Assembly: GCA_965248435.1 (NCBI GenBank)
Contig: OZ252100.1
Span: forward strand, 5,024,001 to 5,088,000
Direction of reading: 5' to 3'
DNA: 64,000 bases
Origin: Candidatus Latescibacterota bacterium
GTDB taxonomy: Bacteria > Latescibacterota > UBA2968 > GCA-2709665
This document shows, piece after piece, positions 1-64,000 of this stretch; the first letter of the stretch is position 1; each line of letters opens with the position of its first letter. The notes under the pieces were generated by a model, which made no database searches, had not been told where the DNA came from, and saw nothing but the letters and a program-made list of their open reading frames with translations. Position numbers and translations under genes: made by a program.

Positions 1-215
1 TAGGCAAAAGAAAGGCGCCGCTCAAACGCCGCGGGGGCTCGGCCGCGGCACCTCACCCTCAGTGGAAAGGACGGTGGCGGCAATCAGGGCGGGACTCCTG
101 CCCCGCCTGACGCCCACTATGGGACCGGACCAGAGGGCCTAACCGTGTGGGAGGTGAAAGAACGAGGTTGCATCGGAGTCGCACACCGCGGCCCTGATGA
201 TTTCGAACGATCTTT
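1..215 (+). repeat. Dispersed structured element family A, copy 1 (5'-truncated by the window edge)
   Basis: Near-identical to 2301-2500 and 7683-7890; GGCCGCGG 41-48 pairs with CCGCGGCC 186-193. Confidence 0.85.
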
Positions 216-628
216 TTCGCGAGTTTGAGAGATGCTAGTCCCCTCCTGGGTCGGGGTGGGTCACAATAGGGTTTCTGCCCATCAGACCCACCCCTAAATC
301 CCCCCCAAGGAGGGCACTCTAACAATCGCACCAGACGCTTTCCGGGGTGCCCCGGAGGGGCGGGGTGGGTATCTCTTGGATCGTTTGTGGCCTCCATAAA
401 CTATGGTGCTTGACGGATAAGCGCGGAAAAGTCCCACCCCAAGTCATGGTTCATGGGAGTGGCGGAGTTTCGTGTCTTTCGTGGACTTTCGTGTTCTTTC
501 GTGATGGTCCAATATCGAATATCTAAGGTTCAATAATCAAGTGGCTTGTTTGTGAGGCTACATTCATTAAGTGCTGAAGAATGCAAAATTGTCATTCCCG
601 CGAAGGCATGTCCCGGGCTAGTTGGAAG

Positions 629-661
629 TTGACTTTTTCTCATTAGTTGATATATTCAACT
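629..661 (+). promoter_or_regulatory. Sigma70-like promoter with overlapping palindromic operator
   Basis: TTGACT 629-634, 16-nt spacer, TATATT 651-656; inverted repeat AGTTGA-N5-TCAACT 645-661; ATG follows at 662. Confidence 0.6.
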
Positions 662-1021
662 ATGGATTGGTTGAATGCGATCAGGCGCCTGCTTGGACAC
701 AGAGTTTTGGTTGAGCACGAGCCTGAAACTGATAGATACGCTCGAGCCCGCCAGAAACTGCGATACCTTATTGAACGTGGGCAATTGATCGGCAGAAAGA
801 GTAGAAGCGAGACCTTAACGGAGCTTGTCGTGTGGGCCCCGTCAAGCTCGGGAGGGCGATCTGGATACTACGCCTGTTTCAGAGTCTCTCACAAAGAGGA
901 CGATGTGCTGCACGCTGTCCTTTACTGCTTCTACGATGGCACTGACGGTTCACCGTCTGTGACTTCGGCGGATGCTGCACGTCGTATTGCTATTTCGGAA
1001 GGCTTCCTTGAAGGAGAATGA
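662..1021 (+). CDS. Hypothetical protein, putative type II toxin
   Basis: Small basic ORF with ATGA overlap to the downstream HTH antitoxin-like gene; family not recognised. Confidence 0.5.
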   Translation: MDWLNAIRRLLGHRVLVEHEPETDRYARARQKLRYLIERGQLIGRKSRSETLTELVVWAPSSSGGRSGYYACFRVSHKEDDVLHAVLYCFYDGTDGSPSVTSADAARRIAISEGFLEGE

Positions 1022-1497
1022 AGATGCGTCGCCAAACAGAGAAAGACTACAAGTACCGCGCAGCCGGTCGAACCTGGCTTGTCCCTGAACTGCACCTCGA
1101 GAAGATGCCAGACGGGACATTGACGATCTCACAGGATGAGATTGACAGAATACACAGGGCCATTGCAAACCAAATCTGTGGTTCCCCGGAAGCGCTCACC
1201 TTTGAAGAACTGGAGTTCCTTTCCGATGTCAGCGCGACTCCATTCTACGAGGTCGCAAAACAGATTGGGATGCACAAGAGCACCTTATCCAAGTGGCGAA
1301 AGTCAGGGGCTGTTCCAAACAGCATTACAAGCATTTTTCTGAAACGGTGGTTTTGGTTCAGGCTCTTCGGACAAGGTCTTGGCAATAAGACAGTCAAGCT
1401 GAAGGATCTTGGTGACGAAGCAGCCTTCCTTACTCTGGCCAAGTCGCACGCTATTGGGCAGAAACTTACAGAATCCGTTACAGAACTCACTGCCTGA
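1018..1497 (+). CDS. MqsA/YgiT-like XRE HTH protein, putative antitoxin
   Basis: IHRAIA..LTFEELEFL..EVAKQIGMHKSTLSKWRK resembles the MqsA linker plus HTH; no CxxC motifs. Confidence 0.65.
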   Translation: MKMRRQTEKDYKYRAAGRTWLVPELHLEKMPDGTLTISQDEIDRIHRAIANQICGSPEALTFEELEFLSDVSATPFYEVAKQIGMHKSTLSKWRKSGAVPNSITSIFLKRWFWFRLFGQGLGNKTVKLKDLGDEAAFLTLAKSHAIGQKLTESVTELTA

Positions 1498-1559
1498 GGC
1501 CGTGGATCGTAAAGATTAGCTTATGTGCTAATCTACATGAAGTTTGAAGAAGGCATTAA

Positions 1560-1685
1560 ATGAGGAGCTTTAGAAAACACCTGAATGAAAAGCTGAAGCG
1601 CGAGCGATTCAAGAAGCTATATAGTGAGGAGAGGCAGCTGGCCGAAATTGGCTGTCAAAATCCACCGCAAGGAGATGGAGGATGA
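1560..1685 (+). pseudogene. Truncated N-terminus of a HigA-like antitoxin
   Basis: MRSFRKHLNEKLKRERFKKLYSEERQLAE, then LAVKI in a shifted frame; HTH missing. Confidence 0.5.
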
Positions 1686-1956
1686 GTAAGTCAAAGAGGG
1701 ACATCGACCATGAGATTCTTGAAGGACTTCAGGAGATTAAGCGTGGCAAACACGGCCGGGTGATCAATGTGCCGGATATTGCCGAGATCCGGAAGAAGTC
1801 AGGCCTTTCTCAGGCTCAGTTTGCCCAACTGTTGGGTGTATCGGTTCGAACACTGCAGGGGATTGGGAGCAGGGCCGTCGCAGTCCATCAGGCGCTGCAC
1901 GAACTTTACTTATGATCGCGGCCAAGAATCCACAGGCGGTATTGGACGTGGCCTAA
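1682..1956 (+). pseudogene. Frameshifted HigA/NadS-like HTH antitoxin
   Basis: ..LLGVSVRTLQ continues as DWEQGRRSPSGAARTLLMIAAKNPQAVLDVA* after two extra G in the run at 1858-1861. Confidence 0.75.
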
Positions 1957-2183
1957 GAACAATCTGCAATCCCCAACCCGCAATTGTCCTACGGACCCCG
2001 GTACCCGTGTTTTGGTTTTCCGGTACCCGGTCTTCCGTGGCCCTCCGCCTTTCTTCCGCCTTTCTCCGTGATCCCCAGCCTTTCGCCTCCGCAATCCCCG
2101 ATCCGCAATCCGCAATTGATCGCGTTTCTGTTTCCCGAAAGGCATGCCTTCGGCGACCTACCCTTCGGCAAGCTCAGGGCATG

Positions 2184-2630
2184 CTTTTCTTGTCTCGCCA
2201 CAAGAAAAGGGCTACCGCAACCGCCACCCTTGGGCACAGCGCGGCTGTGCCCCTACACTCCAAGATTTCGCCGTAGGGGCGCGGTCGTGCCGCGCCCGAA
2301 GGCAAAAGAAAGGCGCCCCTCAAACGCCGGGGAGGCTCGGCCGCGGCACCTCACCCTCAGTGGAATAGACGGTCACGGCAATCAGGGCAGGACTCCTGCA
2401 CCGCCTGACGCCCACTATGGGACCGGCCCAGAGGGCCTAACCGCGTGGGAGGTGAAAGAACGAGGTTGCATCGGAGTCGCACACCGCGGCCCTGACGGTT
2501 TTGAGCGATGACATTGCTTTCGTTCAAACGCACGCATTAATGAAACTCTTCCCCCTTTGGAAAAGGGGGACTGAGGGGGATTTCAAGATGCATCACGCAT
2601 CGGAGTCGCACACCGCGGCCCTGATGGTTT
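2184..2630 (+). repeat. Family A copy 2, interrupted by a GTAG-REP pair and followed by a CCCCCTTT..AAAGGGGG hairpin
   Basis: CTTTTCTTG..CAAGAAAAG hairpin 2184-2209; REPs 2232-2256 and 2273-2298; body 2301-2500; tail shared with 13450-13575. Confidence 0.8.
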
Positions 2631-2747
2631 CGATGGTTTGTGGTGTGGTGGAGTTTCGTGCCTTTCGTGGATTTTCGTGTCCTTGATCCAGCCGTTCCCG
2701 TGTTTTGTCTTCCCGGTACCCGGACCCCGGTACCCTGTCACAACGAT

Positions 2748-3890
2748 TCACGCGTAAACGGCCCTTTCAAACCGATCATACACCGCCATAAACCTCGGCT
2801 CAGAAAACGGCAATGTCTGGGTCATGATAACCCCGGCGACGTCGCTGGCCGGGTCGAGCCAGAAATGGGTGTTGAGCGCGCCGGCCCAGGACTGCGAACC
2901 CGTAGCGCGTCTCCCCGGCACATCCTCTTCCATTCGCAGAAACCCGAGGCTGTGGCTCTTTTGGATGCCGGGGAAGAAATCCACATCTGCGACGAGCGAC
3001 GGATTTTGCGAGGTCATCTTGCCGACGCGGAGTTCGCCGATCTGGTTCGCGAGCATCGTCTCTACACCCGCCTCGCTCAATACCCGGCTGCCGTCCAGCT
3101 GTCCCCTGTTCAGGAACATCCTCAGAAACCGCATATAGTCGGGCACGGTGGAGTAGAGGGCGTTGCCCATCCCGTAAAACTCGGGATGAGACGGCGGTGC
3201 CAGGTCGGAATCGACGAAACGGCCGTCCTCGCGGCGCAGCTTCGCGTCGGCCAGACGATCGGCCAATCGGTCGGGGACTTCGAAGCAGGTGTCGGGCATG
3301 CCGAGCGGATCGAAGATCTCTTCCTGACAGAAGACGTCTATGCGGCGGCCGTCGATCTCTTCCACGATCTGACCGAGCCAGTCCACACCGACGCTGTAGG
3401 CCCATCGCTCGCCCGGTTCGGCAACGAGCGGGTAAAAAAGCGAGGTCTTGAGGCCGGAGCCGATCCAAAGGAATCCCGTGACTTCCATGTATCTGAGTAT
3501 GTCGCGGTTGAAGATCTCGTATGCGAAGCCGGCTGTATGTGTCGCCAGGTGACGCACGGTCGCCCTGACCTTCGGCGCGCGAAGGCGGGGTCTGTCACCG
3601 TCGAATCCCTCCAGGAGCCGGATCTCCGCGAACTGGGGCAGGATCTCTTCGGCGGGCGTGTCGAGCTTCAGTCGGCCGCGATCGATCAGGATCATCGCCG
3701 CGGTGGCGCCGACCGCTTTGCTCATCGAGAAGATCTTGAAGAGGGTCTCTTCACCCGCCGCCACACCGGGCGATCGGTCGCCCGCCGCGCCGGACCACAC
3801 GACGCCGCGTGAATTGCCTGACATCGCGACGACGAAGGGGACGTCGTTGGCGGCGACTGCGTCGCTCAGGATTGTATCAAGATCGCTCAT
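2748..3890 (-). CDS. Serine hydrolase, beta-lactamase family
   Basis: SMSK (SxxK), LATHTAG, PGERWAYS and WAG motifs. Confidence 0.9.
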   Translation of the reverse strand: MSDLDTILSDAVAANDVPFVVAMSGNSRGVVWSGAAGDRSPGVAAGEETLFKIFSMSKAVGATAAMILIDRGRLKLDTPAEEILPQFAEIRLLEGFDGDRPRLRAPKVRATVRHLATHTAGFAYEIFNRDILRYMEVTGFLWIGSGLKTSLFYPLVAEPGERWAYSVGVDWLGQIVEEIDGRRIDVFCQEEIFDPLGMPDTCFEVPDRLADRLADAKLRREDGRFVDSDLAPPSHPEFYGMGNALYSTVPDYMRFLRMFLNRGQLDGSRVLSEAGVETMLANQIGELRVGKMTSQNPSLVADVDFFPGIQKSHSLGFLRMEEDVPGRRATGSQSWAGALNTHFWLDPASDVAGVIMTQTLPFSEPRFMAVYDRFERAVYA

Positions 3891-3972
3891 AAACGTATCT
3901 CGTATCTCGGGGTAATGTGTCTCAGTCTGTTATTCCGCGAAAATCAAATCCCCCCTGCCCCCCTTTTACAAA

Positions 3973-5294
3973 GGTTCATCACCGATTTCCGGGGAAGGCG
4001 TGGCGGATTCTAAGAAAGAAATAATTATCATCCCTGAAGCCATATGCCATCCGCTTGATGACCTTGATTTTGTTGTTAATTCCCTCAATCAGGCTTGTCC
4101 CGATGGGATAGTCACAGTGAGCTAGGATTCCTGGCATATACGTCTTCAGATTGCGTGCGAATTTCTTGAGTGGCTCGATCTTGCTGTAGATGGCGCGTCG
4201 ATACCACTGATTCCAGAATCTGTTGGCCGCAGCTCTGGATCGATAAGACCAGAGATGATTGAGATCCTCTTTGAGGAGGTATACCGTGTAGAGGCGTTTG
4301 TTTGCAGAAAGCAATTCTCTTAGCGACACTCTGTCTTCTTTGCTCGTGACATTTGCTTTGCTGCGCAGGAGCAACCACCGTTGGTTCTGAGTCACTTTGC
4401 GATCGGGTCGGCCACCGCGCACCCGACCCAGTTCGTCGATGCGTACTCGCTCGACGACGTCGCGGTTGTACTTGGCTTTAACGTGATACAGGTCATAGAT
4501 GATGTCCACATCCGGACAATGGGATCGCACCTCCTCTTCGTAGGCACCGTTCATGTCCATCGCCACGGCCTCAAGTTGCTTGCAGCCTTCTTCTCCAAGG
4601 AGGTGGAAAAACGGGCGGATGTCCTCTCGACTTCGGCCGCGACCCACCCATAGGACACGCTTGGTCTCCATGTCAACAATCACTGTGGCGTAGCGATGGC
4701 CCTTTTGGATCGCAAATTCGTCCATGCCGATCACCGTGACCCTGGCAAAATCCGGCGGTTCCAGCTCTTGCTGGAGATGGGTCTTGTGAATGCGCTTCAC
4801 GGTATTCCAGCTCATCCCATAGTGCTGTGCCACGTGCTGGATGGGCAGGACTTCGCACAATCGAACAACACTTTCAGCCAGGCGTTGAGTGACCCGTGAA
4901 TACCGATCCAGCCAGTCAATCTGCTCCGTCCGGCAGCCACATCGGGGACATAGGACGCGCCGGGAGTGCACGATCAGCCTGGTTCGAGACCCCCAGATCG
5001 GCAAATCCTGAGCAAATCGCACTGCCCAATCATGAACCCGGTACGCCTTCTTCCCGCAACCACCACACCGAGGAAGGCGGCCTGTCTTGGGACGTAACTC
5101 GACTCCAACAACGTCTGCTTCCTGACGTTGAATGCCAACTACCACAAACCCTTGCCACCTACCCAGTAAGGATATACTTTGCACCTGAGACAACGCGCTC
5201 TCCTTTCTACCTTCAGGTTTATAGAGGATACTCTGAAGATAGGTCGGATGCCGTTGTCTCGTCTATTTTCTACCCCAACATTTGACGAAGAACC
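3973..5294 (-). mobile_element. ISL3-family insertion sequence, copy 1 (1322 bp)
   Basis: Ends GGTTC..GAACC; 8-bp target duplication TTTACAAA at 3965-3972 and 5295-5302. Confidence 0.95.
3979..5193 (-). CDS. ISL3 transposase
   Basis: CxxC zinc finger, IGMDEF, AMDM, EGINNKIKVIKRMAYGFR. Confidence 0.95.
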   Translation of the reverse strand: MSQVQSISLLGRWQGFVVVGIQRQEADVVGVELRPKTGRLPRCGGCGKKAYRVHDWAVRFAQDLPIWGSRTRLIVHSRRVLCPRCGCRTEQIDWLDRYSRVTQRLAESVVRLCEVLPIQHVAQHYGMSWNTVKRIHKTHLQQELEPPDFARVTVIGMDEFAIQKGHRYATVIVDMETKRVLWVGRGRSREDIRPFFHLLGEEGCKQLEAVAMDMNGAYEEEVRSHCPDVDIIYDLYHVKAKYNRDVVERVRIDELGRVRGGRPDRKVTQNQRWLLLRSKANVTSKEDRVSLRELLSANKRLYTVYLLKEDLNHLWSYRSRAAANRFWNQWYRRAIYSKIEPLKKFARNLKTYMPGILAHCDYPIGTSLIEGINNKIKVIKRMAYGFRDDNYFFLRIRHAFPGNR

Positions 5295-5496
5295 TTTACA
5301 AAGGGGGGCAGGTTGCTCACGCAGGCGGAGACGCCCCATCGGGGCGTCTCTACGGTGATAGATCGTCTCCGTGCCCTCCTGTTCTTTCTGCTTTTCTCCG
5401 CCTTTTTCCGTGATCCAGCTTTTTTGGATCCAGGGTTTTGCGGTACCCGGTACCCGTGTTTTGGTTTCCCGGTACCCGGTACCCGGTACCCGGTTC

Positions 5497-7413
5497 TCAC
5501 CACGTATTTATCCGATGCCCGTTCCCGTGAAACCAGATCGTGTCGACAACGACGCCGAGGCCGACGCCGGCCAGGAACCCGATGAACATGCCGAGGAAGA
5601 ACGGCGTGGCCTTCCGGTAGTACTCCGGGCCGCCGAGCTTGATCAGGACGGTCCGGATCAGCCAGACGAGGAAGAACGGACAGATGCTGCTCCGCATGGC
5701 CCCCGAGGCGGCGATCGTGAACCCGATCGGATGGATCGGGAAGGTGGGGAGCCGGGTGCGCAGGAAGAAGAGCAGCGCGGTGAACGCGCCGCCCAGCCCC
5801 AGAAACGTCACGCGGTCCCAGTCGGTCCCGAAGTTCTGCTGTAGGCGGCGGCCCGTGAGCGGCCAGATTCCGCCGATGCCGTCGTAGGCGCCCCCGCCGA
5901 AGTTGTAGCTCCCGATCGTGGTGTAACCCTGGTGCAGCGTGAACGTGATCACGACCGCCGCGCCGATCGACGCCCCCGCGAGGATGGCGGGGACGAGGGC
6001 GCGCCGGTAGCGGACCGCCATGGCGGTGCCCAGCCGGGGGATGTGGGCGAGCGCGGTGATGCCGAACGTCTTCGCGTCGCAGAAGAAGGCGTAGGTCAGC
6101 CCGCCCAGGGCGACCGCGCTCGCCGTGCCCAACCCGGTGGTCCCGAACAGGTGCCAGGTGAACGACTGCGCGGTGATCGGTCCGCGGAGATAGATCAGCC
6201 CGCTCTCGACGATGATGCGCGCCAGACCGAGGTAGAGGACGAGGGTGCCGAACCCGAAGGCGAGGAGCGGCCCGAGCGCCATCCCGGCCCGGTTCAGCCA
6301 GAGGCCGGCGTAGAGCACGCAGCCGAGGAACAGCCAGACCGCGGTCCGGTAGGAGAGGAGTTCGCCGGAATCGTCGATCTCGCCCCGCCTCGTGAACGCC
6401 TTCCGAAAGACCGCCCCGAGGTGCGCCCGCGCGACCCAGAGGCCCCAGCCAACGAAAACGATCATCCCGCCGAAGGACTGCCATCCGATCGCGGCGTCGA
6501 ACGAACACCACGGGTCCGGCCCACCGATGTCGAACCCGGTCCGGTTCTGGAAGCCCGCCTGCAGCATGGCCAGGAAGTGAAACAACCAGATGCTGACCAG
6601 GACCTCCGAATTGCAGAAGTAGGCGAAGGCCATGGTCATCGGGTGGATCTTGAGCACGAACCCGGGAAACCCCTTGAACGTCGGAATGCCCTCGCCTCGC
6701 AGGAAGAATCGGGGCAGGTCGGGGACGGAGACGAAGAACCAGGAGAGGATGATCCAGACGATCGCGCCCAGGACGGACCAGAAACCGGCCTGGAAGAGCC
6801 GGGATCGAAGCAGCGTCCGGAGCGTGCCCTGCGAGCCGGAGACGCCGGTGAGCGCCAGCAGGCCGGTCGCGATCGGAAAGGCGAGCCGCTCGTGATCCAT
6901 CCACTGCTTGCGGAGGATGATGGCGATGCAGACGTTCGCGAGCAAGATCGCGGCCAGGAAGCCGCTCCACCAGAAGAACGGGACGATCCAGGGCCGCCAC
7001 GGGAGGTCGGCCCCCTCGGGCAGACTCTCGTAGAACCCCACGATGGCCGGTTTGTCGGAGACGATCGTCCAGTCCGGGATGTGGGGGAGCAGGAACTCCT
7101 CCCACTGGCTCTCCGCGGTCGCGAAGTAGAGCGGGTGCGTGATGACGGGGAGGAAGTAATCGGAGAGCCACTCGCCCTGTATGTTGCCGGCGACCATCCC
7201 GATGCAGCAGACGGTGAGGAGCTCGGAGGGTGAAAGGCCGCGGCGACCGAGCAGCAGGTTGAGACCGAGCAGGCAGATGAACGGGACGAGAAAGGCGACG
7301 GAGATGTGCGCGAAGTCGGCGCGTGACGAACGGACGACCAGGTTGGCGTAGGGGATCCAGAGGTTGGCCAGGGCGGCGATGGCGAGGCCGAGGAGGAGGG
7401 AACGCTTCGTCAT
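5497..7413 (-). CDS. Polytopic membrane protein, DUF6785/DUF6784-like putative transporter
   Basis: Many hydrophobic segments; RKQWxxxERLxFP and PIHPIG motifs. Confidence 0.75.
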   Translation of the reverse strand: MTKRSLLLGLAIAALANLWIPYANLVVRSSRADFAHISVAFLVPFICLLGLNLLLGRRGLSPSELLTVCCIGMVAGNIQGEWLSDYFLPVITHPLYFATAESQWEEFLLPHIPDWTIVSDKPAIVGFYESLPEGADLPWRPWIVPFFWWSGFLAAILLANVCIAIILRKQWMDHERLAFPIATGLLALTGVSGSQGTLRTLLRSRLFQAGFWSVLGAIVWIILSWFFVSVPDLPRFFLRGEGIPTFKGFPGFVLKIHPMTMAFAYFCNSEVLVSIWLFHFLAMLQAGFQNRTGFDIGGPDPWCSFDAAIGWQSFGGMIVFVGWGLWVARAHLGAVFRKAFTRRGEIDDSGELLSYRTAVWLFLGCVLYAGLWLNRAGMALGPLLAFGFGTLVLYLGLARIIVESGLIYLRGPITAQSFTWHLFGTTGLGTASAVALGGLTYAFFCDAKTFGITALAHIPRLGTAMAVRYRRALVPAILAGASIGAAVVITFTLHQGYTTIGSYNFGGGAYDGIGGIWPLTGRRLQQNFGTDWDRVTFLGLGGAFTALLFFLRTRLPTFPIHPIGFTIAASGAMRSSICPFFLVWLIRTVLIKLGGPEYYRKATPFFLGMFIGFLAGVGLGVVVDTIWFHGNGHRINTW

Positions 7414-7418
7414 GAACC

Positions 7419-7568
7419 CGTATCTCGTATTTCGTATCTCGTATCTCGTGGGCCCGTCATCTCGCGTGTTTCTTGATCTCGCAGAATTCGTGTCCTATTT
7501 GCCATTCGACGAGATACGTTTCACGAGATACGCTCTTTCCGAGATACGCTTCACGAGATACGAGATGC
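7419..7568. repeat. Inverted heptamer tandem-repeat hairpin (CGTATCT)n..(AGATACG)n
   Basis: About four CGTATCT units at 7419-7449 and several GAGATAC units at 7511-7567; same heptamer at 3894-3908 and 13643-13668. Confidence 0.8.
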
Positions 7569-7625
7569 CGTAACAAAGTCCCCTCCTGGTTGCCCCGAAG
7601 GGGCGGGGTGGGTTAAATCACGAGC

Positions 7626-7915
7626 TTCACAAAAGCATGCCTCCGGCAGCCAACTTTTCTTGCTCGCCCAAGAAAAGTTGGACAAAAGAAGGGCTCCCCT
7701 CAAGCGCCGGGGATGCTCGGGCCGCGGCACCTCACCCTCAGTGGAAAGGACGGTGGCGGCAATCAGGGCGGGACTCCTGCACCGTCTGACGCCCACTATG
7801 GGACCGGCCCAGAGGGCCCAACCCGCGGGAGGTGAAAGAACGAGGTTGCATTGGAGTCGCACACCGCGGCCCTGATGGTTTCGAGCGATCTTTTTCGCGA
7901 GTTTAAGAGACGCCA
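7626..7915 (+). repeat. Family A copy 3 (full length)
   Basis: 12-bp hairpin CAACTTTTCTTG-CTCGCC-CAAGAAAAGTTG 7651-7680 followed by the body shared with copies 1 and 2. Confidence 0.85.
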
Positions 7916-7958
7916 GTTCCCGCAGGGGGGCGGGGTGGGTAATCTACAGAACGGCACC

Positions 7959-8942
7959 TCAACGCGACTGCGAGAAAAGCTTCAGATCGGCCTCGACCAT
8001 TTCGACGACGAGGTCCTTGAACGAGACGTCGTAGGACCAGCCCAGCTTTTCTTTGGCCTTGCTGGCGTCCCCGATCAGGAGCTCGACTTCAGCCGGCCGG
8101 AGGAATCGGGGATCCAGCTGGATGTGCTCCTCGTAGTCCAGCCCGACGTGCGAAAAGGCGATTTCGGCGAACTCCCTCACCGAATGAGTCTCACCGGTCG
8201 CGATCACGTAGTCATCCGGCTTGTCCTGCTGGAGCATGAGCCACATGGCCCTGACGTATTCCCTCGCGTGTCCCCAGTCTCGCTTGGAATCCAGGTTTCC
8301 CATGGTGACGTGGCCTGTCTGCTTGAGTTTGATCCTGGCCACGTGCGAGGTAATCTTTCGCGTGGAGAATTCGAAGCCCCGGCGAGGGGATTCGTGGTTG
8401 AAGAGGATGCCGCTCGAGGCGTGGAGGTCGTAGGCCTCGCGATAGTTTCGAGTGAGGTCGTAGCCGGCGACCTTGGAGATGCCGTAGGGCGAGCGGGGAT
8501 GGAACCGGGTGGTCTCCTTCTGGGGGACCTCCGCGACCTTGCCGAACATCTCGCTCGATCCCGCGAAGTAGAACCGGGTGTCCGGCTTGAGGTCGTGCAG
8601 CGCCGCGAGGACGTAGTGCGTCCCGTTGATGTTCGTATTCAAGGTCGAAAAGGCGTCCTGGAATGAGATTTCGACGAAGCTCTGCGCAGCGAGGTGGTAT
8701 AACTCATCGGGCTGGACGGTCTTGATGAGGTTGTAGATGCTCGGGTAGCTCTCCATCGAGGCGGGATGCAGCTGGAGCCGGTCCAGGATGTGCCGGATTC
8801 TGCCCATCCGGTGTTCCTGGTCTTCAAGGGCGATGCGACGCACGGTGCCGTGGACCTCGTAGCCCTTATCGAGCAGGAACTCTGCGAGATATGAGCCGTC
8901 CTGGCCCGTGATGCCGGTGATCAATGCGATGGGGTTTGCCAT
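7959..8942 (-). CDS. gmd: GDP-mannose 4,6-dehydratase
   Basis: ALITGITGQDGSYLAEFLL, PRSPYGISK, GILFNHESPRRG. Confidence 0.95.
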   Translation of the reverse strand: MANPIALITGITGQDGSYLAEFLLDKGYEVHGTVRRIALEDQEHRMGRIRHILDRLQLHPASMESYPSIYNLIKTVQPDELYHLAAQSFVEISFQDAFSTLNTNINGTHYVLAALHDLKPDTRFYFAGSSEMFGKVAEVPQKETTRFHPRSPYGISKVAGYDLTRNYREAYDLHASSGILFNHESPRRGFEFSTRKITSHVARIKLKQTGHVTMGNLDSKRDWGHAREYVRAMWLMLQQDKPDDYVIATGETHSVREFAEIAFSHVGLDYEEHIQLDPRFLRPAEVELLIGDASKAKEKLGWSYDVSFKDLVVEMVEADLKLFSQSR

Positions 8943-9062
8943 GCCTATTTTCTGTTGTGATTCATTTTGAAAATCCCCCTCAATCCCCCTTTTCCAAAGG
9001 GGGAAGAATCTATTCCCGTATCAGTACACCTTCAGAAAGAACAACCTCCCCCCTTTCGTAAA

Positions 9063-10384
9063 GGTTCTTCGTCAAATGTTGGGGTAGAAAATAGACGAGA
9101 CAACGGCATCCGACCTATCTTCAGAGTATCCTCTATAAACCTGAAGGTAGAAAGGAGAGCGCGTTGTCTCAGGTGCAAAGTATATCCTTACTGGGTAGGT
9201 GGCAAGGGTTTGTGGTAGTTGGCATTCAACGTCAGGAAGCAGACGTTGTTGGAGTCGAGTTACGTCCCAAGACAGGCCGCCTTCCTCGGTGTGGTGGTTG
9301 CGGGAAGAAGGCGTACCGGGTTCATGATTGGGCAGTGCGATTTGCTCAGGATTTGCCGATCTGGGGGTCTCGAACCAGGCTGATCGTGCACTCCCGGCGC
9401 GTCCTATGTCCCCGATGTGGCTGCCGGACGGAGCAGATTGACTGGCTGGATCGGTATTCACGGGTCACTCAACGCCTGGCTGAAAGTGTTGTTCGATTGT
9501 GCGAAGTCCTGCCCATCCAGCACGTGGCACAGCACTATGGGATGAGCTGGAATACCGTGAAGCGCATTCACAAGACCCATCTCCAGCAAGAGCTGGAACC
9601 GCCGGATTTTGCCAGGGTCACGGTGATCGGCATGGACGAATTTGCGATCCAAAAGGGCCATCGCTACGCCACAGTGATTGTTGACATGGAGACCAAGCGT
9701 GTCCTATGGGTGGGTCGCGGCCGAAGTCGAGAGGACATCCGCCCGTTTTTCCACCTCCTTGGAGAAGAAGGCTGCAAGCAACTTGAGGCCGTGGCGATGG
9801 ACATGAACGGTGCCTACGAAGAGGAGGTGCGATCCCATTGTCCGGATGTGGACATCATCTATGACCTGTATCACGTTAAAGCCAAGTACAACCGCGACGT
9901 CGTCGAGCGAGTACGCATCGACGAACTGGGTCGGGTGCGCGGTGGCCGACCCGATCGCAAAGTGACTCAGAACCAACGGTGGTTGCTCCTGCGCAGCAAA
10001 GCAAATGTCACGAGCAAAGAAGACAGAGTGTCGCTAAGAGAATTGCTTTCTGCAAACAAACGCCTCTACACGGTATACCTCCTCAAAGAGGATCTCAATC
10101 ATCTCTGGTCTTATCGATCCAGAGCTGCGGCCAACAGATTCTGGAATCAGTGGTATCGACGCGCCATCTACAGCAAGATCGAGCCACTCAAGAAATTCGC
10201 ACGCAATCTGAAGACGTATATGCCAGGAATCCTAGCTCACTGTGACTATCCCATCGGGACAAGCCTGATTGAGGGAATTAACAACAAAATCAAGGTCATC
10301 AAGCGGATGGCATATGGCTTCAGGGATGATAATTATTTCTTTCTTAGAATCCGCCACGCCTTCCCCGGAAATCGGTGATGAACC
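9063..10384 (+). mobile_element. ISL3-family insertion sequence, copy 2 (1322 bp)
   Basis: Inverted copy of 3973-5294 with identical transposase; flanks TTCGTAAA and TTGCTAAA differ. Confidence 0.95.
9164..10378 (+). CDS. ISL3 transposase
   Basis: Same 404-aa protein as 3979-5193. Confidence 0.95.
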   Translation: MSQVQSISLLGRWQGFVVVGIQRQEADVVGVELRPKTGRLPRCGGCGKKAYRVHDWAVRFAQDLPIWGSRTRLIVHSRRVLCPRCGCRTEQIDWLDRYSRVTQRLAESVVRLCEVLPIQHVAQHYGMSWNTVKRIHKTHLQQELEPPDFARVTVIGMDEFAIQKGHRYATVIVDMETKRVLWVGRGRSREDIRPFFHLLGEEGCKQLEAVAMDMNGAYEEEVRSHCPDVDIIYDLYHVKAKYNRDVVERVRIDELGRVRGGRPDRKVTQNQRWLLLRSKANVTSKEDRVSLRELLSANKRLYTVYLLKEDLNHLWSYRSRAAANRFWNQWYRRAIYSKIEPLKKFARNLKTYMPGILAHCDYPIGTSLIEGINNKIKVIKRMAYGFRDDNYFFLRIRHAFPGNR

Positions 10385-10413
10385 TTGCTAAAGGGGGGCA
10401 GGGGGGATTTCCG

Positions 10414-11304
10414 CTAGCGAATCGCCTCGGGCCTGATTTCACCGAGCGGGACGTCGAGCAGGTCCTCCGCGAAGATGATGTTCCCGTCGAAGACCTCGCC
10501 CGCCTCGAACAGGACGCGCTCGCGAATCCCGGGCTGCTCGAGCTGCTCGGTCAAGTGGACCAGGATGAGGGTCTTGACCTTCGCGTCGCGGGCCGTGGCA
10601 GCGCAGTCCAGATGCCCCGAGCAGGCGGCCGTGATCCTCGGATCGGTCACGACGCCGTTCAGCAGGTGGCACATGTGGATCAGGACGTCGGCCCCCTCGG
10701 CGAGGTTCGTGAGTTTTTCGGTCGGCGCGGTGTCCCCTCCGAACACGATCGACTTGTCTGGCGTGTCCAGCCGGTAGGCCATGCAGATCAGGTGGGGCTG
10801 GGCGTGGGCGACTTCAGCGACCTTGACGGTCCAGTTCGGTTTTTCGATCTGGTCTCCGTGCGCAACCTCGGTCACCGACGGATCGGGACGTTTTCTGGGC
10901 AGCTTCCCGCCCCGCTGCTGGCAGACGAACTGGCCGCCCCGGCCGAGAGTTCTGGCCGCGAGATCGGGAGCGTAAACCCCCGATTCGCTGAACAGCTGCT
11001 CGGTCATGCGGGCCGTCGGCTCAGGGCCGTAGACTTCCAGATCGGGGATCGTGCCGGCGCCCTGGTCCCAGCGCACGAGCGTGAAGTAGCCGTAGTCGAC
11101 GCAGTGGTCGTAGTGCAGATGGGTGAGGAGCAGCGTGTTGATCGTCGTCGGAGAAACGCCCTTCTTGAGGAGGCGCCGGACCGCGCCCGGACCGCAGTCG
11201 ACCAGGATGCTTTCATCGTCGAGTTTAACCAGATAGCTCGATCCGGCGCGGTGGACGAGCGGGGTGGGGGTGCCGGTTCCGAGCAGGGTTAACTCAGTGG
11301 CCAT
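10414..11304 (-). CDS. MBL-fold metallohydrolase, RNase Z/arylsulfatase-like
   Basis: LLGTGTP, VDCG, THLHYDH, GDT motifs. Confidence 0.85.
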   Translation of the reverse strand: MATELTLLGTGTPTPLVHRAGSSYLVKLDDESILVDCGPGAVRRLLKKGVSPTTINTLLLTHLHYDHCVDYGYFTLVRWDQGAGTIPDLEVYGPEPTARMTEQLFSESGVYAPDLAARTLGRGGQFVCQQRGGKLPRKRPDPSVTEVAHGDQIEKPNWTVKVAEVAHAQPHLICMAYRLDTPDKSIVFGGDTAPTEKLTNLAEGADVLIHMCHLLNGVVTDPRITAACSGHLDCAATARDAKVKTLILVHLTEQLEQPGIRERVLFEAGEVFDGNIIFAEDLLDVPLGEIRPEAIR

Positions 11305-11381
11305 TGAAGCTCCTTACAAAAGATGAATGTCGAACCGCAGAATATCGAATGATGAAGGAAAGGCTCGTAAACAGGCGAATC

Positions 11382-11540
11382 TGTCATCCCGAGGAGCCTT
11401 CAAGTCATTGCATTGATCCGAAAGACTTAGAGCAACCGGCGACGAGGGATCTCAAGAGCTTGTTACTCAGTGAATCTTCTCGTGATGTCACAGCTGCTGC
11501 ATTGCCTGCTGAGATTCCTCGCTGACGCTCGGAATGACAA
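11382..11540 (+). repeat. TGTCAT..ATGACA palindromic miniature element, copy 1
   Basis: TGTCATCCCGAG..CTCGGAATGACA ends; related copy inverted at 60587-60745. Confidence 0.85.
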
Positions 11541-11610
11541 AATGGAGCGCTGGGTGATCTGCATTTCATTCCCCAATCCCAAATCCGCAATCCGCAATTA
11601 GATGACTTTC

Positions 11611-12582
11611 TTATCTGTCGACGCCTTTTTCCCAGTGCCTGATCAATGGCTTCAGCTGCTCCCAGAACGCCTCCGGGATTTCGACTTCGCCTGCACGGAC
11701 ATTCTCGATCGCCTCTTCCGGCGTCCTGGCGCCGGGGATCGTGGTGGCGACCTGCGGATGCCGTGTGCACCACTGAAGGGCGGCGGCCACCATCGGAATG
11801 CCGTGGTCCTGGCAGAGGCGCTGGATCTGCGTCACCTGCTCCAGGCAGGGCGGGCTGAAGTTTCGGTCCAAGTATTCGGTGCCCGAGGAGGGACCGGTGG
11901 CGAGGAGGCCGCGTTCCAGGGGCGTGGCCGTGACGATGCCGATGTCGTGTTTCTCCGCGGCGGGCAGGACACGGCGGGCGGCGAACTGATCCAGCATGCT
12001 CCACGAGTCGGCCGATACGGCGGCGTCGAACTCGCCGGTTTCGAGGTAATCGGCATTGGTCTCGGGGTCGTTCGAGGCGGAACCGATGAACCGGACGACC
12101 CCTTCGTCCTGAAGCTTCCTGAGCGCAGCGAAGGCGCAGAATTTGCCCAGCATCATGTCCATCGAGAAGCCCATCGCGTCGTGGATGTAAAGGATCTCGA
12201 ATTTCTCGATCCCGAGCCGCTCCTGGCTCTGTTCCACGTCACGTAAAATTGCGTCGTAGGTAAAATCGCGCGCCATGTTGTGGCTCTGCCCGACTTTGGT
12301 CGTCACGGTCACGCCCGCGGCCAGGTCGGGACGCGCCTTGAGCGCCCGGCCGACGATCTCTTCGCTGCGGCCGGCGCCGTAGAACCGCGCGGTGTCGATG
12401 AAGCTGCAGCCCGCCTCGATGGCGGCGTGCACCGCCTTCACCCCGAGCTCGATATCCACCTGACCGGGCTGACCCCCGTACTCGAGCGCGACCAGATTGT
12501 GGTCCGGAATGCCGACATGCGCGGCGCCCATGCCCACGATCGGGACTTCCAGTCCGGTACGGCCCAGGATCTTGGTTTTCAT
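11611..12582 (-). CDS. Aldo/keto reductase
   Basis: LGRTGLEV, FIDTARFYGAGRSEE, TTKVG, YIHD, IPGART. Confidence 0.9.
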   Translation of the reverse strand: MKTKILGRTGLEVPIVGMGAAHVGIPDHNLVALEYGGQPGQVDIELGVKAVHAAIEAGCSFIDTARFYGAGRSEEIVGRALKARPDLAAGVTVTTKVGQSHNMARDFTYDAILRDVEQSQERLGIEKFEILYIHDAMGFSMDMMLGKFCAFAALRKLQDEGVVRFIGSASNDPETNADYLETGEFDAAVSADSWSMLDQFAARRVLPAAEKHDIGIVTATPLERGLLATGPSSGTEYLDRNFSPPCLEQVTQIQRLCQDHGIPMVAAALQWCTRHPQVATTIPGARTPEEAIENVRAGEVEIPEAFWEQLKPLIRHWEKGVDR

Positions 12583-12810
12583 CTCGATCCCCTTGCTCCT
12601 TGCGCGGTTTTGACGGGGTAAGATAGCACCAGCATTGGGGTGACGCAAGGCCTCAACCGCGGGCGATTGTCCCCACGGGGATGTCTCTGCGGGATACCTC
12701 ACCGTAGGGGCAGGCCCCTGTGCCTGCCCGCATTTCAACGTATTCATTACGCGGACGGGCAACCACGTGTCCCACAGGACACGACCTGAGACGATCCACG
12801 AACGACTGCC

Positions 12811-12903
12811 TTAACCCATGCCTCCGGCGGCCCGCCCGTCGGCTCGGCGTCTTCGATCACGAACTCGCCATTGATCATCACGAAGTCGATGCCGACGGCT
12901 TCT
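12811..12903 (-). pseudogene. C-terminal fragment of an amidohydrolase (D-aminoacylase-like)
   Basis: Translates as EAVGIDFVMINGEFVIEDAEPTG; rest of the gene absent. Confidence 0.55.
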
Positions 12904-12919
12904 GAACGTTGCTACCGGT

Positions 12920-13105
12920 ATCCTACTCTCTTGCTCGCCCAAGAAAAGTTGGACAAGAGAAGGGCGCCCTTCAGGCGCCGGGGAGGCTGACTTTTCCGCG
13001 AACCGTCCCAGTGGCCCTAGAGATGTTTGTGTCCTTGGATCTTTTGTGTTGTCCATAAACGGGAGTGCTTGACGGATAAGCGCGGAAAAGTCCCACCCCA
13101 CCCCA
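12920..13105 (+). repeat. Family A variant with an alternative closing stem and interior
   Basis: Same 5' hairpin and leader; GACTTTTCCGCG 12989-13000 pairs with CGCGGAAAAGTC 13081-13092; 3' part recurs at about 375-440. Confidence 0.75.
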
Positions 13106-13210
13106 CGGGCATCGTGAATGAAATTATATGCGGTAGGAGCCAGCTCCTGCTGGCGAACCTCTGAATGGAGCTTTCATATTCAAGAGGCATATCAAACGAG
13201 GATCACAAGG

Positions 13211-13585
13211 TTCACAAAACAATGCCTCCGGCTGCCCACTTTTCTTGCTCGCCCAAGAAAAGTGGGTCAAAAGAAAGGCGCCGCTCAGGCGCCGCGGGGG
13301 CTCCGGCCGCGGCGCCTCACCCGCAGTGGCATAAACAGTCCACGGCAGGAAGGCCAAATCCTCACCACGTGCTCGCGATCACTGAGGAACCAACCCGCCG
13401 GGGAGGAGAAATGGGCTGGTTGCATCGGAGTCGCACACCGCGGCCCCCAACGGTTTTGAGCAATGACATTGCTTTCGTTCAAACACACGCATTAATGAAA
13501 CTCTTCCCCCTTTGGAAAAGGGGGACTGAGGGGGATTTCAAGATGCATCACGAAAGGGAGTCGCACACCGCGGCCCCGATGGGTT
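13211..13585 (+). repeat. Family A copy 4 with a divergent interior
   Basis: Hairpin 13235-13266, GGCCGCGG..CCGCGGCC arms, GCATCGGAGTCGCACA motif; middle differs from copies 1-3. Confidence 0.8.
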
Positions 13586-13779
13586 TCAGTGAGCCTTTTC
13601 GCGGTGAACACGTCGCATAGTGAATTGGGAAGGTGCCTCTGACGAGATACGAGATACGAGATACGATACCAAGGTACCCGGTACCCGAACCCCGGTACCC
13701 GGTTTTTCCCGAACGACGATCCTGTCGTGTCCCACAGGACACAACCTGAGACGATCGACGAACGACGGCTTTTTGGGGG

Positions 13780-13810
13780 TTGACAATTTCGCCGGTTTCT
13801 GCTTAAGTTT
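13780..13810 (+). promoter_or_regulatory. Sigma70-like promoter of slt
   Basis: TTGACA-N18-TAAGTT. Confidence 0.55.
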
Positions 13811-13869
13811 GTGAATAATTAAGACCTACGTGCACGCAGCTGGGGGTATTGGTGCTGAAGAATCTAATC

Positions 13870-16044
13870 ATGGAAAAGGGAGCATTCCGTCTGGGGCGGC
13901 CGTTCTGGACCGCGGTCTGTGGGGCCACTGTCCTGATCCTGGCCCTGCTGCTCGGCAGCCCGGAGCGGCTGGCGATGAGCGAGCGGCTCGATCCGACCCG
14001 GCACGCAGAGCTGTTGATCTCCCAGGGGGATTATGGCGAGGCCCTCCGGCTGCTCTCCAGCCTTGGGACCGAGGGACTGGATCCCTGGTCCGTGAACCGC
14101 ATTCTGCTCCAGCGGGCGATCTGCCAGAAGTTTCTGGGGCGCTCCGGAGAGGCGCTCGCCGGATTCCAGGCACTCGATGGGAAGATCGAGCATATCCAGG
14201 ACTATCTGACCTTCTGGCAGGCCGAATGTCTCGAGGGCCTGGGCCGGTCGGGCAGCGCCGCGAAACTCTACCGACGCGTGGCGGCGCTTCAGCCGGCCAG
14301 CCGGCTGAAGGAGTGGGCCGTTTTGAGGGCCGCCGACTTACACCTTGCGAGGAAGCGCGCTTCGGATGCCATTCCGCTCTATCGCCAGCTTCTCGGAATC
14401 AGCCACGAGGAGGTGAGGGCGCTCGTCGGGCTGGCGTCCGGGCTGGAAACGACGGGCGATTCCACGGAGGCGCGCAAGACTCGGCTCCGCCTGGTGAGAG
14501 ACTACCCGGAAACGCCCGAGGCGTTGGAGGCCCTCCGCCAGATGGAACCGCTGAAACAGACCCGCGAGCGATTCTACGGTGGGATTGCCTACAGGGAGCA
14601 CAAAATGCTGCGGCAGGCAGCGACCCTGTTCAGCGAGATCGCCAATGCGTCATCCGAGCATCACTGGAGGGGCAGGGCCCACTACGAACTGGGGCTCGTG
14701 CAGTTCGATCGACGTCAATACCGGTCGGCGGAACGGAGCTTCGAGAAGGCCTTCCGGGTCTACGCCGTTCCGAAGGCACTGTTCGAACTCGGGCGCTGCG
14801 CCGTGAAGACCGGACGGGACACGAGGGGGGTAGAGCAGTTCGAGGCCTATGCCCGGCTCTATCCCAACCTGGGAGGGGCGGCGGAGGCCCTGTGGAATTC
14901 CGCGATGGCCTATGAGCGCAGGCGGAAGCATCGGGAGGCACGGAAGCTCTTCTTGAAGCTGGCCGCCCGGTATCCCCGCAGCTCGTTTGCCGACAAGGGC
15001 CGTTGGCGGGCTGGGTTTGCGCTTTTCCAGGTGAAGGAGTATGAGGAGGCCGCACGCGCCTTCCTGGGCCTGGCCAAGAATACGGAGGAAAGCTACCTGA
15101 GGGACCAGGGTTTTTATTGGGCGGCGAAGTGTTACCACCGGATCGGAAAGAAGGAGGAGGCCGCGCTGCGGATGGAGCAGGCGGCCGAAGGGTTCCCGAC
15201 CTCCTACTACTCGGCGCGGGCCCGGAAGGCGTTGGGACTCGATTCGGAGGTCTATCCGACCGTCCCGGAGTGGTCCCCCGCGGTCGAACAGGAAGGCGAT
15301 CCGTCATCCCCATACCTGACGAAGGGCGACATTCTGGCCGCGCTCGGACTCTACCGGCTCGCGCAGAGGGAGTACGCGCGCGCCGAGCGCGCGCACTCGG
15401 GCGACCGGTTCGCGCTCAACCACCTCCTGCAGCGCTACGAGCGAGTCGGCGCCATGAATCTGGCCCTCGGCATCTCGAGCCGGATCCTGAATCTCGAGCA
15501 GGAAGAAGGCGTACCGATGACGCTCGCTTCCTTCCGCAGGCTGTATCCGACCTATTACTGGGGCGAGATCAGCCACGCCGCACAGCAGCTGGATGTGGAT
15601 CCGAACCTGATTCTGGCGATCATCAGGCAGGAAAGCGCCTTCAACGAAAAGGCGCTTTCCCGGGCCGGCGCCAGAGGGCTGATGCAGGTCATGCCGCTGA
15701 CCGGCCGCATGCTCGCGCGACAGGCGCACGTCAGAAACTTTTCGGTCGACGATCTCTGGAACCCGAGGACCTCGATCCATTTCGGGGCGCAGCACCTGTC
15801 GGACCATCTCAGGTATTTTGACAAGACCGAAGACCGCCGGCTGGGTCTGGCGCTGTCCGCCTACAACGCGGGCCTGAACGCCGCGCGGCGCTGGTCGAAG
15901 CGGCTGCCGGATGACGATGTCGATACGTTCGTGGAGAGCATTCCTTACCGCGAGACCCGGAACTACGTGAAGCTTGTCTACAGAAACTACCAGGTCTACT
16001 CTTACCTTGAGGGAGTGGGACCCGATCAGGAAGCGGTGCAGTAG
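13870..16044 (+). CDS. slt: Soluble lytic murein transglycosylase with TPR repeats
   Basis: IRQES, GARGLMQVM, AYNAG, ETRNYVK motifs; helical repeats in the N-terminal part. Confidence 0.9.
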   Translation: MEKGAFRLGRPFWTAVCGATVLILALLLGSPERLAMSERLDPTRHAELLISQGDYGEALRLLSSLGTEGLDPWSVNRILLQRAICQKFLGRSGEALAGFQALDGKIEHIQDYLTFWQAECLEGLGRSGSAAKLYRRVAALQPASRLKEWAVLRAADLHLARKRASDAIPLYRQLLGISHEEVRALVGLASGLETTGDSTEARKTRLRLVRDYPETPEALEALRQMEPLKQTRERFYGGIAYREHKMLRQAATLFSEIANASSEHHWRGRAHYELGLVQFDRRQYRSAERSFEKAFRVYAVPKALFELGRCAVKTGRDTRGVEQFEAYARLYPNLGGAAEALWNSAMAYERRRKHREARKLFLKLAARYPRSSFADKGRWRAGFALFQVKEYEEAARAFLGLAKNTEESYLRDQGFYWAAKCYHRIGKKEEAALRMEQAAEGFPTSYYSARARKALGLDSEVYPTVPEWSPAVEQEGDPSSPYLTKGDILAALGLYRLAQREYARAERAHSGDRFALNHLLQRYERVGAMNLALGISSRILNLEQEEGVPMTLASFRRLYPTYYWGEISHAAQQLDVDPNLILAIIRQESAFNEKALSRAGARGLMQVMPLTGRMLARQAHVRNFSVDDLWNPRTSIHFGAQHLSDHLRYFDKTEDRRLGLALSAYNAGLNAARRWSKRLPDDDVDTFVESIPYRETRNYVKLVYRNYQVYSYLEGVGPDQEAVQ

Positions 16045-16067
16045 GAGGTCACCAGGGGAGTCCGGCC

Positions 16068-16280
16068 GTGGCGGAGCAGGGTGGAAATCGATTCTGGATG
16101 GGGGTCGAAGATCTGTTCATTCTGCTTTCGATCCTCGCCATCTGGCCAACGATTCTGGGTTGGGAAGGGATCGTCTGGGAGGCGCTGAAATACCTGGCCC
16201 TGGTTGGATTGGTCTGGATCTTCCTGCGTCGGGTGAATCGGTATCGGGAACGGCGGGAGGGTGATGGAGGTGAGGAATAG
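16068..16280 (+). CDS. Small membrane protein
   Basis: Two hydrophobic helices, directly after slt. Confidence 0.65.
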   Translation: MAEQGGNRFWMGVEDLFILLSILAIWPTILGWEGIVWEALKYLALVGLVWIFLRRVNRYRERREGDGGEE

Positions 16281-16394
16281 GCCCTCACCCCCGGCCCCTC
16301 TCCCACACGTGGGAGAGGGGAGGACAGAGCAAGAATTTTCCCTCTCCCATTTATGGGAGAGGGATGCCGAGCGAAGCGAGGCAGGGTGAGGGCC
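16280..16394. repeat. CCCTCACCC..CCCTCTCCC/GGGAGAGGG palindromic element between convergent genes
   Basis: Terminal inverted repeat GGCCCTCACCC/GGGTGAGGGCC with two internal hairpins. Confidence 0.8.
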
Positions 16395-16994
16395 CTACGC
16401 GGATTGAAGCGCTTCTTCCACCAATGGACGGGCTGCCCGCACCGCACGACTCCTGTGACTGATCTGATTCTTCTTTTCGAGCGGGACCTCGGCGAGGGTC
16501 TTTCCTAAGTCAGGCATCCAAAAGAGGGGATCGTAGCCAAACCCGCCCTTCCCCTTCGGGGCTTCGAGGATGCGCCCCTCGCATTCACCCGCGGCAGTTC
16601 GGACCGTTCCTTCCGGTGTCGAAACAGCGACGACACATCGGAAGCGGGCGGTCCGTTTTTCTTTCGGCAGACCCTCCATCAGCGTGAGGAGCTTTGCGTT
16701 GTTCTCGGCGTCTGATGCGTGATCGCCCGCAAAACGTGCGGAGTGGACGCCGGGCTCACCCGAGAGGGCGTCTACCTGCAGACCTGAATCGTCTGCGAGG
16801 GCAACGCAGCCGGTCGCCCGGGAGGCGGTGAGGGCCTTTTTGGAGGCGTTGGCTTCGAACGTGTCTCCATCCTCGTCCACATCCGGAACGTCCTCGAAGT
16901 CAAAGAGCGATTTCAGATCCAGCTCGGACCCGAGGATGGCGCGGATCTCTTTCAGCTTGCCCGCGTTCCTCGTCGCGACGACGACCGGTTTCAC
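16395..16994 (-). CDS. rdgB: XTP/dITP diphosphatase
   Basis: ATRNAGK, ADDSGL, GFGYDP, SHR; next to rph. Confidence 0.95.
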
Positions 16995-17722
16995 GAGGGT
17001 TCCAGCGGGGTCGAAAGGACGCGGCCCTGGATCGCCGTGATCTGTTGGATGGCCGCACGAGCGAGGGCCATCATCGCGTCCATTTCATCGAGGCTGAACG
17101 GATTACCTTCCGCCGTGCCCTGGACCTCGACCAGCCCCTCCTTTCCCGTCATCACGATGTTCATGTCGACTTCTGCCGAGGCGTCTTCCTTATAGCATAG
17201 ATCGACGACGGGGCCTTTGTCGATGATGCCGACACTGACGGCGGCGACGGAGTCCAGGATCGGGTTCGCCACGATTCGCCCCTCCCGCATCAGGGAGGCG
17301 ATCGCGTCGGCGACGGCGATGTAGGCCCCGGTGATCGATGCGGTTCGCGTGCCGCCGTCGGCCCGCAGCACGTCGCAGTCCACCCAGAGGGTGCGTTCAC
17401 CCAGCTTCTTCAGGTCGACGGCCGCGCGCAGGGCCCGGCCGATGAGCCTCTGGATTTCCTGGCTCCTCCCTTTCACGCCCCTGGTCTCTCTCTGGGTGCG
17501 CGTCTGCGTGGAGCGCGGGAGCATAGCGTATTCTGCGGTCAGCCATCCGGAGTTCCTTCCAGACAGGAAGTGGGGAACTCGATCTTCGACGCTGGCGGTA
17601 CAGATGATCTTGGTATCGCCCATCTCCATCAGGGCGGACCCTTCCGCGTACTTCATGAAGCCTCTGGTGATCTTGACGGGCCGGAGCTCATTCGGGTCCC
17701 GTCCGTCTACGCGAAGACCCAT
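16991..17722 (-). CDS. rph: Ribonuclease PH
   Basis: [26 protein letters not shown]. Confidence 0.97.
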
Positions 17723-17737
17723 CGAACCTCCTTTGGA

Positions 17738-18601
17738 TCAAAACTTCTGGGCGTGCTGCCTGTAATCTGGGCTTTGGACATTAATAATGTAACACATCTC
17801 GAGGAATCGCGAGTAGATGCGCCCGCCGGCGAGCCCTTTGAGATCCTCGACGTTCTTGTTCGTGGTGATGAAGGTCAGGAGGTTCTCGGTATACCGTGCG
17901 TCCACGAGGTTGTAAAGCATCTCCACTTCCCAGTCCGTGTCCCGCTGAACGCCCAGGTCGTCGATCACGAGAAAAGGGACCGTGCTCATCGTCTCCAGGA
18001 TCGGAATCGCCTGGCCGCGTGTGGGGCTCGATTCGTCGAACGTGTGTCTCAAGGTCTGAAAGAACTTCCGGGAGAGACCGATGAACTTCCCTGGCAGGGC
18101 GCAGTTGAACATCAGTTCGTTGAGCGCGATGCAGGCGAGCAGGGTCTTCCCGCTGCCGGGTGTGCCCCAGAGAAAGAGGCCTCGGGCTGGAGCGGGTGGA
18201 CCGTCCTGCTTCAGGCGTCGTTCCACGAATCGATCGACCAGCGTCGACACCCTTCCCTTCAAGAGGTTCACGCCGGCGATGGGACGCCCGCCCGGATCGA
18301 CTTCCAGAAAGTCGTTCAGGTATTTGTACTGAAACCTGGCCGGGATGCCCGATTCCCGGATCAGTCGGTTGATGTGACGGATCTTCGAACGGTAGGGTCT
18401 GCAGACACACCAGGTCGGCTCCGCCTCCGGGCCGTCGAAGGCCAGGTAGGGGGGACGGCCGCCGCATGTGCACCTGGCCTCGATGTCGGGCGTCAGTTTG
18501 ATCTCGCCGTGCTGACCCGCGACCACCTGCGGGTCATAGACGTAGCCCAGGTCGCCGCTCAGGCCAGGGTGCTCAATCTGATTCCGCGAGTTGTCCTTCA
18601 T
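17738..18601 (-). CDS. DnaC/IstB-like AAA+ ATPase
   Basis: CxC..CxC N-terminus, GTPGSGKT, LVIDDLG, ITTN, RIYSRF. Confidence 0.85.
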   Translation of the reverse strand: MKDNSRNQIEHPGLSGDLGYVYDPQVVAGQHGEIKLTPDIEARCTCGGRPPYLAFDGPEAEPTWCVCRPYRSKIRHINRLIRESGIPARFQYKYLNDFLEVDPGGRPIAGVNLLKGRVSTLVDRFVERRLKQDGPPAPARGLFLWGTPGSGKTLLACIALNELMFNCALPGKFIGLSRKFFQTLRHTFDESSPTRGQAIPILETMSTVPFLVIDDLGVQRDTDWEVEMLYNLVDARYTENLLTFITTNKNVEDLKGLAGGRIYSRFLEMCYIINVQSPDYRQHAQKF

Positions 18602-19742
18602 ACCGGCGCTTGAAGTTTGCGATTCCACGGCCTATGGCCTCCGCCATCTTTTTCTGAAAGGGACCATTCCTGAGACGCTTCTCCTCGGATGGGTTTGAAA
18701 TGAAGCCGATTTCGATAAGCACGGAAGGCATGGCACCCATCGTGCCGCGCATGACGTAAAAGTCGGCCTGCTTGACGCCGCGGTCTTCGAGGTTCTTGAC
18801 CGAGCTTGTGATTGCGGATCCGATCTCTGCCGCGACATCCTGACTCTCTTTCAGGAACTCGCTCGAGAGGAGGCCGAACTGGATCCCGATCAGCTCATCG
18901 CTCCCGTCGTCTTCGACAGAATCCGTGCCGCTTTTCTCGAAACGCACGACGGCGTTCTCGCGTCTGGCCACTTCGGCCGCCTGCTCGGTCCTGGCGTCGG
19001 ACAGAAAGTAGACCTCCGAACCGTTCGACTTGCGTTTTTTGCTCGCGTTGCAGTGAAGGCTGATGAACAGCTTCCCCTGGTTCTGGATGGCCAGTTTCGA
19101 TCGCCGCCGGAGAGAGACGAAGGTGTCCTTCTCTCGAGTGAGAATGGCGGTCATCCCGAGCCGTTTCTCCAGGACCTTCTTCAGCCGTTTGGCGACCTGG
19201 AGGGTGATCTTCTTTTCCTTCGTCCTGCCGGGACCGATCGCCCCAGGGTCCTTGCCTCCGTGCCCGGGATCTATGATGACCCTGTCAAGGCTCCAGCGTT
19301 CGCGAGAGATTTCCGGTTGGGGGATGTCCCTCAAAAGCGATTGCGGAACGATTTCTTTTTGTGGATCACTTTCCGGCGCCCTCAGCCAGGGGTGTCCGGG
19401 CAGGGTCTGAGCAAGTAAGGCAAGAAAAGACTGAGCGGGGATGTGCAGGACCCCATCCCGCAGCTTCGTCTCCTGCGGCATCCTGTGGTCACCATCATTT
19501 ATGACCGCGACGGAAGAGAGCCACGTGAAGACGAACTTTTTTCCTCCCAGTCTCAGCTCGACCTTCCTTTTCAGCGGATGATCCAGGAGGCGTCCGCCCA
19601 GGCTGGCGGCAAGCTCTTCGAGTGAAAAATAGGCGGTGCCGTCGATCTGCACTTCGGGCGGCGGCGCCTTCGTTCCGGCGACCGTGGTGGGAGAGAGCAG
19701 GAGTGCGAGCAGGAAAAAAGAGAGAAGGCTACGAGGGTTCAT
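18573..19742 (-). CDS. N-acetylmuramoyl-L-alanine amidase (Amidase_3)
   Basis: Signal peptide, [27 protein letters not shown]. Confidence 0.93.
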
Positions 19743-20221
19743 CGTTGTCCACGGCCTGAATGTCTTTCTTTGAACGCGGCTTCCATCTCACGCTGGGCCT
19801 CCCGGCGCGCGATGTCGTGCCGCCGATCGTATTCGCGTTTGCCCTTGGCCAGACCGAGTTCGACCTTGGCCATGCCCCGCTTGAAATAGAGTTTGAGTGG
19901 AATCAGGGTGAGCCCCTTTTCATTCACTTGTCCCCTCATCCGATCTATTTCCCGTCTGTGGAGCAGGAGGCGGCGCTTGCGAAGCGGATCGTGATTGAAC
20001 TGATTGCCCTGCGAGTACTCGCTGATATGCAGGTTGTGCAGGAAGGCCTGACGGTTTTCGACCCTTGCGTAGCTGTCTCCCATGTTGGCCTTGCCCTCCC
20101 GAAGGGATTTGACCTCGGTCCCCCGCAGCTCGAGTCCTGCCTCGATCGTGTCCAGGATCTTATAGTTGTACCTGGCTTTGCGATTCTGGGCGATGATCTT
20201 TATGCCGGCCGGAGTAGACAT
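19739..20221 (-). CDS. smpB: SsrA-binding protein
   Basis: [26 protein letters not shown]. Confidence 0.97.
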
Positions 20222-20250
20222 CAGGTGTGAGACAGCATTCGGTAAGGTCT

Positions 20251-21102
20251 TCAGTGCGCGCTCAGCATGCGAACGAGCCTGGCAAGGGTCTGGACCGTTT
20301 GTCCCCTGCCCAGGGCCTTGTAGGTATGAGCCAGGTTGACCATCATCCGCGTCAGGATTTCCCGGTCCGAGACCTCCCTGAGGGAATTCTCCTTGAACGG
20401 GATTCCCGAACGCGTCAGCATGTCCGCGCACTCGTTTCGCGTCAGGATCTGACCTTTGTTGAAGGGATCCAGGAAGATATCCCTGTCTTCATCGGTCTTG
20501 TATTTCACGATGAAATGAAAGGGCATTCCTACGCCGGCGAAGGGGAGATCGAGCCGCCGCGCGAGGAGGAGGGTGATTGTCGACAGCGCGATGGGCAGCC
20601 CTCGCTTCCGATCCATCACTCGATTCAAGAAGCTGTTGTCCGGGTCCGGACAGGAGCTGTAGTTCTCCTGCCCCCGGAACCCGTGGGTTTTGAACAGGAA
20701 GTGGTTCATACATCGGATGACCCGGATCGGGTGATCTCTGGAGGAGATTTGAGGCCTCAGGACGGCGGCCATCCGGTCGAGCCGGTCGGCGTAGCGATCG
20801 AGGGCGGCGTCCGGATATCCGAGTTTCGCGAGCGTAAAGGCACCCGCTTCAAGGTCCACGTCGCCTTCTTGTGTCACGGCAAGCCGGCTGAATTGCTGCT
20901 CGAGGGACGGTTCCCTGAGGCGGCGGAGCACGTCTTCGACCTCCTGCCTTGCCCGGGTGCCGACCTCTGCCGCGTCCAGGATCTGGTTGACGCGCGCCTT
21001 CCCCATCTCGAAGAGCTGTTTACGAACGCTGTTCAGGATCTCCTCATCCCTGTCGGAAAGGAGGGAGAGGATCGCTTCGATCTGAGTCGGTTCCAGTCTC
21101 AC
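20251..21102 (-). CDS. SirB1-family transglutaminase-like protein
   Basis: [33 protein letters not shown]. Confidence 0.85.
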
Positions 21103-22973
21103 GCCTTCTGCCTCTGTTTCAAGGATACCATCAGCACCGATATGTCGGCGGGCGAAACACCCGGGATCCGGGATGCCTGGCCGAGCGACCTCGGCCGCAC
21201 CCTGGAAAACTTCTCGGCGGCTTCACGCGAAAGGGCGGACAACGTTCCGTAGTCCAACCCATCGGGGATCCTCCGGTCTTCCAGACCCTTGAAACGCGCG
21301 ACCTGTTCCTCCTGGCGTTTGATGTAGCCTTCGTACTTGATCTCTATTTCGACGGATTCCTTCTCGTCTTCGGTGAGCACGAAAGGAGAGGAACAGTGCG
21401 TCTCGACGATCCCGTAGTCGAGTTCCGGCCGGCGAAGCAGGTCGGCCAGAGAGGCGGATTGCGTCAGGGCTGAAGAGCCTGCAGCCCTGAGATCGTGCTG
21501 CACCGTGTCTGAAGGTGAAAGCCTCTGCTGCTCGAGACGTTGCCGCTCTCGCGCGATCGAATCTCTTCGCCGCGCGAAACGATCGAACTGGTCACCTCCC
21601 ACGAGTCCGACGCGGTATCCGAGCTCCGTCAGCCGCAGATCGGCGTTGTCCTGTCGGAGCAGGAGGCGGTACTCGGCCAGGGAGGTAAACATCCGATAGG
21701 GTTCGTCGGCGCCTTTCGTGACGAGGTCATCGATCAACACGCCGATGTAGGCCAGTGACCGGTCGAGGACGAGTGGCGTTTCTTCCTTGACGCAAAGCGC
21801 AGCGTTGATTCCGGCCACGATGCCCTGGGCGGCGGCCTCCTCGTAGCCCGTCGTACCGTTGATCTGTCCCGCGAAATAGAGCCCATCGACCGGCTTGGTC
21901 TCCAGGGTGGGTCGGATCTGAGTGGGGGGGACATAGTCGTATTCGATCGCATAGGCAGGCCGCATGATCTGGGCGTTTCGGAGGCCGGGGATGCTTCTCA
22001 CGACTTCCAGTTGAACCTCCTCCGGAAGGCTCATGGACAGCCCGTTCAAGTAGACTTCAAGGGTGTTGTATCCCTCGGGCTCGAGAAAGACCTGGTGGCG
22101 CTCCTTGTCTGGGAACTTGACGACCTTGTCTTCGACAGAAGGGCAGTAGCGTGGACCCGCGGAAACGATACGGCCGCTGTAGAGCGCTGACCGGTCGAGG
22201 CTTCGCCGAATGATGTCGTGCGTCTCCGGCGTCGTCGCCGTGAGATGGCAGGGGAGCTGCTCCTGGGTGATCTTTTCGGTCCGGTAAGAAAACGGTCTGG
22301 GATGCTCGTCTCCGGGCTGTTCTTCGGTGTCGGCAAAGTCGATGCTGCGGGCGTTCACTCTGGGCGGCGTGCCGGTCTTGAGTCGGCCGAGTTTGAACCC
22401 GAGGCGGCGAAGGCCATCCGACGCGCGTTCTGCAGGGGGCTCGCCTGCACGGCCCGCCCCGTAGCTTCGGTCACCGACGTGGATCAATCCCTTCAGGAAG
22501 GTTCCGGTCGTCATAATGACGGTCCTGCCGTGGATGACCTGATCCGAATCGGTCACGATCCCTTTCACGCGCGAACGATCGACGAGCAGTTCTTCGAGCG
22601 TGCCCTGTTTCAGGTCGAGGTGCGGCTGACCTTCGATCACACGCTTCATCCTGAACTGGTAGGCCTTCTTGTCGGCCTGTGCGCGCGGTGCCTGGACCGC
22701 CGGGCCCTTTCGGAGGTTGAGCATCCGGAACTGAAGGCCCGTCGCGTCGATGTTGAGCGCCATCTCTCCACCGAGCGCGTCGATTTCGCGGACCATGTGA
22801 CCCTTGGCGATGCCCCCGACGGCAGGGTTGCACGACATCTGTGCCACCGTGTCTAGGTTCATCGTGAGCAGCAGGGTCTCGCAACCCATTCGGGCTGCCG
22901 CAAGGGCCGCCTCGGTTCCGGCGTGTCCTGCGCCGACCACAATCACGTCATACTGTTTGTCTGAAGTCCACAT
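21099..22973 (-). CDS. mnmG: tRNA uridine 5-carboxymethylaminomethyl modification enzyme
   Basis: GAGHAG, MSCNPAVGG, RLKTGTPPR, GQINGTTGYEEAAAQG. Confidence 0.98.
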   Translation of the reverse strand: MWTSDKQYDVIVVGAGHAGTEAALAAARMGCETLLLTMNLDTVAQMSCNPAVGGIAKGHMVREIDALGGEMALNIDATGLQFRMLNLRKGPAVQAPRAQADKKAYQFRMKRVIEGQPHLDLKQGTLEELLVDRSRVKGIVTDSDQVIHGRTVIMTTGTFLKGLIHVGDRSYGAGRAGEPPAERASDGLRRLGFKLGRLKTGTPPRVNARSIDFADTEEQPGDEHPRPFSYRTEKITQEQLPCHLTATTPETHDIIRRSLDRSALYSGRIVSAGPRYCPSVEDKVVKFPDKERHQVFLEPEGYNTLEVYLNGLSMSLPEEVQLEVVRSIPGLRNAQIMRPAYAIEYDYVPPTQIRPTLETKPVDGLYFAGQINGTTGYEEAAAQGIVAGINAALCVKEETPLVLDRSLAYIGVLIDDLVTKGADEPYRMFTSLAEYRLLLRQDNADLRLTELGYRVGLVGGDQFDRFARRRDSIARERQRLEQQRLSPSDTVQHDLRAAGSSALTQSASLADLLRRPELDYGIVETHCSSPFVLTEDEKESVEIEIKYEGYIKRQEEQVARFKGLEDRRIPDGLDYGTLSALSREAAEKFSRVRPRSLGQASRIPGVSPADISVLMVSLKQRQKA

Positions 22974-22994
22974 TTTCGTCGCTCTAAAAAGAAC

Positions 22995-23250
22995 GGGTAC
23001 CGGGAAACCAAAACACGGGTACCGGGTACCGGAAAACTGTCGTTCGCATACCCTATCTAATCGCGTGTGGCACGGGCGGCTTGTCCGCCCGTGGAAAACG
23101 ACTCACTTTTTGAATCACAAAACACGTTCATCACTACCCACCGGCAGCAAGCTGCCGGTGCCACACCACCTACTTTGCTTGATCAACTTCAAGCTGATTC
23201 CGGAGCTCAATCAATTGCCCGCGATCGACGAACGACGATCAACGATCCAC
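22995..23250. repeat. Repeat mosaic: GGTACC element, GTGGCAC REP pair and heptamer run
   Basis: GGGTACCGGGAAACCAAAACACGGGTACCGGGTACCG 22995-23031; GTGGCAC 23067 to GTGCCAC 23164. Confidence 0.75.
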
Positions 23251-23302
23251 GGTATTTAGCTGCCAGTGAAGAACGATATTTCCTTCCCGTTCCCCTCCAG
23301 GT

Positions 23303-24328
23303 CTACGATGCTCGATCCTCGAACGTCTCTACCTCAAAGCCCAAGTCTTCGATCATCTGGTGGGCTTCGTAGATCCCCTGACCGCCGGTCGTCAGATAGC
23401 CGTCCACGAACATGGAGTTGGCCGGGTAGAGCGAAAGGGCCTGAAGGGATCGCAGATTGTGTTCTCTGCCCCCAGCCACACGAATCTCTTTGCTCGGGTT
23501 CAGGAATCGGAAGAGGCAGAGGACCTTCAGGCAGAATTGCGGCGTCAGGTCGTTTTTTCCCTCGAGCGGTGTCGCATCGATCGGATGGAGGAAGTTGACC
23601 GGGATGGAATCGACGTCGAGTTCCCTCAGGGCGAGCGCGAGGTCGACGATGTCTTCCTCCGCCTCTCCCATTCCGATAATCCCCCCGCAGCAGATCGAGA
23701 GGCCGACCTTCTTCAGGATCCTGAGCGTCTCCAGCCGATCCTCGTAGGTGTGCGTGCTGCAGATCTCCGGATGGTGGCTGCGACTGGTGTTGAGATTGTG
23801 GTTCACCCGATCCACGCCGGCCGCTTTGAGGGCGCTGGCCTTGTCCTCATCCAGAAGGCCCATACAGCAGCAGATCTCGATGTCGACGGAGCGTTTGATC
23901 TCTCTCACGACGTCGGCCATCTCGTCCACCTCGCCGCGCGTCGGTCCTCGCCCGCTCGTGACGATACAGAACCGCAATGCCTTCGCTTCCTTTGCCTTGT
24001 GGGCATCCTGGAGGATCTGGTCCTTCGAGCGCAAGGTATATTTTTCGATCGGTGCCGAAGAAACGGAGGACTGCGAACAGTAGGCACAGTCTTCCGGACA
24101 GAGGCCGCTCTTCGCGTTCATCAGGAGGTGGAGGTGGACGCGACGTCCAAAGTAATGTTCTCTGACCTGGAACGCTGCTCCGAGGAGGGAGAAGAGTTCA
24201 TCGTCCGGACACTGGAGGACGGACCGGGTTTCGGGCCCTGACAGGATTTCATCACCGAGTGCCTTGTCGGCCAAGCGAGTAAAGAGCGAGGGCTGAGAGA
24301 CCGCTTCGAATGTGCTGGAAATGTTCAT
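23303..24328 (-). CDS. bioB: Biotin synthase
   Basis: CPEDCAYCSQS, NHNLNTS, SIPVNFL, IRVAGGRE. Confidence 0.95.
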   Translation of the reverse strand: MNISSTFEAVSQPSLFTRLADKALGDEILSGPETRSVLQCPDDELFSLLGAAFQVREHYFGRRVHLHLLMNAKSGLCPEDCAYCSQSSVSSAPIEKYTLRSKDQILQDAHKAKEAKALRFCIVTSGRGPTRGEVDEMADVVREIKRSVDIEICCCMGLLDEDKASALKAAGVDRVNHNLNTSRSHHPEICSTHTYEDRLETLRILKKVGLSICCGGIIGMGEAEEDIVDLALALRELDVDSIPVNFLHPIDATPLEGKNDLTPQFCLKVLCLFRFLNPSKEIRVAGGREHNLRSLQALSLYPANSMFVDGYLTTGGQGIYEAHQMIEDLGFEVETFEDRAS

Positions 24329-25302
24329 CAGTACGTGCCCGCAACCCTTCCTCTCTGCTGGATGAGCGGGAGAACAACGTCTATCGTCGGCGTTTCTACC
24401 CCGACGAGACGTCCCACCTCCTGAACAACGGTCAAAAGCGCGTCGACTTCCATAGGCCTTCCCCGTTCGAGGTCCTGAAGCATCGAAGTCTTGTGGGCGC
24501 CCACGGCTGCCGCGCCGGCGATGCGCTTGTCGACGTCCACACCGAACCGAACACCCAGTTTCTCCCCGATCGCCTGCGCCTCCAGCATCATGGACCGCGC
24601 GACGGATTGCGTTCCAGGATCCGTGGCGATCACGTCGAGCGTCTCGTGGGTCAGCGCGCTGATCGGGTTGAAGCAGAGGTTGCCCCACAACTTGGTCCAG
24701 ATCTCGTTTCGGATCTGGGACCGTATGGGCGCTTTGAGCCCGGCCTTCTTGAGAGATTGGCTGAGTTTTGCGATTCGCTCGGTCTTTTCTCCGCTCGGCT
24801 CGCCAAGGGTGAATCGATCCCCCTTGATGTGCTGGATGACGCCCGGCTCGGTGACCTCGGCTGCCGGATAGATCACGCAGCCGATGGCGCGCCCCGGGCC
24901 GATTCGGTCCCAAATTCTGCCCCCGGGGTCAACGCTATCGAGACGATGATCCCGCCAGGGGCCTTCCACGCGATAGAAGTACCACCAGGGTATCCCGTTG
25001 ACGCCGTGGACGACCGCGGTCTCCGGACCCAGGAGCGGCTGGATGGTATCGACGATGCCGGGCAGGGCGTGGGCCTTGAGCGTGATAAAAACGACGTCCT
25101 GGGGGCCCACTTCGGCGGGGCTGTCGGTGCAACCGGGATGGGCGAAGCGTTCCACGCCGCCGGTGAGCAGCTTGACGCCGTTTGACCGCATCGCTTCCAG
25201 ATGCGGGCCCCTTGCGATCAGCGTGACGTCTTCCCCCGCCAGCGAAAGCTCGACGCCGAGATAGCCGCCGATCGCGCCGGCGCCGTAGATGCAGATTCGC
25301 AT
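24328..25302 (-). CDS. Ketopantoate reductase family protein, PanE2/oxalyl-CoA reductase-like
   Basis: GAGAIGG, NGIPWWYF, KLWGNLCFNP, HKTSMLQD. Confidence 0.85.
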   Translation of the reverse strand: MRICIYGAGAIGGYLGVELSLAGEDVTLIARGPHLEAMRSNGVKLLTGGVERFAHPGCTDSPAEVGPQDVVFITLKAHALPGIVDTIQPLLGPETAVVHGVNGIPWWYFYRVEGPWRDHRLDSVDPGGRIWDRIGPGRAIGCVIYPAAEVTEPGVIQHIKGDRFTLGEPSGEKTERIAKLSQSLKKAGLKAPIRSQIRNEIWTKLWGNLCFNPISALTHETLDVIATDPGTQSVARSMMLEAQAIGEKLGVRFGVDVDKRIAGAAAVGAHKTSMLQDLERGRPMEVDALLTVVQEVGRLVGVETPTIDVVLPLIQQRGRVAGTY

Positions 25303-26831
25303 CAGCCGAGGCCCAGCTTCTCGGCCAGACCGATACGTTGGAGCTTTCCCGTCGCCCCTTTGGGGATCTCGTCGATGAAGAGGACCTTCCGCGGCACTTT
25401 GAATGCTGCCAACCGATCCGAGGCGAACGTCTGGATCTCACGTTCGGTCGCCTCCCCATCTTCTCGAAGGACAATCGCCGCGGCGACATCTTCACCCAGA
25501 CTCTTGTGCGGCATGGCGAATGTGACGACCTGCTGCACGGCTGGATGATCCATGAGTACGTCGTCCACCTCTCGGGGTGAAATCTTTTCGCCACCACGGT
25601 TAATGATCTCTTTGAGTCGACCGGTGATAGACAAGTAGCCGTCCTCATCGAAGACACCCTGATCGCCCGTTCGGAACCATCCCTCCACGAAACTTTCCTG
25701 ATTGGCTTTGGGATTGTTCTCATAGCCCGGTGTGACGTTCGACCCTCTGATCACAATCTCTCCGACCTCTCCTTGCGCGAGAAGCGAAGGCCCTGATTCG
25801 TCCATAACCGCCACTTCCGGCCCCGCCGCCGGCCCAACCGTCCCCGCTTTGCGTTGACCCGGGGGGAGCTGGTTACACGTCATCTGATGCGCCGCTTCCG
25901 TCATTGCGTAGGCTTCCACAACCGGGGCGCCGAAGGTCTTTTCGAGTTCGGCCATGACCTGGGGCGGTAAGGAGGATGAGGAGGAGCGGATGAATCGCAG
26001 ATTCGCAGCGGCGACGATTTCCGGATTTCGTTTTGCGCGCGAAAGGACGGTCTGATGCATCGTAGGCACAGCCGTATACCAGCTTGGCTTTGCTCGATCC
26101 AGCCAGGAGAAGAATCGGAGCGCGTCAAAGCCTGGTGTACAGAAGACGCTGGCACCGGTGGCAAGGGTTGACAGGATGGCGGCCATCAGGCCGTGGATGT
26201 GGAACAGGGGCATGACGTTCATACAGCGATCAACGGCAGTCAGATTCAACGTGGTTCGGATGTTTCGTGCTGAAGCGCACACGTTGGCGTGGGTAAGCGG
26301 TACGATCTTGGGCCTGGACGTCGTCCCTGAAGTATGAAGAATGAGCGCGACGTCACCCGGACCTGCAAAACCCGGAGATTCCGCCTCCCCGTCCTCCACT
26401 TCAGCGGAAGGCCGGATATCGAAGACCCCGGCAGGTCGATTCGGTTCGGTTGAAAGCTCGAGTATCTGGATGTTTGTGGCCGCTGCAGCTTCTATCGCGG
26501 GGGAATCGCTCCCCTTTTCAACCAGGAGCGCCTTAGCCCCGAGATCTGACAGGTAAAAGTTGAATTCTTCCTGTCGATAGGCGGGGTTGAGCGGCGCGGT
26601 GGTCGCACCGGAGGCGATTGAGACGAAAGAAACTGCCATTTCCGGGCCATTCGGAAGGACGATGGCGATCCGGTCGTTTCGGCCGATGCCCAAGCGGTTA
26701 AGAGTTTTTACCGTTTTCTCAACGTGTAGGCGAAGATCCTCATACGTGAGCGAAGGCCGTTCCAGACCGTTGATGGCAACGGCGTCGCTGCCCGCGCCAA
26801 TCAAGTCGCGTATGGTTGAGGCTGCGGACAT
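25302..26831 (-). CDS. Acyl-CoA synthetase, oxalate-CoA ligase-like
   Basis: LHTSGTTSRPKIVPL, PLFHIHGL, EAYAMTEAAHQM, GEKISPREVD. Confidence 0.88.
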   Translation of the reverse strand: MSAASTIRDLIGAGSDAVAINGLERPSLTYEDLRLHVEKTVKTLNRLGIGRNDRIAIVLPNGPEMAVSFVSIASGATTAPLNPAYRQEEFNFYLSDLGAKALLVEKGSDSPAIEAAAATNIQILELSTEPNRPAGVFDIRPSAEVEDGEAESPGFAGPGDVALILHTSGTTSRPKIVPLTHANVCASARNIRTTLNLTAVDRCMNVMPLFHIHGLMAAILSTLATGASVFCTPGFDALRFFSWLDRAKPSWYTAVPTMHQTVLSRAKRNPEIVAAANLRFIRSSSSSLPPQVMAELEKTFGAPVVEAYAMTEAAHQMTCNQLPPGQRKAGTVGPAAGPEVAVMDESGPSLLAQGEVGEIVIRGSNVTPGYENNPKANQESFVEGWFRTGDQGVFDEDGYLSITGRLKEIINRGGEKISPREVDDVLMDHPAVQQVVTFAMPHKSLGEDVAAAIVLREDGEATEREIQTFASDRLAAFKVPRKVLFIDEIPKGATGKLQRIGLAEKLGLG

Positions 26832-27213
26832 GGATCACTCCAGCGTGCGGGGAAGAAAGCCGGGACGACAAATCACGGCCGCGATCGGTGAGCGTATCGG
26901 ACGACTACTGCCATTTCCGCGGACCAGGGAAGGGCCGCCGCCGCAGGCGAAGATACCTGCCTCTGAAAATGAGATAAACAGTCGAAACAGGTCCTGGCGT
27001 TCCTAAGAATGGGGCTCAAAAAGCCTTTTATAAAGCGATAAATCAAAATATAGCATCGCCTACAGGTTCAGACAAGGTAATTCCCTGAATCGAATCTCTG
27101 GAGTGCCATCACACTTTATTTTGAAGTAGATTTTTCGTTTCGATTGGTTACATTAAGACCGACCTGTTTCCGAATCATCGAATCCGTCGGGCAAATTTCT
27201 AGGGGATACAGCT

Positions 27214-27528
27214 ATGGAAGACGAGAACTCCGAGGACAATAAGCGGCGAAATGAGCGGGTAAGGCTGGATCTCCCTATCGAGGCGAGAGTGGGTGATGGG
27301 GATCATATGGACCTGCAGATCGTGGACATCAGCTCCACCGGGATGCAGATCAGGACGGACAATTTCGACGTCTTGAAGGACGGGTTCGATGCCCAGCACA
27401 ATACGGCCAAGTTTGAAATTCGAATGGTCGCTCGTCTTGCGTGGGCACGGCCAGACCCGAATGGAACCTTCGTGACGGGATGGGAATTCGATCGGGAGGA
27501 TGACGAGGGCGAGGCGCGGATTGGATAG
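27214..27528 (+). CDS. PilZ-domain protein
   Basis: RRNER and DISSTG c-di-GMP-binding motifs. Confidence 0.8.
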   Translation: MEDENSEDNKRRNERVRLDLPIEARVGDGDHMDLQIVDISSTGMQIRTDNFDVLKDGFDAQHNTAKFEIRMVARLAWARPDPNGTFVTGWEFDREDDEGEARIG

Positions 27529-27602
27529 AGGTCAAACGCCCCTGGCGATCGATGGTCTTTGCCCTATAGGCCCCGGGAATCGGGTTCAGTCAAGAAAGAT
27601 GC

Positions 27603-28301
27603 GTGATGTCGGCACTGCTGAACAAACTTGAAGTGATTTGTTCCAAGAATCCGACATCACTCCTGTTTGCTCGTCTGGCCGAAGGAGTTCTCCGCCAGAA
27701 TGATCTGAAGAGGGCGCAGGATATCTGTCGTCGAGGCCTGCGTTATCGGCCCTCTTATGCGGCCGGGCACCTCGTTATGGGAAAATGTTACCTGGCCTCC
27801 GAGCGGTTCGAAGACGCGCGGCAGGAGTTTCACAAGGTACTTCAGCTCGATTCGGATAATCTGGCGGCGTTGTGGTACCTGGGTCAGGTCGAGCTTGAAC
27901 TGGGGTTTGAAGACAGAGCGCTTGGCCTTCTCGAGCGGGCCTACGTCCTCGATTCGTTCAACAGCGAGTTGGCCGAGCGGATCGAGATGCTGAAAAAGGG
28001 GAGCCGCGACGAGGGACTGGGTGAATCGGGTCTGTCGCTTGGACCCGGTTTGCAGGTCGAGATCGAGGCCGCGGCCGCCGACCAGGACTTGACTGCACTG
28101 GTCGAAGAGATCGGGGGAGACGGCGCGGCATCCGAGAATTTAGAGCCGATTGCAACATCCACTCTGGCAGAACTTTATGCCGAACAAGGTCTCATGCGTA
28201 AGGCGCTGGACATCCTGGAGCGGGTTCACCTGCGAGATCCGGAAGATCTGGGCGTGAAACAGCGCCTGGAAGAACTCAGGTCATCCTTCGGGGTCTCATA
28301 A
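27603..28301 (+). CDS. Tetratricopeptide repeat protein
   Basis: TPR-like repeats; TSTLAELYAEQG motif. Confidence 0.8.
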   Translation: MMSALLNKLEVICSKNPTSLLFARLAEGVLRQNDLKRAQDICRRGLRYRPSYAAGHLVMGKCYLASERFEDARQEFHKVLQLDSDNLAALWYLGQVELELGFEDRALGLLERAYVLDSFNSELAERIEMLKKGSRDEGLGESGLSLGPGLQVEIEAAAADQDLTALVEEIGGDGAASENLEPIATSTLAELYAEQGLMRKALDILERVHLRDPEDLGVKQRLEELRSSFGVS

Positions 28302-28328
28302 CAAGCTGGACAAGGATCGCGTTCGCCC

Positions 28329-28886
28329 TTGGTTCCGACATCTGAATTTCGAAACGGAATGGTGCTGCGTTTGGAGGGACAGCTCTACTTTATGGTGGAG
28401 TTCGATCCCTTCAAACCGGGAAAAGGGGCCGCTGTCGTCCGAACGCGTCTCAAGAGCGTCAAAACGGGTGCCGTTATCGATCGCACGTTTCGTTCTGGAG
28501 AACGCGTTGAGGATGTGCGGCTCGAGCGGCGCAAGATGCAGTATCTCTACAAGTCGAACGACGTATATGTTTTTATGGACAGCGAGACGTATGATCAGTT
28601 CGAACTGAACGACGAAACCCTCGGCGATGCCGTCAAGTACCTCAAGGAAAATCAAGGCGTGGAAGTGCTCGTGGCAGAGAACAGACCCCTCGGTGTAGAG
28701 CTTCCTATCTTCGTCGAATTGGAGGTGACGCAGACCGATCCCGGCGTCCGGGGCGACACCGCGAGTGGGGGTACGAAGCCCGCTGTTTTGGAAACGGGCG
28801 CTTCCGTTCAGGTGCCTCTGTTCGTCGAGACAGGGAATGTTCTCAAGATCGACACCCGCAGCGATGCCTACGTCGAGCGCGTTTGA
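28329..28886 (+). CDS. efp: Elongation factor P
   Basis: KPGKG, PGVRGDTASGGTKPA; TTG start. Confidence 0.97.
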   Translation: MVPTSEFRNGMVLRLEGQLYFMVEFDPFKPGKGAAVVRTRLKSVKTGAVIDRTFRSGERVEDVRLERRKMQYLYKSNDVYVFMDSETYDQFELNDETLGDAVKYLKENQGVEVLVAENRPLGVELPIFVELEVTQTDPGVRGDTASGGTKPAVLETGASVQVPLFVETGNVLKIDTRSDAYVERV

Positions 28887-28898
28887 AAAGGAGCCGGA

Positions 28899-29351
28899 GT
28901 GCGATTTGCGAAAAGATTGATCAAGGTCATTCACGAGCTGCTGGACCAGTTCGGGGAAGACAACATCAAAGAGATCGAAGTTGAACGCGGCCTTTTCGGG
29001 ACCGGCCGGATCCGCGTGGTCAAGGCGTTCGATGAGATCCCGACCCGCGCGGCGCATCGGGTCGTACCCGAGAGGGCCACGCCCCCTCCAACAGACGACG
29101 CTTCAGACGGCTTTCATACGATCCACTCGCCGATGGTGGGGATGTTCTACCGTGCCCCAGGGCCCGACGCCCCATCTCACGTAGAGGAGGGAGACACGGT
29201 GGCACCCGGCCAAACCCTCGCCATCATAGAGGCGATGAAGATCATGAATGAGATCGAGTCGGATATCAGAGGCAGGGTCGTCCGCATCCTGGTAGAAAAT
29301 GGCAAGCCTGTAGAGTACAACACGCCGCTTTTCCTCCTTGAACCCCTCTAA
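28899..29351 (+). CDS. accB: Biotin carboxyl carrier protein
   Basis: [17 protein letters not shown]. Confidence 0.95.
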
Positions 29352-29397
29352 GCTTCTCTCCCACAACTTCCTTCCATTGACACCTACCGAATCAGGT

Positions 29398-30747
29398 TTG
29401 TTTCCTTTCGATAAAATCCTCGTGGCCGACCGGGGCGAAATCGCCCTCCGGGTGATTCGGGCCTGTAAAGAGCTCGGCATCAGGACCGTTGCCGTTTATT
29501 CCGAGGCGGACACGAATTCGCTTCACGTCGGCCTGGCCGATGAGGACGTCTGCATCGGGCCGCCACCGGGAGACCAGAGTTATCAGAATGTCACCCGCAT
29601 CCTGAGTGCTGCGGAGGTGACGAACGCCGATGCCATTCATCCTGGTTACGGACCCCTGGCCGAGAACGCGGAGTTCGCGGAAATCTGCAGGGCGTGTGGG
29701 ATCACCTTTATCGGGCCCTCGACCGAGTCCATTCGATTGATGGGGGACAAGGCCACGGCCAGACGGACGATGATGGAGGCCGGGCTCCCCCTCTCTTCGG
29801 GTACGGGTCTCATTTCGGATCTGGATGAGGCCAGAGCGGCCGCTCCGGGAATCGGATATCCACTTCGACTGAAAGCGGTCGCGGGCGGGGGCGGGCGGGG
29901 AATGCGCACGGTTCGGTCTGCGGATGAGCTGGAGAAGGCGTGGCAGATCGCGAAGGCCGAAGCCGGGGCGGCGTTCGTGACGGACGGACTGTATCTGGAG
30001 AAGGAGATCGAAGGCGCCAGGCACGTCGAGTTTCAGATTATGGGTGACCAGGAAGGAAACGTGGCACATCTGGGCGAGCGGGAATGTTCCGTCCAGCGTC
30101 GCGCACAGAAGCTCATAGAAGAATCACCTTCGCCTGCGGTAAACGAAGACCTCAGGCAGAGGATGGGAGAAGACGCGGTCCGGGCCGCTCGCAGCGTCGG
30201 TTATTCGAGTGTAGGAACGGTGGAGTTCCTGTTGGACCAGGAAAAGAATTATTTCTTCATGGAGATGAACACGCGAATTCAGGTGGAACATCCAATTACC
30301 GAGATCAGAACAGGATTCGATCTCGTAAAGGCCCAAATCCAGATTGCGGCGGGACAGTCGATGGGAAAAGTCTACTCCGCGTTTGCGCCAGTCGGACACG
30401 CGATCGAGTGCAGGATCAACGCCGAAGACCCGGAGCGCAATTTCCAACCGACGCCTGGAAAGATAACGGCCTTTCATATCCCCGGAGGGCCGGGCATACG
30501 CGTTGACACGCACGTCTACGCCGGGTACGAGGTGCCCTCGGAGTACGATTCACTGCTCGCGAAGCTGATCGCGGCCGGAAGGACACGCGAAGAGACGATC
30601 GCCCGAGTCCTCCGCGCGCTGGAGGAGTTCGTCATCGAAGGGGTTAGCACGACGATTCCGTTCCACCTCAAGGCGCTCTGCCACCCCGATTTTCAGGCTG
30701 GACGCATTACGACCGATTTTGTGGAGCGACTCGATCTACCCATGTGA
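29398..30747 (+). CDS. accC: Biotin carboxylase
   Basis: [24 protein letters not shown]; start codon uncertain. Confidence 0.95.
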
Positions 30748-30793
30748 TCGTCGCGGTGTTGTCTCCATCTTCTGATTCACCCGGTGCACCCGT

Positions 30794-30922
30794 GTAGTCG
30801 CACCCTTCAGGGTGCGGCAGGCGCGCACGCATCCGTAGGACCTGCCCCAAACGGATTCCTAGACTGACGAAGGGTTCGATCATTTCGCCAGGATACCCCG
30901 CAGGCTGAAGCCTGCGACTACA
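30794..30922. repeat. GTAG-type REP doublet (REPIN-like)
   Basis: GTAGTCGCACCCTTCAGGGTGCG paired with CGCAGGCTGAAGCCTGCGACTAC. Confidence 0.75.
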
Positions 30923-31019
30923 GCCAAGATCTGATTGATCTGAAACGCGAGAATATTTCCCTGTAGGGGCGTCTCTACCACATTCGAACCGTCAATATAT
31001 CGCTGAAAGGAGAACCCAA

Positions 31020-31403
31020 ATGTCGGAGGTCCCCAAGGATCTTCTCTACAGCTCGGAACACGACTGGCTGCGTGTGGAAGAAGGTCTGGGCGTGACCGGA
31101 ATCACCGAATATGCTCAATCGGAACTCGGAGATATCGTCTTTCTGGAACTCCCCATAGTGGGTCATCGAATCCAGCAGGGAGAGGCCTACGGAACGGTCG
31201 AGGCGGTCAAGACGGTGGCGGACCTCTACGCACCCGTGTCCGGCAAGGTCACCGATGTGAATTCGGCGTTGGAAGAGGACGCTGCGAGGGTGAACACCGA
31301 CCCTTACGGGGAGGGCTGGATCCTGAAGATCGCGATCGAGGATCAGGCGGAACTGAAGACGCTCTTGACCCCGGATGCCTATTCGGAACTCATCCAGGGG
31401 TAG
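31020..31403 (+). CDS. gcvH: Glycine cleavage system H protein
   Basis: GITEYAQSELGDIVF, EAVK lipoyl site, DPYGEGW. Confidence 0.95.
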   Translation: MSEVPKDLLYSSEHDWLRVEEGLGVTGITEYAQSELGDIVFLELPIVGHRIQQGEAYGTVEAVKTVADLYAPVSGKVTDVNSALEEDAARVNTDPYGEGWILKIAIEDQAELKTLLTPDAYSELIQG

Positions 31404-31520
31404 TCGCGTCAGAATATCGACGACCCCCGCTTCCGTCGTTGCGCAAAAAACTTGACTTTTTTGTAATAAAGTCCTTACTTTTATAAACTTAAACCAAAAT
31501 GACCGGTTCCACATCTTCCC

Positions 31521-32045
31521 TTGAAAATGTTCAACCCCTCAGTCCTCAATAAGTCCGTTCTGGTCCTCAACCAGAGTTATGAGCCCATCCAGGTGTGCAG
31601 TGTAAGGCGGGCCATCATTCTGGTCTTCCGGGGACGCGCGGAGGTCGTCGAGGAGCTCGACGTCTTTATCCGGTCTATCACCAATCGGTTCCCGGTCCCG
31701 AGCGTCGTGCGCCTCTGCCTCTATATACGAGTCCCGCAGAAGAAGCTCACGCTCTCCAAGCGGAATGTGCTTAAACGGGACGGTCATCAGTGCCACTATT
31801 GTGGGACGCGACGAGGGCGGATGACGGTCGATCACGTGATTCCGAGGACGCAGGGAGGGATGGACTCCTGGGACAACCTGGTCTGCGCTTGCCTCGAGTG
31901 CAACAATCTGAAGGGCGATCGATCCCCGGAGCAGGCGGGTCTTGCGCTGCTGCGAAAACCCCGCTTGCCAACGAACATTACGTTCATTCGCCATTTTATC
32001 GGCGTGCCTGATCAGCGCTGGAGACAATATCTGTTTCTGGATTAG
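31521..32045 (+). CDS. HNH endonuclease
   Basis: VLVLNQSYEP, CHYC, TVDHVIPR..GG, CLECNNLK. Confidence 0.9.
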   Translation: MKMFNPSVLNKSVLVLNQSYEPIQVCSVRRAIILVFRGRAEVVEELDVFIRSITNRFPVPSVVRLCLYIRVPQKKLTLSKRNVLKRDGHQCHYCGTRRGRMTVDHVIPRTQGGMDSWDNLVCACLECNNLKGDRSPEQAGLALLRKPRLPTNITFIRHFIGVPDQRWRQYLFLD

Positions 32046-32153
32046 GACTTCGCCAAACGCGTCGCAAACACGGGTACCGGGGTTCAGGTACCGGGTACCG
32101 TAGAACGATCGAATTTCCATTTCCGAAATCCGCAATTTCGTAAAGGGCTTTGA

Positions 32154-32915
32154 ATGAATTTCCAGATCGATTCCGGTTCAAAGACCTACGGCGTCAAGCT
32201 GGAGATCTTCCAGGGACCGCTGGACCTGCTTCTGTTCCTGATTCAGAAGGACGAGATCGACATCTATGACATCCCCGTTGCCGAGATTACCAAGCAGTTC
32301 CTGGAGTATGTGGAGGTGATGCAGGCCCTGGATCTGGAACAGGCCGGGGACTTTGTGTTGATGGCGGCCACCCTGATGAAGATCAAGTCCAGAATGCTGC
32401 TGCCCTCAGATCCGGATGATGAGGAGTCGCTCGAGGATCCGAGAGAGGAGCTCATCAGGCGCCTCCTCGAGTACAGACAGTTCAAAGAAGTGGCCAATTG
32501 GATGGGCGAGGCGCAGGACTCCTGGCGCAATGCCTACTATCGAGGCTCCTCATTGATGCAGGAGGAACCGGAACCTGTCTCAGAAGAAGCGAGCTATGAG
32601 GCCTATCGGTCGGTCAGTCTGTTCGACCTCCTCAAGGCCTATAAACTTGCGCTCGATACCGCGCCGACCGAGAGCACGCACGACGTCAGGGGTGTGGATG
32701 TAACGACCGAGGAGCGCGCGCAGGTCGTCCTGGAGGCGCTGGCCGATGCGGGACGCGTGGCTTTTTCGGACCTGATCTCGGGTATTCCGCGAATCGTGAT
32801 GATCGTAACCTTCATTGCTATCCTCGAGCTGATCAAGGCCGGAAAGATCCGGGTCCTTCAAGCAGCACAGGAAGGAGATATCTGGGTATACGGCCAGGAA
32901 GGGACTCCGGTATGA
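32154..32915 (+). CDS. scpA: Segregation and condensation protein A
   Basis: FQGPLDLLLFLI, TFIAILEL. Confidence 0.93.
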   Translation: MNFQIDSGSKTYGVKLEIFQGPLDLLLFLIQKDEIDIYDIPVAEITKQFLEYVEVMQALDLEQAGDFVLMAATLMKIKSRMLLPSDPDDEESLEDPREELIRRLLEYRQFKEVANWMGEAQDSWRNAYYRGSSLMQEEPEPVSEEASYEAYRSVSLFDLLKAYKLALDTAPTESTHDVRGVDVTTEERAQVVLEALADAGRVAFSDLISGIPRIVMIVTFIAILELIKAGKIRVLQAAQEGDIWVYGQEGTPV

Positions 32916-33616
32916 CACCAGACTGTCCAGACGTGCAAGAGGGAAAGGTAGACGAACTGACGCCGGATGAAGAAGCGCAGAACAGGGCCATTCTCGAGGC
33001 CCTGTTGATCGCCTCTGATGAGGTGATTGGCGTCGGAAAGTTGACCTCTGTGATCCAGGGCGCGGGACCGCGGGAGATCAGGAAATATGTCGAGGACCTG
33101 AATGAGGACTACCTGAGGGGCGGTCGAAGCTTCAAGATCATCGATGTGGCGGGCGGCTTTCAGTTCATGGTCCACCCGGACTTCGCACCGTGGGTACGTC
33201 GCCTGTTTCGGGAAAAGGCCCCGTCCAGGTTTTCCCAGGCCTCTCTGGAAACCCTCGCGATCGTGGCTTTCAAGCAGCCGGTGACGAAGGCAGAAGTCGA
33301 ACACGTCCGCGGCGTCGCGGCGGATGGCGTGCTGCGCCTGCTTCTGGAGAAAGGGTTCCTCCGAATCGCGGGCCGTGCGGAAGGGGTTGGGCGGCCTCTG
33401 CTCTACGGGACAACTCGGGGGTTTCTAAAACATTTCGGCCTGAAGACGCTGTCCGATCTGCCCAAGCTGACAGAACTCGAAGAACTGTTGAAGGAGGCAG
33501 AACCAGAATTAGAACCAGAACCAGAACCAGAGGCAGAGGCAGTCGAGGCCCCCGTATCGTTGGAAGATGCCGGGGTGGGCGAGGTGCCGGATCGGCCGGA
33601 GGAAGTATCGATATGA
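32912..33616 (+). CDS. scpB: Segregation and condensation protein B
   Basis: LETLAIVAFKQPVT, GRPLLYGTT; acidic EPEPE tail. Confidence 0.93.
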   Translation: MTPDCPDVQEGKVDELTPDEEAQNRAILEALLIASDEVIGVGKLTSVIQGAGPREIRKYVEDLNEDYLRGGRSFKIIDVAGGFQFMVHPDFAPWVRRLFREKAPSRFSQASLETLAIVAFKQPVTKAEVEHVRGVAADGVLRLLLEKGFLRIAGRAEGVGRPLLYGTTRGFLKHFGLKTLSDLPKLTELEELLKEAEPELEPEPEPEAEAVEAPVSLEDAGVGEVPDRPEEVSI

Positions 33617-33642
33617 AACGGCCTCAGGCCTGAATCGACCGG

Positions 33643-35112
33643 ATGGAGCGCTTGAACCGATTCTTGGCTCGGTCTGGAATCGCGTCTCGTCGCGCCAGCG
33701 ACCGGTTGATCCTGGCGGGCAGGGTCCAGGTGAACGGGCTACCGGTTGTTCTCCCGGGAACCCGGATCGATCCTTCCAGGGATCGGGTCGTCTTTGAGGG
33801 CAGGCAGGTCGAGCCTCCTGATGCCTTCACCACCATCGTCCTCAACAAGCCCGCCGGATACCTCGTTTCATCCCAAGATCCGCATCATACCAGAACGGTT
33901 TTTGATCTGCTGCAAGGCCTCCCGAGGCTGTTTTCCGTGGGAAGGTTGGACCTGGATACGGAGGGTGTTCTGCTGCTGACCGATGATGGGGAGCTGGGTC
34001 ATCGGTTGTCCCATCCCCGATACGGCGTCACGAAAACCTATCGTGTCACGGTAGAGGACCTCCCTTCAGACGGTGCGCTCACGAGACTTCGCGAAGGCGT
34101 GACGCTCGAAGATGGAGTCACGGCTCCCTCTGAGGTTCAGATGATCGAGCCGGAGGGAGGAAGGGCCGTTCTGACGATGACGTTGAAAGAGGGCCGGAAC
34201 CGGCAGGTGAAGCGGATGTGCAGGGCGGTCGGCCACCCGGTCCAGAGATTAGAGCGCATTTCCTTCGGCGGAATCACATCGGATGGGCTGAAGGTTGGGG
34301 ATTGGCGGCATCTTTCGGCATCTGAGGTCGACCTGCTTAAAGAACGGGTGGGGCTGCACCCCGGCGCAGCCGGAGGACAACCGGTGAGGAAGCGGGGAAT
34401 CGTCATTGCGATCGATGGGCCCGCCGGGTCGGGAAAGAGCACAACGGCTCGGGAGGTTGCCCGTCGTCTAGACTATTTGTATCTCGACACCGGTGCGATG
34501 TATCGTGCGCTCGGTCTTGCGTTGATTCGTTCGGGCACCAGCCCTGACGACCCTGAGGCCAGTGTCCGAATAGCCCGGGAGGTCCGGATCGAATTTCGGC
34601 ACGACCTCGAGGGTCAGCTCACGTTACTGGACGGGGATGACGTGACGGAAGCGATTCGGGCCCCGGAGGTCTCGGACGCGGCGTCCCGAGTGGCCGTACA
34701 TCCCTCCGTTCGAGAACACCTCGTTGCCCGGCAGCAGGAAATCGGCGGCGACGGGGGGATCGTTCTGGAGGGCAGGGACACAGGCACCGTGGTCTTCTCC
34801 GACGCAGAGCTCAAGGTCTTTTTGGTCGCGGACGAGGTCGTGAGGGCGGAGCGGCGTGCGGAGGAATTGGCCGCTCGGGGTGAGGCAAAGGACCTTTCCG
34901 CCCTGATCGAGCAGAATCGCCTCCGGGATGCGCGGGATGAGGCGACGCAGAGCCGGTCGGGGAAATGGCCGGCGCCTGATGCGCTAAGGGTGGATACATC
35001 GGATCTTTCGATCGAAGCGCAGGTGGATCGGGTGGTCAGCCTGGCCGTCGATCGGGGGGCGCAGCTGCCCGAAAACAGGAATGAGTCAATCGAGGATTCA
35101 AAGGAGTTATGA
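33643..35112 (+). CDS. Pseudouridine synthase (RluB-like) fused to cytidylate kinase
   Basis: S4 domain, GRLD, EGRNRQVK, then IAIDGPAGSGKST and EGRD in one frame. Confidence 0.9.
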   Translation: MERLNRFLARSGIASRRASDRLILAGRVQVNGLPVVLPGTRIDPSRDRVVFEGRQVEPPDAFTTIVLNKPAGYLVSSQDPHHTRTVFDLLQGLPRLFSVGRLDLDTEGVLLLTDDGELGHRLSHPRYGVTKTYRVTVEDLPSDGALTRLREGVTLEDGVTAPSEVQMIEPEGGRAVLTMTLKEGRNRQVKRMCRAVGHPVQRLERISFGGITSDGLKVGDWRHLSASEVDLLKERVGLHPGAAGGQPVRKRGIVIAIDGPAGSGKSTTAREVARRLDYLYLDTGAMYRALGLALIRSGTSPDDPEASVRIAREVRIEFRHDLEGQLTLLDGDDVTEAIRAPEVSDAASRVAVHPSVREHLVARQQEIGGDGGIVLEGRDTGTVVFSDAELKVFLVADEVVRAERRAEELAARGEAKDLSALIEQNRLRDARDEATQSRSGKWPAPDALRVDTSDLSIEAQVDRVVSLAVDRGAQLPENRNESIEDSKEL

Positions 35113-35717
35113 GCTTTTATCGAGGCTGTTGGTGGATCGCCTACGGCCTCTTCCGCCTTTTATTCCGCCTTCGTGTCCAGGGGGTTGAGCACATTCCAGC
35201 CGAAGGCGGATTGATCGTCGCGAGCAACCATTGCTCCTACGTAGACCCTCTGCTGATCGGGGTTGCGACGTTTCGGGAACTTTCGTATGTTACGAAGCGT
35301 GAAGTTTTCGGGGTGCCCCTTGTGGGATGGCTCCTTCGGAATCTGAACGCGATTCCGATCGACCGTTCACGGGGTGATCGGTCCGCGCTGATCGCGGCCG
35401 AAGACCGGCTGAAGGCGGGAGGGGGACTGTTTCTCTTCCCGGAGGGGACCCGGAACAAGACCGGTCGCTTCCTCGATCCCAAGCCGGGTATCGGCAGAAT
35501 GGCAAGCCGCGCATCCGTGCCGATCGTGCCCGCCTATGTTTCCGGGACTGTGAATGTTTGGACGAGTCTGATCGGGCTCAGTGAAGTCTTCGTGCGGTTC
35601 GGTGAACCGATTCGGCACCGGTTCTGTGAGGACGAAAAGAACCGGAGGGAGACCTATCGGACCATCAGCCGTGAAGTGATGTGCAGGATCGTAGCCCTGA
35701 AAGCGCTTCGGCGGTAA
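35109..35717 (+). CDS. plsC: 1-acylglycerol-3-phosphate acyltransferase
   Basis: NHCSYVD, FPEGTR. Confidence 0.9.
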   Translation: MSFYRGCWWIAYGLFRLLFRLRVQGVEHIPAEGGLIVASNHCSYVDPLLIGVATFRELSYVTKREVFGVPLVGWLLRNLNAIPIDRSRGDRSALIAAEDRLKAGGGLFLFPEGTRNKTGRFLDPKPGIGRMASRASVPIVPAYVSGTVNVWTSLIGLSEVFVRFGEPIRHRFCEDEKNRRETYRTISREVMCRIVALKALRR

Positions 35718-35798
35718 GGTTGGAAGTCGAGCGTTTCAGGACTGTAGGTGTTTCGCTGTTGGCCAACCGTGGTTTCGCAAGACGGAGGAAGCGTCTGT

Positions 35799-38138
35799 AT
35801 GTCTGATACACAAGAAAGGGAGAGCCTGGAACTGGAGCCGGAAGGGGATCAAGCCCCTGAGGCGGTTCGTACGCGCTCCGAAGATGCCCTAAAGGCACTT
35901 GACGAAAGCGAGTACTCAGACGAAGAGTTCGAAGAGATGATGGGTCTCTACGAAGACACGCTGCAAAACATCAAGGAAGGCGAAATCGTCAACGGAACCG
36001 TCCTCGCCATCGACGAAAACGGTGTTGTCGTGGATATCGGATTCAAGTCAGAGGGTTCGATTCCCGTGTCTGAGTTCACCGACCCTTCGGAAATCGAGGT
36101 CGGCCAGGAGATCGAGGTCTACCTGGAGACCGTCGAAGATAACGAAGGCCAGATCGTCCTGTCCAAGCAGAAGGCCGATTTCATGCGGGTCTGGGATCGG
36201 ATCAAGGAGGCCTACGATAACGATCAGATCATAGAGGGGCGTCTGGTGCGCCGAATCAAGGGCGGGATCGTCGTCGACTTGTTCGGCGTGGACGCTTTTC
36301 TTCCCGGCTCCCAGATCGATATCAAACAGGTCAAAAACTTCGACCAGTTCATCAACGAGGTTTTTCCGTTCCGCATCATCAAACTGAACAAGGCCAGGCG
36401 GAACATCGTCGTATCCCGACGCGTGGTTCTTGAAGAGGAGCGGGCACGGCTCCGCAAGCAAATTCTCGAAACGCTGGAGGTCGGGCAGATTCGAGAGGGA
36501 GTCGTCAAGAATATCACTGACTTTGGAGCGTTCATCGACCTGGGCGGCCTGGACGGCTTGCTCCACATCACGGATATCTCCTGGGGACGCGTCGGGCATC
36601 CTTCCGAGGCCCTGGGCATCGGAGACCAGTTGCAGGTGAAGGTCCTGAATTACGACGAGGAGAGAGAGCGCATCTCCCTGGGGATGAAGCAGCTCACACC
36701 GCATCCCTGGGAAGAAATCGACGAAAAGTACGTGGTAGACACACGCGTCATGGGCCGGGTCGTCAGCATCACGGACTACGGCGCCTTTGTGGAACTGGAA
36801 CGCGGGGTTGAGGGGCTTGTTCATATATCTGAAATGTCCTGGACCCAGCATATCCGGCATCCTTCAAAAATCCTGACGATCGACGATGAGGTCGAGGTCC
36901 TTATCCTCAACGTGGACAAGGAAGGCCAGAAGATCTCACTCGGTTTGAAGCAGGTGACGCCCGATCCCTGGCTGACGCTGGATGAAAAATACCCGCCCGG
37001 GAAGAGGATGAACGGCAGGGTGCGAAATCTAGTGAATTTCGGCGCATTCGTGGAGATCGAGGAGGGCATCGACGGTCTCGTTCACATTTCAGACATGTCG
37101 TGGACGAAGCGTATCCGGCACCCCAGCGAGATCGTCCAGAAGGCCGATGAAGTAGAGGTTGTCGTCCTCAGCGTCGACAAGAGTCGCAGACGCATATCCC
37201 TCGGCCTTAAACAGACCCTCGAGAATCCGTGGGCGGAACTCGCGGTTCGCTACGCCGTGGGCCAACAGACGCACGGCAAAATCACGAGGCTTCTCGAGCG
37301 CGGCGTCGTCGTCGATCTGGAAGGGGATGTGGAGGGATTCGTACCCGTGTCACAGGTCGGCATTCCCGACCTGAAGCATCCCCAGAGTCATTTCTCCGAA
37401 GGGGACGACCTGCCGATGAAGGTCGTGGAATTCGACGAAGAGCAGAGGAAGATCGTCCTGAGTGTTCGGGAGTATCTACGCGATGCCGAGCAGGCAGAAG
37501 TGAATGAATACATCGAAAGTCACAAGGCGCGCCCGGTGACCGTCCAGGAGTTCGTGGCCGAGGATGCGGAAGGCGATGCCTGGGGGGGTGTGGGAACATC
37601 CGCGCCCGATGCTGGGACCGGGGGTGACGTCGCTGAGGAAGGAACCACTGAGGTCGAAGTCGCGGTCGGTGATGAGGCAGATCAGGAAAGCGACGTCGTC
37701 TCCGCCGAACCGTCTGCCGAGGACGCAGGAGACACCGAGGGTCCGCAGGCCGCCGATGAATCCGCATCAGACGTGTTCGCTGAGGAAGGAAGCGCCGGGG
37801 TCGACGTCGCGGTCGGTGATGAGGCAGATCAGGCGAGCGATGCAGTCTCTGATGAAACGTCCGCCGGTCCCGAGGCTTTGGCACCCGCCGTGTCCGATGA
37901 AGTGGCGGTCGGCGATGAGGCCGATCAGGCGAGCGATGCAGTCTCTGATGAAACGTCCGCAGGTCCCGAGGCTTTGGCGCCCACCGTGTCCGATGAAGTG
38001 GCGGTCGGCGGAACAGAGGAAGTGGCGGAGTCGTCTGAAACTTCTGAACCTGACGCCGCGGAAGAGGAATTCAAATCGGATGATGAGGGGGAAGAGAACG
38101 GACCCGCGGCCGAGAGGGAGGATGAACCTCAGGCGTGA
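35799..38138 (+). CDS. rpsA: 30S ribosomal protein S1 with long acidic C-terminal extension
   Basis: Six S1 domains (DIGFKSEG, AFLPGSQID, DGLLHITD) plus an Asp/Glu-rich tail. Confidence 0.96.
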   Translation: MSDTQERESLELEPEGDQAPEAVRTRSEDALKALDESEYSDEEFEEMMGLYEDTLQNIKEGEIVNGTVLAIDENGVVVDIGFKSEGSIPVSEFTDPSEIEVGQEIEVYLETVEDNEGQIVLSKQKADFMRVWDRIKEAYDNDQIIEGRLVRRIKGGIVVDLFGVDAFLPGSQIDIKQVKNFDQFINEVFPFRIIKLNKARRNIVVSRRVVLEEERARLRKQILETLEVGQIREGVVKNITDFGAFIDLGGLDGLLHITDISWGRVGHPSEALGIGDQLQVKVLNYDEERERISLGMKQLTPHPWEEIDEKYVVDTRVMGRVVSITDYGAFVELERGVEGLVHISEMSWTQHIRHPSKILTIDDEVEVLILNVDKEGQKISLGLKQVTPDPWLTLDEKYPPGKRMNGRVRNLVNFGAFVEIEEGIDGLVHISDMSWTKRIRHPSEIVQKADEVEVVVLSVDKSRRRISLGLKQTLENPWAELAVRYAVGQQTHGKITRLLERGVVVDLEGDVEGFVPVSQVGIPDLKHPQSHFSEGDDLPMKVVEFDEEQRKIVLSVREYLRDAEQAEVNEYIESHKARPVTVQEFVAEDAEGDAWGGVGTSAPDAGTGGDVAEEGTTEVEVAVGDEADQESDVVSAEPSAEDAGDTEGPQAADESASDVFAEEGSAGVDVAVGDEADQASDAVSDETSAGPEALAPAVSDEVAVGDEADQASDAVSDETSAGPEALAPTVSDEVAVGGTEEVAESSETSEPDAAEEEFKSDDEGEENGPAAEREDEPQA

Positions 38139-38210
38139 TGTGTCCGGGGGAGTGTGTGTCCTGTTTCTTCAAAGAGTTGAGGAAAACTTCCTCAGCTCTT
38201 TGTCGTATCT

Positions 38211-39524
38211 ATGCTGAAAGATTATATGCACAACAAGCGGGTTTCATTCTACACGTTGGGGTGTAAGCTCAACGCATACGATACGGAATGGTACCGACAG
38301 CAGTTCGAGGGGTCGGGCTATCGCGTCGTCGCGTTCGGTGAGCCGGCTGACGTCACGGTCGTGAATACGTGCACAGTTACAGGCGCGGCTGACGCGCAAG
38401 CGCGCCAGGCGCTTCGCAGGGCGCACCGGAACTCTCCCGAGGGGACGGTCGTTGCCGTGGGGTGCTACGCGCAGACCGATCCAGACACGCTCGCCGACAT
38501 GCCTGAAGTCGACCTGGTCGTGGGGACGAGGGAGAAGACACAGTTGCTCGACCTGATCAACGACACCTGTTCGATCGGCCGAAGTTTCGTCACGCGCAGC
38601 AGGGCCTCCGAGTTTCAGGATATGGACATCTCCAACTTCGGGACTCGGGCGCGCGCCTTCGTCAAGATCCAGGAGGGGTGCAACGAGTTCTGCAGCTTCT
38701 GCATCATTCCTTTCGCGCGAGGACGCAGCAGGAGCCGCACCCTGGAAAGCACGGTCAATCAGGTGCAGCGTCTCGCGGCCGAAGGCTACCAGGAGGTGGT
38801 CCTCACCGGCGTGCATATCGGAGACTATGCCGATGGGGAGGGCGGGGGGCTTCTGGAGGTCCTGGAGGCGCTTGAAGGCCTGGATGGCCTCCGGCGATTC
38901 CGGGTCAGCTCGATCGAAGCGTCCTACGTCACGGATGCGATGATCGATTTTTTCGCGGCATCAGAGAAGTTCTGCCGTCACCTGCACGTCCCGCTCCAGA
39001 GCGGGGATGATCGAATCTTGAAGGCGATGCGGAGGCCCTATTGCCGTGCCGAATATCTGGACCTGGTCGGCCGCCTGCAGGACCGCATTCCGGGCATCGG
39101 CATCGGTGGCGACGTGATGGTCGGGTTCCCCGGAGAGACGGAGGCGGCGTTCCAGAACACTTATGACTTGATCTCGCAAAGCCCGATGGTCTACCTGCAC
39201 GTCTTCCCCTATTCACCGAGGGGGAACACGCCTGCCGCGAGGATGGCCGATCAGGTCGACCCAAAGGTGAAGAAGGAACGCGCTGGAGCCCTTCGCGAGC
39301 TCGGCGAGCAGAAGGCGCTTGCCTTTCGGTCTCAATTTGTAGGAGAGCAACTGGAAGTCCTGTTCGAAAACCGGAGGGAGCCCGCCACGGGATTCCTTCA
39401 GGGGGTGTCCGACAACTACATTCGATGTTTTGCCCCCGGACCCGATTCCGCGATAGATCAGATCCGTCAGGTCCGTCTGAATCAGGAGGAAGACGGCCGG
39501 ATGGTGGGTGAGATCGTCGACTAG
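38211..39524 (+). CDS. mtaB: tRNA t6A37 methylthiotransferase
   Basis: TLGCKLN, NTCTVT, GCNEFCSFCIIPFARG, HVFPYS. Confidence 0.9.
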   Translation: MLKDYMHNKRVSFYTLGCKLNAYDTEWYRQQFEGSGYRVVAFGEPADVTVVNTCTVTGAADAQARQALRRAHRNSPEGTVVAVGCYAQTDPDTLADMPEVDLVVGTREKTQLLDLINDTCSIGRSFVTRSRASEFQDMDISNFGTRARAFVKIQEGCNEFCSFCIIPFARGRSRSRTLESTVNQVQRLAAEGYQEVVLTGVHIGDYADGEGGGLLEVLEALEGLDGLRRFRVSSIEASYVTDAMIDFFAASEKFCRHLHVPLQSGDDRILKAMRRPYCRAEYLDLVGRLQDRIPGIGIGGDVMVGFPGETEAAFQNTYDLISQSPMVYLHVFPYSPRGNTPAARMADQVDPKVKKERAGALRELGEQKALAFRSQFVGEQLEVLFENRREPATGFLQGVSDNYIRCFAPGPDSAIDQIRQVRLNQEEDGRMVGEIVD

Positions 39525-40497
39525 GACGAGGCCTTTGTCCGCACTTCTTATCACTGGCGGGGCCGGATTTATCGGTTCGCACCTGACGGAAAGGCTGCTG
39601 AGCCGGGGGGACCGGGTCGTCGTCGTAGACGATTTCAACGACCATTACCTGCCCGCGCTCAAGCGTCACAATCTTTCCGACGTTCTGGACGATCCCAACT
39701 TCACGCTCGTTGAGTGCGATATCCGCGACGCCGGCGCGATCACCCAGGTGCTGAACGGACACGACGTCTCGCGCGTCGTCCACCTGGCTGCCTACGCGGG
39801 GGTCCGCGCGTCGATCGAGCAGCCCCTGCTCTACGAAGAAGTGAACGTGCGCGGCACGCTCAACGTCCTCGAGGCGTGCCGCGAGGCCGATATCGAGAAC
39901 CTTCTGGTGGCCTCCTCTTCTTCGGTCTACGGCGCGAGTTCGCGGCTTCCTTATCGCGAGGACGACCCAGCGGACCGCCCGATCTCCCCGTATGCGGCGA
40001 CCAAGCGGAGCGCCGAGCTGCTCTGCCATACCTACCACCACCTCTACGACATCCCGATCACCTGCGTCCGTTTTTTTACAGTCTACGGTCCGAGACAGCG
40101 TCCGGACATGGCCTTCCACACCTTCGCGCGGAACATCACCGAGGGGAACCCTATCAAGGCGTTCGGGGACGGGAGCACACGAAGGGACTACACCTTTGTT
40201 TCGGATATCGTGGATGGGCTTACAGCTGCGGTGGATCGCCCACAGCCGTTCGAAACAGTCAACTTCGGGAATACGAAGACGGTGGAGCTGCGCCGCGTTC
40301 TGGAGATCTTTCAGGAGCTGTTCGAAGGGGTGCAGATCGAGTACGCCTCCGAGCAGCCCGGTGACGTGAAGGTGACACACTCCGACGTCTCAAAGGCAAG
40401 AAAGCTTTTCGGATATGAGCCGAAGGTGGACGTGGAGGAGGGGATTGCCCGATTTCACGAGTGGTTTATGCGGCTCAAAGAAGAGGGGATTCTTTAG
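39508..40497 (+). CDS. NAD-dependent epimerase/dehydratase, UDP-glucuronate 4-epimerase-like
   Basis: TGGAGFIG, HLAAYAGVRAS, YAATK, RFFTVYGPRQRPDMA; start uncertain. Confidence 0.9.
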   Translation: MRSSTRTRPLSALLITGGAGFIGSHLTERLLSRGDRVVVVDDFNDHYLPALKRHNLSDVLDDPNFTLVECDIRDAGAITQVLNGHDVSRVVHLAAYAGVRASIEQPLLYEEVNVRGTLNVLEACREADIENLLVASSSSVYGASSRLPYREDDPADRPISPYAATKRSAELLCHTYHHLYDIPITCVRFFTVYGPRQRPDMAFHTFARNITEGNPIKAFGDGSTRRDYTFVSDIVDGLTAAVDRPQPFETVNFGNTKTVELRRVLEIFQELFEGVQIEYASEQPGDVKVTHSDVSKARKLFGYEPKVDVEEGIARFHEWFMRLKEEGIL

Positions 40498-40527
40498 AGA
40501 CTGGTCGAATTTTAAGGAGGGAAAGTG

Positions 40528-40562
40528 AAAGGCAGGAGGTTGTTCAACCTCCTGCCTTTTCT
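40528..40562. terminator. Bidirectional intrinsic terminator
   Basis: AAAGGCAGGAGGTTG-TT-CAACCTCCTGCCTTTT. Confidence 0.8.
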
Positions 40563-40972
40563 TCATTATTCCGAACTCAAAAGCGTTGAACGCCACTTCA
40601 GGTAATCATCCATGGCGAACTCCACAAATAATCCCGGGGTGGTAAGCAGATTGTCAACCAGCTCGTTCTGCACAGGCTGATCCTTCGCCAGGTGGTGTTG
40701 GTAATAGCCCGACGTTTTCAGGAAACAGCGACCGTTTCGTGTCCTCAAGTTGTGTGGTCACGTCGAAACTGATCATGGTCCAAGTCCAGTGGCTAGACAT
40801 ATTAGCCGAAGACCACCAGAGAAGGGCATTCTAACTATCCTCCCCACCTATGGAATCGATTCGCTTCACCACGAACACGAAACGAACCTTAAATGCCAGC
40901 AGTGCAGACGCAGAATTTGTCAGTCCTGTCTGCTCACTCAGATGCTTCATCAGGGCCCTCCAAAAGACCGAT

Positions 40973-41521
40973 CTAGAACCTCAATGACGCGGTCAGCGCC
41001 AGAGCACCATCCTGACGGGGCAAGACGCCCACTCGTATACGCTCCAAAGGTACGGATTCCCAAATATCGCTTTCCATGCTTGCACCAATTGCAGTGCCGA
41101 ATACCAGGCCAATGCCGCCCAATACACCCCCCAAAATCAGGGCCTTATCTTGGGCAGTGAAGAGGCCCGATTCATCATCATCACCACCGGCAAACCCTAT
41201 GATTGCGCCAACAGCCCCACCTGAAACGAGCCCGAAAAGGGCACCGTTTGCTAGATTCCCCTTCGATCCGGTGCGCACGTCGAGTCTTTCAAGCGAAGCA
41301 ATGGGAATGGCCAAGAGAGCAGCGTCCTTCTTCGCCCTGAACTGGATCGTATCGCGGCTTACTGTTACAGCCGTTCCCACAAGCCGGTGCTTAGATACGG
41401 AACGCGCCATGATTCGCACACGTGCGCCGGGAGTAACAGGCAAAGACTCCTGTGCCAAAGAGGGCACCCAAAGGATGTGGATCAAAAAGGCACCCATCAG
41501 AACAGCATTCAGATGTTTCAT
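40973..41521 (-). CDS. Exported protein with glycine-zipper hairpin and C-terminal Phe
   Basis: Signal peptide, GxxxG-rich helices, ends ALALTASLRF; alternative start at 41572. Confidence 0.7.
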   Translation of the reverse strand: MKHLNAVLMGAFLIHILWVPSLAQESLPVTPGARVRIMARSVSKHRLVGTAVTVSRDTIQFRAKKDAALLAIPIASLERLDVRTGSKGNLANGALFGLVSGGAVGAIIGFAGGDDDESGLFTAQDKALILGGVLGGIGLVFGTAIGASMESDIWESVPLERIRVGVLPRQDGALALTASLRF

Positions 41522-41601
41522 CACGAACCCTCCACCTATGAGTTGGCCGCTACTAGAATTGCGCTTATCCATTTCACGGTTGACCCTCCGGATGATTGCG
41601 G

Positions 41602-42054
41602 CTAGACGCCGAGACGCGTAGCTACGAAGTTTATTGCTCGATTACTGGATCCAGCAAATGCCGCGGTTTCAGGATCGAACCTGTATCCCTCCCTGGTGGG
41701 TCTGACTTCTACGACCCCCTGGGGTGCGAAAAAGCTCACTCGGTACTCCCCGTTCACATTGGTCAAGGTGCGTCTTGTTTCCGCGACGGGATCGACGATT
41801 GTCATGGTTATGGCCACGTCAGGAACTCTCGTTTCAACAGAATTACGGTACTCGACCACAGTACCTGTGATCGCCCAATGTTGGCTTTCGGTGGAGTCAG
41901 AATGGGAACTATTTGGGCTTTCACAGCCACTCCCGCCCGTACTTCCACCGCCACCTGAACTTTTACTTTGAGTCTGGCAGTTTACGATCAGGAGCATTCC
42001 AAACAGGAAGGGAATCCCCAGTCTGAACGTGCGATTGAGCCTCGAGTTTGTCAT
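41602..42054 (-). CDS. Putative lipoprotein, paralog 3 (carboxypeptidase-regulatory-like beta domain)
   Basis: LIVNC lipobox-like, GGSGC, VEVRPTREGYRFDP, INFVA. Confidence 0.75.
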   Translation of the reverse strand: MTNSRLNRTFRLGIPFLFGMLLIVNCQTQSKSSGGGGSTGGSGCESPNSSHSDSTESQHWAITGTVVEYRNSVETRVPDVAITMTIVDPVAETRRTLTNVNGEYRVSFFAPQGVVEVRPTREGYRFDPETAAFAGSSNRAINFVATRLGV

Positions 42055-42075
42055 CTTTCAGTCCTCCCTGGAATG

Positions 42076-42495
42076 CTAACCGCCAGTCCGCGAAGCCGTA
42101 AAGTTTACCCCCCCGCGAGGACGTCCACGATAGACCGTGGGATTGAATCTGTATCCCTCCCTTGATGGCCGGACTTCCACCGAGTTCACACCCCCGACGT
42201 GCAACCGGAAATTTCCGCCGCCGTTGGTCTTGACCTTGAGGATGTTGCTTGCGGCCGCTTGTGGATTGATGATCACGGACAGAGTAACGTCGGGCACGTT
42301 CGTTACGACACCATTGCGGGACTCGAACACGGTTCCACTGACCACCGTTTGAACATGTGGGGTTTGTGTCGGGGCCACGGGACTTGCGCAGCCGCTCCCA
42401 CTTCCGCCCTCAGATACGCAGTTGACGACCAGCATCATCCCGAAGAGGATCGGGATCCCCGTTCTGAGCGTGCGGTTGAACCTGGAGTTAGTCAT
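42076..42495 (-). CDS. Putative lipoprotein, paralog 2
   Basis: LVVNC, GSGC, VEVRPSREGYRFNP, VNFTA. Confidence 0.75.
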   Translation of the reverse strand: MTNSRFNRTLRTGIPILFGMMLVVNCVSEGGSGSGCASPVAPTQTPHVQTVVSGTVFESRNGVVTNVPDVTLSVIINPQAAASNILKVKTNGGGNFRLHVGGVNSVEVRPSREGYRFNPTVYRGRPRGGVNFTASRTGG

Positions 42496-42517
42496 TTCTT
42501 AACTCCCATCGAGACTG

Positions 42518-42964
42518 CTAGACGCCAGAGCGCGAAGCTGTAAAGTTCAGGGCCTGGCTGGGAGGTCCCCGAAAGACTTCAGGATCGAACCTGTATCCCG
42601 CCTTTGTCGGCCTGACTTCTACCTCCCCTGCCCGTGGGCTGAGTTCCAGCCGGAACTGTCCGTTGATGTCGGTCTTGACCGTCATTACGTTCAGGACCCG
42701 GGGTTTGGTCCCGTAAGATTGATGCGTTTTGACTGTAACCGTCACGGCGACGCCGGGAACTTTCGTCTTGCCGGAACCTTGGGACTCGATTATGGCACCG
42801 CCGACCACCTTGGGTCTTGGGGCTCCGCCTCCTTGAGACATATTCGGCATCTCGCAGCCGCTCCCGCCTTTGCTTCCCTCCGACGCGCAGTTCACGACCA
42901 GCATCATTCCGAACAGGAAAGGGATGGTCATTCTCAACGCTCGATTGGATCCTGGATTCGTCAT
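42518..42964 (-). CDS. Putative lipoprotein, paralog 1
   Basis: LVVNC, GGSGC, VEVRPTKAGYRFDP, LNFTA. Confidence 0.75.
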   Translation of the reverse strand: MTNPGSNRALRMTIPFLFGMMLVVNCASEGSKGGSGCEMPNMSQGGGAPRPKVVGGAIIESQGSGKTKVPGVAVTVTVKTHQSYGTKPRVLNVMTVKTDINGQFRLELSPRAGEVEVRPTKAGYRFDPEVFRGPPSQALNFTASRSGV

Positions 42965-43029
42965 CTCTGACCTCCCAGTTTTCGGACTTAGTTTCGATCA
43001 AAGAATCTATCTCTCTACCCGGTCTCCAT

Positions 43030-43045
43030 TGCAAGCCCCGTGCCG
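43030..43045 (-). promoter_or_regulatory. Sigma-54-type -24/-12 promoter
   Basis: Minus strand CGGCACGGGGCTTGCA (GG-N10-GC), about 65 bp upstream of 42964. Confidence 0.65.
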
Positions 43046-43490
43046 CTTCAGTGAATCCGTTCTTTGAATGCTTTTAAGGGTAATATTTACAATGGTATAG
43101 GAGGGTATTTCGGACGGCCGTGTCTCTGAATCCTGGTATCTGGAAGACTGCATAGACTTGCGCTTCTTTGCGCGAAGCTTCGCGAGATGGCATAGCGTCG
43201 CTTTCGGAATAGGTTTTGGTGAAGGGCTCGATCTCATATCGCGTCGCCCCCAGCGAACAAGGAATTTCCTCTACCCAATCTCCGAGGATCCGCTATATTC
43301 CTTCCAGGCGCCTCTAGCTGGAGTTGCCTCGTTTCATCCAGTGGTTGCAGCGGGCGCTGACCTCTCCCTCGCTGAAGAACACACCGAACTCTCCTCCATA
43401 GATCCTGTCCATTCGAAGCCACGCAGGCCTTTGACCCCGATCCGTTCATCGGAGTTCAATGGTCTCAAGTGTCAGCCTTGTCCCGAATCC

Positions 43491-43961
43491 ATGATCTCGA
43501 TCGATCGCGCCGAGCCCTCAGATTTTCTGGCCATCGCCCATCTGGATCGCATCGCCTGGCTGAAGTATCCTCAATCCGAGTTCATCCCGGACGGCGAACA
43601 CGTCTGGCGGCTCTGGGTCGAGCACGCGTTCGTCTACTGCGCCAGGGAGGCGGACAGTATCGTCGGGGCGGTCCTCGTCTTTCCGACGTTGACCGGACCG
43701 TTCTGCCTCCACAAGGCTTTTGTGGCAGAGGAACACCGGGGGAAAGGGATCGGGACGAAGCTGATCGACGCCGTCCTGTCGGAGGTGGATGATGCGGGAG
43801 GGGACTGTTTTCTGACTGTCAACCCCTCCAACGAGGCGGCGCTGCGGCTTTACGAGTCCTGGGGGTTCACGGAGCGGAAGTTTGTGGCCGGGTTCTACCG
43901 GGAACAGGAGGATCGGTTCGTGCTCACGCGCAGGGCCGCGAACGGGCGCGGGGCCGAATGA
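43491..43961 (+). CDS. GNAT N-acetyltransferase
   Basis: HRGKGIGTKL, NEAALRLYESWGF. Confidence 0.9.
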   Translation: MISIDRAEPSDFLAIAHLDRIAWLKYPQSEFIPDGEHVWRLWVEHAFVYCAREADSIVGAVLVFPTLTGPFCLHKAFVAEEHRGKGIGTKLIDAVLSEVDDAGGDCFLTVNPSNEAALRLYESWGFTERKFVAGFYREQEDRFVLTRRAANGRGAE

Positions 43962-44590
43962 TACTGTTCGTCGCGATCTTCATTCCGGCCGTACTGCTGC
44001 TGCAGGCCAACCCCTTCGCCCTGTTCGAGGCGGGCCGCTTCGAAGCGGCCAGGGCAGGCTTCGAGCGCCGGCTGGAGACCCGTCCGAACGACCCGGAGGC
44101 GCTTTACTTTCTTGGACGGCTTTCACCATCAGGGGCGGTGTCCAGGGGCTTCTTCGAAAGGCTGCTGGCGGCACACCCGAAGCACGCGCTGGCGGATGAC
44201 GCCCTTTTCGAGCTGGCCGAGGCCGACTACGGCGGGGGACAGGGGCTCTACCTCACGGCCCGGCGCCGTTATCGACGCCTTCTGTCTTCCTATCGCGACA
44301 GCCCCCTGGCGCCGCGGGCCCACTACAGAGTCGGGCTGACCTTTCTGATCACCCGGAAGCCAGACTCCGCGGCCGTCGCGTTCAGGGCCGTGCTGGACCG
44401 GTTCCCGAGGTCTGATGTCAGGGCGCTTGCCCACCTCGGCATCGTGGACGCGAACGTCCAGGGGAATCACAGGGAAGCGGCGCTGCGGGAGGCGGAGGCC
44501 TTGCTGGCCAGTGATCCGGAAGGGATAAGAGAGATTGTGGAGGAGCGCATTCGACGGTTGAAATACGCCAGCGCTGGGGGAATGGAGTAA
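43958..44590 (+). CDS. TPR protein, CpoB/BamD-like
   Basis: Signal peptide, LADDALFELA and LAPRAHYRVG repeats. Confidence 0.75.
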   Translation: MILFVAIFIPAVLLLQANPFALFEAGRFEAARAGFERRLETRPNDPEALYFLGRLSPSGAVSRGFFERLLAAHPKHALADDALFELAEADYGGGQGLYLTARRRYRRLLSSYRDSPLAPRAHYRVGLTFLITRKPDSAAVAFRAVLDRFPRSDVRALAHLGIVDANVQGNHREAALREAEALLASDPEGIREIVEERIRRLKYASAGGME

Positions 44591-44770
44591 TGGAGTATTG
44601 GAGTAATGGGAAACAAGAATCCGGAGTATTGGAGATTTGGAAAACTATGGCCGAATGCAGTCCGTTTATCCAACACTCCATCATTCCAGTACTGTCATAC
44701 TACAGAATCCCAGAGCCCGTAGCTTGACGAACAGCAATGAGGAATGGAGTAATTTGGATTGATGGAATAC
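44583..44770. repeat. Octamer TGGAGTA(A/T) tandem repeats and inverted copies upstream of the four-helix-bundle gene
   Basis: Forward units 44583-44640, inverse 44669-44694, forward 44741-44770. Confidence 0.8.
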
Positions 44771-45337
44771 ACTACTTTCAGAAATAAAAACCGCGGGTAC
44801 ATGAAGTTGGAGGTCTGGCAGAAGTCGATGGAACTTTTCGACTTTACATGGAGATTGGTTAAGAATTCAGATGTCGACCTCAGGCTTCGGTCACAGATTT
44901 ACGGTTCTGTTCAATCAATTTCGGCGAATATCGCTGAAGGGTATTCTCGTCGTACCGTGAACGATTATCTGAGGTTTCTGTACATATCTCTTGGTTCATT
45001 GTCGGAATCCCTGACGAGGCTGGCTGGCCTGAAGGAAACGGGTCAGATCTCAAGCTCGCAGTTCGAAGAAATAGACAAGCTCCACTACGAGGTCGAAAAC
45101 AAGCTTTTGAGGCTCGTGCAGTCGCTTGAAAACAAGAAAGATGAAGGGTCTTGGATGGACCGAATTTCAGAAGAGGAGGAAATATATATCCCGGGTTCTG
45201 AGAGTCTAGAACTGGATAAGGAGAGTAATGAGAACGCAGACGTTCCAATACTCCAACACTCCAGTACTGCAATACTCCAGAGTCGGGCAGCTGAAAAGCT
45301 GGTAACAGGGGATTGGAGTAAGCGAGGTAATGGATAG
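44762..45337 (+). CDS. Four-helix-bundle protein (23S rRNA IVP/TIGR02436-like)
   Basis: KLEVWQKSM, SISANIAEG, FLYISLGSLSE. Confidence 0.9.
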   Translation: MEYTTFRNKNRGYMKLEVWQKSMELFDFTWRLVKNSDVDLRLRSQIYGSVQSISANIAEGYSRRTVNDYLRFLYISLGSLSESLTRLAGLKETGQISSSQFEEIDKLHYEVENKLLRLVQSLENKKDEGSWMDRISEEEEIYIPGSESLELDKESNENADVPILQHSSTAILQSRAAEKLVTGDWSKRGNG

Positions 45338-47990
45338 GAAAATAGAAAAAGGAACCACACCGGCCATGGAGCAGTTTCTGGGCTTCAAGGCCGAATACCC
45401 GGACGCCATTCTGCTGTTTCGGATGGGGGACTTCTACGAGACCTTCTACGATGACGCGGTGGAGGCGTCCCACCTGCTGGGCCTGACCCTGACCGCACGC
45501 AACAACGGCCGTACGGACAAGGTGCCCATGGCCGGGGTTCCCCATCATGCCGTGGACGCCTATCTCGCCCGGTTGATCAAGGCCGGAAAGAAGGTGGCCA
45601 TATGCGAGCAGATGGAGCCGCCCCAGGCAGGAAAAAAGATCGTGCGTCGTGAAGTCGTTCAGGTGGTCTCTCCAGGCACGGCACTTTCAGAGAACCTGCT
45701 GGATCAGAGGAGAAACAACTACCTCGCAGCGCTCTGTCTCCTGGATGACCGGGTGGGTCTGGCCGTGATCGATCATTCGACGGGCGCCTTCCGGGTGTCG
45801 GAGGACAGCCCCGACCGCCTCTGGGAGGCGCTGCAGAGCGTCGATCCGGCCGAGATCGTCGCGCCGGAGTCCTGGGCGGAGGCCAACGAAACATTGTGTC
45901 TCCAGAAGTTGCCCGGTGCTGTTCTGAGCGGTTACGAGGAGTGGACCTTCAGTTACAACTACGCCTACGATGCCCTTCGGGAGCAGTTTCGAGTCTCCTC
46001 CCTCAAAGGGTTCGACTGCGAGGATTTGAAGGCGGGGATCTGCGCGGCGGGTGGAGCGGTCGCATATCTCAAGCGAAACCAAAAGGGCGAGCTTTCTCAC
46101 CTTACCCGCATGTCCCGGGAACGTACAGGGGTCTCGATGACCCTGGATCTGGTGACCCAGCGGAATCTGGAGCTGATTACGTCCATTCAGGAGCATCGAC
46201 GAGATGGCACGCTGCTTTCCGTGTTGGACAGAACGGGCACCTCTATGGGTGCTCGAATGATCCGAACCTGGCTGACCGCCCCTCTGTTGGAGATCTCCAG
46301 GATCGACGCTCGGCTGGACGCAGTGGAGGAATTCGTTCAGGCACCGGCGTTGAGAGCTGCAGTTCGTGAGGGGCTTCGAGACGTGGGGGATCTGGAGCGA
46401 CTGATGTCCAGGGTCTGCTGCGGCCGAGCCAATCCCCGGGACGTGGCGGGGCTGAAGACGTCGGTGCTTGCCCTGCCGCCCCTTCGGGATGCGCTCCAGG
46501 AGGCCTGTTCCCGGCTGCTGAAAACGATACGGGAAGCGGAGATGCCCGACCTGGGGCGGCTCGCCGATCTGATCGACCAAACGCTGGCAGAGGAGCCCCC
46601 AGCTACGCTGAGCGATGGGGGAATCATCCGGAAGGGTTTGAACGCGGATCTGGATGAGCTCAGGGAAGTGGCCTCGGGCGGGCGATCGTGGGTCGCCGCC
46701 CTGCAGACCCAGGAACGCAAGCGAACGGGTATTCCTTCATTGAAAGTGGGCTACAACAGGGCATTCGGATATTACATCGAGGTGACGAAGGCGAACGCAG
46801 ATCGCGCGCCGAGCGACTACATCCGAAAACAGACCCTGGTGAATGCCGAAAGGTATATCACGCCCGAGCTGAAAGACTGGGAGGCCAGGATCCTGGGGGC
46901 CGACGATCGGGCGAAGGAGCTTGAAAAGGAGCTGTTTCTCCAGTTGATACAGAAAATCGCGGGATGGGTCGAGGCTGTTCAGTGGAACGCCCGGAGCGTG
47001 GCCAGGGTGGATGTCCTGGCTTCGCTGGCAGAGGTGGCTGCGTTGAACGACTATGTCCGTCCGACCGTTGTGGAGGATAAAGTCATCCAGATCGATGCGG
47101 GCCGTCATCCGGTCGCGGAACAGCTCTTGCCCGACGGGAAGTTCGTGCCGAACGATGTCCTCGTGGACGCGCAGCAGGCGCAGATCCTGATCATCACCGG
47201 TCCGAACATGGCCGGGAAGTCGACGATCCTGCGCCAGGTCGGTCTGATCGTGATGATGGCCCAGCTGGGCAGCTTCGTGCCAGCAGCATCGGCGAGGGTG
47301 GGCGTCGTGGACCGGATCTTTACGCGCGTGGGCGCTTCGGACAATCTCGCCGCGGGAGAAAGTACCTTCCTGGTGGAGATGAACGAGGCCGCCAACATCC
47401 TCAACAATGCGACGCCCAGGAGCCTGGTGCTCCTGGATGAGATCGGAAGGGGGACGAGCACCTTCGACGGGTTGAGCATCGCGTGGGCGATGACGGAGCA
47501 CCTGCACAATTCCGCGGGAATCTGTCCACGGACGCTTTTCGCGACCCATTATCACGAGCTTACGGAACTGGAGGAGGTCCTGCCTCGTGTGGTGAATCAG
47601 AGTGTGGCCGTTCGCAAGGTGGGGGATGAGATCGCCTTCCTGCACCGGCTCGTGCCAGGGGGATGTGATCGGAGCTACGGGATCGAGGTCGCACGATTGG
47701 CCGGTATGCCGACCGAACTGATTGCGCGCGCCAAGGAGGTCCTCGCTCGGCTGGAAACGAACGACCTGACGCTGAAGGGCTCGGCTGTCAGCCGCTCACG
47801 ACGTCGGAATGAACGCACCGATCAGATGGGTCTGTTCGCACCGGGCGAGGAACCGCCAGCCCAGCCGGAAGCGCATCTCATCCTGTCGGAACTTCGGGAC
47901 CTGGATATCGGGAACACAACACCTGTCGAGGCCCTGCGAAGGCTGGATGCGTGGAAACGGCAGGTCGATGGGGAAGGAACGAACCCCTAA
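45330..47990 (+). CDS. mutS: DNA mismatch repair protein MutS
   Basis: RMGDFYE, TGPNMAGKST, DEIGRGTST, SYGIEVA. Confidence 0.98.
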   Translation: MDRKIEKGTTPAMEQFLGFKAEYPDAILLFRMGDFYETFYDDAVEASHLLGLTLTARNNGRTDKVPMAGVPHHAVDAYLARLIKAGKKVAICEQMEPPQAGKKIVRREVVQVVSPGTALSENLLDQRRNNYLAALCLLDDRVGLAVIDHSTGAFRVSEDSPDRLWEALQSVDPAEIVAPESWAEANETLCLQKLPGAVLSGYEEWTFSYNYAYDALREQFRVSSLKGFDCEDLKAGICAAGGAVAYLKRNQKGELSHLTRMSRERTGVSMTLDLVTQRNLELITSIQEHRRDGTLLSVLDRTGTSMGARMIRTWLTAPLLEISRIDARLDAVEEFVQAPALRAAVREGLRDVGDLERLMSRVCCGRANPRDVAGLKTSVLALPPLRDALQEACSRLLKTIREAEMPDLGRLADLIDQTLAEEPPATLSDGGIIRKGLNADLDELREVASGGRSWVAALQTQERKRTGIPSLKVGYNRAFGYYIEVTKANADRAPSDYIRKQTLVNAERYITPELKDWEARILGADDRAKELEKELFLQLIQKIAGWVEAVQWNARSVARVDVLASLAEVAALNDYVRPTVVEDKVIQIDAGRHPVAEQLLPDGKFVPNDVLVDAQQAQILIITGPNMAGKSTILRQVGLIVMMAQLGSFVPAASARVGVVDRIFTRVGASDNLAAGESTFLVEMNEAANILNNATPRSLVLLDEIGRGTSTFDGLSIAWAMTEHLHNSAGICPRTLFATHYHELTELEEVLPRVVNQSVAVRKVGDEIAFLHRLVPGGCDRSYGIEVARLAGMPTELIARAKEVLARLETNDLTLKGSAVSRSRRRNERTDQMGLFAPGEEPPAQPEAHLILSELRDLDIGNTTPVEALRRLDAWKRQVDGEGTNP

Positions 47991-48353
47991 GAACCGGGTA
48001 CCGGGATAGGTAGATAGGTTACAGAGACCTGACGGTTTGGGGGCGACGCCTGCGTCGCCCCGGGAAATCAAGACACGGGTACCGGGTACCGCAAGGCCTG
48101 AAAGCCATTCAATTGCGGATTGCGGATTTGGGATTGGCGATTGAAAGGCTGTCCCCTCCTTGGAGGAGTGCCCGGTTCGCAGTTCACAGGGGATAGCTGC
48201 GGCACGATGTAAGCAGGGGGCGGGGTGGGTAATTTGGCGAGCGGAAATGAATCAGGGGTCCGACGACATAATGTCGGGCCCCTTTGTCGTTCCTCGAATC
48301 TGAACGTTGTTCATCGTGCGGTCGGCGGTCGGCCGTCCGCGGTCTGCCCTTGG

Positions 48354-50543
48354 CTACGCATCGTCCGGCGCTTCGTCCACGCGCTGCACATCTGTCACAC
48401 CCCGTACTTCGAGGAGCTTCTTAAAAAGCGTGGCGAGTTGATCTCTGCTTTTGATTTCAACCAGGAATCGGTCGCCAACGACGCCGTCCGCGGATTTTAA
48501 CTCGCCTTCGAGCACCTGGACCCCCTGGTCGGACATGGCGTGAGTGACGTCCCGTAAAAAGTTGGGCCGGTCTTCACCCGAGACTTTGATCTCGATCGAA
48601 TAGGAGACTTCCTGTTCCGTGTCCCAGTCCAGATCCAGGATGCGATCTTGCTCCACTTCCGAGTTCGAGACATTGAGGCAGTCCCTCCTGTGCACTGAAA
48701 CACCCCGGCCGCGAGTGATGATCCCCAGGATCGGATCGCCCGGGATGGGCCGGCAGCAGCGCGCAAAGTGGGTCAGCAGGTTGTTGAGGCCCCGAATGTT
48801 GATGAGGCTCTTGTGGTCGTTGCGTGAAGGCTCGGTCCGGAGCGGCCGGATCGCGGGACGGGCCTTCGGGAAAAGTTTTTGAAAGACTCTGTCCAGGCTA
48901 ACGTCCCCGTTGCCGATTCCCGCGTAGAGCTGTTCCGCGTTCCGAAATCCGGTGTCGACCGCCGCCTGAAGGAGCTTCTCGTCCTCGACCCGTTTCCTGC
49001 GTTTCTTGAGTTCCCGGCTGACCATGTCCCGGCCGAGCTTCACGCTCTGCGAGTGTTCCTCCTCTCGAAGCCAGCGGCGAATTCGACTCCGGGCCTTCGC
49101 GCTCTTGATGAAATGCAGCCAGTCTCGACTGGGATGCTGATGCGGGGAGGTCATCACCTCGACCGTATTCCCGGTCTGAAGCGCGGTCGATAGCGGGACC
49201 ATCTGCCCCTTGACCCTCGCCCCCGTGCAGCGCAGCCCGATGTCCGTATGTATCGCAAACGCAAAATCGATCGGGGTGGCGCCCTCGGGGAGCCTGATAA
49301 GATCGCCCTTGGGTGTGAACACGAATATCTCTCTCGGAAAGAGGTCGACCTTCAGATCTTCCATGAACTCCTGAGGGTCGGTCGTCTCTCTAATCCATTC
49401 GAGAAGACCGCGGAGCCAGACGACGTGTCGGTCCAGGTCGGAGGGTGCCTGCTTCCCCTCCTTGTATCGCCAATGAGATGCGATTCCGACCTCGGCGATT
49501 TGATGCATCTCCCACGTCCTGATCTGGACTTCCATCATCATCCCTTTTGGCCCGATGATGGTCGTGTGAAGGGATTGATACATGTTCGCCTTGGGCGTCG
49601 CGATAAAGTCCTTGAACCTGGCCATGACCGGGGTGTAGAGGCTGTGGACGATACCGAGCACCTCGTAGCATTCGGGGACCGTGTTGAGGATGATCCTTAC
49701 GGCCATCAGGTCATACATCTCATCGATGGACACGCCGCGGCGTTTCATCTTACCGTATATGCTGTAGTAACTCTTGGGTCGCCCCGTGATATCGGCTTCG
49801 ATTTCCGCCTTTTCCAATGCCTGCTGGATCGGCAGCCGGGCCTCCTCGATATAGGCCTCGCGTTCCTCCTTCGTTAGATTGATCCTCTCCTCGATCGTCT
49901 GGTAGGTCTCAGACTCCAGCCATTTGAGGCTCAAGTCTTCCATCTCTGCGCGGATGCGGGCCATGCCGAGACGATGCGCGAGGGGGGCATAGATGTCTCT
50001 GCTTTCGAGCGCCATCCTTTGTTGGATGTCAGGCTCGAGGAACTGCAGGGTGTGCAGATTATGGAGGCGGTCTGCGAATTTGATCAGCACAACGCGGATG
50101 TCCTTGACCGTAGAAAGGAGCATCTTGCGGAAGTTCTCGGCCTGTTCCGCTTCGGGCGATTGGAAGGTGAGGTCTTTGATACGGGTCACGCCGTCGACGA
50201 GCGTCGCGATCGCCTCCCCGAACTCGGTTTCGATGTCGCCGAGTGGGACATCGGTGTTCTCGACGACGTCGTGGAGCAGGCCGGCTGCCACCGTGGAGGA
50301 ATCCAGGTTGAGCTCTGCGATGATGTTCGCGACCTGGGTTACGTGGTGGATGTAGGGCTGTCCTGATTTTCTGAATTGGTTCTCGTGGACGCGTTCGGCG
50401 AACTCGTAGGCTCTGGAGATCAACTCCACGTCGTGGTTATGCCGGACGGCCGAAGCGGCCTTGAGAAGTTCCTGGAGTCCGAAGGGTCTGGAGTCTGCGG
50501 GGATGAAATCCGAAGCGGCGTTATGCTCGACAAGCGATGCCAA
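48354..50543 (-). CDS. rel: Long RSH (p)ppGpp synthetase/hydrolase
   Basis: HD domain, GRPKSYYSI, YQSLHT, EVQIRT, TGS, CC and ACT domains. Confidence 0.95.
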   Translation of the reverse strand: MASLVEHNAASDFIPADSRPFGLQELLKAASAVRHNHDVELISRAYEFAERVHENQFRKSGQPYIHHVTQVANIIAELNLDSSTVAAGLLHDVVENTDVPLGDIETEFGEAIATLVDGVTRIKDLTFQSPEAEQAENFRKMLLSTVKDIRVVLIKFADRLHNLHTLQFLEPDIQQRMALESRDIYAPLAHRLGMARIRAEMEDLSLKWLESETYQTIEERINLTKEEREAYIEEARLPIQQALEKAEIEADITGRPKSYYSIYGKMKRRGVSIDEMYDLMAVRIILNTVPECYEVLGIVHSLYTPVMARFKDFIATPKANMYQSLHTTIIGPKGMMMEVQIRTWEMHQIAEVGIASHWRYKEGKQAPSDLDRHVVWLRGLLEWIRETTDPQEFMEDLKVDLFPREIFVFTPKGDLIRLPEGATPIDFAFAIHTDIGLRCTGARVKGQMVPLSTALQTGNTVEVMTSPHQHPSRDWLHFIKSAKARSRIRRWLREEEHSQSVKLGRDMVSRELKKRRKRVEDEKLLQAAVDTGFRNAEQLYAGIGNGDVSLDRVFQKLFPKARPAIRPLRTEPSRNDHKSLINIRGLNNLLTHFARCCRPIPGDPILGIITRGRGVSVHRRDCLNVSNSEVEQDRILDLDWDTEQEVSYSIEIKVSGEDRPNFLRDVTHAMSDQGVQVLEGELKSADGVVGDRFLVEIKSRDQLATLFKKLLEVRGVTDVQRVDEAPDDA

Positions 50544-50802
50544 GAAACGATCTCCGAAGCGATCGGATGGGAACGGCCTGTAAACGTGGATCGGGCGATG
50601 CGCTGAGCAGCCGCCCTATGGGACCTCAAAACCGGGTCCCAGGCAGGACCATAATATAGACAATTCGCGGTCCGAATTCCAGCCGGGCCCGGGTATTGAA
50701 AAACCTCGCTTCTGTCGTGGATTTTCACAGCTGTGCCTGGAAGGAGACAGTGCGGGGCACCGAATCGGAACGGGACCCGGGCGGGTTGCGGAGGTAAGCA
50801 GA

Positions 50803-50850
50803 TGGCACAGGTTTTGCGATGTGATAATGATGTGATAAGAATGTGATCAG
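50803..50850 (+). promoter_or_regulatory. Sigma-54-type promoter followed by three phased TGTGAT repeats
   Basis: TGGCACAGGTTTTGCG 50803-50818; TGTGAT at 50820, 50831 and 50842. Confidence 0.6.
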
Positions 50851-50903
50851 GCAGGCGAAGTCGGCGATGGCACATCCTTCTGTATCTCATACGGGACAGT
50901 CCC

Positions 50904-51347
50904 ATGGGAAAGTTAATTCCGATTCTGCTGCTCTTGACGCTCGCCGGATGCGGCGTCGTGGATCCGACCCTCCTCGGGGGTCCGGTCGCCGAGGGGCTGG
51001 CGACGAGCGAACTCGTGAATGCCTCCGTTATCGTCCTTCAAGATGAAGGGTATACGGTGATCACGGCAGATTCGGAGGCCGGGGTTGTGACGACAGATTG
51101 GCGAGCAGAGTCGAGCTTCGCCGGACAGCTCCTTCTTCAAGAGTCGCACCGAACCCGAATTTCGGTTGTCGTGGATCTGTCTACGCACAATCTCAGCGTT
51201 CAGATGACGAGGCAGGTGAAGGACGGGGACGCCCCCTGGCGAAACCGGGGGCTCACGGGGAAAGACAATTCACGGCTCCGGTCTATCCTCTCTCGCATAC
51301 AGGCTCGCTCTTGGGACCTGACCGAGCGGAAAGATGGAAACCTCTGA
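50904..51347 (+). CDS. Lipoprotein
   Basis: LAGC lipobox; DSEAGVVTTDW motif. Confidence 0.8.
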   Translation: MGKLIPILLLLTLAGCGVVDPTLLGGPVAEGLATSELVNASVIVLQDEGYTVITADSEAGVVTTDWRAESSFAGQLLLQESHRTRISVVVDLSTHNLSVQMTRQVKDGDAPWRNRGLTGKDNSRLRSILSRIQARSWDLTERKDGNL

Positions 51348-51365
51348 TGGATTTCTTAAAATCGG

Positions 51366-51395
51366 TTGACAAGGATCGGAACGCAGGTCTATATT
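51366..51395 (+). promoter_or_regulatory. Sigma70-like promoter
   Basis: TTGACA-N18-TATATT. Confidence 0.6.
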
Positions 51396-51557
51396 AAACA
51401 AAGTTCGGGGGTTTCAAGTGGGTCACGAAGTGTCGGGGGTAAACACGGTATAACGCCAAATACTGTTCCGAGGTCTAATGGCTGAGCTCTGTCCTGAGAT
51501 GAGGGAGACGAATTCGGCCGTTTTTGTTTTGGGTATCAGAATGAAACCTGAGGCACG

Positions 51558-52799
51558 ATGAAGAAGAAAATCAATATCGACCAGCTCAAGGTCGGCATGT
51601 TCATGGAGGCAGACGTCAAGGAGGGCGGCAAGAGCAAGGGCTCGTCCAACAAGAACGTCCTGCTGCTGGGCAAGGGGATGCTGGTCACCTCAGAGAATCA
51701 GATCCGACGTCTGAAAGAGGCGGGCCTCGGAGAGGTGACCATCGACACGACCAAGGGGGCCGACGCGCCAGGCGGAAGGCCGGTTTCGGCTGCTGTTCCC
51801 CAGATGCCCCGGGAGCCCAAGAAAAAGCCTCCCCCTCCAGGTCGCGAGGCCCATTACAAGGATGAGCTCAAGGTTGCGCGGGCGACCCGGGCTGCCGCCA
51901 CAAAAGCGGTGAAGGAGACCCTGACGAGCGTGGCCATGGGCGGATCGATGGACAAGCAGAAGATCGATGCGGCCGGAAAACTGATCACCAAGAGCGTGAT
52001 GCGGAACGTGGACGCCATGGTGGGGTTGACTCGAATCAAGGAGCACGACGCCTACACGGCGACCCACTGCATCAACGTGTGCGTCCTGGTTCTGGCCGTG
52101 CTGCACGCCGAGGGCGTGGATGAAGAAACGGCGGAGACGGTGGCCACCGCGGCGCTGCTGCACGATATCGGCAAGACGAAGGTGCCGCTCGAGATCCTGA
52201 ACAAACCGGGCCGCTTCGAGCCGCACGAGCTGGAAGAGATGCGGAAACACACGGTCTACAGCGAGGAGATCCTGCGGGAGATGTCGGGCATTACGGAAGA
52301 AGGCTTCTTTATCGCCACGCAGCACCACGAAATGCTGAATGGCAGCGGCTACCCCCATAGCCTGAAGGGTGGCGAGATCCACCGACTCGGGCAGATTACC
52401 GCGATATCCGATGTCTACGATGCGCTGACGTCAGCGCGTGTTTACAAACCGGCGTTGACGCCCCATACCGCGCTCAGCCGGATCTACGGAAACCGGGACA
52501 AGGAGTTTCGGAGCGATGTCGTCGAACTCTTTATCAAGGCTCTGGGTCTCTATCCTGTCAGCAGCCTTGTGGCCTTGAATACGGGCGAAGTCGGCGTGGT
52601 CTGCGAACCCAATCCGGAGGATTCGCGCCAGCCCAAAGTCGGAGTGATTATCACGCGATACAAGAAGCGGCGGGCGACGCCGTTGGTCGTGGACCTTGCG
52701 GACCCTCACGCATCTGAGGAGCGAAAGATCATTAAAGTGATGGATCCCGAAAAATATAACGTGGACATCGAAAAAATCCTCAAGATGTCGACGGGTTGA
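51558..52799 (+). CDS. HD-GYP phosphodiesterase with DUF3391-like N-terminus
   Basis: LHDIGK, HHE, GSGYP, DVYDALT. Confidence 0.92.
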   Translation: MKKKINIDQLKVGMFMEADVKEGGKSKGSSNKNVLLLGKGMLVTSENQIRRLKEAGLGEVTIDTTKGADAPGGRPVSAAVPQMPREPKKKPPPPGREAHYKDELKVARATRAAATKAVKETLTSVAMGGSMDKQKIDAAGKLITKSVMRNVDAMVGLTRIKEHDAYTATHCINVCVLVLAVLHAEGVDEETAETVATAALLHDIGKTKVPLEILNKPGRFEPHELEEMRKHTVYSEEILREMSGITEEGFFIATQHHEMLNGSGYPHSLKGGEIHRLGQITAISDVYDALTSARVYKPALTPHTALSRIYGNRDKEFRSDVVELFIKALGLYPVSSLVALNTGEVGVVCEPNPEDSRQPKVGVIITRYKKRRATPLVVDLADPHASEERKIIKVMDPEKYNVDIEKILKMSTG

Positions 52800-52836
52800 G
52801 TTCGTTCAGCGACCCGCGACCCCTTCCAACTTCTGA

Positions 52837-53871
52837 CTACCCTTTCAACGTCTGCTGACGTCTTCTGCGGGCCAGTTCGCGCATGTCGGTGACCTGGTCG
52901 AACTCGTCGACGATTTCCCTTCCCAAAATTTCTTCCAGTACATCTTCCAACGTCAGTACGCCGGCCAACCCCCCGAACTCGTCGATCACGATGAACAGGT
53001 GCTGGCGGCGTTCCAGGAACATTTTGAGGATTCTGTCCAGCGTCGTCGACTCGGAGACGAAGTGCACCGGCCGCATGAGTTCGGAGAGTTTCACGTTTCC
53101 GCGGCCTTCCGCCCTCGCGGAGAGCGCGTCCCGTCGAAGGACGATTCCAACGATGTCTTCAAACTCTTTGTCGTAGACCGGTACTCGACTGTGTTCCCAG
53201 ATTCCGGATTCTTCGTGGGCCTCATCCACCGAAAGCTGGTCGCTGAGGCCAAAGACGACGGTTCTGGGGGTCATCGCGTCTCGCGCGGCCTTGGATTTGA
53301 GGGAGAGGATGTTTTGAATCACCCTCGCCTCATCGGCATCTATGACCCCGGCGCGATGTCCTGCAAGCGCCATCGAAACGACTTCATCTCCGGATATGAC
53401 ATCATCGGTCTTACCACGAGAAATCATCCGCGTGACGATCCTGAGCACGGAGACCAGCGGTGTGAAGATCCAGACCAGGGCCAGAAGCGGACGGGCAATG
53501 AATCCAGACAGCGGGCGATTGTAGACGACCCCCACGGTCTTCGGCAGCACTTCGGAAAAGAACAGCACGGAGAACGTGATGCCGATCGTGAAATAGACCT
53601 CCCACTCAGGTCCGAACACCTTGATGAACGCCACGCCCGCGATGAATGCGCCGCCCGTGTTCGCGATGGTATTGAGCGACAGGATGGCGGAAATCGGCCG
53701 GTCTACGTTTTCACTTTTCCTGAGCCTGCGCAGGATCTGACCCGACGTTCGCCCCGCCTGTGCCAGCGACTCGATATGGCTGAAGGGAACGGAATAGAGG
53801 ACCGCTTCGAACAGGGAACAGAGTGCGGAGATGATAATGACGGCGCTTACCGCCAGGATCAGTTCGGTCAT
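52837..53871 (-). CDS. CNNM/CBS-domain (hemolysin-family) membrane protein
   Basis: SEVLPK, MTPR, HSRVPVY, DEFGG..TLEDVLEEILG. Confidence 0.9.
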   Translation of the reverse strand: MTELILAVSAVIIISALCSLFEAVLYSVPFSHIESLAQAGRTSGQILRRLRKSENVDRPISAILSLNTIANTGGAFIAGVAFIKVFGPEWEVYFTIGITFSVLFFSEVLPKTVGVVYNRPLSGFIARPLLALVWIFTPLVSVLRIVTRMISRGKTDDVISGDEVVSMALAGHRAGVIDADEARVIQNILSLKSKAARDAMTPRTVVFGLSDQLSVDEAHEESGIWEHSRVPVYDKEFEDIVGIVLRRDALSARAEGRGNVKLSELMRPVHFVSESTTLDRILKMFLERRQHLFIVIDEFGGLAGVLTLEDVLEEILGREIVDEFDQVTDMRELARRRRQQTLKG

Positions 53872-54102
53872 CGTTTTTGCCTCGCTGTCTGAGACTGGGT
53901 CCGGAGATCGGCTGCAGGTTGATCCGATCGATCTTGAGTGGAGTTCACACGATCTCTATAAGGGATCTAGAGGTCGAGGTCAAGGGCTTTCAACCCCGTG
54001 CCCGGGCCGGGCCTGTGGCCGAAATCCGAGTTTTTGCTTGCCCGGTATTGCTCGGATTGGTAACTTTTTATGGCACTTAAACCCTTTGACCGATCGAGAT
54101 TT

Positions 54103-54453
54103 ATGTCAGGCATCAGATACGATACCGTTTTAGAGCGCTGTTTCCCGGATACGGAGCAGATCCTCATGTCGTTTATTTGGAAGCACGTCCTCGGCGTGAA
54201 TGGTGGACCTCCCTTCAAGCCGGACCGTCCCGATCCCATTCGGCTCGCCCAGGTGAAGGATGTGATGGAGACGGTCGTTTCGGGCCGGAAATACGAGGTC
54301 CTGCTCCTCCGCCTTCAAGGCAAGACCGTGGGCGAGATCGCGATGCTTCTTTCGATTTCAAAGAGCTCCGTGAGGAGCCACTACCGCGGTGCCGTCATTC
54401 AGGTGCGAAGGGCGATTGGACTCGAACCCGCTGTGTTTTCTCCTCCCGCTTAA
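54103..54453 (+). CDS. Small sigma70 region 4/LuxR-type HTH protein
   Basis: LQGKTVGEIAMLLSISKSSVRSH. Confidence 0.6.
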   Translation: MSGIRYDTVLERCFPDTEQILMSFIWKHVLGVNGGPPFKPDRPDPIRLAQVKDVMETVVSGRKYEVLLLRLQGKTVGEIAMLLSISKSSVRSHYRGAVIQVRRAIGLEPAVFSPPA

Positions 54454-54503
54454 TTTCCTTCCGAAGCCTTCCTTTTTACCCACCTCTTTTTCTTCACTGT
54501 TAC

Positions 54504-55045
54504 ATGCCGGGTACCGGGAAATCAAAACACGGGTATCGGGTACCGCAAAACCGGGCATCTTGGATCGTGATTCGTAATCGAAACTACTCGCGATCTAAAT
54601 GACCCGTAGGGGCAGGCCTCCGCGCCTGCCCTTAAATCTTTCACCAAGTAAATGACACCCCCGGTACCCGGTACCGGAATGCCGGGTACCGGGAAACCAA
54701 AACACGGGTATCGGGTACCGCAAAACCAGGCATCTTGGATCGTGATTCGTAGTCGAAACTAGCCGCGATCTAAATGACCTGTAGGGGCAGGCCTCCGCGC
54801 CTGCCCTTAAATCTTTCACCAAGTAAATGACACCCCCGGTACCCGGTACCCAGAATGCCGGGTACCGGGAAATCAAAACACGGGTATCGGGTACCGCAAA
54901 ACCGGGCATCTTGGATCGTGATTCGTAATCGAAACTACTCGCGATCTAAATGACCCGTAGGGGCAGGCCTCCGCGCCTGCCCTTAAATCTTTCACCAAGT
55001 AAATGACACCCCACGGTACCCGGTACCCGAACCCCGGTACCCGGT
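54504..55045. repeat. Three tandem 175-176 bp mosaic units (BIME-like)
   Basis: Units start at 54504, 54679 and 54855; each holds a GGTACC element and the REP GTAGGGGCAGGCCTCCGCGCCTGCCCT. Confidence 0.9.
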
Positions 55046-55060
55046 CCGTGCGAGATTTTC

Positions 55061-56074
55061 TCAAAAGGCGACGTCGCTTCTGCGGGAAAGCAAAAAGAGG
55101 AAGAAGGGACAACCCAGCGCAGAGGTGATGATCCCGATGGGGATCTCTGACGGGGCCGCGAGGATTCGAGCGAGGATGTCCGCGAGGACCATCAGGAGCG
55201 CGCCCGCGAGGGCCGACACCGGGATGAGCCGGAAATGGTCGGGTCCGACGACCAGGCGGACGAGGTGGGGGACGACCAGGCCGACGAACCCGATCAGGCC
55301 GCTGACGGAGACCGCGGCGGCGGCGAGGAGGGCAGAGGCCCCGAGTACCATTCGTTTGACGCCCTCGACCTCCACTCCGGTGTGATGGGCCGTCTCTTCT
55401 CCCAGGAGGAGGAGGTTCAGGTCTCTCGCGTAGGCCCAGATCACGGCGATTCCAAACGCGACGTAGGGGAGGATCATCTGGACGTGGTCCCAGCGTCTGG
55501 ACGAGAGGCTGCCCAGCAGCCAGAAGAGGATGAGCCTCAGGTCTTCGTCTCCAAGGATCATCAGGAAGGAGGTCCCTGCTGCGGCCAGGGCGCCGACAGC
55601 GACGCCGATCAGGAGGAGCAGGGTGACCGGCACGCGTCCGCCGCGAAGGGCGAGGGCGTAGACCAGAAAGGTGACAGAGAGGGCGCCCGCGAAGGCGAGG
55701 ATCGGCGTGGCGCTCAGCCCGGCGAACCAGAAGTCGATGTGCAGCACCATCCCGATCGTGGCCCCGAAGGCGGCGCCGGAAGAGACGCCCACGATGTAGG
55801 GATCGGCCATCGGGTTCCGGAAAAACCCCTGCATGGCCGCGCCGGCCACGGCCAGGGCGGCCCCGATCAGGATGCCGAGGATCAGACGTGGGAGCCGGAT
55901 GTCGCGAACGATCGTGCCGGCCGGTCCTTCCAGCTTTTCGCCGGTGAGGATTCCGGCCACGTCCCGGAGGGGGATCTCGGCCGTGCCGACCCCGAGCGAG
56001 AGCAGACCCGAGCCGGCGAGCAGGAGGATCAGGATGGGGACGATCAGCGCCGGCCTTTGCCAGATGCGTGTCAT
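55061..56074 (-). CDS. btuC: Cobalamin ABC transporter permease
   Basis: IRLPRL, RNPMADP, IGFVGLVVPH; downstream of the B12 riboswitch. Confidence 0.88.
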   Translation of the reverse strand: MTRIWQRPALIVPILILLLAGSGLLSLGVGTAEIPLRDVAGILTGEKLEGPAGTIVRDIRLPRLILGILIGAALAVAGAAMQGFFRNPMADPYIVGVSSGAAFGATIGMVLHIDFWFAGLSATPILAFAGALSVTFLVYALALRGGRVPVTLLLLIGVAVGALAAAGTSFLMILGDEDLRLILFWLLGSLSSRRWDHVQMILPYVAFGIAVIWAYARDLNLLLLGEETAHHTGVEVEGVKRMVLGASALLAAAAVSVSGLIGFVGLVVPHLVRLVVGPDHFRLIPVSALAGALLMVLADILARILAAPSEIPIGIITSALGCPFFLFLLSRRSDVAF

Positions 56075-56982
56075 TTCTTGAATCTGCCGGGGTGAAGGAG
56101 GGCCGCGAGGCGCTCGAGGCCGTCCACGAGGCGGGGTCCGGGCCGGCCCAGGAGATCGAGATCCAGGTGATAGATCCGACCCGTCTTCACGGCATCGATC
56201 GTTTTCCAGCCTGACGTCTCTCTGAGTCTGGCGATGTCCTTCGGGATGCTCTCGGGAGACTCGACAGAAACGATTATGACTTCCGGATTCCGGTCGACGA
56301 CGGTTTCCAGGCCGATTTGCGGCCAGGTGTTTCCAGATCCGATGATGTTCACGCCTCCAGCCGCGCGAATGAGGTCATCGATGAAGCTCCCCGGGCCGGC
56401 CGAGTAGAACGGAGCGGCCAGCCGGCCCCAGATGACGCGGGGACGGTCCTCCTGACCGATCGCCGACACGATCTTCCGCACGGCCTCGATCCTGCTCTCC
56501 AGCTGCTTTATCAGACGGGACGTGGCGTCCTCTTCTCCGATGAGCCGTCCGGTCTGCCGGATGACCCGGATCGTCTCCTCCAGAGTAGAAGGGGCCAGGA
56601 CGAAGACCGGGATGTCGAAGCGCTTGAGACTCTCCAGGGCCTCGAGGGGGTTCAAACGCGCGGCGACGACGAGGTCGGGCTGTACGGAGACGATGAGCTC
56701 CAGGCTCGCGTCCGAGAAGCCCCCGATTCGGGGCAGGTGCTCGACCTCAGGTGGATAATCACAGTAGTTCGTCACAGCCACGATCCGGTCCCCGGCGCCG
56801 AGGGCGAACAGGATTTCGGTGTTGCTCGGGGCCAGAGAGACGATGCGCTCCGGATAGGCGTTCAGGGTGATCCGGTCGCCCAACGCGTCTGTGGCCTCGA
56901 TGGGGAGGTCTGCGACGGCAGGAGCACTGGCGGCCAGGATCAGGGTGATGATTACATGTATACGGAGAGGCATGTTGTTCAT
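56071..56982 (-). CDS. btuF: Cobalamin-binding protein
   Basis: RIVSLAPSNTEILFALG, RPGPRL. Confidence 0.88.
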   Translation of the reverse strand: MNNMPLRIHVIITLILAASAPAVADLPIEATDALGDRITLNAYPERIVSLAPSNTEILFALGAGDRIVAVTNYCDYPPEVEHLPRIGGFSDASLELIVSVQPDLVVAARLNPLEALESLKRFDIPVFVLAPSTLEETIRVIRQTGRLIGEEDATSRLIKQLESRIEAVRKIVSAIGQEDRPRVIWGRLAAPFYSAGPGSFIDDLIRAAGGVNIIGSGNTWPQIGLETVVDRNPEVIIVSVESPESIPKDIARLRETSGWKTIDAVKTGRIYHLDLDLLGRPGPRLVDGLERLAALLHPGRFKK

Positions 56983-57168
56983 CCGTTCATCAATTGCGGA
57001 TTGCGGACCGAACTTGCCGCCGCACGGCTTGACCATCAGAGTCCTGGCGCCGGACCCACCCCTAAATCCCCTCCAAGGAGGGGACTTTCGTATTCACTGA
57101 GTTTACCCACATGGTCACTCAAAATCCCCTCCTGGGAGGGGTGCCCCGCAGGGGTGGGGTGGGTTCTA

Positions 57169-57954
57169 TCACCCAGCATCGCGCGCCGCAAACGGCGTGA
57201 TCTGCGGAAATCCGCTGACCGGATTCGACTGCACGACGGCGTCGACGCCGTAGACATTCCGGATATGTTCCGGAGTGAGGATCTCTTCCGGCGGCCCCGA
57301 TGCAACGACGCGGCCTCCCTCCATCAGCATCAGGCGCTCGCAGTAGGCGGAGGCCAGGTTCAGGTCGTGTGACACGCAGAGGAGGGTCGTGTCCTGGGCC
57401 GTGTTGAGGTGCCTGAGGAGCTCGAAGACCTCGATCTGATGCCCGATGTCCAGGTGGCTGTCCGGCTCGTCCAGCAAGAGGAGCACAGGTTCCTGGGCCA
57501 GGGCCCGGGCGATGACAGCCCGCTGGCGCTCCCCGCCCGAGAGCTCGGTGACCTTGCGATCTCTCAGGTCGAGCAGATCGGTCTGTCGGAGGGTCTCCAT
57601 CGCCAGGTCGTGGTCGTGGCTCGACGCGCGCTGAAAGCGCTTCAGGTGGGGCGTTCTGCCCATCAGGACCATCTCCAGGACAGAGAACTCGAACAGGAGC
57701 ACGGTATCCTGGGGGATGACGGCGATTTGCCTCGCCACCTCGCGCCGCGAGAGGCCGCCGATTTCGCGGCCGTTGAGCGTCACGGCGCCGGCCGGCGCCT
57801 TCAGGAGGCCGGTGAGGGCGCGCAGGAGGGTGCTCTTCCCGCAGCCGTTCGGGCCGATGACCCCGACGAAGTCGCCGGGCGAGAGGCTGAAACTGACGTT
57901 GCGCAGAACAGGGTCAGCGCCGTACCCGCACGTTAAATTTCTGACGTTTAACAT
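57169..57954 (-). CDS. btuD: Cobalamin ABC transporter ATP-binding protein
   Basis: GPNGCGKST, LSGGERQR, LLDEP. Confidence 0.88.
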   Translation of the reverse strand: MLNVRNLTCGYGADPVLRNVSFSLSPGDFVGVIGPNGCGKSTLLRALTGLLKAPAGAVTLNGREIGGLSRREVARQIAVIPQDTVLLFEFSVLEMVLMGRTPHLKRFQRASSHDHDLAMETLRQTDLLDLRDRKVTELSGGERQRAVIARALAQEPVLLLLDEPDSHLDIGHQIEVFELLRHLNTAQDTTLLCVSHDLNLASAYCERLMLMEGGRVVASGPPEEILTPEHIRNVYGVDAVVQSNPVSGFPQITPFAARDAG

Positions 57955-58054
57955 CGCGTATTTCGTGACACTGTAGAGACGCCCCGGTGGGGCGTCTCCC
58001 CCCGGTGGGGCGTCTCTACCACGTGGTAAATCGGAAAACCCATTACGACCACGG

Positions 58055-58095
58055 CAAAACAAAAACCCGGGCCATTCGAAAGGCGCCGGGTTTGA
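58055..58095 (-). terminator. Terminator in the riboswitch expression platform
   Basis: AAACCCGG..CCGGGTTT hairpin followed by a U-tract on the minus strand. Confidence 0.65.
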
Positions 58096-58151
58096 TTTTT
58101 TGTGCGAAATCGCCCGCGCTCTTCCCTCGAAGGCGGTTGGGTTCTTCGCGT

Positions 58152-58325
58152 CAGGGCAGGTCTCCTGGCTTTCGACGGCCGCTCCCGGCCTTCCCGGTCT
58201 TGAATGACCAGTGGCTATCCGCGAGAGGGCCTGACGTCGATCACAGTGGCGGGGCCACGCCGGATTCTCACCGGCTTCCCTATTCTCCGGATTGGACGAA
58301 CTGTCCTTCCGGCACCAGTGACGCA
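58152..58325 (-). ncRNA. Cobalamin riboswitch
   Basis: Minus strand GGTGCC..AATAGGGAAGCCGGTGAGAATCCGGCG..CCCGCCACTGTG..GCCACTG..GGGAAGG..AGCCAGGAGACCTGCC. Confidence 0.95.
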
Positions 58326-58672
58326 GGTGCGACAAATATAGGAGTAACCGACTGTTTCTCAAAGTGCTTTCTCGAAGAGCACCCGCCCGATCTCAGAGAT
58401 CTCGAATCGAACAGTTTCAAAGGAATTGTGCCCTACATGACCGTGCCCTATATTGCTCCCTCAAATTGCTCAGAACAAAATGTTGAGAATATTAGCAGAA
58501 GCTCCAATTTTGGTGTAAATGGTCACATACTGAAAGTCGCACATAACCTAACTTACAGGTTAGGTGAATACCATTTAGCACACCGTACGCAGTCCGTGCC
58601 CAGGTGGTCACGGGGTCGTACCCGGTAGGAGCCGTCTCCAGACGGCGAACAGTTCATCAGAAGGGAGGGTTT

Positions 58673-59743
58673 ATGAAACGCGTCTTTCTTTTCGCAGTAT
58701 TCTTATTGATTCCACTTGGCCTGGTTGTGGCCCAGGAGCAGACGGCCCCTGGTCCACCGGTCCGAGTGGACTTCGAGGGCATCCATCCGTTCGAGGCGCC
58801 GTCGGCTGGTGGGCCCATCGAGATCGGCCCTCCGCTGCGCGTAGACTTCGAGGGAAGCCATCCGCTGTCGACCTCTTCTGGTGAGGCCGCAGGGCCTTCT
58901 GAGATGGGTGGCCTGGAGCGAGTGGATTTCGAAGGGACACATCCGGCCCCGGCCGGATCGCAGCAGGCAGTCGGACCCCGTGGGGGGGGTCCGTCAGGGA
59001 CCGCGGCTCAAGGCGGTCAGGCGAGTGGAGCTGCAGGTCAGCCCCAGGGGGGTGCATCTGCGAGCGGCACGCAGCCGGGTGGACAGGCGGGCATCGGCCC
59101 CGCCGGGCAGGCCGGCCAACAACCGCCGGGACCCCCTGGGATCGGACAGAAGCCTCAGCCAGGAAAGACACCGCCTCATCCGAGGCCTCCCGGGCGCGTC
59201 GCACCCAAGCCTCCTCCAAGCAGTGCCGGACGCGCCCCTAAGTCGGTTAGGCCGCCCCGTCCCCGCTTCGGACCAAAGCCTCCCCCTCAGAGGAAAGAGC
59301 CTCCAAAGCCGGGACCCTCGAATGTGAGGGGCGGTCGGCCTCCGGCTCCTGCCTCTTCAGCGCTGCGTCCTCCTTCGCGTTCCCCGCAGCCCGGGCGCCC
59401 GGGGGCTCCTCTGCAGCCGGGGACCGCAGGGATTCAAGGGAAGGTTGTCATCAAGGGGTATAAGCACGACGGCCCCTGCCCAAAGAAGAACGGGCCGTTA
59501 GTGATTAACGGCCGTGGATTCGGGCGAGGTCCCGGTGCCTATCGCCTGATGCTGGTCCTGGATGGGACGCGAACCAAGCTTTCGCTGCCCATAAGGCGCT
59601 GGTCAGACAATCAGATCGAGACCTTCATACCTAACAATCCGAGAATACGGTCGGGTGACAGGTTTACCTACTACGTCGGACTGCAGGACCGACGTGGAAA
59701 CTGGGCCAGCAACACGGACAAGAAATTCACGATCTGTCAATAA
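58673..59743 (+). CDS. Secreted Pro/Gly-rich protein with three RVDFEGxHP motifs and a C-terminal IPT/TIG-like domain
   Basis: RBS GGAGG, signal peptide, LVINGRGFG..WSDNQI. Confidence 0.7.
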   Translation: MKRVFLFAVFLLIPLGLVVAQEQTAPGPPVRVDFEGIHPFEAPSAGGPIEIGPPLRVDFEGSHPLSTSSGEAAGPSEMGGLERVDFEGTHPAPAGSQQAVGPRGGGPSGTAAQGGQASGAAGQPQGGASASGTQPGGQAGIGPAGQAGQQPPGPPGIGQKPQPGKTPPHPRPPGRVAPKPPPSSAGRAPKSVRPPRPRFGPKPPPQRKEPPKPGPSNVRGGRPPAPASSALRPPSRSPQPGRPGAPLQPGTAGIQGKVVIKGYKHDGPCPKKNGPLVINGRGFGRGPGAYRLMLVLDGTRTKLSLPIRRWSDNQIETFIPNNPRIRSGDRFTYYVGLQDRRGNWASNTDKKFTICQ

Positions 59744-59772
59744 GATTCGCAATCCAAGAGGAGGTTGTGACT

Positions 59773-60426
59773 ATGAAACGCATCGTTCTACTGTTGGTCG
59801 TCGGCTGTGCTGTTCTGGGGGTGGTGTCAGTCTGGGCAGCCAGGGTCCAACAACCGGAAGCCCCCAATGCCCACCCCTCCAAGATATACGGGTATATCTC
59901 GCTAAGGGATCCGTCGACACGCCAGCTTCACTTCACGGCAAACCCTTCGAATGTCATCCCGACAGGCGTATCGGTAGTTTTTCGCTCTGTGGACGGCGTG
60001 GAGCAATCTGTGGCCCTCACGCTCGGGGAAATCACAACGACGGACGTCGGACAGGGTCAGTATCGTGAACAGCAAGCGGAGGAAACCCCAATCCTTTTTC
60101 GCTTTGTCAACAGCGACGGAAGCGCACTTGATCATCATCACAACCCCCGAGATGTTCCGGATGATGCCGTGGCCATCCTTTATGAAATCACCTTGGAGCA
60201 GGGTCGAGATTTTGGTGCCCCTGTATCCTCACAAGAGGCGACGACGAGGGCGAGGAGTGATGAGCAGCAGAACACCTATCCGCCAGTTATTCAGTATAAT
60301 CCGGAGCAATGGAGTTACGAGCGTGTAGAAATCGGACAGCTGGAGTGGATGACCCCGACCGGCGCGGTGGCCGTGCCGGTATCGAAGCGATCGAACCCGT
60401 ATCACCAATTCGGCGAACCTCGATAA
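59773..60426 (+). CDS. Exported hypothetical protein
   Basis: RBS GAGGAGG, signal peptide, followed by a terminator. Confidence 0.7.
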   Translation: MKRIVLLLVVGCAVLGVVSVWAARVQQPEAPNAHPSKIYGYISLRDPSTRQLHFTANPSNVIPTGVSVVFRSVDGVEQSVALTLGEITTTDVGQGQYREQQAEETPILFRFVNSDGSALDHHHNPRDVPDDAVAILYEITLEQGRDFGAPVSSQEATTRARSDEQQNTYPPVIQYNPEQWSYERVEIGQLEWMTPTGAVAVPVSKRSNPYHQFGEPR

Positions 60427-60449
60427 TCAGAAATGACCAAGTGCCTGCG

Positions 60450-60483
60450 AAAGGCCCTCGGAGGGAGACCTCCGGGGGCCTTT
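60450..60483 (+). terminator. Intrinsic terminator
   Basis: AAAGGCCCTCGGAGG..CCTCCGGGGGCCTTT. Confidence 0.7.
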
Positions 60484-60586
60484 CGTATTGCGGATTCAAA
60501 AACCGGGTACCGGGAAAGCAAAACACGGGCTAAAGTCCGTTGATCGCGAATCGTCGTTCGTTGATCGCATCTACCGCGCACCGCTT

Positions 60587-60745
60587 TGTCATTCCGAGCG
60601 CCAGCGAGGAATCTCAACAGGCCACGCAGCAGCTGTTACTTCAAGAAATGATTCAGTGAATTCCTCCCTCTTGAGATCCCTCGTCGCCTGATTGCTCTGA
60701 GGTACGGAACCGTCGTATTGATTTGCAGGGCTCCTCGGGATGACA
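60587..60745 (-). repeat. TGTCAT..ATGACA palindromic miniature element, copy 2
   Basis: Reverse complement aligns end to end with 11382-11540. Confidence 0.85.
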
Positions 60746-60917
60746 AATCTGGCTGTAGTACAGGTGATGCATTGTTAACCCCGTGGATCCCAAGATCTGC
60801 CTCCTGATAGATACCGTGAAAGGTATCGCGCTGATTGACCAAGTGATTTCAATAACTTATATTGAGCTGTGTGATCTACAACATGGTCTTAAAACGATGT
60901 AAAGAAAGGAGCCGTCG

Positions 60918-61301
60918 ATGGCGTTGTTTCTGCATACCCGAATCCGGGTGAGCGATATGGACCGCTCGATCAAATTCTACGAAGGCCTGGGCTTCAGGGT
61001 CAAGAGCGGGCCCAACACCTCACCGGCGGGAAATACGATCATCCATCTGGAGATGCCGGGGAACGAGCATACCCTGGAGCTGACCCATTCGCCCGATTAC
61101 GAAGTAAAAGTACCCGAGGACCTGATGCACATCGCGATCGGGGTCAAGGATATCATCGCCACCTGCGACGAGCTGGAGAAGAAGGGGATCGAGATCTGGC
61201 CCGATGGGTGGCGGGAGAAGTTCGAGTCCGGACGGAAGATGGCCTTCATCGACGACCCCGACGGGTATGAGATCGAGTATCTCGAGCGCGAGGGTGGCTG
61301 A
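60918..61301 (+). CDS. VOC family protein, glyoxalase I-like
   Basis: HTRIRVSD, FIDDPDGYEIE; promoter TTGACC-N17-TATATT at 60835-60863. Confidence 0.88.
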   Translation: MALFLHTRIRVSDMDRSIKFYEGLGFRVKSGPNTSPAGNTIIHLEMPGNEHTLELTHSPDYEVKVPEDLMHIAIGVKDIIATCDELEKKGIEIWPDGWREKFESGRKMAFIDDPDGYEIEYLEREGG

Positions 61302-61803
61302 CAGCCTGCAATACGCACCCGGTACGGAGCGGCTCAGGTTTCGGGCGGCGACCGGGGAAGACCTGTCTGAGATCGCCGTGATCTTCGAGGCGGTCTGCAG
61401 AGATCCGGAGACCGCGAGCCATTTCGTGCGGCGCATCGGCTCGGCAGACGATTTACTTGATGGATGGCGCGAATCGATCTATCGTATCCTGGTGGCCGAG
61501 GACAGCGATACCCTCACGGGATTCGCGGCCTGGCGGCAGGATGAGGGTGTGGGGGTCGTGGATATCGTGGCTGCGCGGCCCGAATGGCAGGGGCGGGGTG
61601 CGGGTCGGGCGCTGCTGGGTAGGCTGGTCAGAGACCTGCGGGCCGAGGGCCTCCACGTGCTGGAGGCGAGGCTTCCGGAGTCGGGCGACGCCGAGGCCGC
61701 GGGGTTTCGGGAGATCGGTCGCTTACCGAGCCCTTCGGGGAGCACGTGGGTGCACTATCAGAGACGTCTCGTAAAGGAACGAAACCGGGGGGTCGGGCGT
61801 TAG
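61294..61803 (+). CDS. GNAT N-acetyltransferase
   Basis: PEWQGRGAGRALL, GFREIGR. Confidence 0.75.
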   Translation: MADSLQYAPGTERLRFRAATGEDLSEIAVIFEAVCRDPETASHFVRRIGSADDLLDGWRESIYRILVAEDSDTLTGFAAWRQDEGVGVVDIVAARPEWQGRGAGRALLGRLVRDLRAEGLHVLEARLPESGDAEAAGFREIGRLPSPSGSTWVHYQRRLVKERNRGVGR

Positions 61804-61851
61804 AGGGGGCAATCCTCATTTGATCGCCCGTCCGGGATCCAAAGAGGAAAT

Positions 61852-62226
61852 ATGGCCAAGATTCTCATCGTAGACGACAATCCAAGCATCCTGCAGCTCC
61901 TGTCTGATTTTTTCGGGAACCTGAAGGGGCATACGGTCTACCTGGCCGGGGACGCGGATGAGGCGATCCGTCTGACGCGCGAGCATCTCCCCGATCTGGC
62001 GCTGTGCGACATCATGATGCCCGGCACCCACGGGGTGGATGCGCTCCTGATGATGAAACAGGTGTCGGCCGACATCAGGGTCATCATGATAACAGCCGTG
62101 GATGACGAAGAGATCGCCCGCGAGGCCATGGCAAGAGGCGCGGTGGATTATGTCACGAAGCCGCTAGACCTGAACTACCTGGATACCCTCGTGACATTTC
62201 AGCTCACTGAACAGGAAGGGGGATGA
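61852..62226 (+). CDS. Single-domain response regulator
   Basis: IVDDN, DIMMPG, ITA, TKP. Confidence 0.92.
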   Translation: MAKILIVDDNPSILQLLSDFFGNLKGHTVYLAGDADEAIRLTREHLPDLALCDIMMPGTHGVDALLMMKQVSADIRVIMITAVDDEEIAREAMARGAVDYVTKPLDLNYLDTLVTFQLTEQEGG

Positions 62227-62906
62227 CTGTGCGTCATCGCAGCGTGACGGGCCGGCCCTGGGACAGGGTGTTGAAGGAATACACGAAGTCCATCTTCTTT
62301 GCGATCTTCCTCGCGGTCTTGATCCGTGCCACATTGGTGCAGGCCTATCACATCCCTTCCGCGTCTATGGAGAATACGCTTCTGGTCGGAGATTATGTCC
62401 TGGGCGACAAGCTCACTTTCGGGACGCAGATCCCGGACCGGCTGCCGTTACTCAACGTGAAGCTCCCCTCCTTCCGAATGCCGGGGTTTCGAGACCCCAG
62501 ACCGGGCGACATCGTCATCTTCGAATTCCCTCACGATCCGTCTCGGGATTTTATCAAAAGGTGCGTCGCGGTTGGGGGTCAAACGATCGAAATCATAAAC
62601 AAGAACGTCTTCGTTGACGGGCAGCGGTTTGCCGACGCCAGCGGTGTCAAACATATCGACCCGGGGAACCCACCGCGGCACCTGTCCAAAAGAGACAACT
62701 ACGGCCCGTTTACGGTGCCCCCGGGGCACATCTTCGTTATGGGAGATAATCGGGACGCCAGTGATGACAGCCGCTTCTGGGGGACGGTTTCGCTCCGGAA
62801 GCTGAAGGCGCATCCTGTACTCATCTACTTTTCCTGGGACCAGAATGCCCCGATCTGGAACCCCTTTAGAAAGATCCGATGGTCGCGGTTGGGTTGGGTG
62901 GGTTAA
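62223..62906 (+). CDS. lepB: Signal peptidase I
   Basis: IPSASM, FIKRC, MGDNRDASDDSRFWG. Confidence 0.95.
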   Translation: MTVRHRSVTGRPWDRVLKEYTKSIFFAIFLAVLIRATLVQAYHIPSASMENTLLVGDYVLGDKLTFGTQIPDRLPLLNVKLPSFRMPGFRDPRPGDIVIFEFPHDPSRDFIKRCVAVGGQTIEIINKNVFVDGQRFADASGVKHIDPGNPPRHLSKRDNYGPFTVPPGHIFVMGDNRDASDDSRFWGTVSLRKLKAHPVLIYFSWDQNAPIWNPFRKIRWSRLGWVG

Positions 62907-62928
62907 GGGAAAGCGGACTGGAGGAGGA

Positions 62929-63564
62929 ATGAACGTTTTATTTCCTGGATCGATGCGCTGGACGGCTGCCCTGACGTTAGCGGTCTGCGGTTTCTGGGCC
63001 GGTTGTGGACCGATCCCGACCGCACCCGAAGTCGACATCAGTGACACCGGCGGGGAGAGGATCTATGCCAACGACCAATGGGGATTTGAGATTACGATCC
63101 CGGGCAATGACGACTGGGGGTTTACGGCCCAGACCAGTTTTCGACAGCGATTGGCCAATGGACTTCCCAGTGTAGAGGTCGTGATTTCGAAGAATGTGGA
63201 CGCAACCGGAACTGGCGACCGGCCTACGCTGACTTTGAGACCCCGCGCCCTCGCGCTGGGCACGAATGCCGGCATCCTGGCAACCATGCTGGAAGAGGAG
63301 TTCCGTTCGGCCTTTCTGGGCTACTCGCCGCAGCAGAAGCAGAGTCTGAACCTGCCCGCGTCACAACCAGGCGGGGATTCTGTTCGGGCGATAGAATGGG
63401 AGTTCACGTCGAGAATACCTGTCGGGTTTTTCTCCAGGTTCATCGTGACCGCCCTCGTGGATAAGGATCGGCGGGGTTATGTCTTTATCGGTGCCGGCAC
63501 GCCAAATGTCTTCCCCGTGGACGAATACAAACAGATCGCCTCGACACTCCGGTTTACGCGCTGA
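62929..63564 (+). CDS. Lipoprotein, possibly PsbP-like fold
   Basis: RBS GGAGGAGG, WAGC lipobox, YANDQWGFEITIP start and IASTLRF end. Confidence 0.65.
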   Translation: MNVLFPGSMRWTAALTLAVCGFWAGCGPIPTAPEVDISDTGGERIYANDQWGFEITIPGNDDWGFTAQTSFRQRLANGLPSVEVVISKNVDATGTGDRPTLTLRPRALALGTNAGILATMLEEEFRSAFLGYSPQQKQSLNLPASQPGGDSVRAIEWEFTSRIPVGFFSRFIVTALVDKDRRGYVFIGAGTPNVFPVDEYKQIASTLRFTR

Positions 63565-63705
63565 CTGGCACCGGCAAGCCTGCTATTAACGTACTGATTT
63601 ATATAGTCTTATGAATTAGTTGGCCGGCCATGGAAAGACCGATTCAAGAGTGGGTCTTCGAATGCCGATAAAGAGAATGACCAAGCGGTATCACTTGCTT
63701 CGACG

Positions 63706-63746
63706 AGGCCTCTTCGGGTTTCCCCAACCCGGGGGGCCTTTTTTTA
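63706..63746 (+). terminator. Intrinsic terminator or attenuator
   Basis: AGGCCTCTTCGGG..CCCGGGGGGCCT followed by a T-run. Confidence 0.7.
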
Positions 63747-64000
63747 TCACGGAGGCTATCGCAGAATCGGCAAAGACACAGAAAGAGTCGAGCGGGGTGC
63801 AAATTACCTGAATTGGCGCTGGATGAGAAGGACCATGGGTGCGCGGAGGGCCACGGAGAAAATCGCGGAAACGTCGTTCGTGGATCGTCGATCGCAGACC
63901 AAATCTCACGGCGGAGACGCCCCGCCGGGGCGTCTCTACGGTTTGCACGGTTTCCGAAGGACGACGAGACCTAGCCCCTTACTGTCCAGGGCCTCGCGAA

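Follow-up and report, generated by a model that had tools for sequence, protein, structure and literature searches.

Closest described systems

TwoAYGGAY (Rfam RF01731) was described as a pair of AYGGAY-loop hairpins sharing one stem (Weinberg 2010, PMC2864571), and the main text of a recent Minerva preprint (10.64898/2026.09.22.753630) gives it an extended form that has a 3' pseudoknot and occurs in divergent doublets and with REP arrays. That main text treats the element as RNA, does not use 'triplex', 'triple helix' or 'RAYT', and places the extension largely within Pseudomonadota. REP/REPIN sequences, as set out in the available portions of PMC3116915 and PMC6006769, are units of 20-65 nt in which a fixed guide, GT(A/G)G, lies 0-2 nt 5' of the hairpin foot; they are mobilised by RAYT (TnpA-REP). 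Intrastrand triplex repeats (E. coli TM and the ITxF classes; PMC4666352, accessible text) are repeated intergenic sequences able to form an intrastrand triplex, and in the H-type pseudoknot of telomerase RNA the first loop lies in the major groove of stem 2 and makes pyrimidine-motif triples there (PMC7583470, accessible text). The R200 repeat of P. fluorescens has 47 copies in SBW25 (PMC2718517, in its accessible text), a number close to the 48 TwoAYGGAY matches given in the main text of the preprint.

The repeats described here form a superfamily of ~200-nt dispersed intergenic elements occurring in 9-10 phyla (phyla taken from record titles). With extended TwoAYGGAY, as its main text presents it, they share a long basal stem, a 3' pseudoknot, multicopy intergenic spread and REP neighbours, and most close pairs in the family are divergent doublets, though the window copies all lie on one strand; with REP/REPIN, within the same available portions, they share a non-coding, extragenic character, inverted doublets, tandem arrays, ssDNA-type hairpins, decay by central deletion and no target duplication seen. 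They differ from REP/REPIN in length and in carrying a pseudoknot and triplex, and from the preprint's main-text account in that the module reaches 9-10 phyla and is joined there to many other interiors; the 5' 5-mer repeats given there were not enriched upstream (1.1 versus 1.3 per 200 nt). TwoAYGGAY and, from that main text, its extended form with a 3' pseudoknot were already known; apparently new here are a predicted parallel triple helix in the module and the cross-phylum range with other interiors. No description of a triple helix in a TwoAYGGAY-type family was found in the literature searched, which took in few subscription journals and the preprint by its main text.

Copies in the window

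The window, a 64,000-nt stretch of DNA from a Candidatus Latescibacterota bacterium, contained four subfamily A copies (c1 to c4), one subfamily V copy (v) and a fragment, all on one strand and in tandem in the module-model search. Their features are as follows.

1..226, minus strand: copy c1 (subfamily A), cut by the window edge, with the terminal hairpin beyond the edge
6-12, 41-48/186-194 and up to 226, minus strand: third strand, basal stem and leader of c1
375..441, minus strand: subfamily V fragment that retains one basal-stem arm and some of the interior; 88% identity to 13034-13100
2146..2492, minus strand: copy c2 (subfamily A), its terminal module interrupted at two points by insertions; two partial module-model matches, 21.9 + 19.9 bits
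2161..2183, no strand: small palindromic insert in c2, at the terminal hairpin's foot
about 2210..2298, no strand: inverted pair of GTAG-footed REP-like palindromes in c2 (units 2232-2256 and 2273-2297), between hairpin and third strand
2490..2633, minus strand: flank common to c2 and c4 (141 nt, 94%), with a second, short copy of the element's outer stem arm at its end (2597-2633)
7639..7904, minus strand: copy c3, an intact member of subfamily A; basal stem 7720-7727/7864-7872
7639..7647, minus strand: C(GGA)G triloop hairpin, 3 bp, at the 3' end of c3; equivalents at 2146-2154 (c2) and 13224-13232 (c4)
7650..7694, minus strand: terminal module of c3
7691-7694, 7684-7690 and 7670-7676, minus strand: pseudoknot strand, third (Hoogsteen) strand and pyrimidine arm of the c3 module
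7663-7668, 7655-7661 and 7650-7654/7677-7681, minus strand: loop, purine strand and basal pairs of the c3 module
12919..13100, minus strand: copy v (subfamily V), which has the same module in a partly degraded state but a different interior and a different basal stem (12989-13000/13081-13092)
13224..13446, minus strand: copy c4, a diverged member of subfamily A; module intact (13232-13283), basal stem at 13305-13312/13438-13445
13445..13603, minus strand: flank of c4 common to c2, including a second, short copy of the outer stem arm (13557-13603)

The initial annotation had located these copies correctly, apart from adjusted borders, and motif counts were far above shuffles: the linker motif occurred five times in the window against 0.07 expected (0/100 shuffles) and the hairpin three times against 0.00 expected. 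The compensatory CAAC/GTTG and CCAC/GTGG arms and both long-range stems were likewise recovered as described. Its invariant CAGTGG held in all five window copies, but not outside the window, where CAGATG (L052) and CAGGGG (L005) occurred. Instead of the three interiors proposed, two non-homologous ones were found, the interior of c4 being 68-72% identical to those of c1-c3 and that of v 41-43%. Module, interior and flank assorted as a mosaic among the window copies, and to that extent the interior is exchangeable as claimed, but not by programmable swapping. Within the c1-c4 interior, both-side changes fell in 3 of the 33 predicted pairs and the covariation term was unfavourable; the predicted structure there is weakly supported. 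Copy c2, with its split module, is probably unable to fold like the other copies. An insert near-identical to 2161-2183 occupied the same site in a subfamily V copy of another genome (L058), and the larger c2 palindromes were classed by the REP definition in the available text of PMC6006769. Many unrelated families of palindromic repeats also occur in the window.

The terminal module forms a predicted triple-helical pseudoknot

A terminal module of ~55 nt is common to all superfamily members; the interiors vary by subfamily. A model was built from 69 non-window modules and run on both strands of the window. It scored 66.3 (c3), 64.8 (c4) and 38.5 (v) bits on the minus strand versus 30.8-35.1 bits, from the hairpin only, on the plus strand, and we therefore take the minus strand as the folding strand, not the plus strand to which the copies had been assigned. 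Folding z values on the minus strand were only -2.2 to -2.9, a measure that ignores pseudoknots and triples. Plus-strand folding (z -1.8 to -2.1) concerned the wrong strand and was set aside.

Across the 69 distinct modules the hairpin was 96.0% paired and the pseudoknot 68.9% paired, the latter with both-side changes at 4/4 pairs, no equal among 500 shuffles and slid controls at 45-59%. An offset-tolerant test of the pseudoknot gave 278 versus 209+-6 (0/5000 shuffles); scan-match copies in Herbaspirillum were without pseudoknot pairing. Third-strand matching favoured a parallel orientation: among 23 distinct tract types the parallel match was longer in 13, the antiparallel in none, and 10 were tied. 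The parallel match totalled 151 against 116.5+-5 (0/20000 shuffles), in a scan whose pattern fixed the commonest tract type, whose shuffles ignore relatedness and whose module search required an upstream pyrimidine tract. The opposite-strand triplex control is not independent, as one side had to carry the tract for a module to be found. The search found 122 modules, of which a chance-like one (L005+) was kept in the triplex and pseudoknot tests and dropped from later counts (121). In copy v, a purine-strand A-to-G change is matched by T-to-C in the third strand, and what had been called an A-rich linker is the complement of this third strand.

By sequence criteria the module fits a class IV intrastrand pyrimidine triplex, with a 5' Hoogsteen tract, a pyrimidine tract and a purine tract that would form T.A-T and C.G-C triads, the order given for ITxF class IV in the accessible text of PMC4666352. 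The covariation strongly suggests an H-type pseudoknot, in which a 4-6 bp stem with the hairpin loop is joined by 6-8 parallel T.A-T and C.G-C triples in the major groove of the hairpin's T/A-rich stem. Natural RNA triple helices typically have 3-5 consecutive triples in the available text of PMC4836648. The topology is that of the telomerase RNA pseudoknot (PMC7583470, accessible text), which differs in being single-copy, eukaryotic and bound to a protein partner; we claim no sequence relationship to it. Only 0-1 unpaired nt separate the third strand from the basal stem in 105 of the 121 modules; the stem must therefore fray, whether DNA or RNA. Conservation at the single-stranded level, as initially proposed, is thus supported more strongly than had been claimed, by the hairpin, pseudoknot and third-strand tests alike. 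To our knowledge, natural intrastrand triple helices under selection have rarely been supported by comparative evidence.

Relationship to TwoAYGGAY and distribution of the family

At least 92 stretches with the family module were found, with further ones on chromids and plasmids, and the window copies match the model built without them. When 52 of 104 loci were scanned with Rfam, TwoAYGGAY was found at the module in three (L082, L103 and L104), where its matches end at or no more than about 20 nt from the module; RF02421, a predicted Burkholderia sRNA family, was found in one, overlapping the 3' end of L095, and nothing else lay on the element. Gammaproteobacterial TwoAYGGAY seed rows stop where the module begins, and true TwoAYGGAY matches are directly followed by the same module as the window copies. 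Going by its main text, the preprint's 3' pseudoknot presumably corresponds to this module.

The window copies themselves are without two AYGGAY loops and without an Rfam match: RF01731 gave no match in the window at the gathering score, nor at E<=5 in 1-14000, AYGGAY was absent from c1-c4, and copy v has one ATGGAC and one AAGGAC. An Rfam search of the window, which had been proposed as a check, returned only a cobalamin riboswitch (58138-58335), with chance matches in 1-14000. Calling the family undescribed is justified only in part, since the terminal module also follows Rfam TwoAYGGAY, and the extended form of TwoAYGGAY is in the main text of 10.64898/2026.09.22.753630. Blastn of the window copies against plasmids and phages gave chance-level matches or none, and the Kangiella doublet had no match in plasmids. 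Judged by their sequences, the window copies are almost certainly Latescibacterota-type members of a non-coding, non-autonomous dispersed-repeat superfamily that includes the TwoAYGGAY elements.

DNA or RNA

In 93 representative regions, C(GNA)G triloop hairpins numbered 79 (62 unambiguous), versus 8.3 in shuffled sequence and 11 on the other strand, at a density of 3.3 per kb against 0.4 in flanks. By genome or genus group, 22 of 30 showed the excess, one the opposite and seven a tie, leaving 8/30 with no excess. C(UNCG)G loops were absent from these regions and GNRA loops numbered 12 versus 14.5 shuffled. In the available text of PMC3201870, d(GNA) closed by C:G is a very stable DNA loop. 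ssDNA is favoured over RNA because the small hairpins carry C(GNA)G loops and no UNCG. An asymmetry of G.T over A.C was weak (8 versus 2 in unfiltered basal pairs, 55 versus 39 in long stems).

Triad exceptions were found in Salinisphaera (L072 and L044), in copies outside the triplex-test search. All six clean T-A inversions, in two registers, had G opposite, and one C-G inversion had C opposite; this G.T-A evidence comes from one genome, where some copies are mismatched chimeras. Within the accessible texts, G-TA is named as tolerated among DNA triplets (PMC5814803), G.U-A is missing from the triples that retain 30% stability in the MALAT1 RNA helix, and C.C-G is tolerated in RNA too (PMC4836648).

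These observations bear on a real if rather unlikely rival, a multicopy structured RNA, in which the transcribed minus strand would bind proteins through its interior, Csr/Rsm in the case of TwoAYGGAY, and its triple-helical pseudoknot would protect the 3' end or recruit a reverse transcriptase in trans. The C(GNA)G excess with no UNCG and no GNRA excess, together with G opposite T-A inversions, argues against it, as do CANGGANG hairpins near only 6 of the 121 modules, the lack of a sigma-70-like promoter in 12600-13900 (a single region) and an orientation unrelated to neighbouring genes (37/71 on each side). It draws support from the overlap of RF02421 with L095 and from the very short junction between third strand and basal stem. 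Such a junction suits the deep groove of the A form. The telomerase-like topology also speaks for it, and TwoAYGGAY loops match the CsrA-binding motif in the accessible parts of PMC4333381 and the main text of 10.64898/2026.09.22.753630. On balance, the fold seems likelier to matter as ssDNA, exposed during replication or transcription, than as RNA.

Six terminator-like sites were found versus 1.6 in shuffles, among them minus-strand 13293-13277 and 12979-12963. They would suit an intrinsic terminator or attenuator, in which RNA polymerase would be halted at the T tract that follows a GC hairpin or the basal stem, with an incidental or bidirectional hairpin downstream. We regard this as improbable: a terminator gives no reason for the U tract to match the purine strand lying downstream of it at each base and in parallel orientation, with G opposite T among the matches, and the upstream gene was co-directional in only 37 of 71 cases. 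A neutral mosaic of REP/BIME-type DNA, its symmetry arising from mutational processes without a selected tertiary structure, appears slightly more improbable still. REP-like units do insert into the element, copies decay by deletion and unrelated palindromic families abound in the window, but three helices covary across 9-10 phyla and the mirror is broken at inversions as triad rules predict. Slippage or template switching, moreover, do not produce mirror symmetry.

The third strand keeps in step with the purine strand in many phyla, and in one genome it obeys the G.T-A rule of DNA triplex chemistry. If the fold is DNA, a tertiary structure of genomic DNA would be under selection, a 15-year-old orphan 'RNA' family and its recent Csr-sponge reading would be recast, and TwoAYGGAY may not be RNA. 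If it is RNA, bacteria would have a triple-helix pseudoknot that exceeds most known natural examples in length.

Neighbouring genes and spread of the repeats

Pfam searches of 150 of the 223 small ORFs within 2.5 kb of copies (up to 330 aa) revealed no mobilising gene, and neither these ORFs nor the window contained a RAYT flanked by the repeat; the window held no mobilising gene and 963 ORFs no recurring adjacent family. The adjacent-gene listing proposed with the initial annotation likewise contained no nuclease or transposase among the 150. A guide scaffold left by a non-autonomous IS, either an omegaRNA of TnpB/IscB or an IS110 bridge RNA with the interior as guide, would explain why interiors differ between copies. 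OmegaRNA and bridge RNA also contain pseudoknots and triplexes. It is nevertheless very improbable, with no Rfam match in the window and no TnpB, IscB or IS110 protein among the 150 neighbours or in the window. Interiors were conserved as subfamilies between genomes, not variable per site; since they are conserved bodies common between genomes and no nuclease or transposase adjoins them in this set, the guide-like scaffold, one of three options first offered, is without support. The ssDNA element is the best supported of the three and the structured RNA a real rival.

GTAG or GTGG followed the purine run in only 24 of 121 modules and its position covaries with the other arm of the hairpin, and so it is not a fixed guide of the kind that REP/REPIN carry in the accessible descriptions. 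A further difference from those RAYT-mobilised units is the lack of an adjacent RAYT among the 150 neighbours, with doublet partners only 50-86% identical. No terminal inverted repeats with target-site duplication, as in MITEs, were seen at the ends of four window copies (by eye only, in agreement with the initial annotation), in within-genome alignments or at a Ralstonia site.

The best reading overall, to which we give about an even chance, is a non-autonomous ssDNA element with a triple-helical pseudoknot end. The minus strand of each copy would form a long basal stem around a subfamily-specific interior, followed by the ~55-nt module, when exposed as ssDNA during replication or transcription. 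The folded end may be what a trans-acting ssDNA-processing enzyme, of HUH/REP-transposase type, recognises, or may stall polymerase, or both, and copies could in this way spread as divergent doublets and tandem arrays, with modules swapped by recombination; we offer this mechanism tentatively. It is conceivable, though short of probable, that these repeats constitute a cross-phylum class of bacterial ssDNA elements with a selected DNA pseudoknot, a parallel triple helix of 6-8 steps and interchangeable bodies, 'TwoAYGGAY RNA' being one, spread by a trans-acting enzyme that reads the fold. The module also provides a handle for finding the protein that spreads the repeats.

GC skew at 31 loci, which are not independent, was negative at 20, positive at 10 and zero at one, and was not used as evidence. 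Close pairs were divergent in 13 of 18 cases; the main text of 10.64898/2026.09.22.753630 gives 68% for divergent doublets. The Ralstonia site yielded no clean empty site or target duplication, only deletion derivatives, with doublet, collapsed hairpin and lost state all seen there, and Salinisphaera L072 carries six tandem units of ~583 nt.

Copies of the element in the window

The repeat is real. Five copies, all assigned to the minus strand, were confirmed in the window sequence at the positions proposed in the initial annotation:

1-226, minus: copy c1, subfamily A
2146-2492, minus: copy c2, subfamily A
7639-7904, minus: copy c3, subfamily A
12919-13100, minus: variant copy v, subfamily V
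13224-13446, minus: copy c4, subfamily A

The linker motif occurs five times in the window against 0.07 expected. Interiors are of two types, not three as first described: those of c1 to c3 are mutually 94 to 95% identical and that of c4 is their diverged homolog (68 to 72% identity), whereas that of v is unrelated to c1 to c3 (41 to 43%). The c2 copy is a mosaic joining a c1/c3-type interior to a c4 flank (91%), and is interrupted by a 23-nt palindrome (2161-2183) and a REP-like doublet. On its module side (the ~55-nt terminal part of the element), v is nearest to c3 (86%). Module, interior, and flank assort independently among these copies.

Neighboring genes were ordinary, apart from two ISL3 copies and one short HTH ORF. 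The ISL3 pair (3951-5318 and 9039-10406; 99% identical, opposite orientation, 3.7 kb apart) brackets a DUF6785/6784 gene, c3, and a GDP-mannose dehydratase. Between c1 and c2 (647-1497, 1682-1915) lie two ORFs of 124 and 159 aa without a Pfam match, the longer one possibly containing an HTH, together with an antitoxin-like HTH ORF that carries a frameshift. A cobalamin riboswitch (58138-58335, minus) precedes an ABC/FecCD transporter operon.

A terminal module shared across phyla

GTDB genomes were scanned once with a hairpin-plus-linker pattern, giving at least 92 matching stretches. Going by record titles, the matches listed included Latescibacterota, Beta- and Gammaproteobacteria, Desulfuromonadales, Thermodesulfovibrionales, Elusimicrobiota, Bacteroidota, Leptospirales, Clostridia, and one MAG labeled Gemmatimonas; searches of plasmids extended the list to Fusobacteriota, Pasteurella, Ralstonia, Caballeronia, Variovorax, and Pseudoalteromonas. 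The module spans at least 9 to 10 phyla, with unrelated interiors. The subfamily A interior recurred in one other Latescibacterota locus (L052) and that of subfamily V in another (L058), with related stems in loci L005, L064, and L070. A central motif, TGAG-C-GNA-G-CGAG, forming a GNA triloop beside possible tandem G.A pairs, is conserved across phyla in betaproteobacterial, Desulfuromonadales, and Bacteroidota loci (e.g., L006, L011, L028, L049, L097) and absent from the window subfamilies.

On the minus strand, the module comprises 4 to 6 nt, a pyrimidine tract, G, five basal pairs, a pyrimidine arm, a loop of ~8 bases, a purine run, and a small end hairpin. We collected 122 modules (90 distinct). 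In the 69 distinct modules from outside the window, the hairpin was 96.0% paired and the 4 to 6 nt strand paired with the hairpin loop at 68.9%, Herbaspirillum scan-match copies being an exception to this loop pairing. All four pseudoknot pairs carried changes on both sides. This pairing was reached in 0 of 500 shuffles that treat modules without regard to ancestry, and an offset-tolerant pairing test agreed. A model of these 69 modules recovered c3, c4, and v (66.3, 64.8, and 38.5 bits), all on the minus strand. Upstream, 95 of 121 modules have a long-range stem seed of 8 bp or more, at a median distance of 139 nt and with very different sequences between modules; in some cases the seed is the inverted repeat of a doublet and not a basal stem.

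Two loci (L046, 7981-8045; L045, 7980-8045) have a pyrimidine tract on either side of the hairpin and score as modules on both strands (second strand, 43.7 and 33.9 bits). Solimonas modules (L010, 8327-8400; L061, 8329-8402) carry a 23-nt insertion within the pyrimidine arm. GC skew is strong, at about -0.2 to -0.27, in four Latescibacterota loci (L025, L066, L071, L078), and the folding strand is the C-rich strand in all four.

A predicted intrastrand triple helix

In parallel register, the bases of the pyrimidine tract correspond to those of the purine run, T facing A and C facing G. Across 23 distinct tract types, the parallel match was longer in 13, the antiparallel in none, and 10 tied; the parallel total was 151 against 116.5 ± 5 with tracts swapped among types without regard to ancestry, in a set for which the scan pattern fixed the commonest tract type and the module search demanded an upstream pyrimidine tract. 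In Salinisphaera copies, found only later, a T interrupts the purine run; six clean copies, representing two registers, have G opposite it in the tract. In one copy, a C-G inversion is faced by C. All these T-A and C-G inversions come from one genome, and a few copies are mismatched chimeras. PMC5814803 names G-TA among the triplets that DNA triplexes tolerate. From its sequence, the module is predicted to fold as an H-type pseudoknot containing an intrastrand triplex of class IV, as defined in PMC4666352.

Relationship to TwoAYGGAY

Rfam gave no match on the window copies; relatives elsewhere did match TwoAYGGAY (RF01731), at the module in 3 of 52 loci scanned. The Kangiella copy scored 58.3 bits (gathering threshold 43), on the strand opposite the window's plus strand, and its match ends where the module starts, as do those at two Pseudoalteromonas loci with AYGGAY-type loops. 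The Minerva preprint (10.64898/2026.09.22.753630) describes an elongated basal stem and 3' pseudoknot for Pseudomonadota TwoAYGGAY, widely varying copy number, and REP arrays that lie downstream at a constant position. It reports 68% of doublets as divergent; at the present loci, 13 of 18 close pairs are divergent. The window element is therefore a relative sharing the terminal module, not a TwoAYGGAY member as defined. The kind of element, extended TwoAYGGAY-like repeats, is already in print, so "undescribed", as first proposed, applies to less than the whole: the triple helix, DNA-type loops, and cross-phylum module with unrelated interiors did not turn up in the literature searched or the preprint's main text.

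DNA or RNA

Between the structured RNA and ssDNA element first offered, we lean toward a fold acting as DNA. The 93 representative element regions contain 79 C(GNA)G-closed hairpins, compared with 8.3 after shuffling and 11 on the opposite strand; C(UNCG)G hairpins were absent and GNRA loops at background level. The C(GNA)G excess held in 22 of 30 genome or genus groups, with one the other way, and flanking DNA had no strand difference in such loops. A d(GNA) loop with a C:G closing pair is unusually stable in DNA (PMC3201870). For the MALAT1 RNA helix, the triples that retain 30% stability include C.C-G but not G.U-A (PMC4836648). Element orientation was independent of neighboring genes. Several points count against DNA. 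The pseudoknot-triple-helix topology has precedents in RNA (PMC7583470), and the loops of TwoAYGGAY agree with the CsrA motif (PMC4333381). In 105 of 121 modules, 0 to 1 unpaired nt follow the third strand, and the asymmetry of wobble pairs is weak.

Spread of the element

The element is multicopy, with doublet partners 50 to 86% identical and a tandem array of six units at one locus. For TwoAYGGAY, the Minerva preprint weighs a Csr sponge against a mobile element without choosing. As the initial annotation stated, terminal inverted repeats and target duplications were not seen by eye at the ends of window copies. The adjacent nuclease, reverse transcriptase, or HUH genes it had proposed listing did not appear: none was named among 52 window ORFs scanned. 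The 150 small neighboring ORFs covered, of 223, likewise contained no HUH protein, guided nuclease, reverse transcriptase, or transposase, and the modules carry no fixed REP guide. One Ralstonia site holds, by strain, a doublet or a collapsed hairpin, or is emptied by deletion, states resembling REPIN decay (PMC3116915). A trans-acting HUH-type enzyme may recognize the folded ssDNA end, and polymerase stalling and recombination may assist spread.

Salinisphaera loci hold tandem arrays of ~583-nt doublet units (L072, 5547-8886; L031, 7996-9196) whose chimeric modules point to gene conversion inside each array. Small palindromes are inserted at the same element positions across genomes and subfamilies (window 2161-2183; L058, ~7975-8000; L052, ~7900-7990), which suggests repeated targeting or module exchange.

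Intergenic regions of the window are crowded with further dispersed repeat families, often adjoining the element: GGTACC-type, GAGATAC, and TCCGCAA tandems, a C/T-G/A hairpin, and GTAG-footed palindromes (examples at 1992-2045, 22994-23037, 54504-55045; 7420-7570; 2088-2117; 2547-2583; 12702-12729). A pyrimidine/purine hairpin next to a G-rich tract (8971-9007, 2547-2583, 13502-13538) resembles, by eye, TM, a purine-motif intrastrand triplex repeat described in PMC4666352.

Follow-up and report, generated by a model that had tools for sequence, protein, structure and literature searches.

The locus lies within a 64-kb window, by which is meant the whole stretch of DNA that was analysed, and centres on a gene for a four-helix-bundle protein, here termed IVP (44762-45337, + strand). 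It is located between a TPR gene upstream (43958-44590, + strand; an ORF with Pfam TPR matches) and mutS downstream (45330-47990, + strand; five MutS domains). The IVP product matches PF05635 (E 7.5e-23; 81.2 bits against a curated cut-off of 33.8, residues 16-116) and TIGR02436 (83.1 bits against a cut-off of 24).

Blocks of short tandem repeats surround the gene, all given here on the + strand. The forward octamer array F1 (44583-44645) is comprised of TGGAGTAA, TGGAGTAT and TGGAGTAA, the exact TGGAGTA(A/T) octamers starting at 44583, 44591 and 44599 (TRF: 44581-44609, period 8, 3.6 copies), with degenerate units following as far as 44645. Its partner, in a hairpin which holds no gene, is the inverse array R1 (44669-44709). 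The forward array F2 (44739-44770) runs into the IVP start codon, and the inverse octamer array R2 (45244-45284; TRF: 45244-45279, period 8, 4.5 copies) closes the end of the cassette. A 36-nt arm on the R2 side is 81% complementary to 44574-44609, and R1 is a direct copy of 45244-45284 (83% identity over 41 nt), the copying extending past the units themselves. Extra forward units, GGGGATTGGAGTAA ... TAATGGATAG, are present at 45308-45337; GGGGATTGGAGTAA at 45308-45321 repeats GGGGAATGGAGTAA at 44577-44590. This 14-nt near-repeat may simply be an extra unit.

The repeats are shared with the reading frames on both sides. The TPR ORF takes its stop codon (TAA, 44588-44590) from the first octamer and its last codons also lie in the first octamers, whilst the IVP ORF ends at TAG 45335-45337, overlapping the mutS ATG at 45330, both within the extra forward units. 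The repeat blocks, the gene-less hairpin, the stop codon supplied by the first octamer and the read-through into the mutS start had all been described in a first-pass annotation of this DNA, and all are present. A search of Rfam gave no match in 44300-45600 at E <= 1, and a CRISPR array is excluded as the units are 8 nt long and arranged head to tail with no spacers, whereas CRISPR arrays have repeats of >20 nt and unique spacers.

Homologues of the IVP protein begin M(S)EYT, thus placing the start at ATG 44762 and not at TTG 44759. The conserved part of the protein corresponds to codons 1-146 (44762-45199), relatives being typically 146 aa long, and codons 147-191 are a read-through tail, the translation of the inverse array; the C-terminal tails of relatives likewise read as translated octamers. 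The AF2 model places helices at residues 16-34, 40-61, 66-92 and 98-128, with pLDDT mostly >90, whilst residues 146-191 have pLDDT <50. The predicted structure is a four-helix up-and-down bundle like those of 2gsc and 2rld (Foldseek TM-scores 0.90 and 0.87), with scores of 0.84 to Avd (4dwl) and 0.80 to 8ub7. Both the family assignment and the Avd-like fold had been put forward in the first-pass annotation, and the profile scores and structural comparisons bear them out. The 2gsc and 2rld entries contain five chains each, relatives of Avd and of IVP alike crystallising with five chains, and Xcc0516 is cited as a homopentamer in work on the Coxiella IVS. The motif GxxRxxxSxxxNxxE has been reported for the family (Zhang and Ye, 2013); an alignment of 52 sequences shows no variation at S52, N56 or E59, which fits SxxxNxxE, whereas G and R are not found at the spacing of the motif in this subfamily.

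The fold raises the question of whether the gene is an Avd which has lost its reverse transcriptase and its template and variable repeats, that is, the remnant of a DGR. In addition to the TM-scores, two cyanobacterial relatives have weak matches to the bAvd-like Pfam model. However, PF05635 is the only Pfam family matched by the window protein, the bAvd-like model not being reached, and its sequence identity to Avd is only 12%. A reverse-transcriptase domain was found in none of the 57 window ORFs scanned, nor in any of 55 neighbour representatives at E <= 1e-12, and the repeats are 8-nt tandem units, with no template/variable pair in 44400-45500. We consider this origin improbable in the extreme.

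Comparison with related proteins suggests that the gene and its repeats were added to an existing operon. Orthologues of the TPR protein at 96, 90 and 78% identity align with it as far as ...RRLK (44563) and then diverge, ending in GEMR, GR and ARRGK as against YASAGGME in the window. On the other side, the start of a sister MutS aligns with ATA at 45342, and the mutS ATG of the window therefore lies in unit-like sequence. The G+C content of 44591-45329 is 45.6%, compared with 59.1% for the whole window, and the insert is the lowest-GC 740-nt stretch in the window (1/1266). TPR orthologues were found, but no IVP of >65% identity; this, together with the low G+C, suggests a recent arrival. Close relatives probably do not have the cassette, as judged from a protein collection and not from sister DNA. 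A search for transcription signals gave no promoter-like site on the + strand of the insert, and terminator-like sites were likewise absent from 43000-46000. The stretch from approximately 44564 to 45341 is probably an inserted, promoterless cassette in the TPR/mutS operon junction. In the window, a miniature copy without the gene (44583-44709) would seem to stand ahead of a full one (44739-45284), a reading that we favour with reasonable though not high confidence.

The association of the gene with inverted arrays recurs widely. There are 938 relatives of the window's IVP subfamily at E <= 0.001. Flanks were complete for 75 homologous loci, which represent at least ten phyla; both arrays (forward TGGAnTnn before the gene, reverse complements after it) were found in 67 of these, one-sided arrays in eight and neither side in none. 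Upstream, TGGA....TGGA reached a density of 18.07 per kb across the 156 nt that lead up to the gene; downstream, TCCA....TCCA reached 12.35 per kb across the 250 nt that follow the gene. The background density was 0.08 per kb over 1.13 Mb, giving an enrichment of about 200-fold, and the opposite orientations around the gene reached only 0.48 and 0.40 per kb. A motif-free test gave period 6-9 arrays on both sides in 61/78 loci and inverted arrays with at most two mismatches in 57/78, whereas 730 random pseudo-gene controls gave arrays on both sides in three cases and inverted arrays in none. Of 14 distant PF05635 genes, nine have inverted arrays with at most one mismatch and one has them with two mismatches, each of these ten having its own 7- or 8-nt unit. 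The first-pass annotation held that the gene and repeats form one unit and looked to repeat enrichment around homologues as a check; this enrichment is overwhelming and, together with the distant members with different units, strongly supports the claim. The same cassette, with a median size of 507 nt, is present in dozens of unrelated operons.

It could be argued that the association is coincidental, the host strewing short tandem repeats across its intergenic spacers, one of which happens to contain the IVP gene. Numerous further arrays of period 7 in the window do lie away from any IVP gene (they include GGTACCC, CGTATCT/GATACG and TTGCGGA/CCGCAA), and in relatives arrays are also found solitary and next to other genes. 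However, TGGAGTA has nine matches in the 64-kb window, of which seven lie in the 738 bases of 44583-45320; shuffled sequences gave a mean of 2.98 (sd 1.69) and none of 100 reached nine. Moreover, TGGAGTA-type units flank homologues in other phyla, the inverted arrangement was absent from all of the control positions, and two IVP subfamilies that occur on a single contig have different units. Coincidence is thus very improbable. Of nine period 6-9 arrays in 50 kb of an Anabaena plasmid, two belong to the cas operon with the IVP gene, one flanking the gene and the other at the next junction; with only two of the nine in that operon, the link goes from gene to arrays and not the reverse.

The cassettes fit exactly between operon genes and are co-oriented with their neighbours. 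Co-oriented upstream ORFs end a median of 8 nt before the first unit (within 12 nt in 46/71), the downstream ORF starts a median of 18 nt after the last unit, and in 38/78 loci the IVP frame does not end until it is within or past the inverse array. Crude neighbour calling gave both neighbours as co-oriented in 50/81 loci; of the representative neighbour families on the minus strand, 7/8 scanned, probably shadow ORFs, had no Pfam match at E <= 1e-12, whilst one convergent neighbour, in L006, is real. The operon partners flanking the cassette elsewhere include an ABC ATPase and permease, xanthine dehydrogenase subunits, thiolase and 3HCDH, and cas6 and cas4. Supply of a stop codon was considered as the purpose of the units; it is true of the TGGAGTAA type and not of the cyanobacterial GGGAACA or GGGTGTG, and is no general rule.

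The unit tracks the similarity of the proteins and not the host. Protein pairs at 72, 74 and 80% identity from different cyanobacterial orders have near-identical units, whilst the two IVP subfamilies that share a contig (L071, L058) have different ones. The gene and arrays are inherited and transferred together. The unit type agrees between the two arms in 61/72 loci, an agreement not separable from shared ancestry, and an analysis of arm covariation on the protein tree (nine well-supported branches) yielded only three independent pairs and no trend.

Derivatives of the cassette provide a further view of its history. In the window, F1 and R1 fold as a hairpin with no gene (-48.5 kcal/mol, z -3.57, 0/200 shuffles as stable), which we read as a miniature or decayed copy. 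Gene-less hairpins of forward array, loop and inverse array are found also in L028, L042, L050, L053, L058, L063 and L069, and in L008 (8807-8955) IVP codons 2-26 (76% identity, E 5e-7) are enclosed between a forward and an inverse array, forming an internally deleted copy. The order of events could be the opposite, periodic hairpins arising first and IVP genes then inserting into their loops, so that gene-less hairpins would be empty targets. Such hairpins are common at gene junctions, and rRNA intervening sequences extend existing helices. However, the units track protein lineage across hosts, the L008 hairpin retains the first 25 IVP codons, and the right arm of the window hairpin copies that of the cassette beyond the units, and we therefore regard this order as unlikely.

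The first-pass annotation further proposed that the ends of the unit pair in the transcript. Minimum-energy and centroid folds both close the insert with a stem of 44583-44609 and 45245-45280, and to this extent the proposal stands. However, the z-score of the whole-insert fold is only -1.96, with 1/20 shuffles folding as well, and the arms of an element pair no better with each other (-1.288 kcal/nt) than with those of unrelated elements of the same unit type (-1.272; p 0.34). A selected RNA stem was also sought through a wobble bias in the sense strand, and rejected: G:U mismatches between the arms numbered 126 in the sense strand and 148 in the antisense (p 0.20; by locus 19 versus 40, with 20 ties), and transversions accounted for 359 mismatches. 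End pairing is thus thermodynamically possible, with no selection detected beyond unit type.

With regard to mobility, the domain scan of window ORFs and neighbour representatives revealed neither a transposase or integrase nor a reverse transcriptase, whether inside the cassette or next to it, and inspection of the junctions of 81 elements gave no regular target-site duplication; an insertion sequence or MITE was rejected on the lack of a transposase domain and of such duplications. In L068-type loci ATGA is present on both sides.

The IVP protein is under purifying selection, dN/dS being 0.079 and 0.072 in two clades sharing a site. Thirty Chthoniobacterales-type loci have one site in common, indicating long vertical residence and not recent movement. 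These observations bear on whether the cassette has been domesticated as a regulator, its arrays acting like operators and IVP tuning the stability, processing or translation of host mRNA, the whole being kept for the benefit of the host. Strong purifying selection, the shared site in some 30 species, arrays that are still recognisable with synonymous sites near saturation (dS 0.6-1.8) and the exact placement at stop/start junctions would all be in keeping with such a role. However, the occurrence of the same cassette across so many unrelated operons and at least ten phyla, its foreign base composition in the window, its probable absence from the window's close relatives and the existence of decayed and gene-less copies argue against it. 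We consider a regulator possible but rather doubtful, with the caution that it and a mobile element are not mutually exclusive.

The reading that we prefer overall, and hold to be fairly likely, is that of an inserted, promoterless IVP cassette, similar to an IVS, in an operon junction, and the closest described element is indeed the ORF-bearing intervening sequence of 23S rRNA. These sequences, known in Leptospira, Coxiella and others, are regarded as selfish elements. They sit in the loops of helices 25 and 45, which they extend. That of Coxiella, 428-444 nt in length, encodes S23p, has a terminal stem of 28 bp and undergoes cleavage by RNase III; its ORF is reported as decaying, and its S23p is reported as probably not being made in vivo. 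The two kinds of element share the S23p/PF05635 family and a similar size. In each, the ORF can be enclosed in a stem formed by the terminal inverted repeats, the distribution is patchy and marked by horizontal transfer, and the G+C content is below that of the host. The cassette differs in lying between the protein genes of operons and not in an rRNA helix, in having tandem 7-8-nt arrays as its ends in place of the near-perfect stem reported for Coxiella, in its gene-less hairpin derivatives, and in encoding a protein under purifying selection where the Coxiella ORF is described as decaying. It would be an element of the same kind, situated in an mRNA operon junction.

Other systems share parts of this arrangement. 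An integron gene cassette consists of an ORF that lacks a promoter, points the same way as its neighbours and has an imperfect palindromic site at its boundary. The IVP cassette resembles it in all three respects, but has no integrase, attC structure or cassette array, and its insertions are scattered through ordinary operons. The REP/RAYT system comprises one gene with a short element in inverted copies on either side, and this element also occurs as gene-less hairpins. Here too one gene is accompanied by inverted short elements and gene-less hairpins in the intergenic DNA of operons; the IVP gene, however, is not a Y1/HUH transposase, and to our knowledge no catalytic domain is known for a PF05635 gene, whilst its units are tandem 7-8-mers and not a palindrome of 20-40 nt. 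The STRR of cyanobacteria are short tandemly repeated repetitive heptamers. The TAACTGA repeats of Beggiatoaceae, as described in PMC4679880, are intergenic tandem heptamers often found just upstream of start codons. Cyanobacterial IVP genes are flanked by heptamer arrays of this intergenic, tandem type, but the arrays of the cassette, unlike either STRR or TAACTGA repeats, are paired in inverted orientation and bracket genes of one particular family. The literature searched described no gene partner for either repeat, and the terms S23, intervening, four-helix and IVS are absent from PMC4679880.

A mechanism can be proposed in which the cassette, consisting of a forward array of about four 8-nt TGGAnTnn units, the IVP gene and the reverse-complement array, would be transcribed by read-through from the host operon. 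Stop codons, GGAG and ATG would all be contained in the forward units; the inverse array, being free of stops, would often be translated in the IVP frame as far as the start of the next gene. Translation of the host genes would presumably remain coupled as a result. By pairing, the two arrays may surround the gene with a long periodic stem, albeit an imperfect one. IVP, by homology a five-fold ring, could bind its own arrays with one unit per subunit, by analogy with the DGR ribonucleoprotein, in which all five Avd protomers contact one stem-loop via flipped-out bases. Such binding might maintain the arrays, control the processing of cassette RNA, or both. That the protein binds such repeats or helps to spread them was suggested at the outset, and would be consistent with units that track protein lineage, with the hairpins and the deleted copy, and, by analogy, with the Avd-RNA complex.

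More tentatively, and with somewhat less than even confidence, PF05635 proteins may be the missing partner of the intergenic 7-8-nt arrays and periodic hairpins of Cyanobacteria (STRR-type), Bacteroidota, Verrucomicrobiota, the lineage of the window and others. Each subfamily, as a five-fold ring, would recognise its own unit, and would maintain and spread arrays and miniature hairpins as RAYT does REPINs, via an unrelated, non-HUH protein. If this is true, 23S rRNA, with its intervening sequences, would count as a single special landing site for a far larger, so far unrecognised class of cassettes joining a protein gene to periodic repeats, and the "association" of IVP genes with cas operons would reflect insertion, the genes not being Cas components.

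PF05635 is a very large family with two solved structures and no known function outside the Avd branch, and if the gene always travels with inverted cognate arrays the family gains a concrete, testable nucleic-acid ligand. Under the same condition, tandem arrays of heptamers and octamers, for which no source has been explained so far, would gain a possible origin. The literature searched contained no paper linking the family with flanking tandem repeats, nor a description of a travelling cassette of IVP gene and repeats. There are also consequences for gene calling, as the arrays create false C-terminal extensions in annotated proteins and can supply the stop and start codons of neighbouring genes. 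The mutS of the window is an example, being 874 aa long in the source annotation and 886 aa when read from the upstream ATG.

The intervening-sequence protein (IVP) gene of the window lies between a TPR gene and mutS amid forward and inverse octamer blocks, which sequence reading and Tandem Repeats Finder (period 8; 3.6 copies at 44581-44609 and 4.5 copies at 45244-45279) locate where the first-pass annotation had put them. Three exact TGGAGTA(A/T) units starting at 44583, 44591 and 44599 pass into degenerate units on to ~44645; a first inverse block (44669-44709) is followed by a second forward block (44739-44770), which leads into the start of the 191-codon IVP ORF (ATG 44762), and a second inverse block (45244-45284) lies within the 3' end of that ORF, with a single additional forward unit at 45314-45321. 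TGGAGTA is matched nine times in the 64-kb window, seven of these inside the 738 bases of the IVP locus, whilst the shuffled window gave a mean of 2.98 (sd 1.69) and none of 100 shuffles reached nine. The earlier observations on the gene borders also hold: the TAA stop of the TPR ORF (43958-44590) is supplied by the first octamer, and the IVP ORF reads through the closing repeats to 45337, overlapping the mutS ATG at 45330. The region is indeed more AT-rich, the insert between TPR and mutS having a G+C content of 45.6% compared with 59.1% for the window, the lowest among 1266 overlapping 740-nt stretches.

The TPR orthologues (96, 90 and 78% identity) align as far as ...RRLK and then end in GEMR, GR and ARRGK, where the window has YASAGGME. 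The closest MutS (81% identity) starts MEKGTTPAMEQ, equivalent to ATA 45342 of the window, which leaves the window ATG at 45330 in the unit-like TAATGGAT. As the TPR ends and MutS start both differ from those of relatives, the sequence from ~44564 to 45341 is unmatched in their proteins. In the protein collection that contains the TPR sisters, the search found no IVP more than 65% identical, which suggests, at the protein level, that these sisters are without the cassette. Named MutS relatives belong to the Latescibacterota (~53-61% identity) and Gemmatimonadota (54-67%). More than one start is possible for mutS (45330-45368): the 874-aa form in the protein collection has the Met of MEQF (45366) as its first residue; the conserved upstream EKGTTPA and the nearest relative's start at ATA 45342 argue for ATG 45330, a codon which falls in repeat-like sequence.

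Assignment of the ORF to the four-helix-bundle family was confirmed by profile matches to both PF05635 (E 7.5e-23, residues 16-116) and TIGR02436. A protein search returned 938 relatives at E <= 0.001 from 1178 candidates, typically of 146 aa, the closest non-self relative being 65% identical; in an alignment of 15, the longer relatives end in tails like PILQYSNTPILQYS, which is the translation of a (TACTCCAA)n array. The AF2 model has four helices (16-128, high confidence) and a disordered tail (146-191). With this model as the Foldseek query, TM-scores were 0.90 and 0.87 to the family crystal entries 2gsc and 2rld (five chains each), 0.84 to Avd (4dwl), the accessory protein of diversity-generating retroelements (DGR), and 0.80-0.82 to the Avd chains of the DGR ribonucleoprotein, in agreement with the structural relationship to Avd proposed previously. 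In the published account of that ribonucleoprotein, flipped-out bases occupy crevices between Avd protomers and are contacted by the same residues of different protomers. The IVP protein is under selection, with dN/dS of 0.079 in a first clade sharing a common site (usable dS in 104/435 pairs) and 0.072 in a second (10/10 pairs).

The gene and its repeats had been proposed to form a unit, and this is borne out elsewhere. An alignment of 52 relatives, used as the query against the DNA of a single genome for each species, gave 312 matching stretches. Confirmation was obtained for 249, and the 80 best of these, from which the window's own genome is absent, belong to genomes assigned by name to Bacteroidota, Ignavibacteriota, Verrucomicrobiota, Planctomycetota, Acidobacteriota, Calditrichota, Marinimicrobia, KSB1, Kryptoniota, Gemmatimonadota, Deferribacteres and Alphaproteobacteria. 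The predicted enrichment of inverted 7-8-mers around homologues was found: TGGA....TGGA occurs at 18.07 per kb in the 156 nt 5' of the gene and TCCA....TCCA at 12.35 per kb in the 250 nt 3' of the conserved domain, against 0.08 per kb for either pattern in the other 1.13 Mb of the loci, and the opposite orientations are scarce beside the gene (0.48 and 0.40 per kb). Among 75 loci with full flanks, 67 carry both arrays, eight carry one and none lacks both. A motif-free test, requiring Tandem Repeats Finder arrays of period 6-9 on both sides with reverse-complementary consensus units, found arrays on both sides in 61/78 loci, inverted at <=2 mismatches in 57 and at <=1 in 39; for 730 random pseudo-genes in the same loci the figures were three with both arrays and none inverted. 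The unit consensus is T-G-G-A-[G 0.49 / T 0.38 / A 0.12]-T-[A/G]-N; the median number of units on a side is four, and cassettes measure a median of 507 nt (range 444-779) across their outermost units. Gene and inverted arrays are a linked, horizontally distributed unit.

Cassettes are placed exactly, and co-oriented, in operon junctions. The median distance from the end of a co-oriented upstream ORF to the first unit is 8 nt (<=12 nt in 46/71, with overlap in seven), and from the last unit to a co-oriented downstream start 18 nt; by crude ORF calling both neighbours share the strand in 50/81 loci, and the IVP stop lies within or past the inverse array in 38/78, that of the window overlapping the mutS start. 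Seven of the eight representative families of opposite-strand neighbours have no Pfam match at E <= 1e-12 and are probably shadow ORFs, and one locus (L006) has a genuine convergent neighbour. An ABC ATPase/permease junction accounts for 34 loci, 30 of them a single orthologous site in a Chthoniobacterales-type clade; other operon partners are FtsX/FtsX, xanthine dehydrogenase subunits, two ABC permeases, transketolase/RpiB, thiolase/3-hydroxyacyl-CoA dehydrogenase, PS decarboxylase/CDP-alcohol phosphatidyltransferase (Pfam CDP-OH_P_transf), AcrB/AcrB, SufB/ABC-type ATPase and KdsB/CTP synthase, and on plasmids AAA-family ATPase/ParB and cas6/cas4. At the latter junction, an IVP gene with heptamer arrays is found on plasmids of Anabaena sp. 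90 (L084 1204-1572) and Pseudanabaena galeata (L085 1204-1563). Published reports of IVP genes in cas loci agree with the operon-junction placement, and such cas6/cas4 insertions may explain them. The cas operons of both hosts are of type I-D, and in Anabaena an extra solitary array, its unit as at L084, is found between cas4 and cas1d (L093 37457-37486).

The suggestion that the cassette ends pair in the transcript stands as far as pairing is possible, but the tests gave no sign of selection for it. Alignments of the arms cover a median of 33 nt with 82% complementarity (median score 42, against 18 in control regions), and in a 771-nt fold of the window locus (z-score only -1.96, 20 shuffles) a 44583-44609/45245-45280 stem closes the insert in both the minimum-energy and centroid structures. 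Arm mismatches are mostly transversions (359) and show no sense-strand G:U bias (126 vs 148; per locus 19 vs 40, with 20 ties). A cassette's own arms pair no better than unrelated arms of the same type (-1.288 vs -1.272 kcal/nt, p 0.34), arms of any unit type giving -1.108 kcal/nt. Unit type, set by the base at position 5 (G, T or A), agrees between arms in 61/72 loci (r 0.89), and 13 or more changes in it are required by the tree; an independent-pairs test of this concordance, with only three usable pairs, gave no trend. Conservation extends to the periodic TGGA/TCCA core and the mirror layout but not to base-by-base complementarity, a pattern which fits a series of recognition sites no less well than a simple stem.

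Miniature and deleted derivatives also exist. Outside the IVP zones the loci contain 81 unit clusters (40 strong), many of which are gene-less hairpins of forward array, short loop and inverse array at gene junctions (L028, L042, L050 (two each), L053, L058, L063 and L069 (two)). At L008 8807-8955, the first 25 IVP codons lie between a forward and an inverse array; this remnant matches IVP residues 2-26 (76% identity, E 5e-7), and by its sequence the locus is an internally deleted cassette copy. The window hairpin at 44583-44709 (-48.5 kcal/mol, z -3.57), whose right arm is an 83% copy of the cassette right arm over 41 nt, reaching past the units, can be read as a miniature or decayed copy next to the full cassette. 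In a Bacteroidota contig, solitary forward TGGA-type arrays (L015 11389-11477 and 12960-13025) lie either side of an unrelated 500-aa ORF, which takes its final residues ...IDGGME and stop from the second array, like the window TPR gene. Intergenic period-7 arrays are also present in the window, with units GGTACCC, CGTATCT and complement GATACG, TTGCGGA and complement CCGCAA, and TTTCGTG, at 464-503, 2044-2116, 2648-2735, 5434-5499, 7417-7562, 11570-11598, 13639-13703, 23016-23032, 32071-32100, 48076-48136, 54504-55045 and 56993-57007; 7417-7450 (forward) and 7510-7562 (inverse) form a hairpin-like pair, and 54504-55028 is a 175-nt unit repeated three times (95% matches), each copy with GGTACC heptamers and a G+C-rich palindrome. 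No IVP gene was found near these arrays, which may be orphans of other IVP subfamilies encoded elsewhere in the genome.

Units are specific to the IVP subfamily. Two distant paralogues came from running a subfamily profile against every ORF in the loci: L071 8141-8584, with (TGGTATA)n upstream and its complement downstream (10.3 copies), and L058 14177-14566, flanked by period-8 units of GCCAGTT type with their complement (11.4 copies); as both contigs also carry a TGGAnTnn cassette, the unit tracks the gene and not the host. A plasmid tblastn matched 20 records, mainly cyanobacterial, and all twelve examined carry a PF05635 gene (L083 and L091 encode the same protein), with inverted heptamer arrays of GGGAAAA, GGGAACA, GGTGACA, AAAAGCT, GGCAGAA, GGAGTCA, AGGTTCA or GGGTGTG in their flanks. 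Of these twelve genes and the two paralogues, nine passed the motif-free test at <=1 mismatch and one at two, and four plasmid genes failed: on visual inspection, a short inverted copy is present at L088 and only the downstream array at L083 and L091, with no flanking array at L090. Protein pairs 72, 74 and 80% identical, from different cyanobacterial orders, have near-identical units; pairs below 50% do not. Two contigs of one Bacteroidota genome bin (L013 and L015) have a G-type and a T-type cassette, with proteins in separate halves of the protein tree.

We infer read-through expression of the cassette; a promoter-like site was not found on its + strand, nor a terminator-like site anywhere in 43000-46000. 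The forward units, providing TAA or TGA, GGAG and ATG, would stop translation of the upstream gene and start that of IVP, and G-type inverse units are largely stop-free, so that IVP translation would often reach the next gene's start and coupling be kept. The IVP ring would bind the periodic arrays of its own cassette, each subunit taking one unit, the 7-8 stacked base pairs spanning ~20-27 Å by a geometric estimate, which we take to be near the neighbour spacing of four-helix bundles in a ring. Domain scans of window ORFs and neighbour representatives found neither a recombinase nor a reverse transcriptase in or beside the cassette.

Among described elements, the ORF-bearing 23S rRNA intervening sequences come closest, with the gene family, size, terminal inverted repeats and a selfish, horizontally acquired character in common; the cassette falls outside that group because its site is not in rRNA. 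REP/RAYT elements are alike in layout but not in protein, whereas DGR Avd is alike in fold but not in context. A search of the more recent, openly accessible literature found nothing linking PF05635 genes to flanking tandem repeats, and the terms S23, intervening, four-helix and IVS are all absent from PMC4679880, on TAACTGA heptamer repeats. There is a substantial chance that the cassette is the part so far seen of a larger protein-plus-periodic-repeat system that has gone unrecognised. The Anabaena plasmid with the cas6/cas4 insertion also has a true DGR (L093 3006-4502), in which avd adjoins a reverse transcriptase gene; the two are separated by a period-9 array, TTCATCCTG (4.4 copies), and no array was found on the far side of avd.

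Elsewhere in the window, two ISL3-family transposase ORFs of 404 aa with identical Pfam scores (3979-5193, - strand; 9164-10378, + strand) flank DUF6785/DUF6784 and GDP-mannose dehydratase genes in an inverted, composite-transposon-like layout. The ribosomal protein S1 gene (35748-38138, six S1 domains) has a 96-nt tandem duplication (37809-38010, 2.1 copies, 95% matches) in its C-terminal part, and 41602-42964 (- strand) holds three tandem paralogous small ORFs (150, 139 and 148 aa) starting MTNSR/MTNPG...NR, two of them with weak CarboxypepD_reg-like matches.
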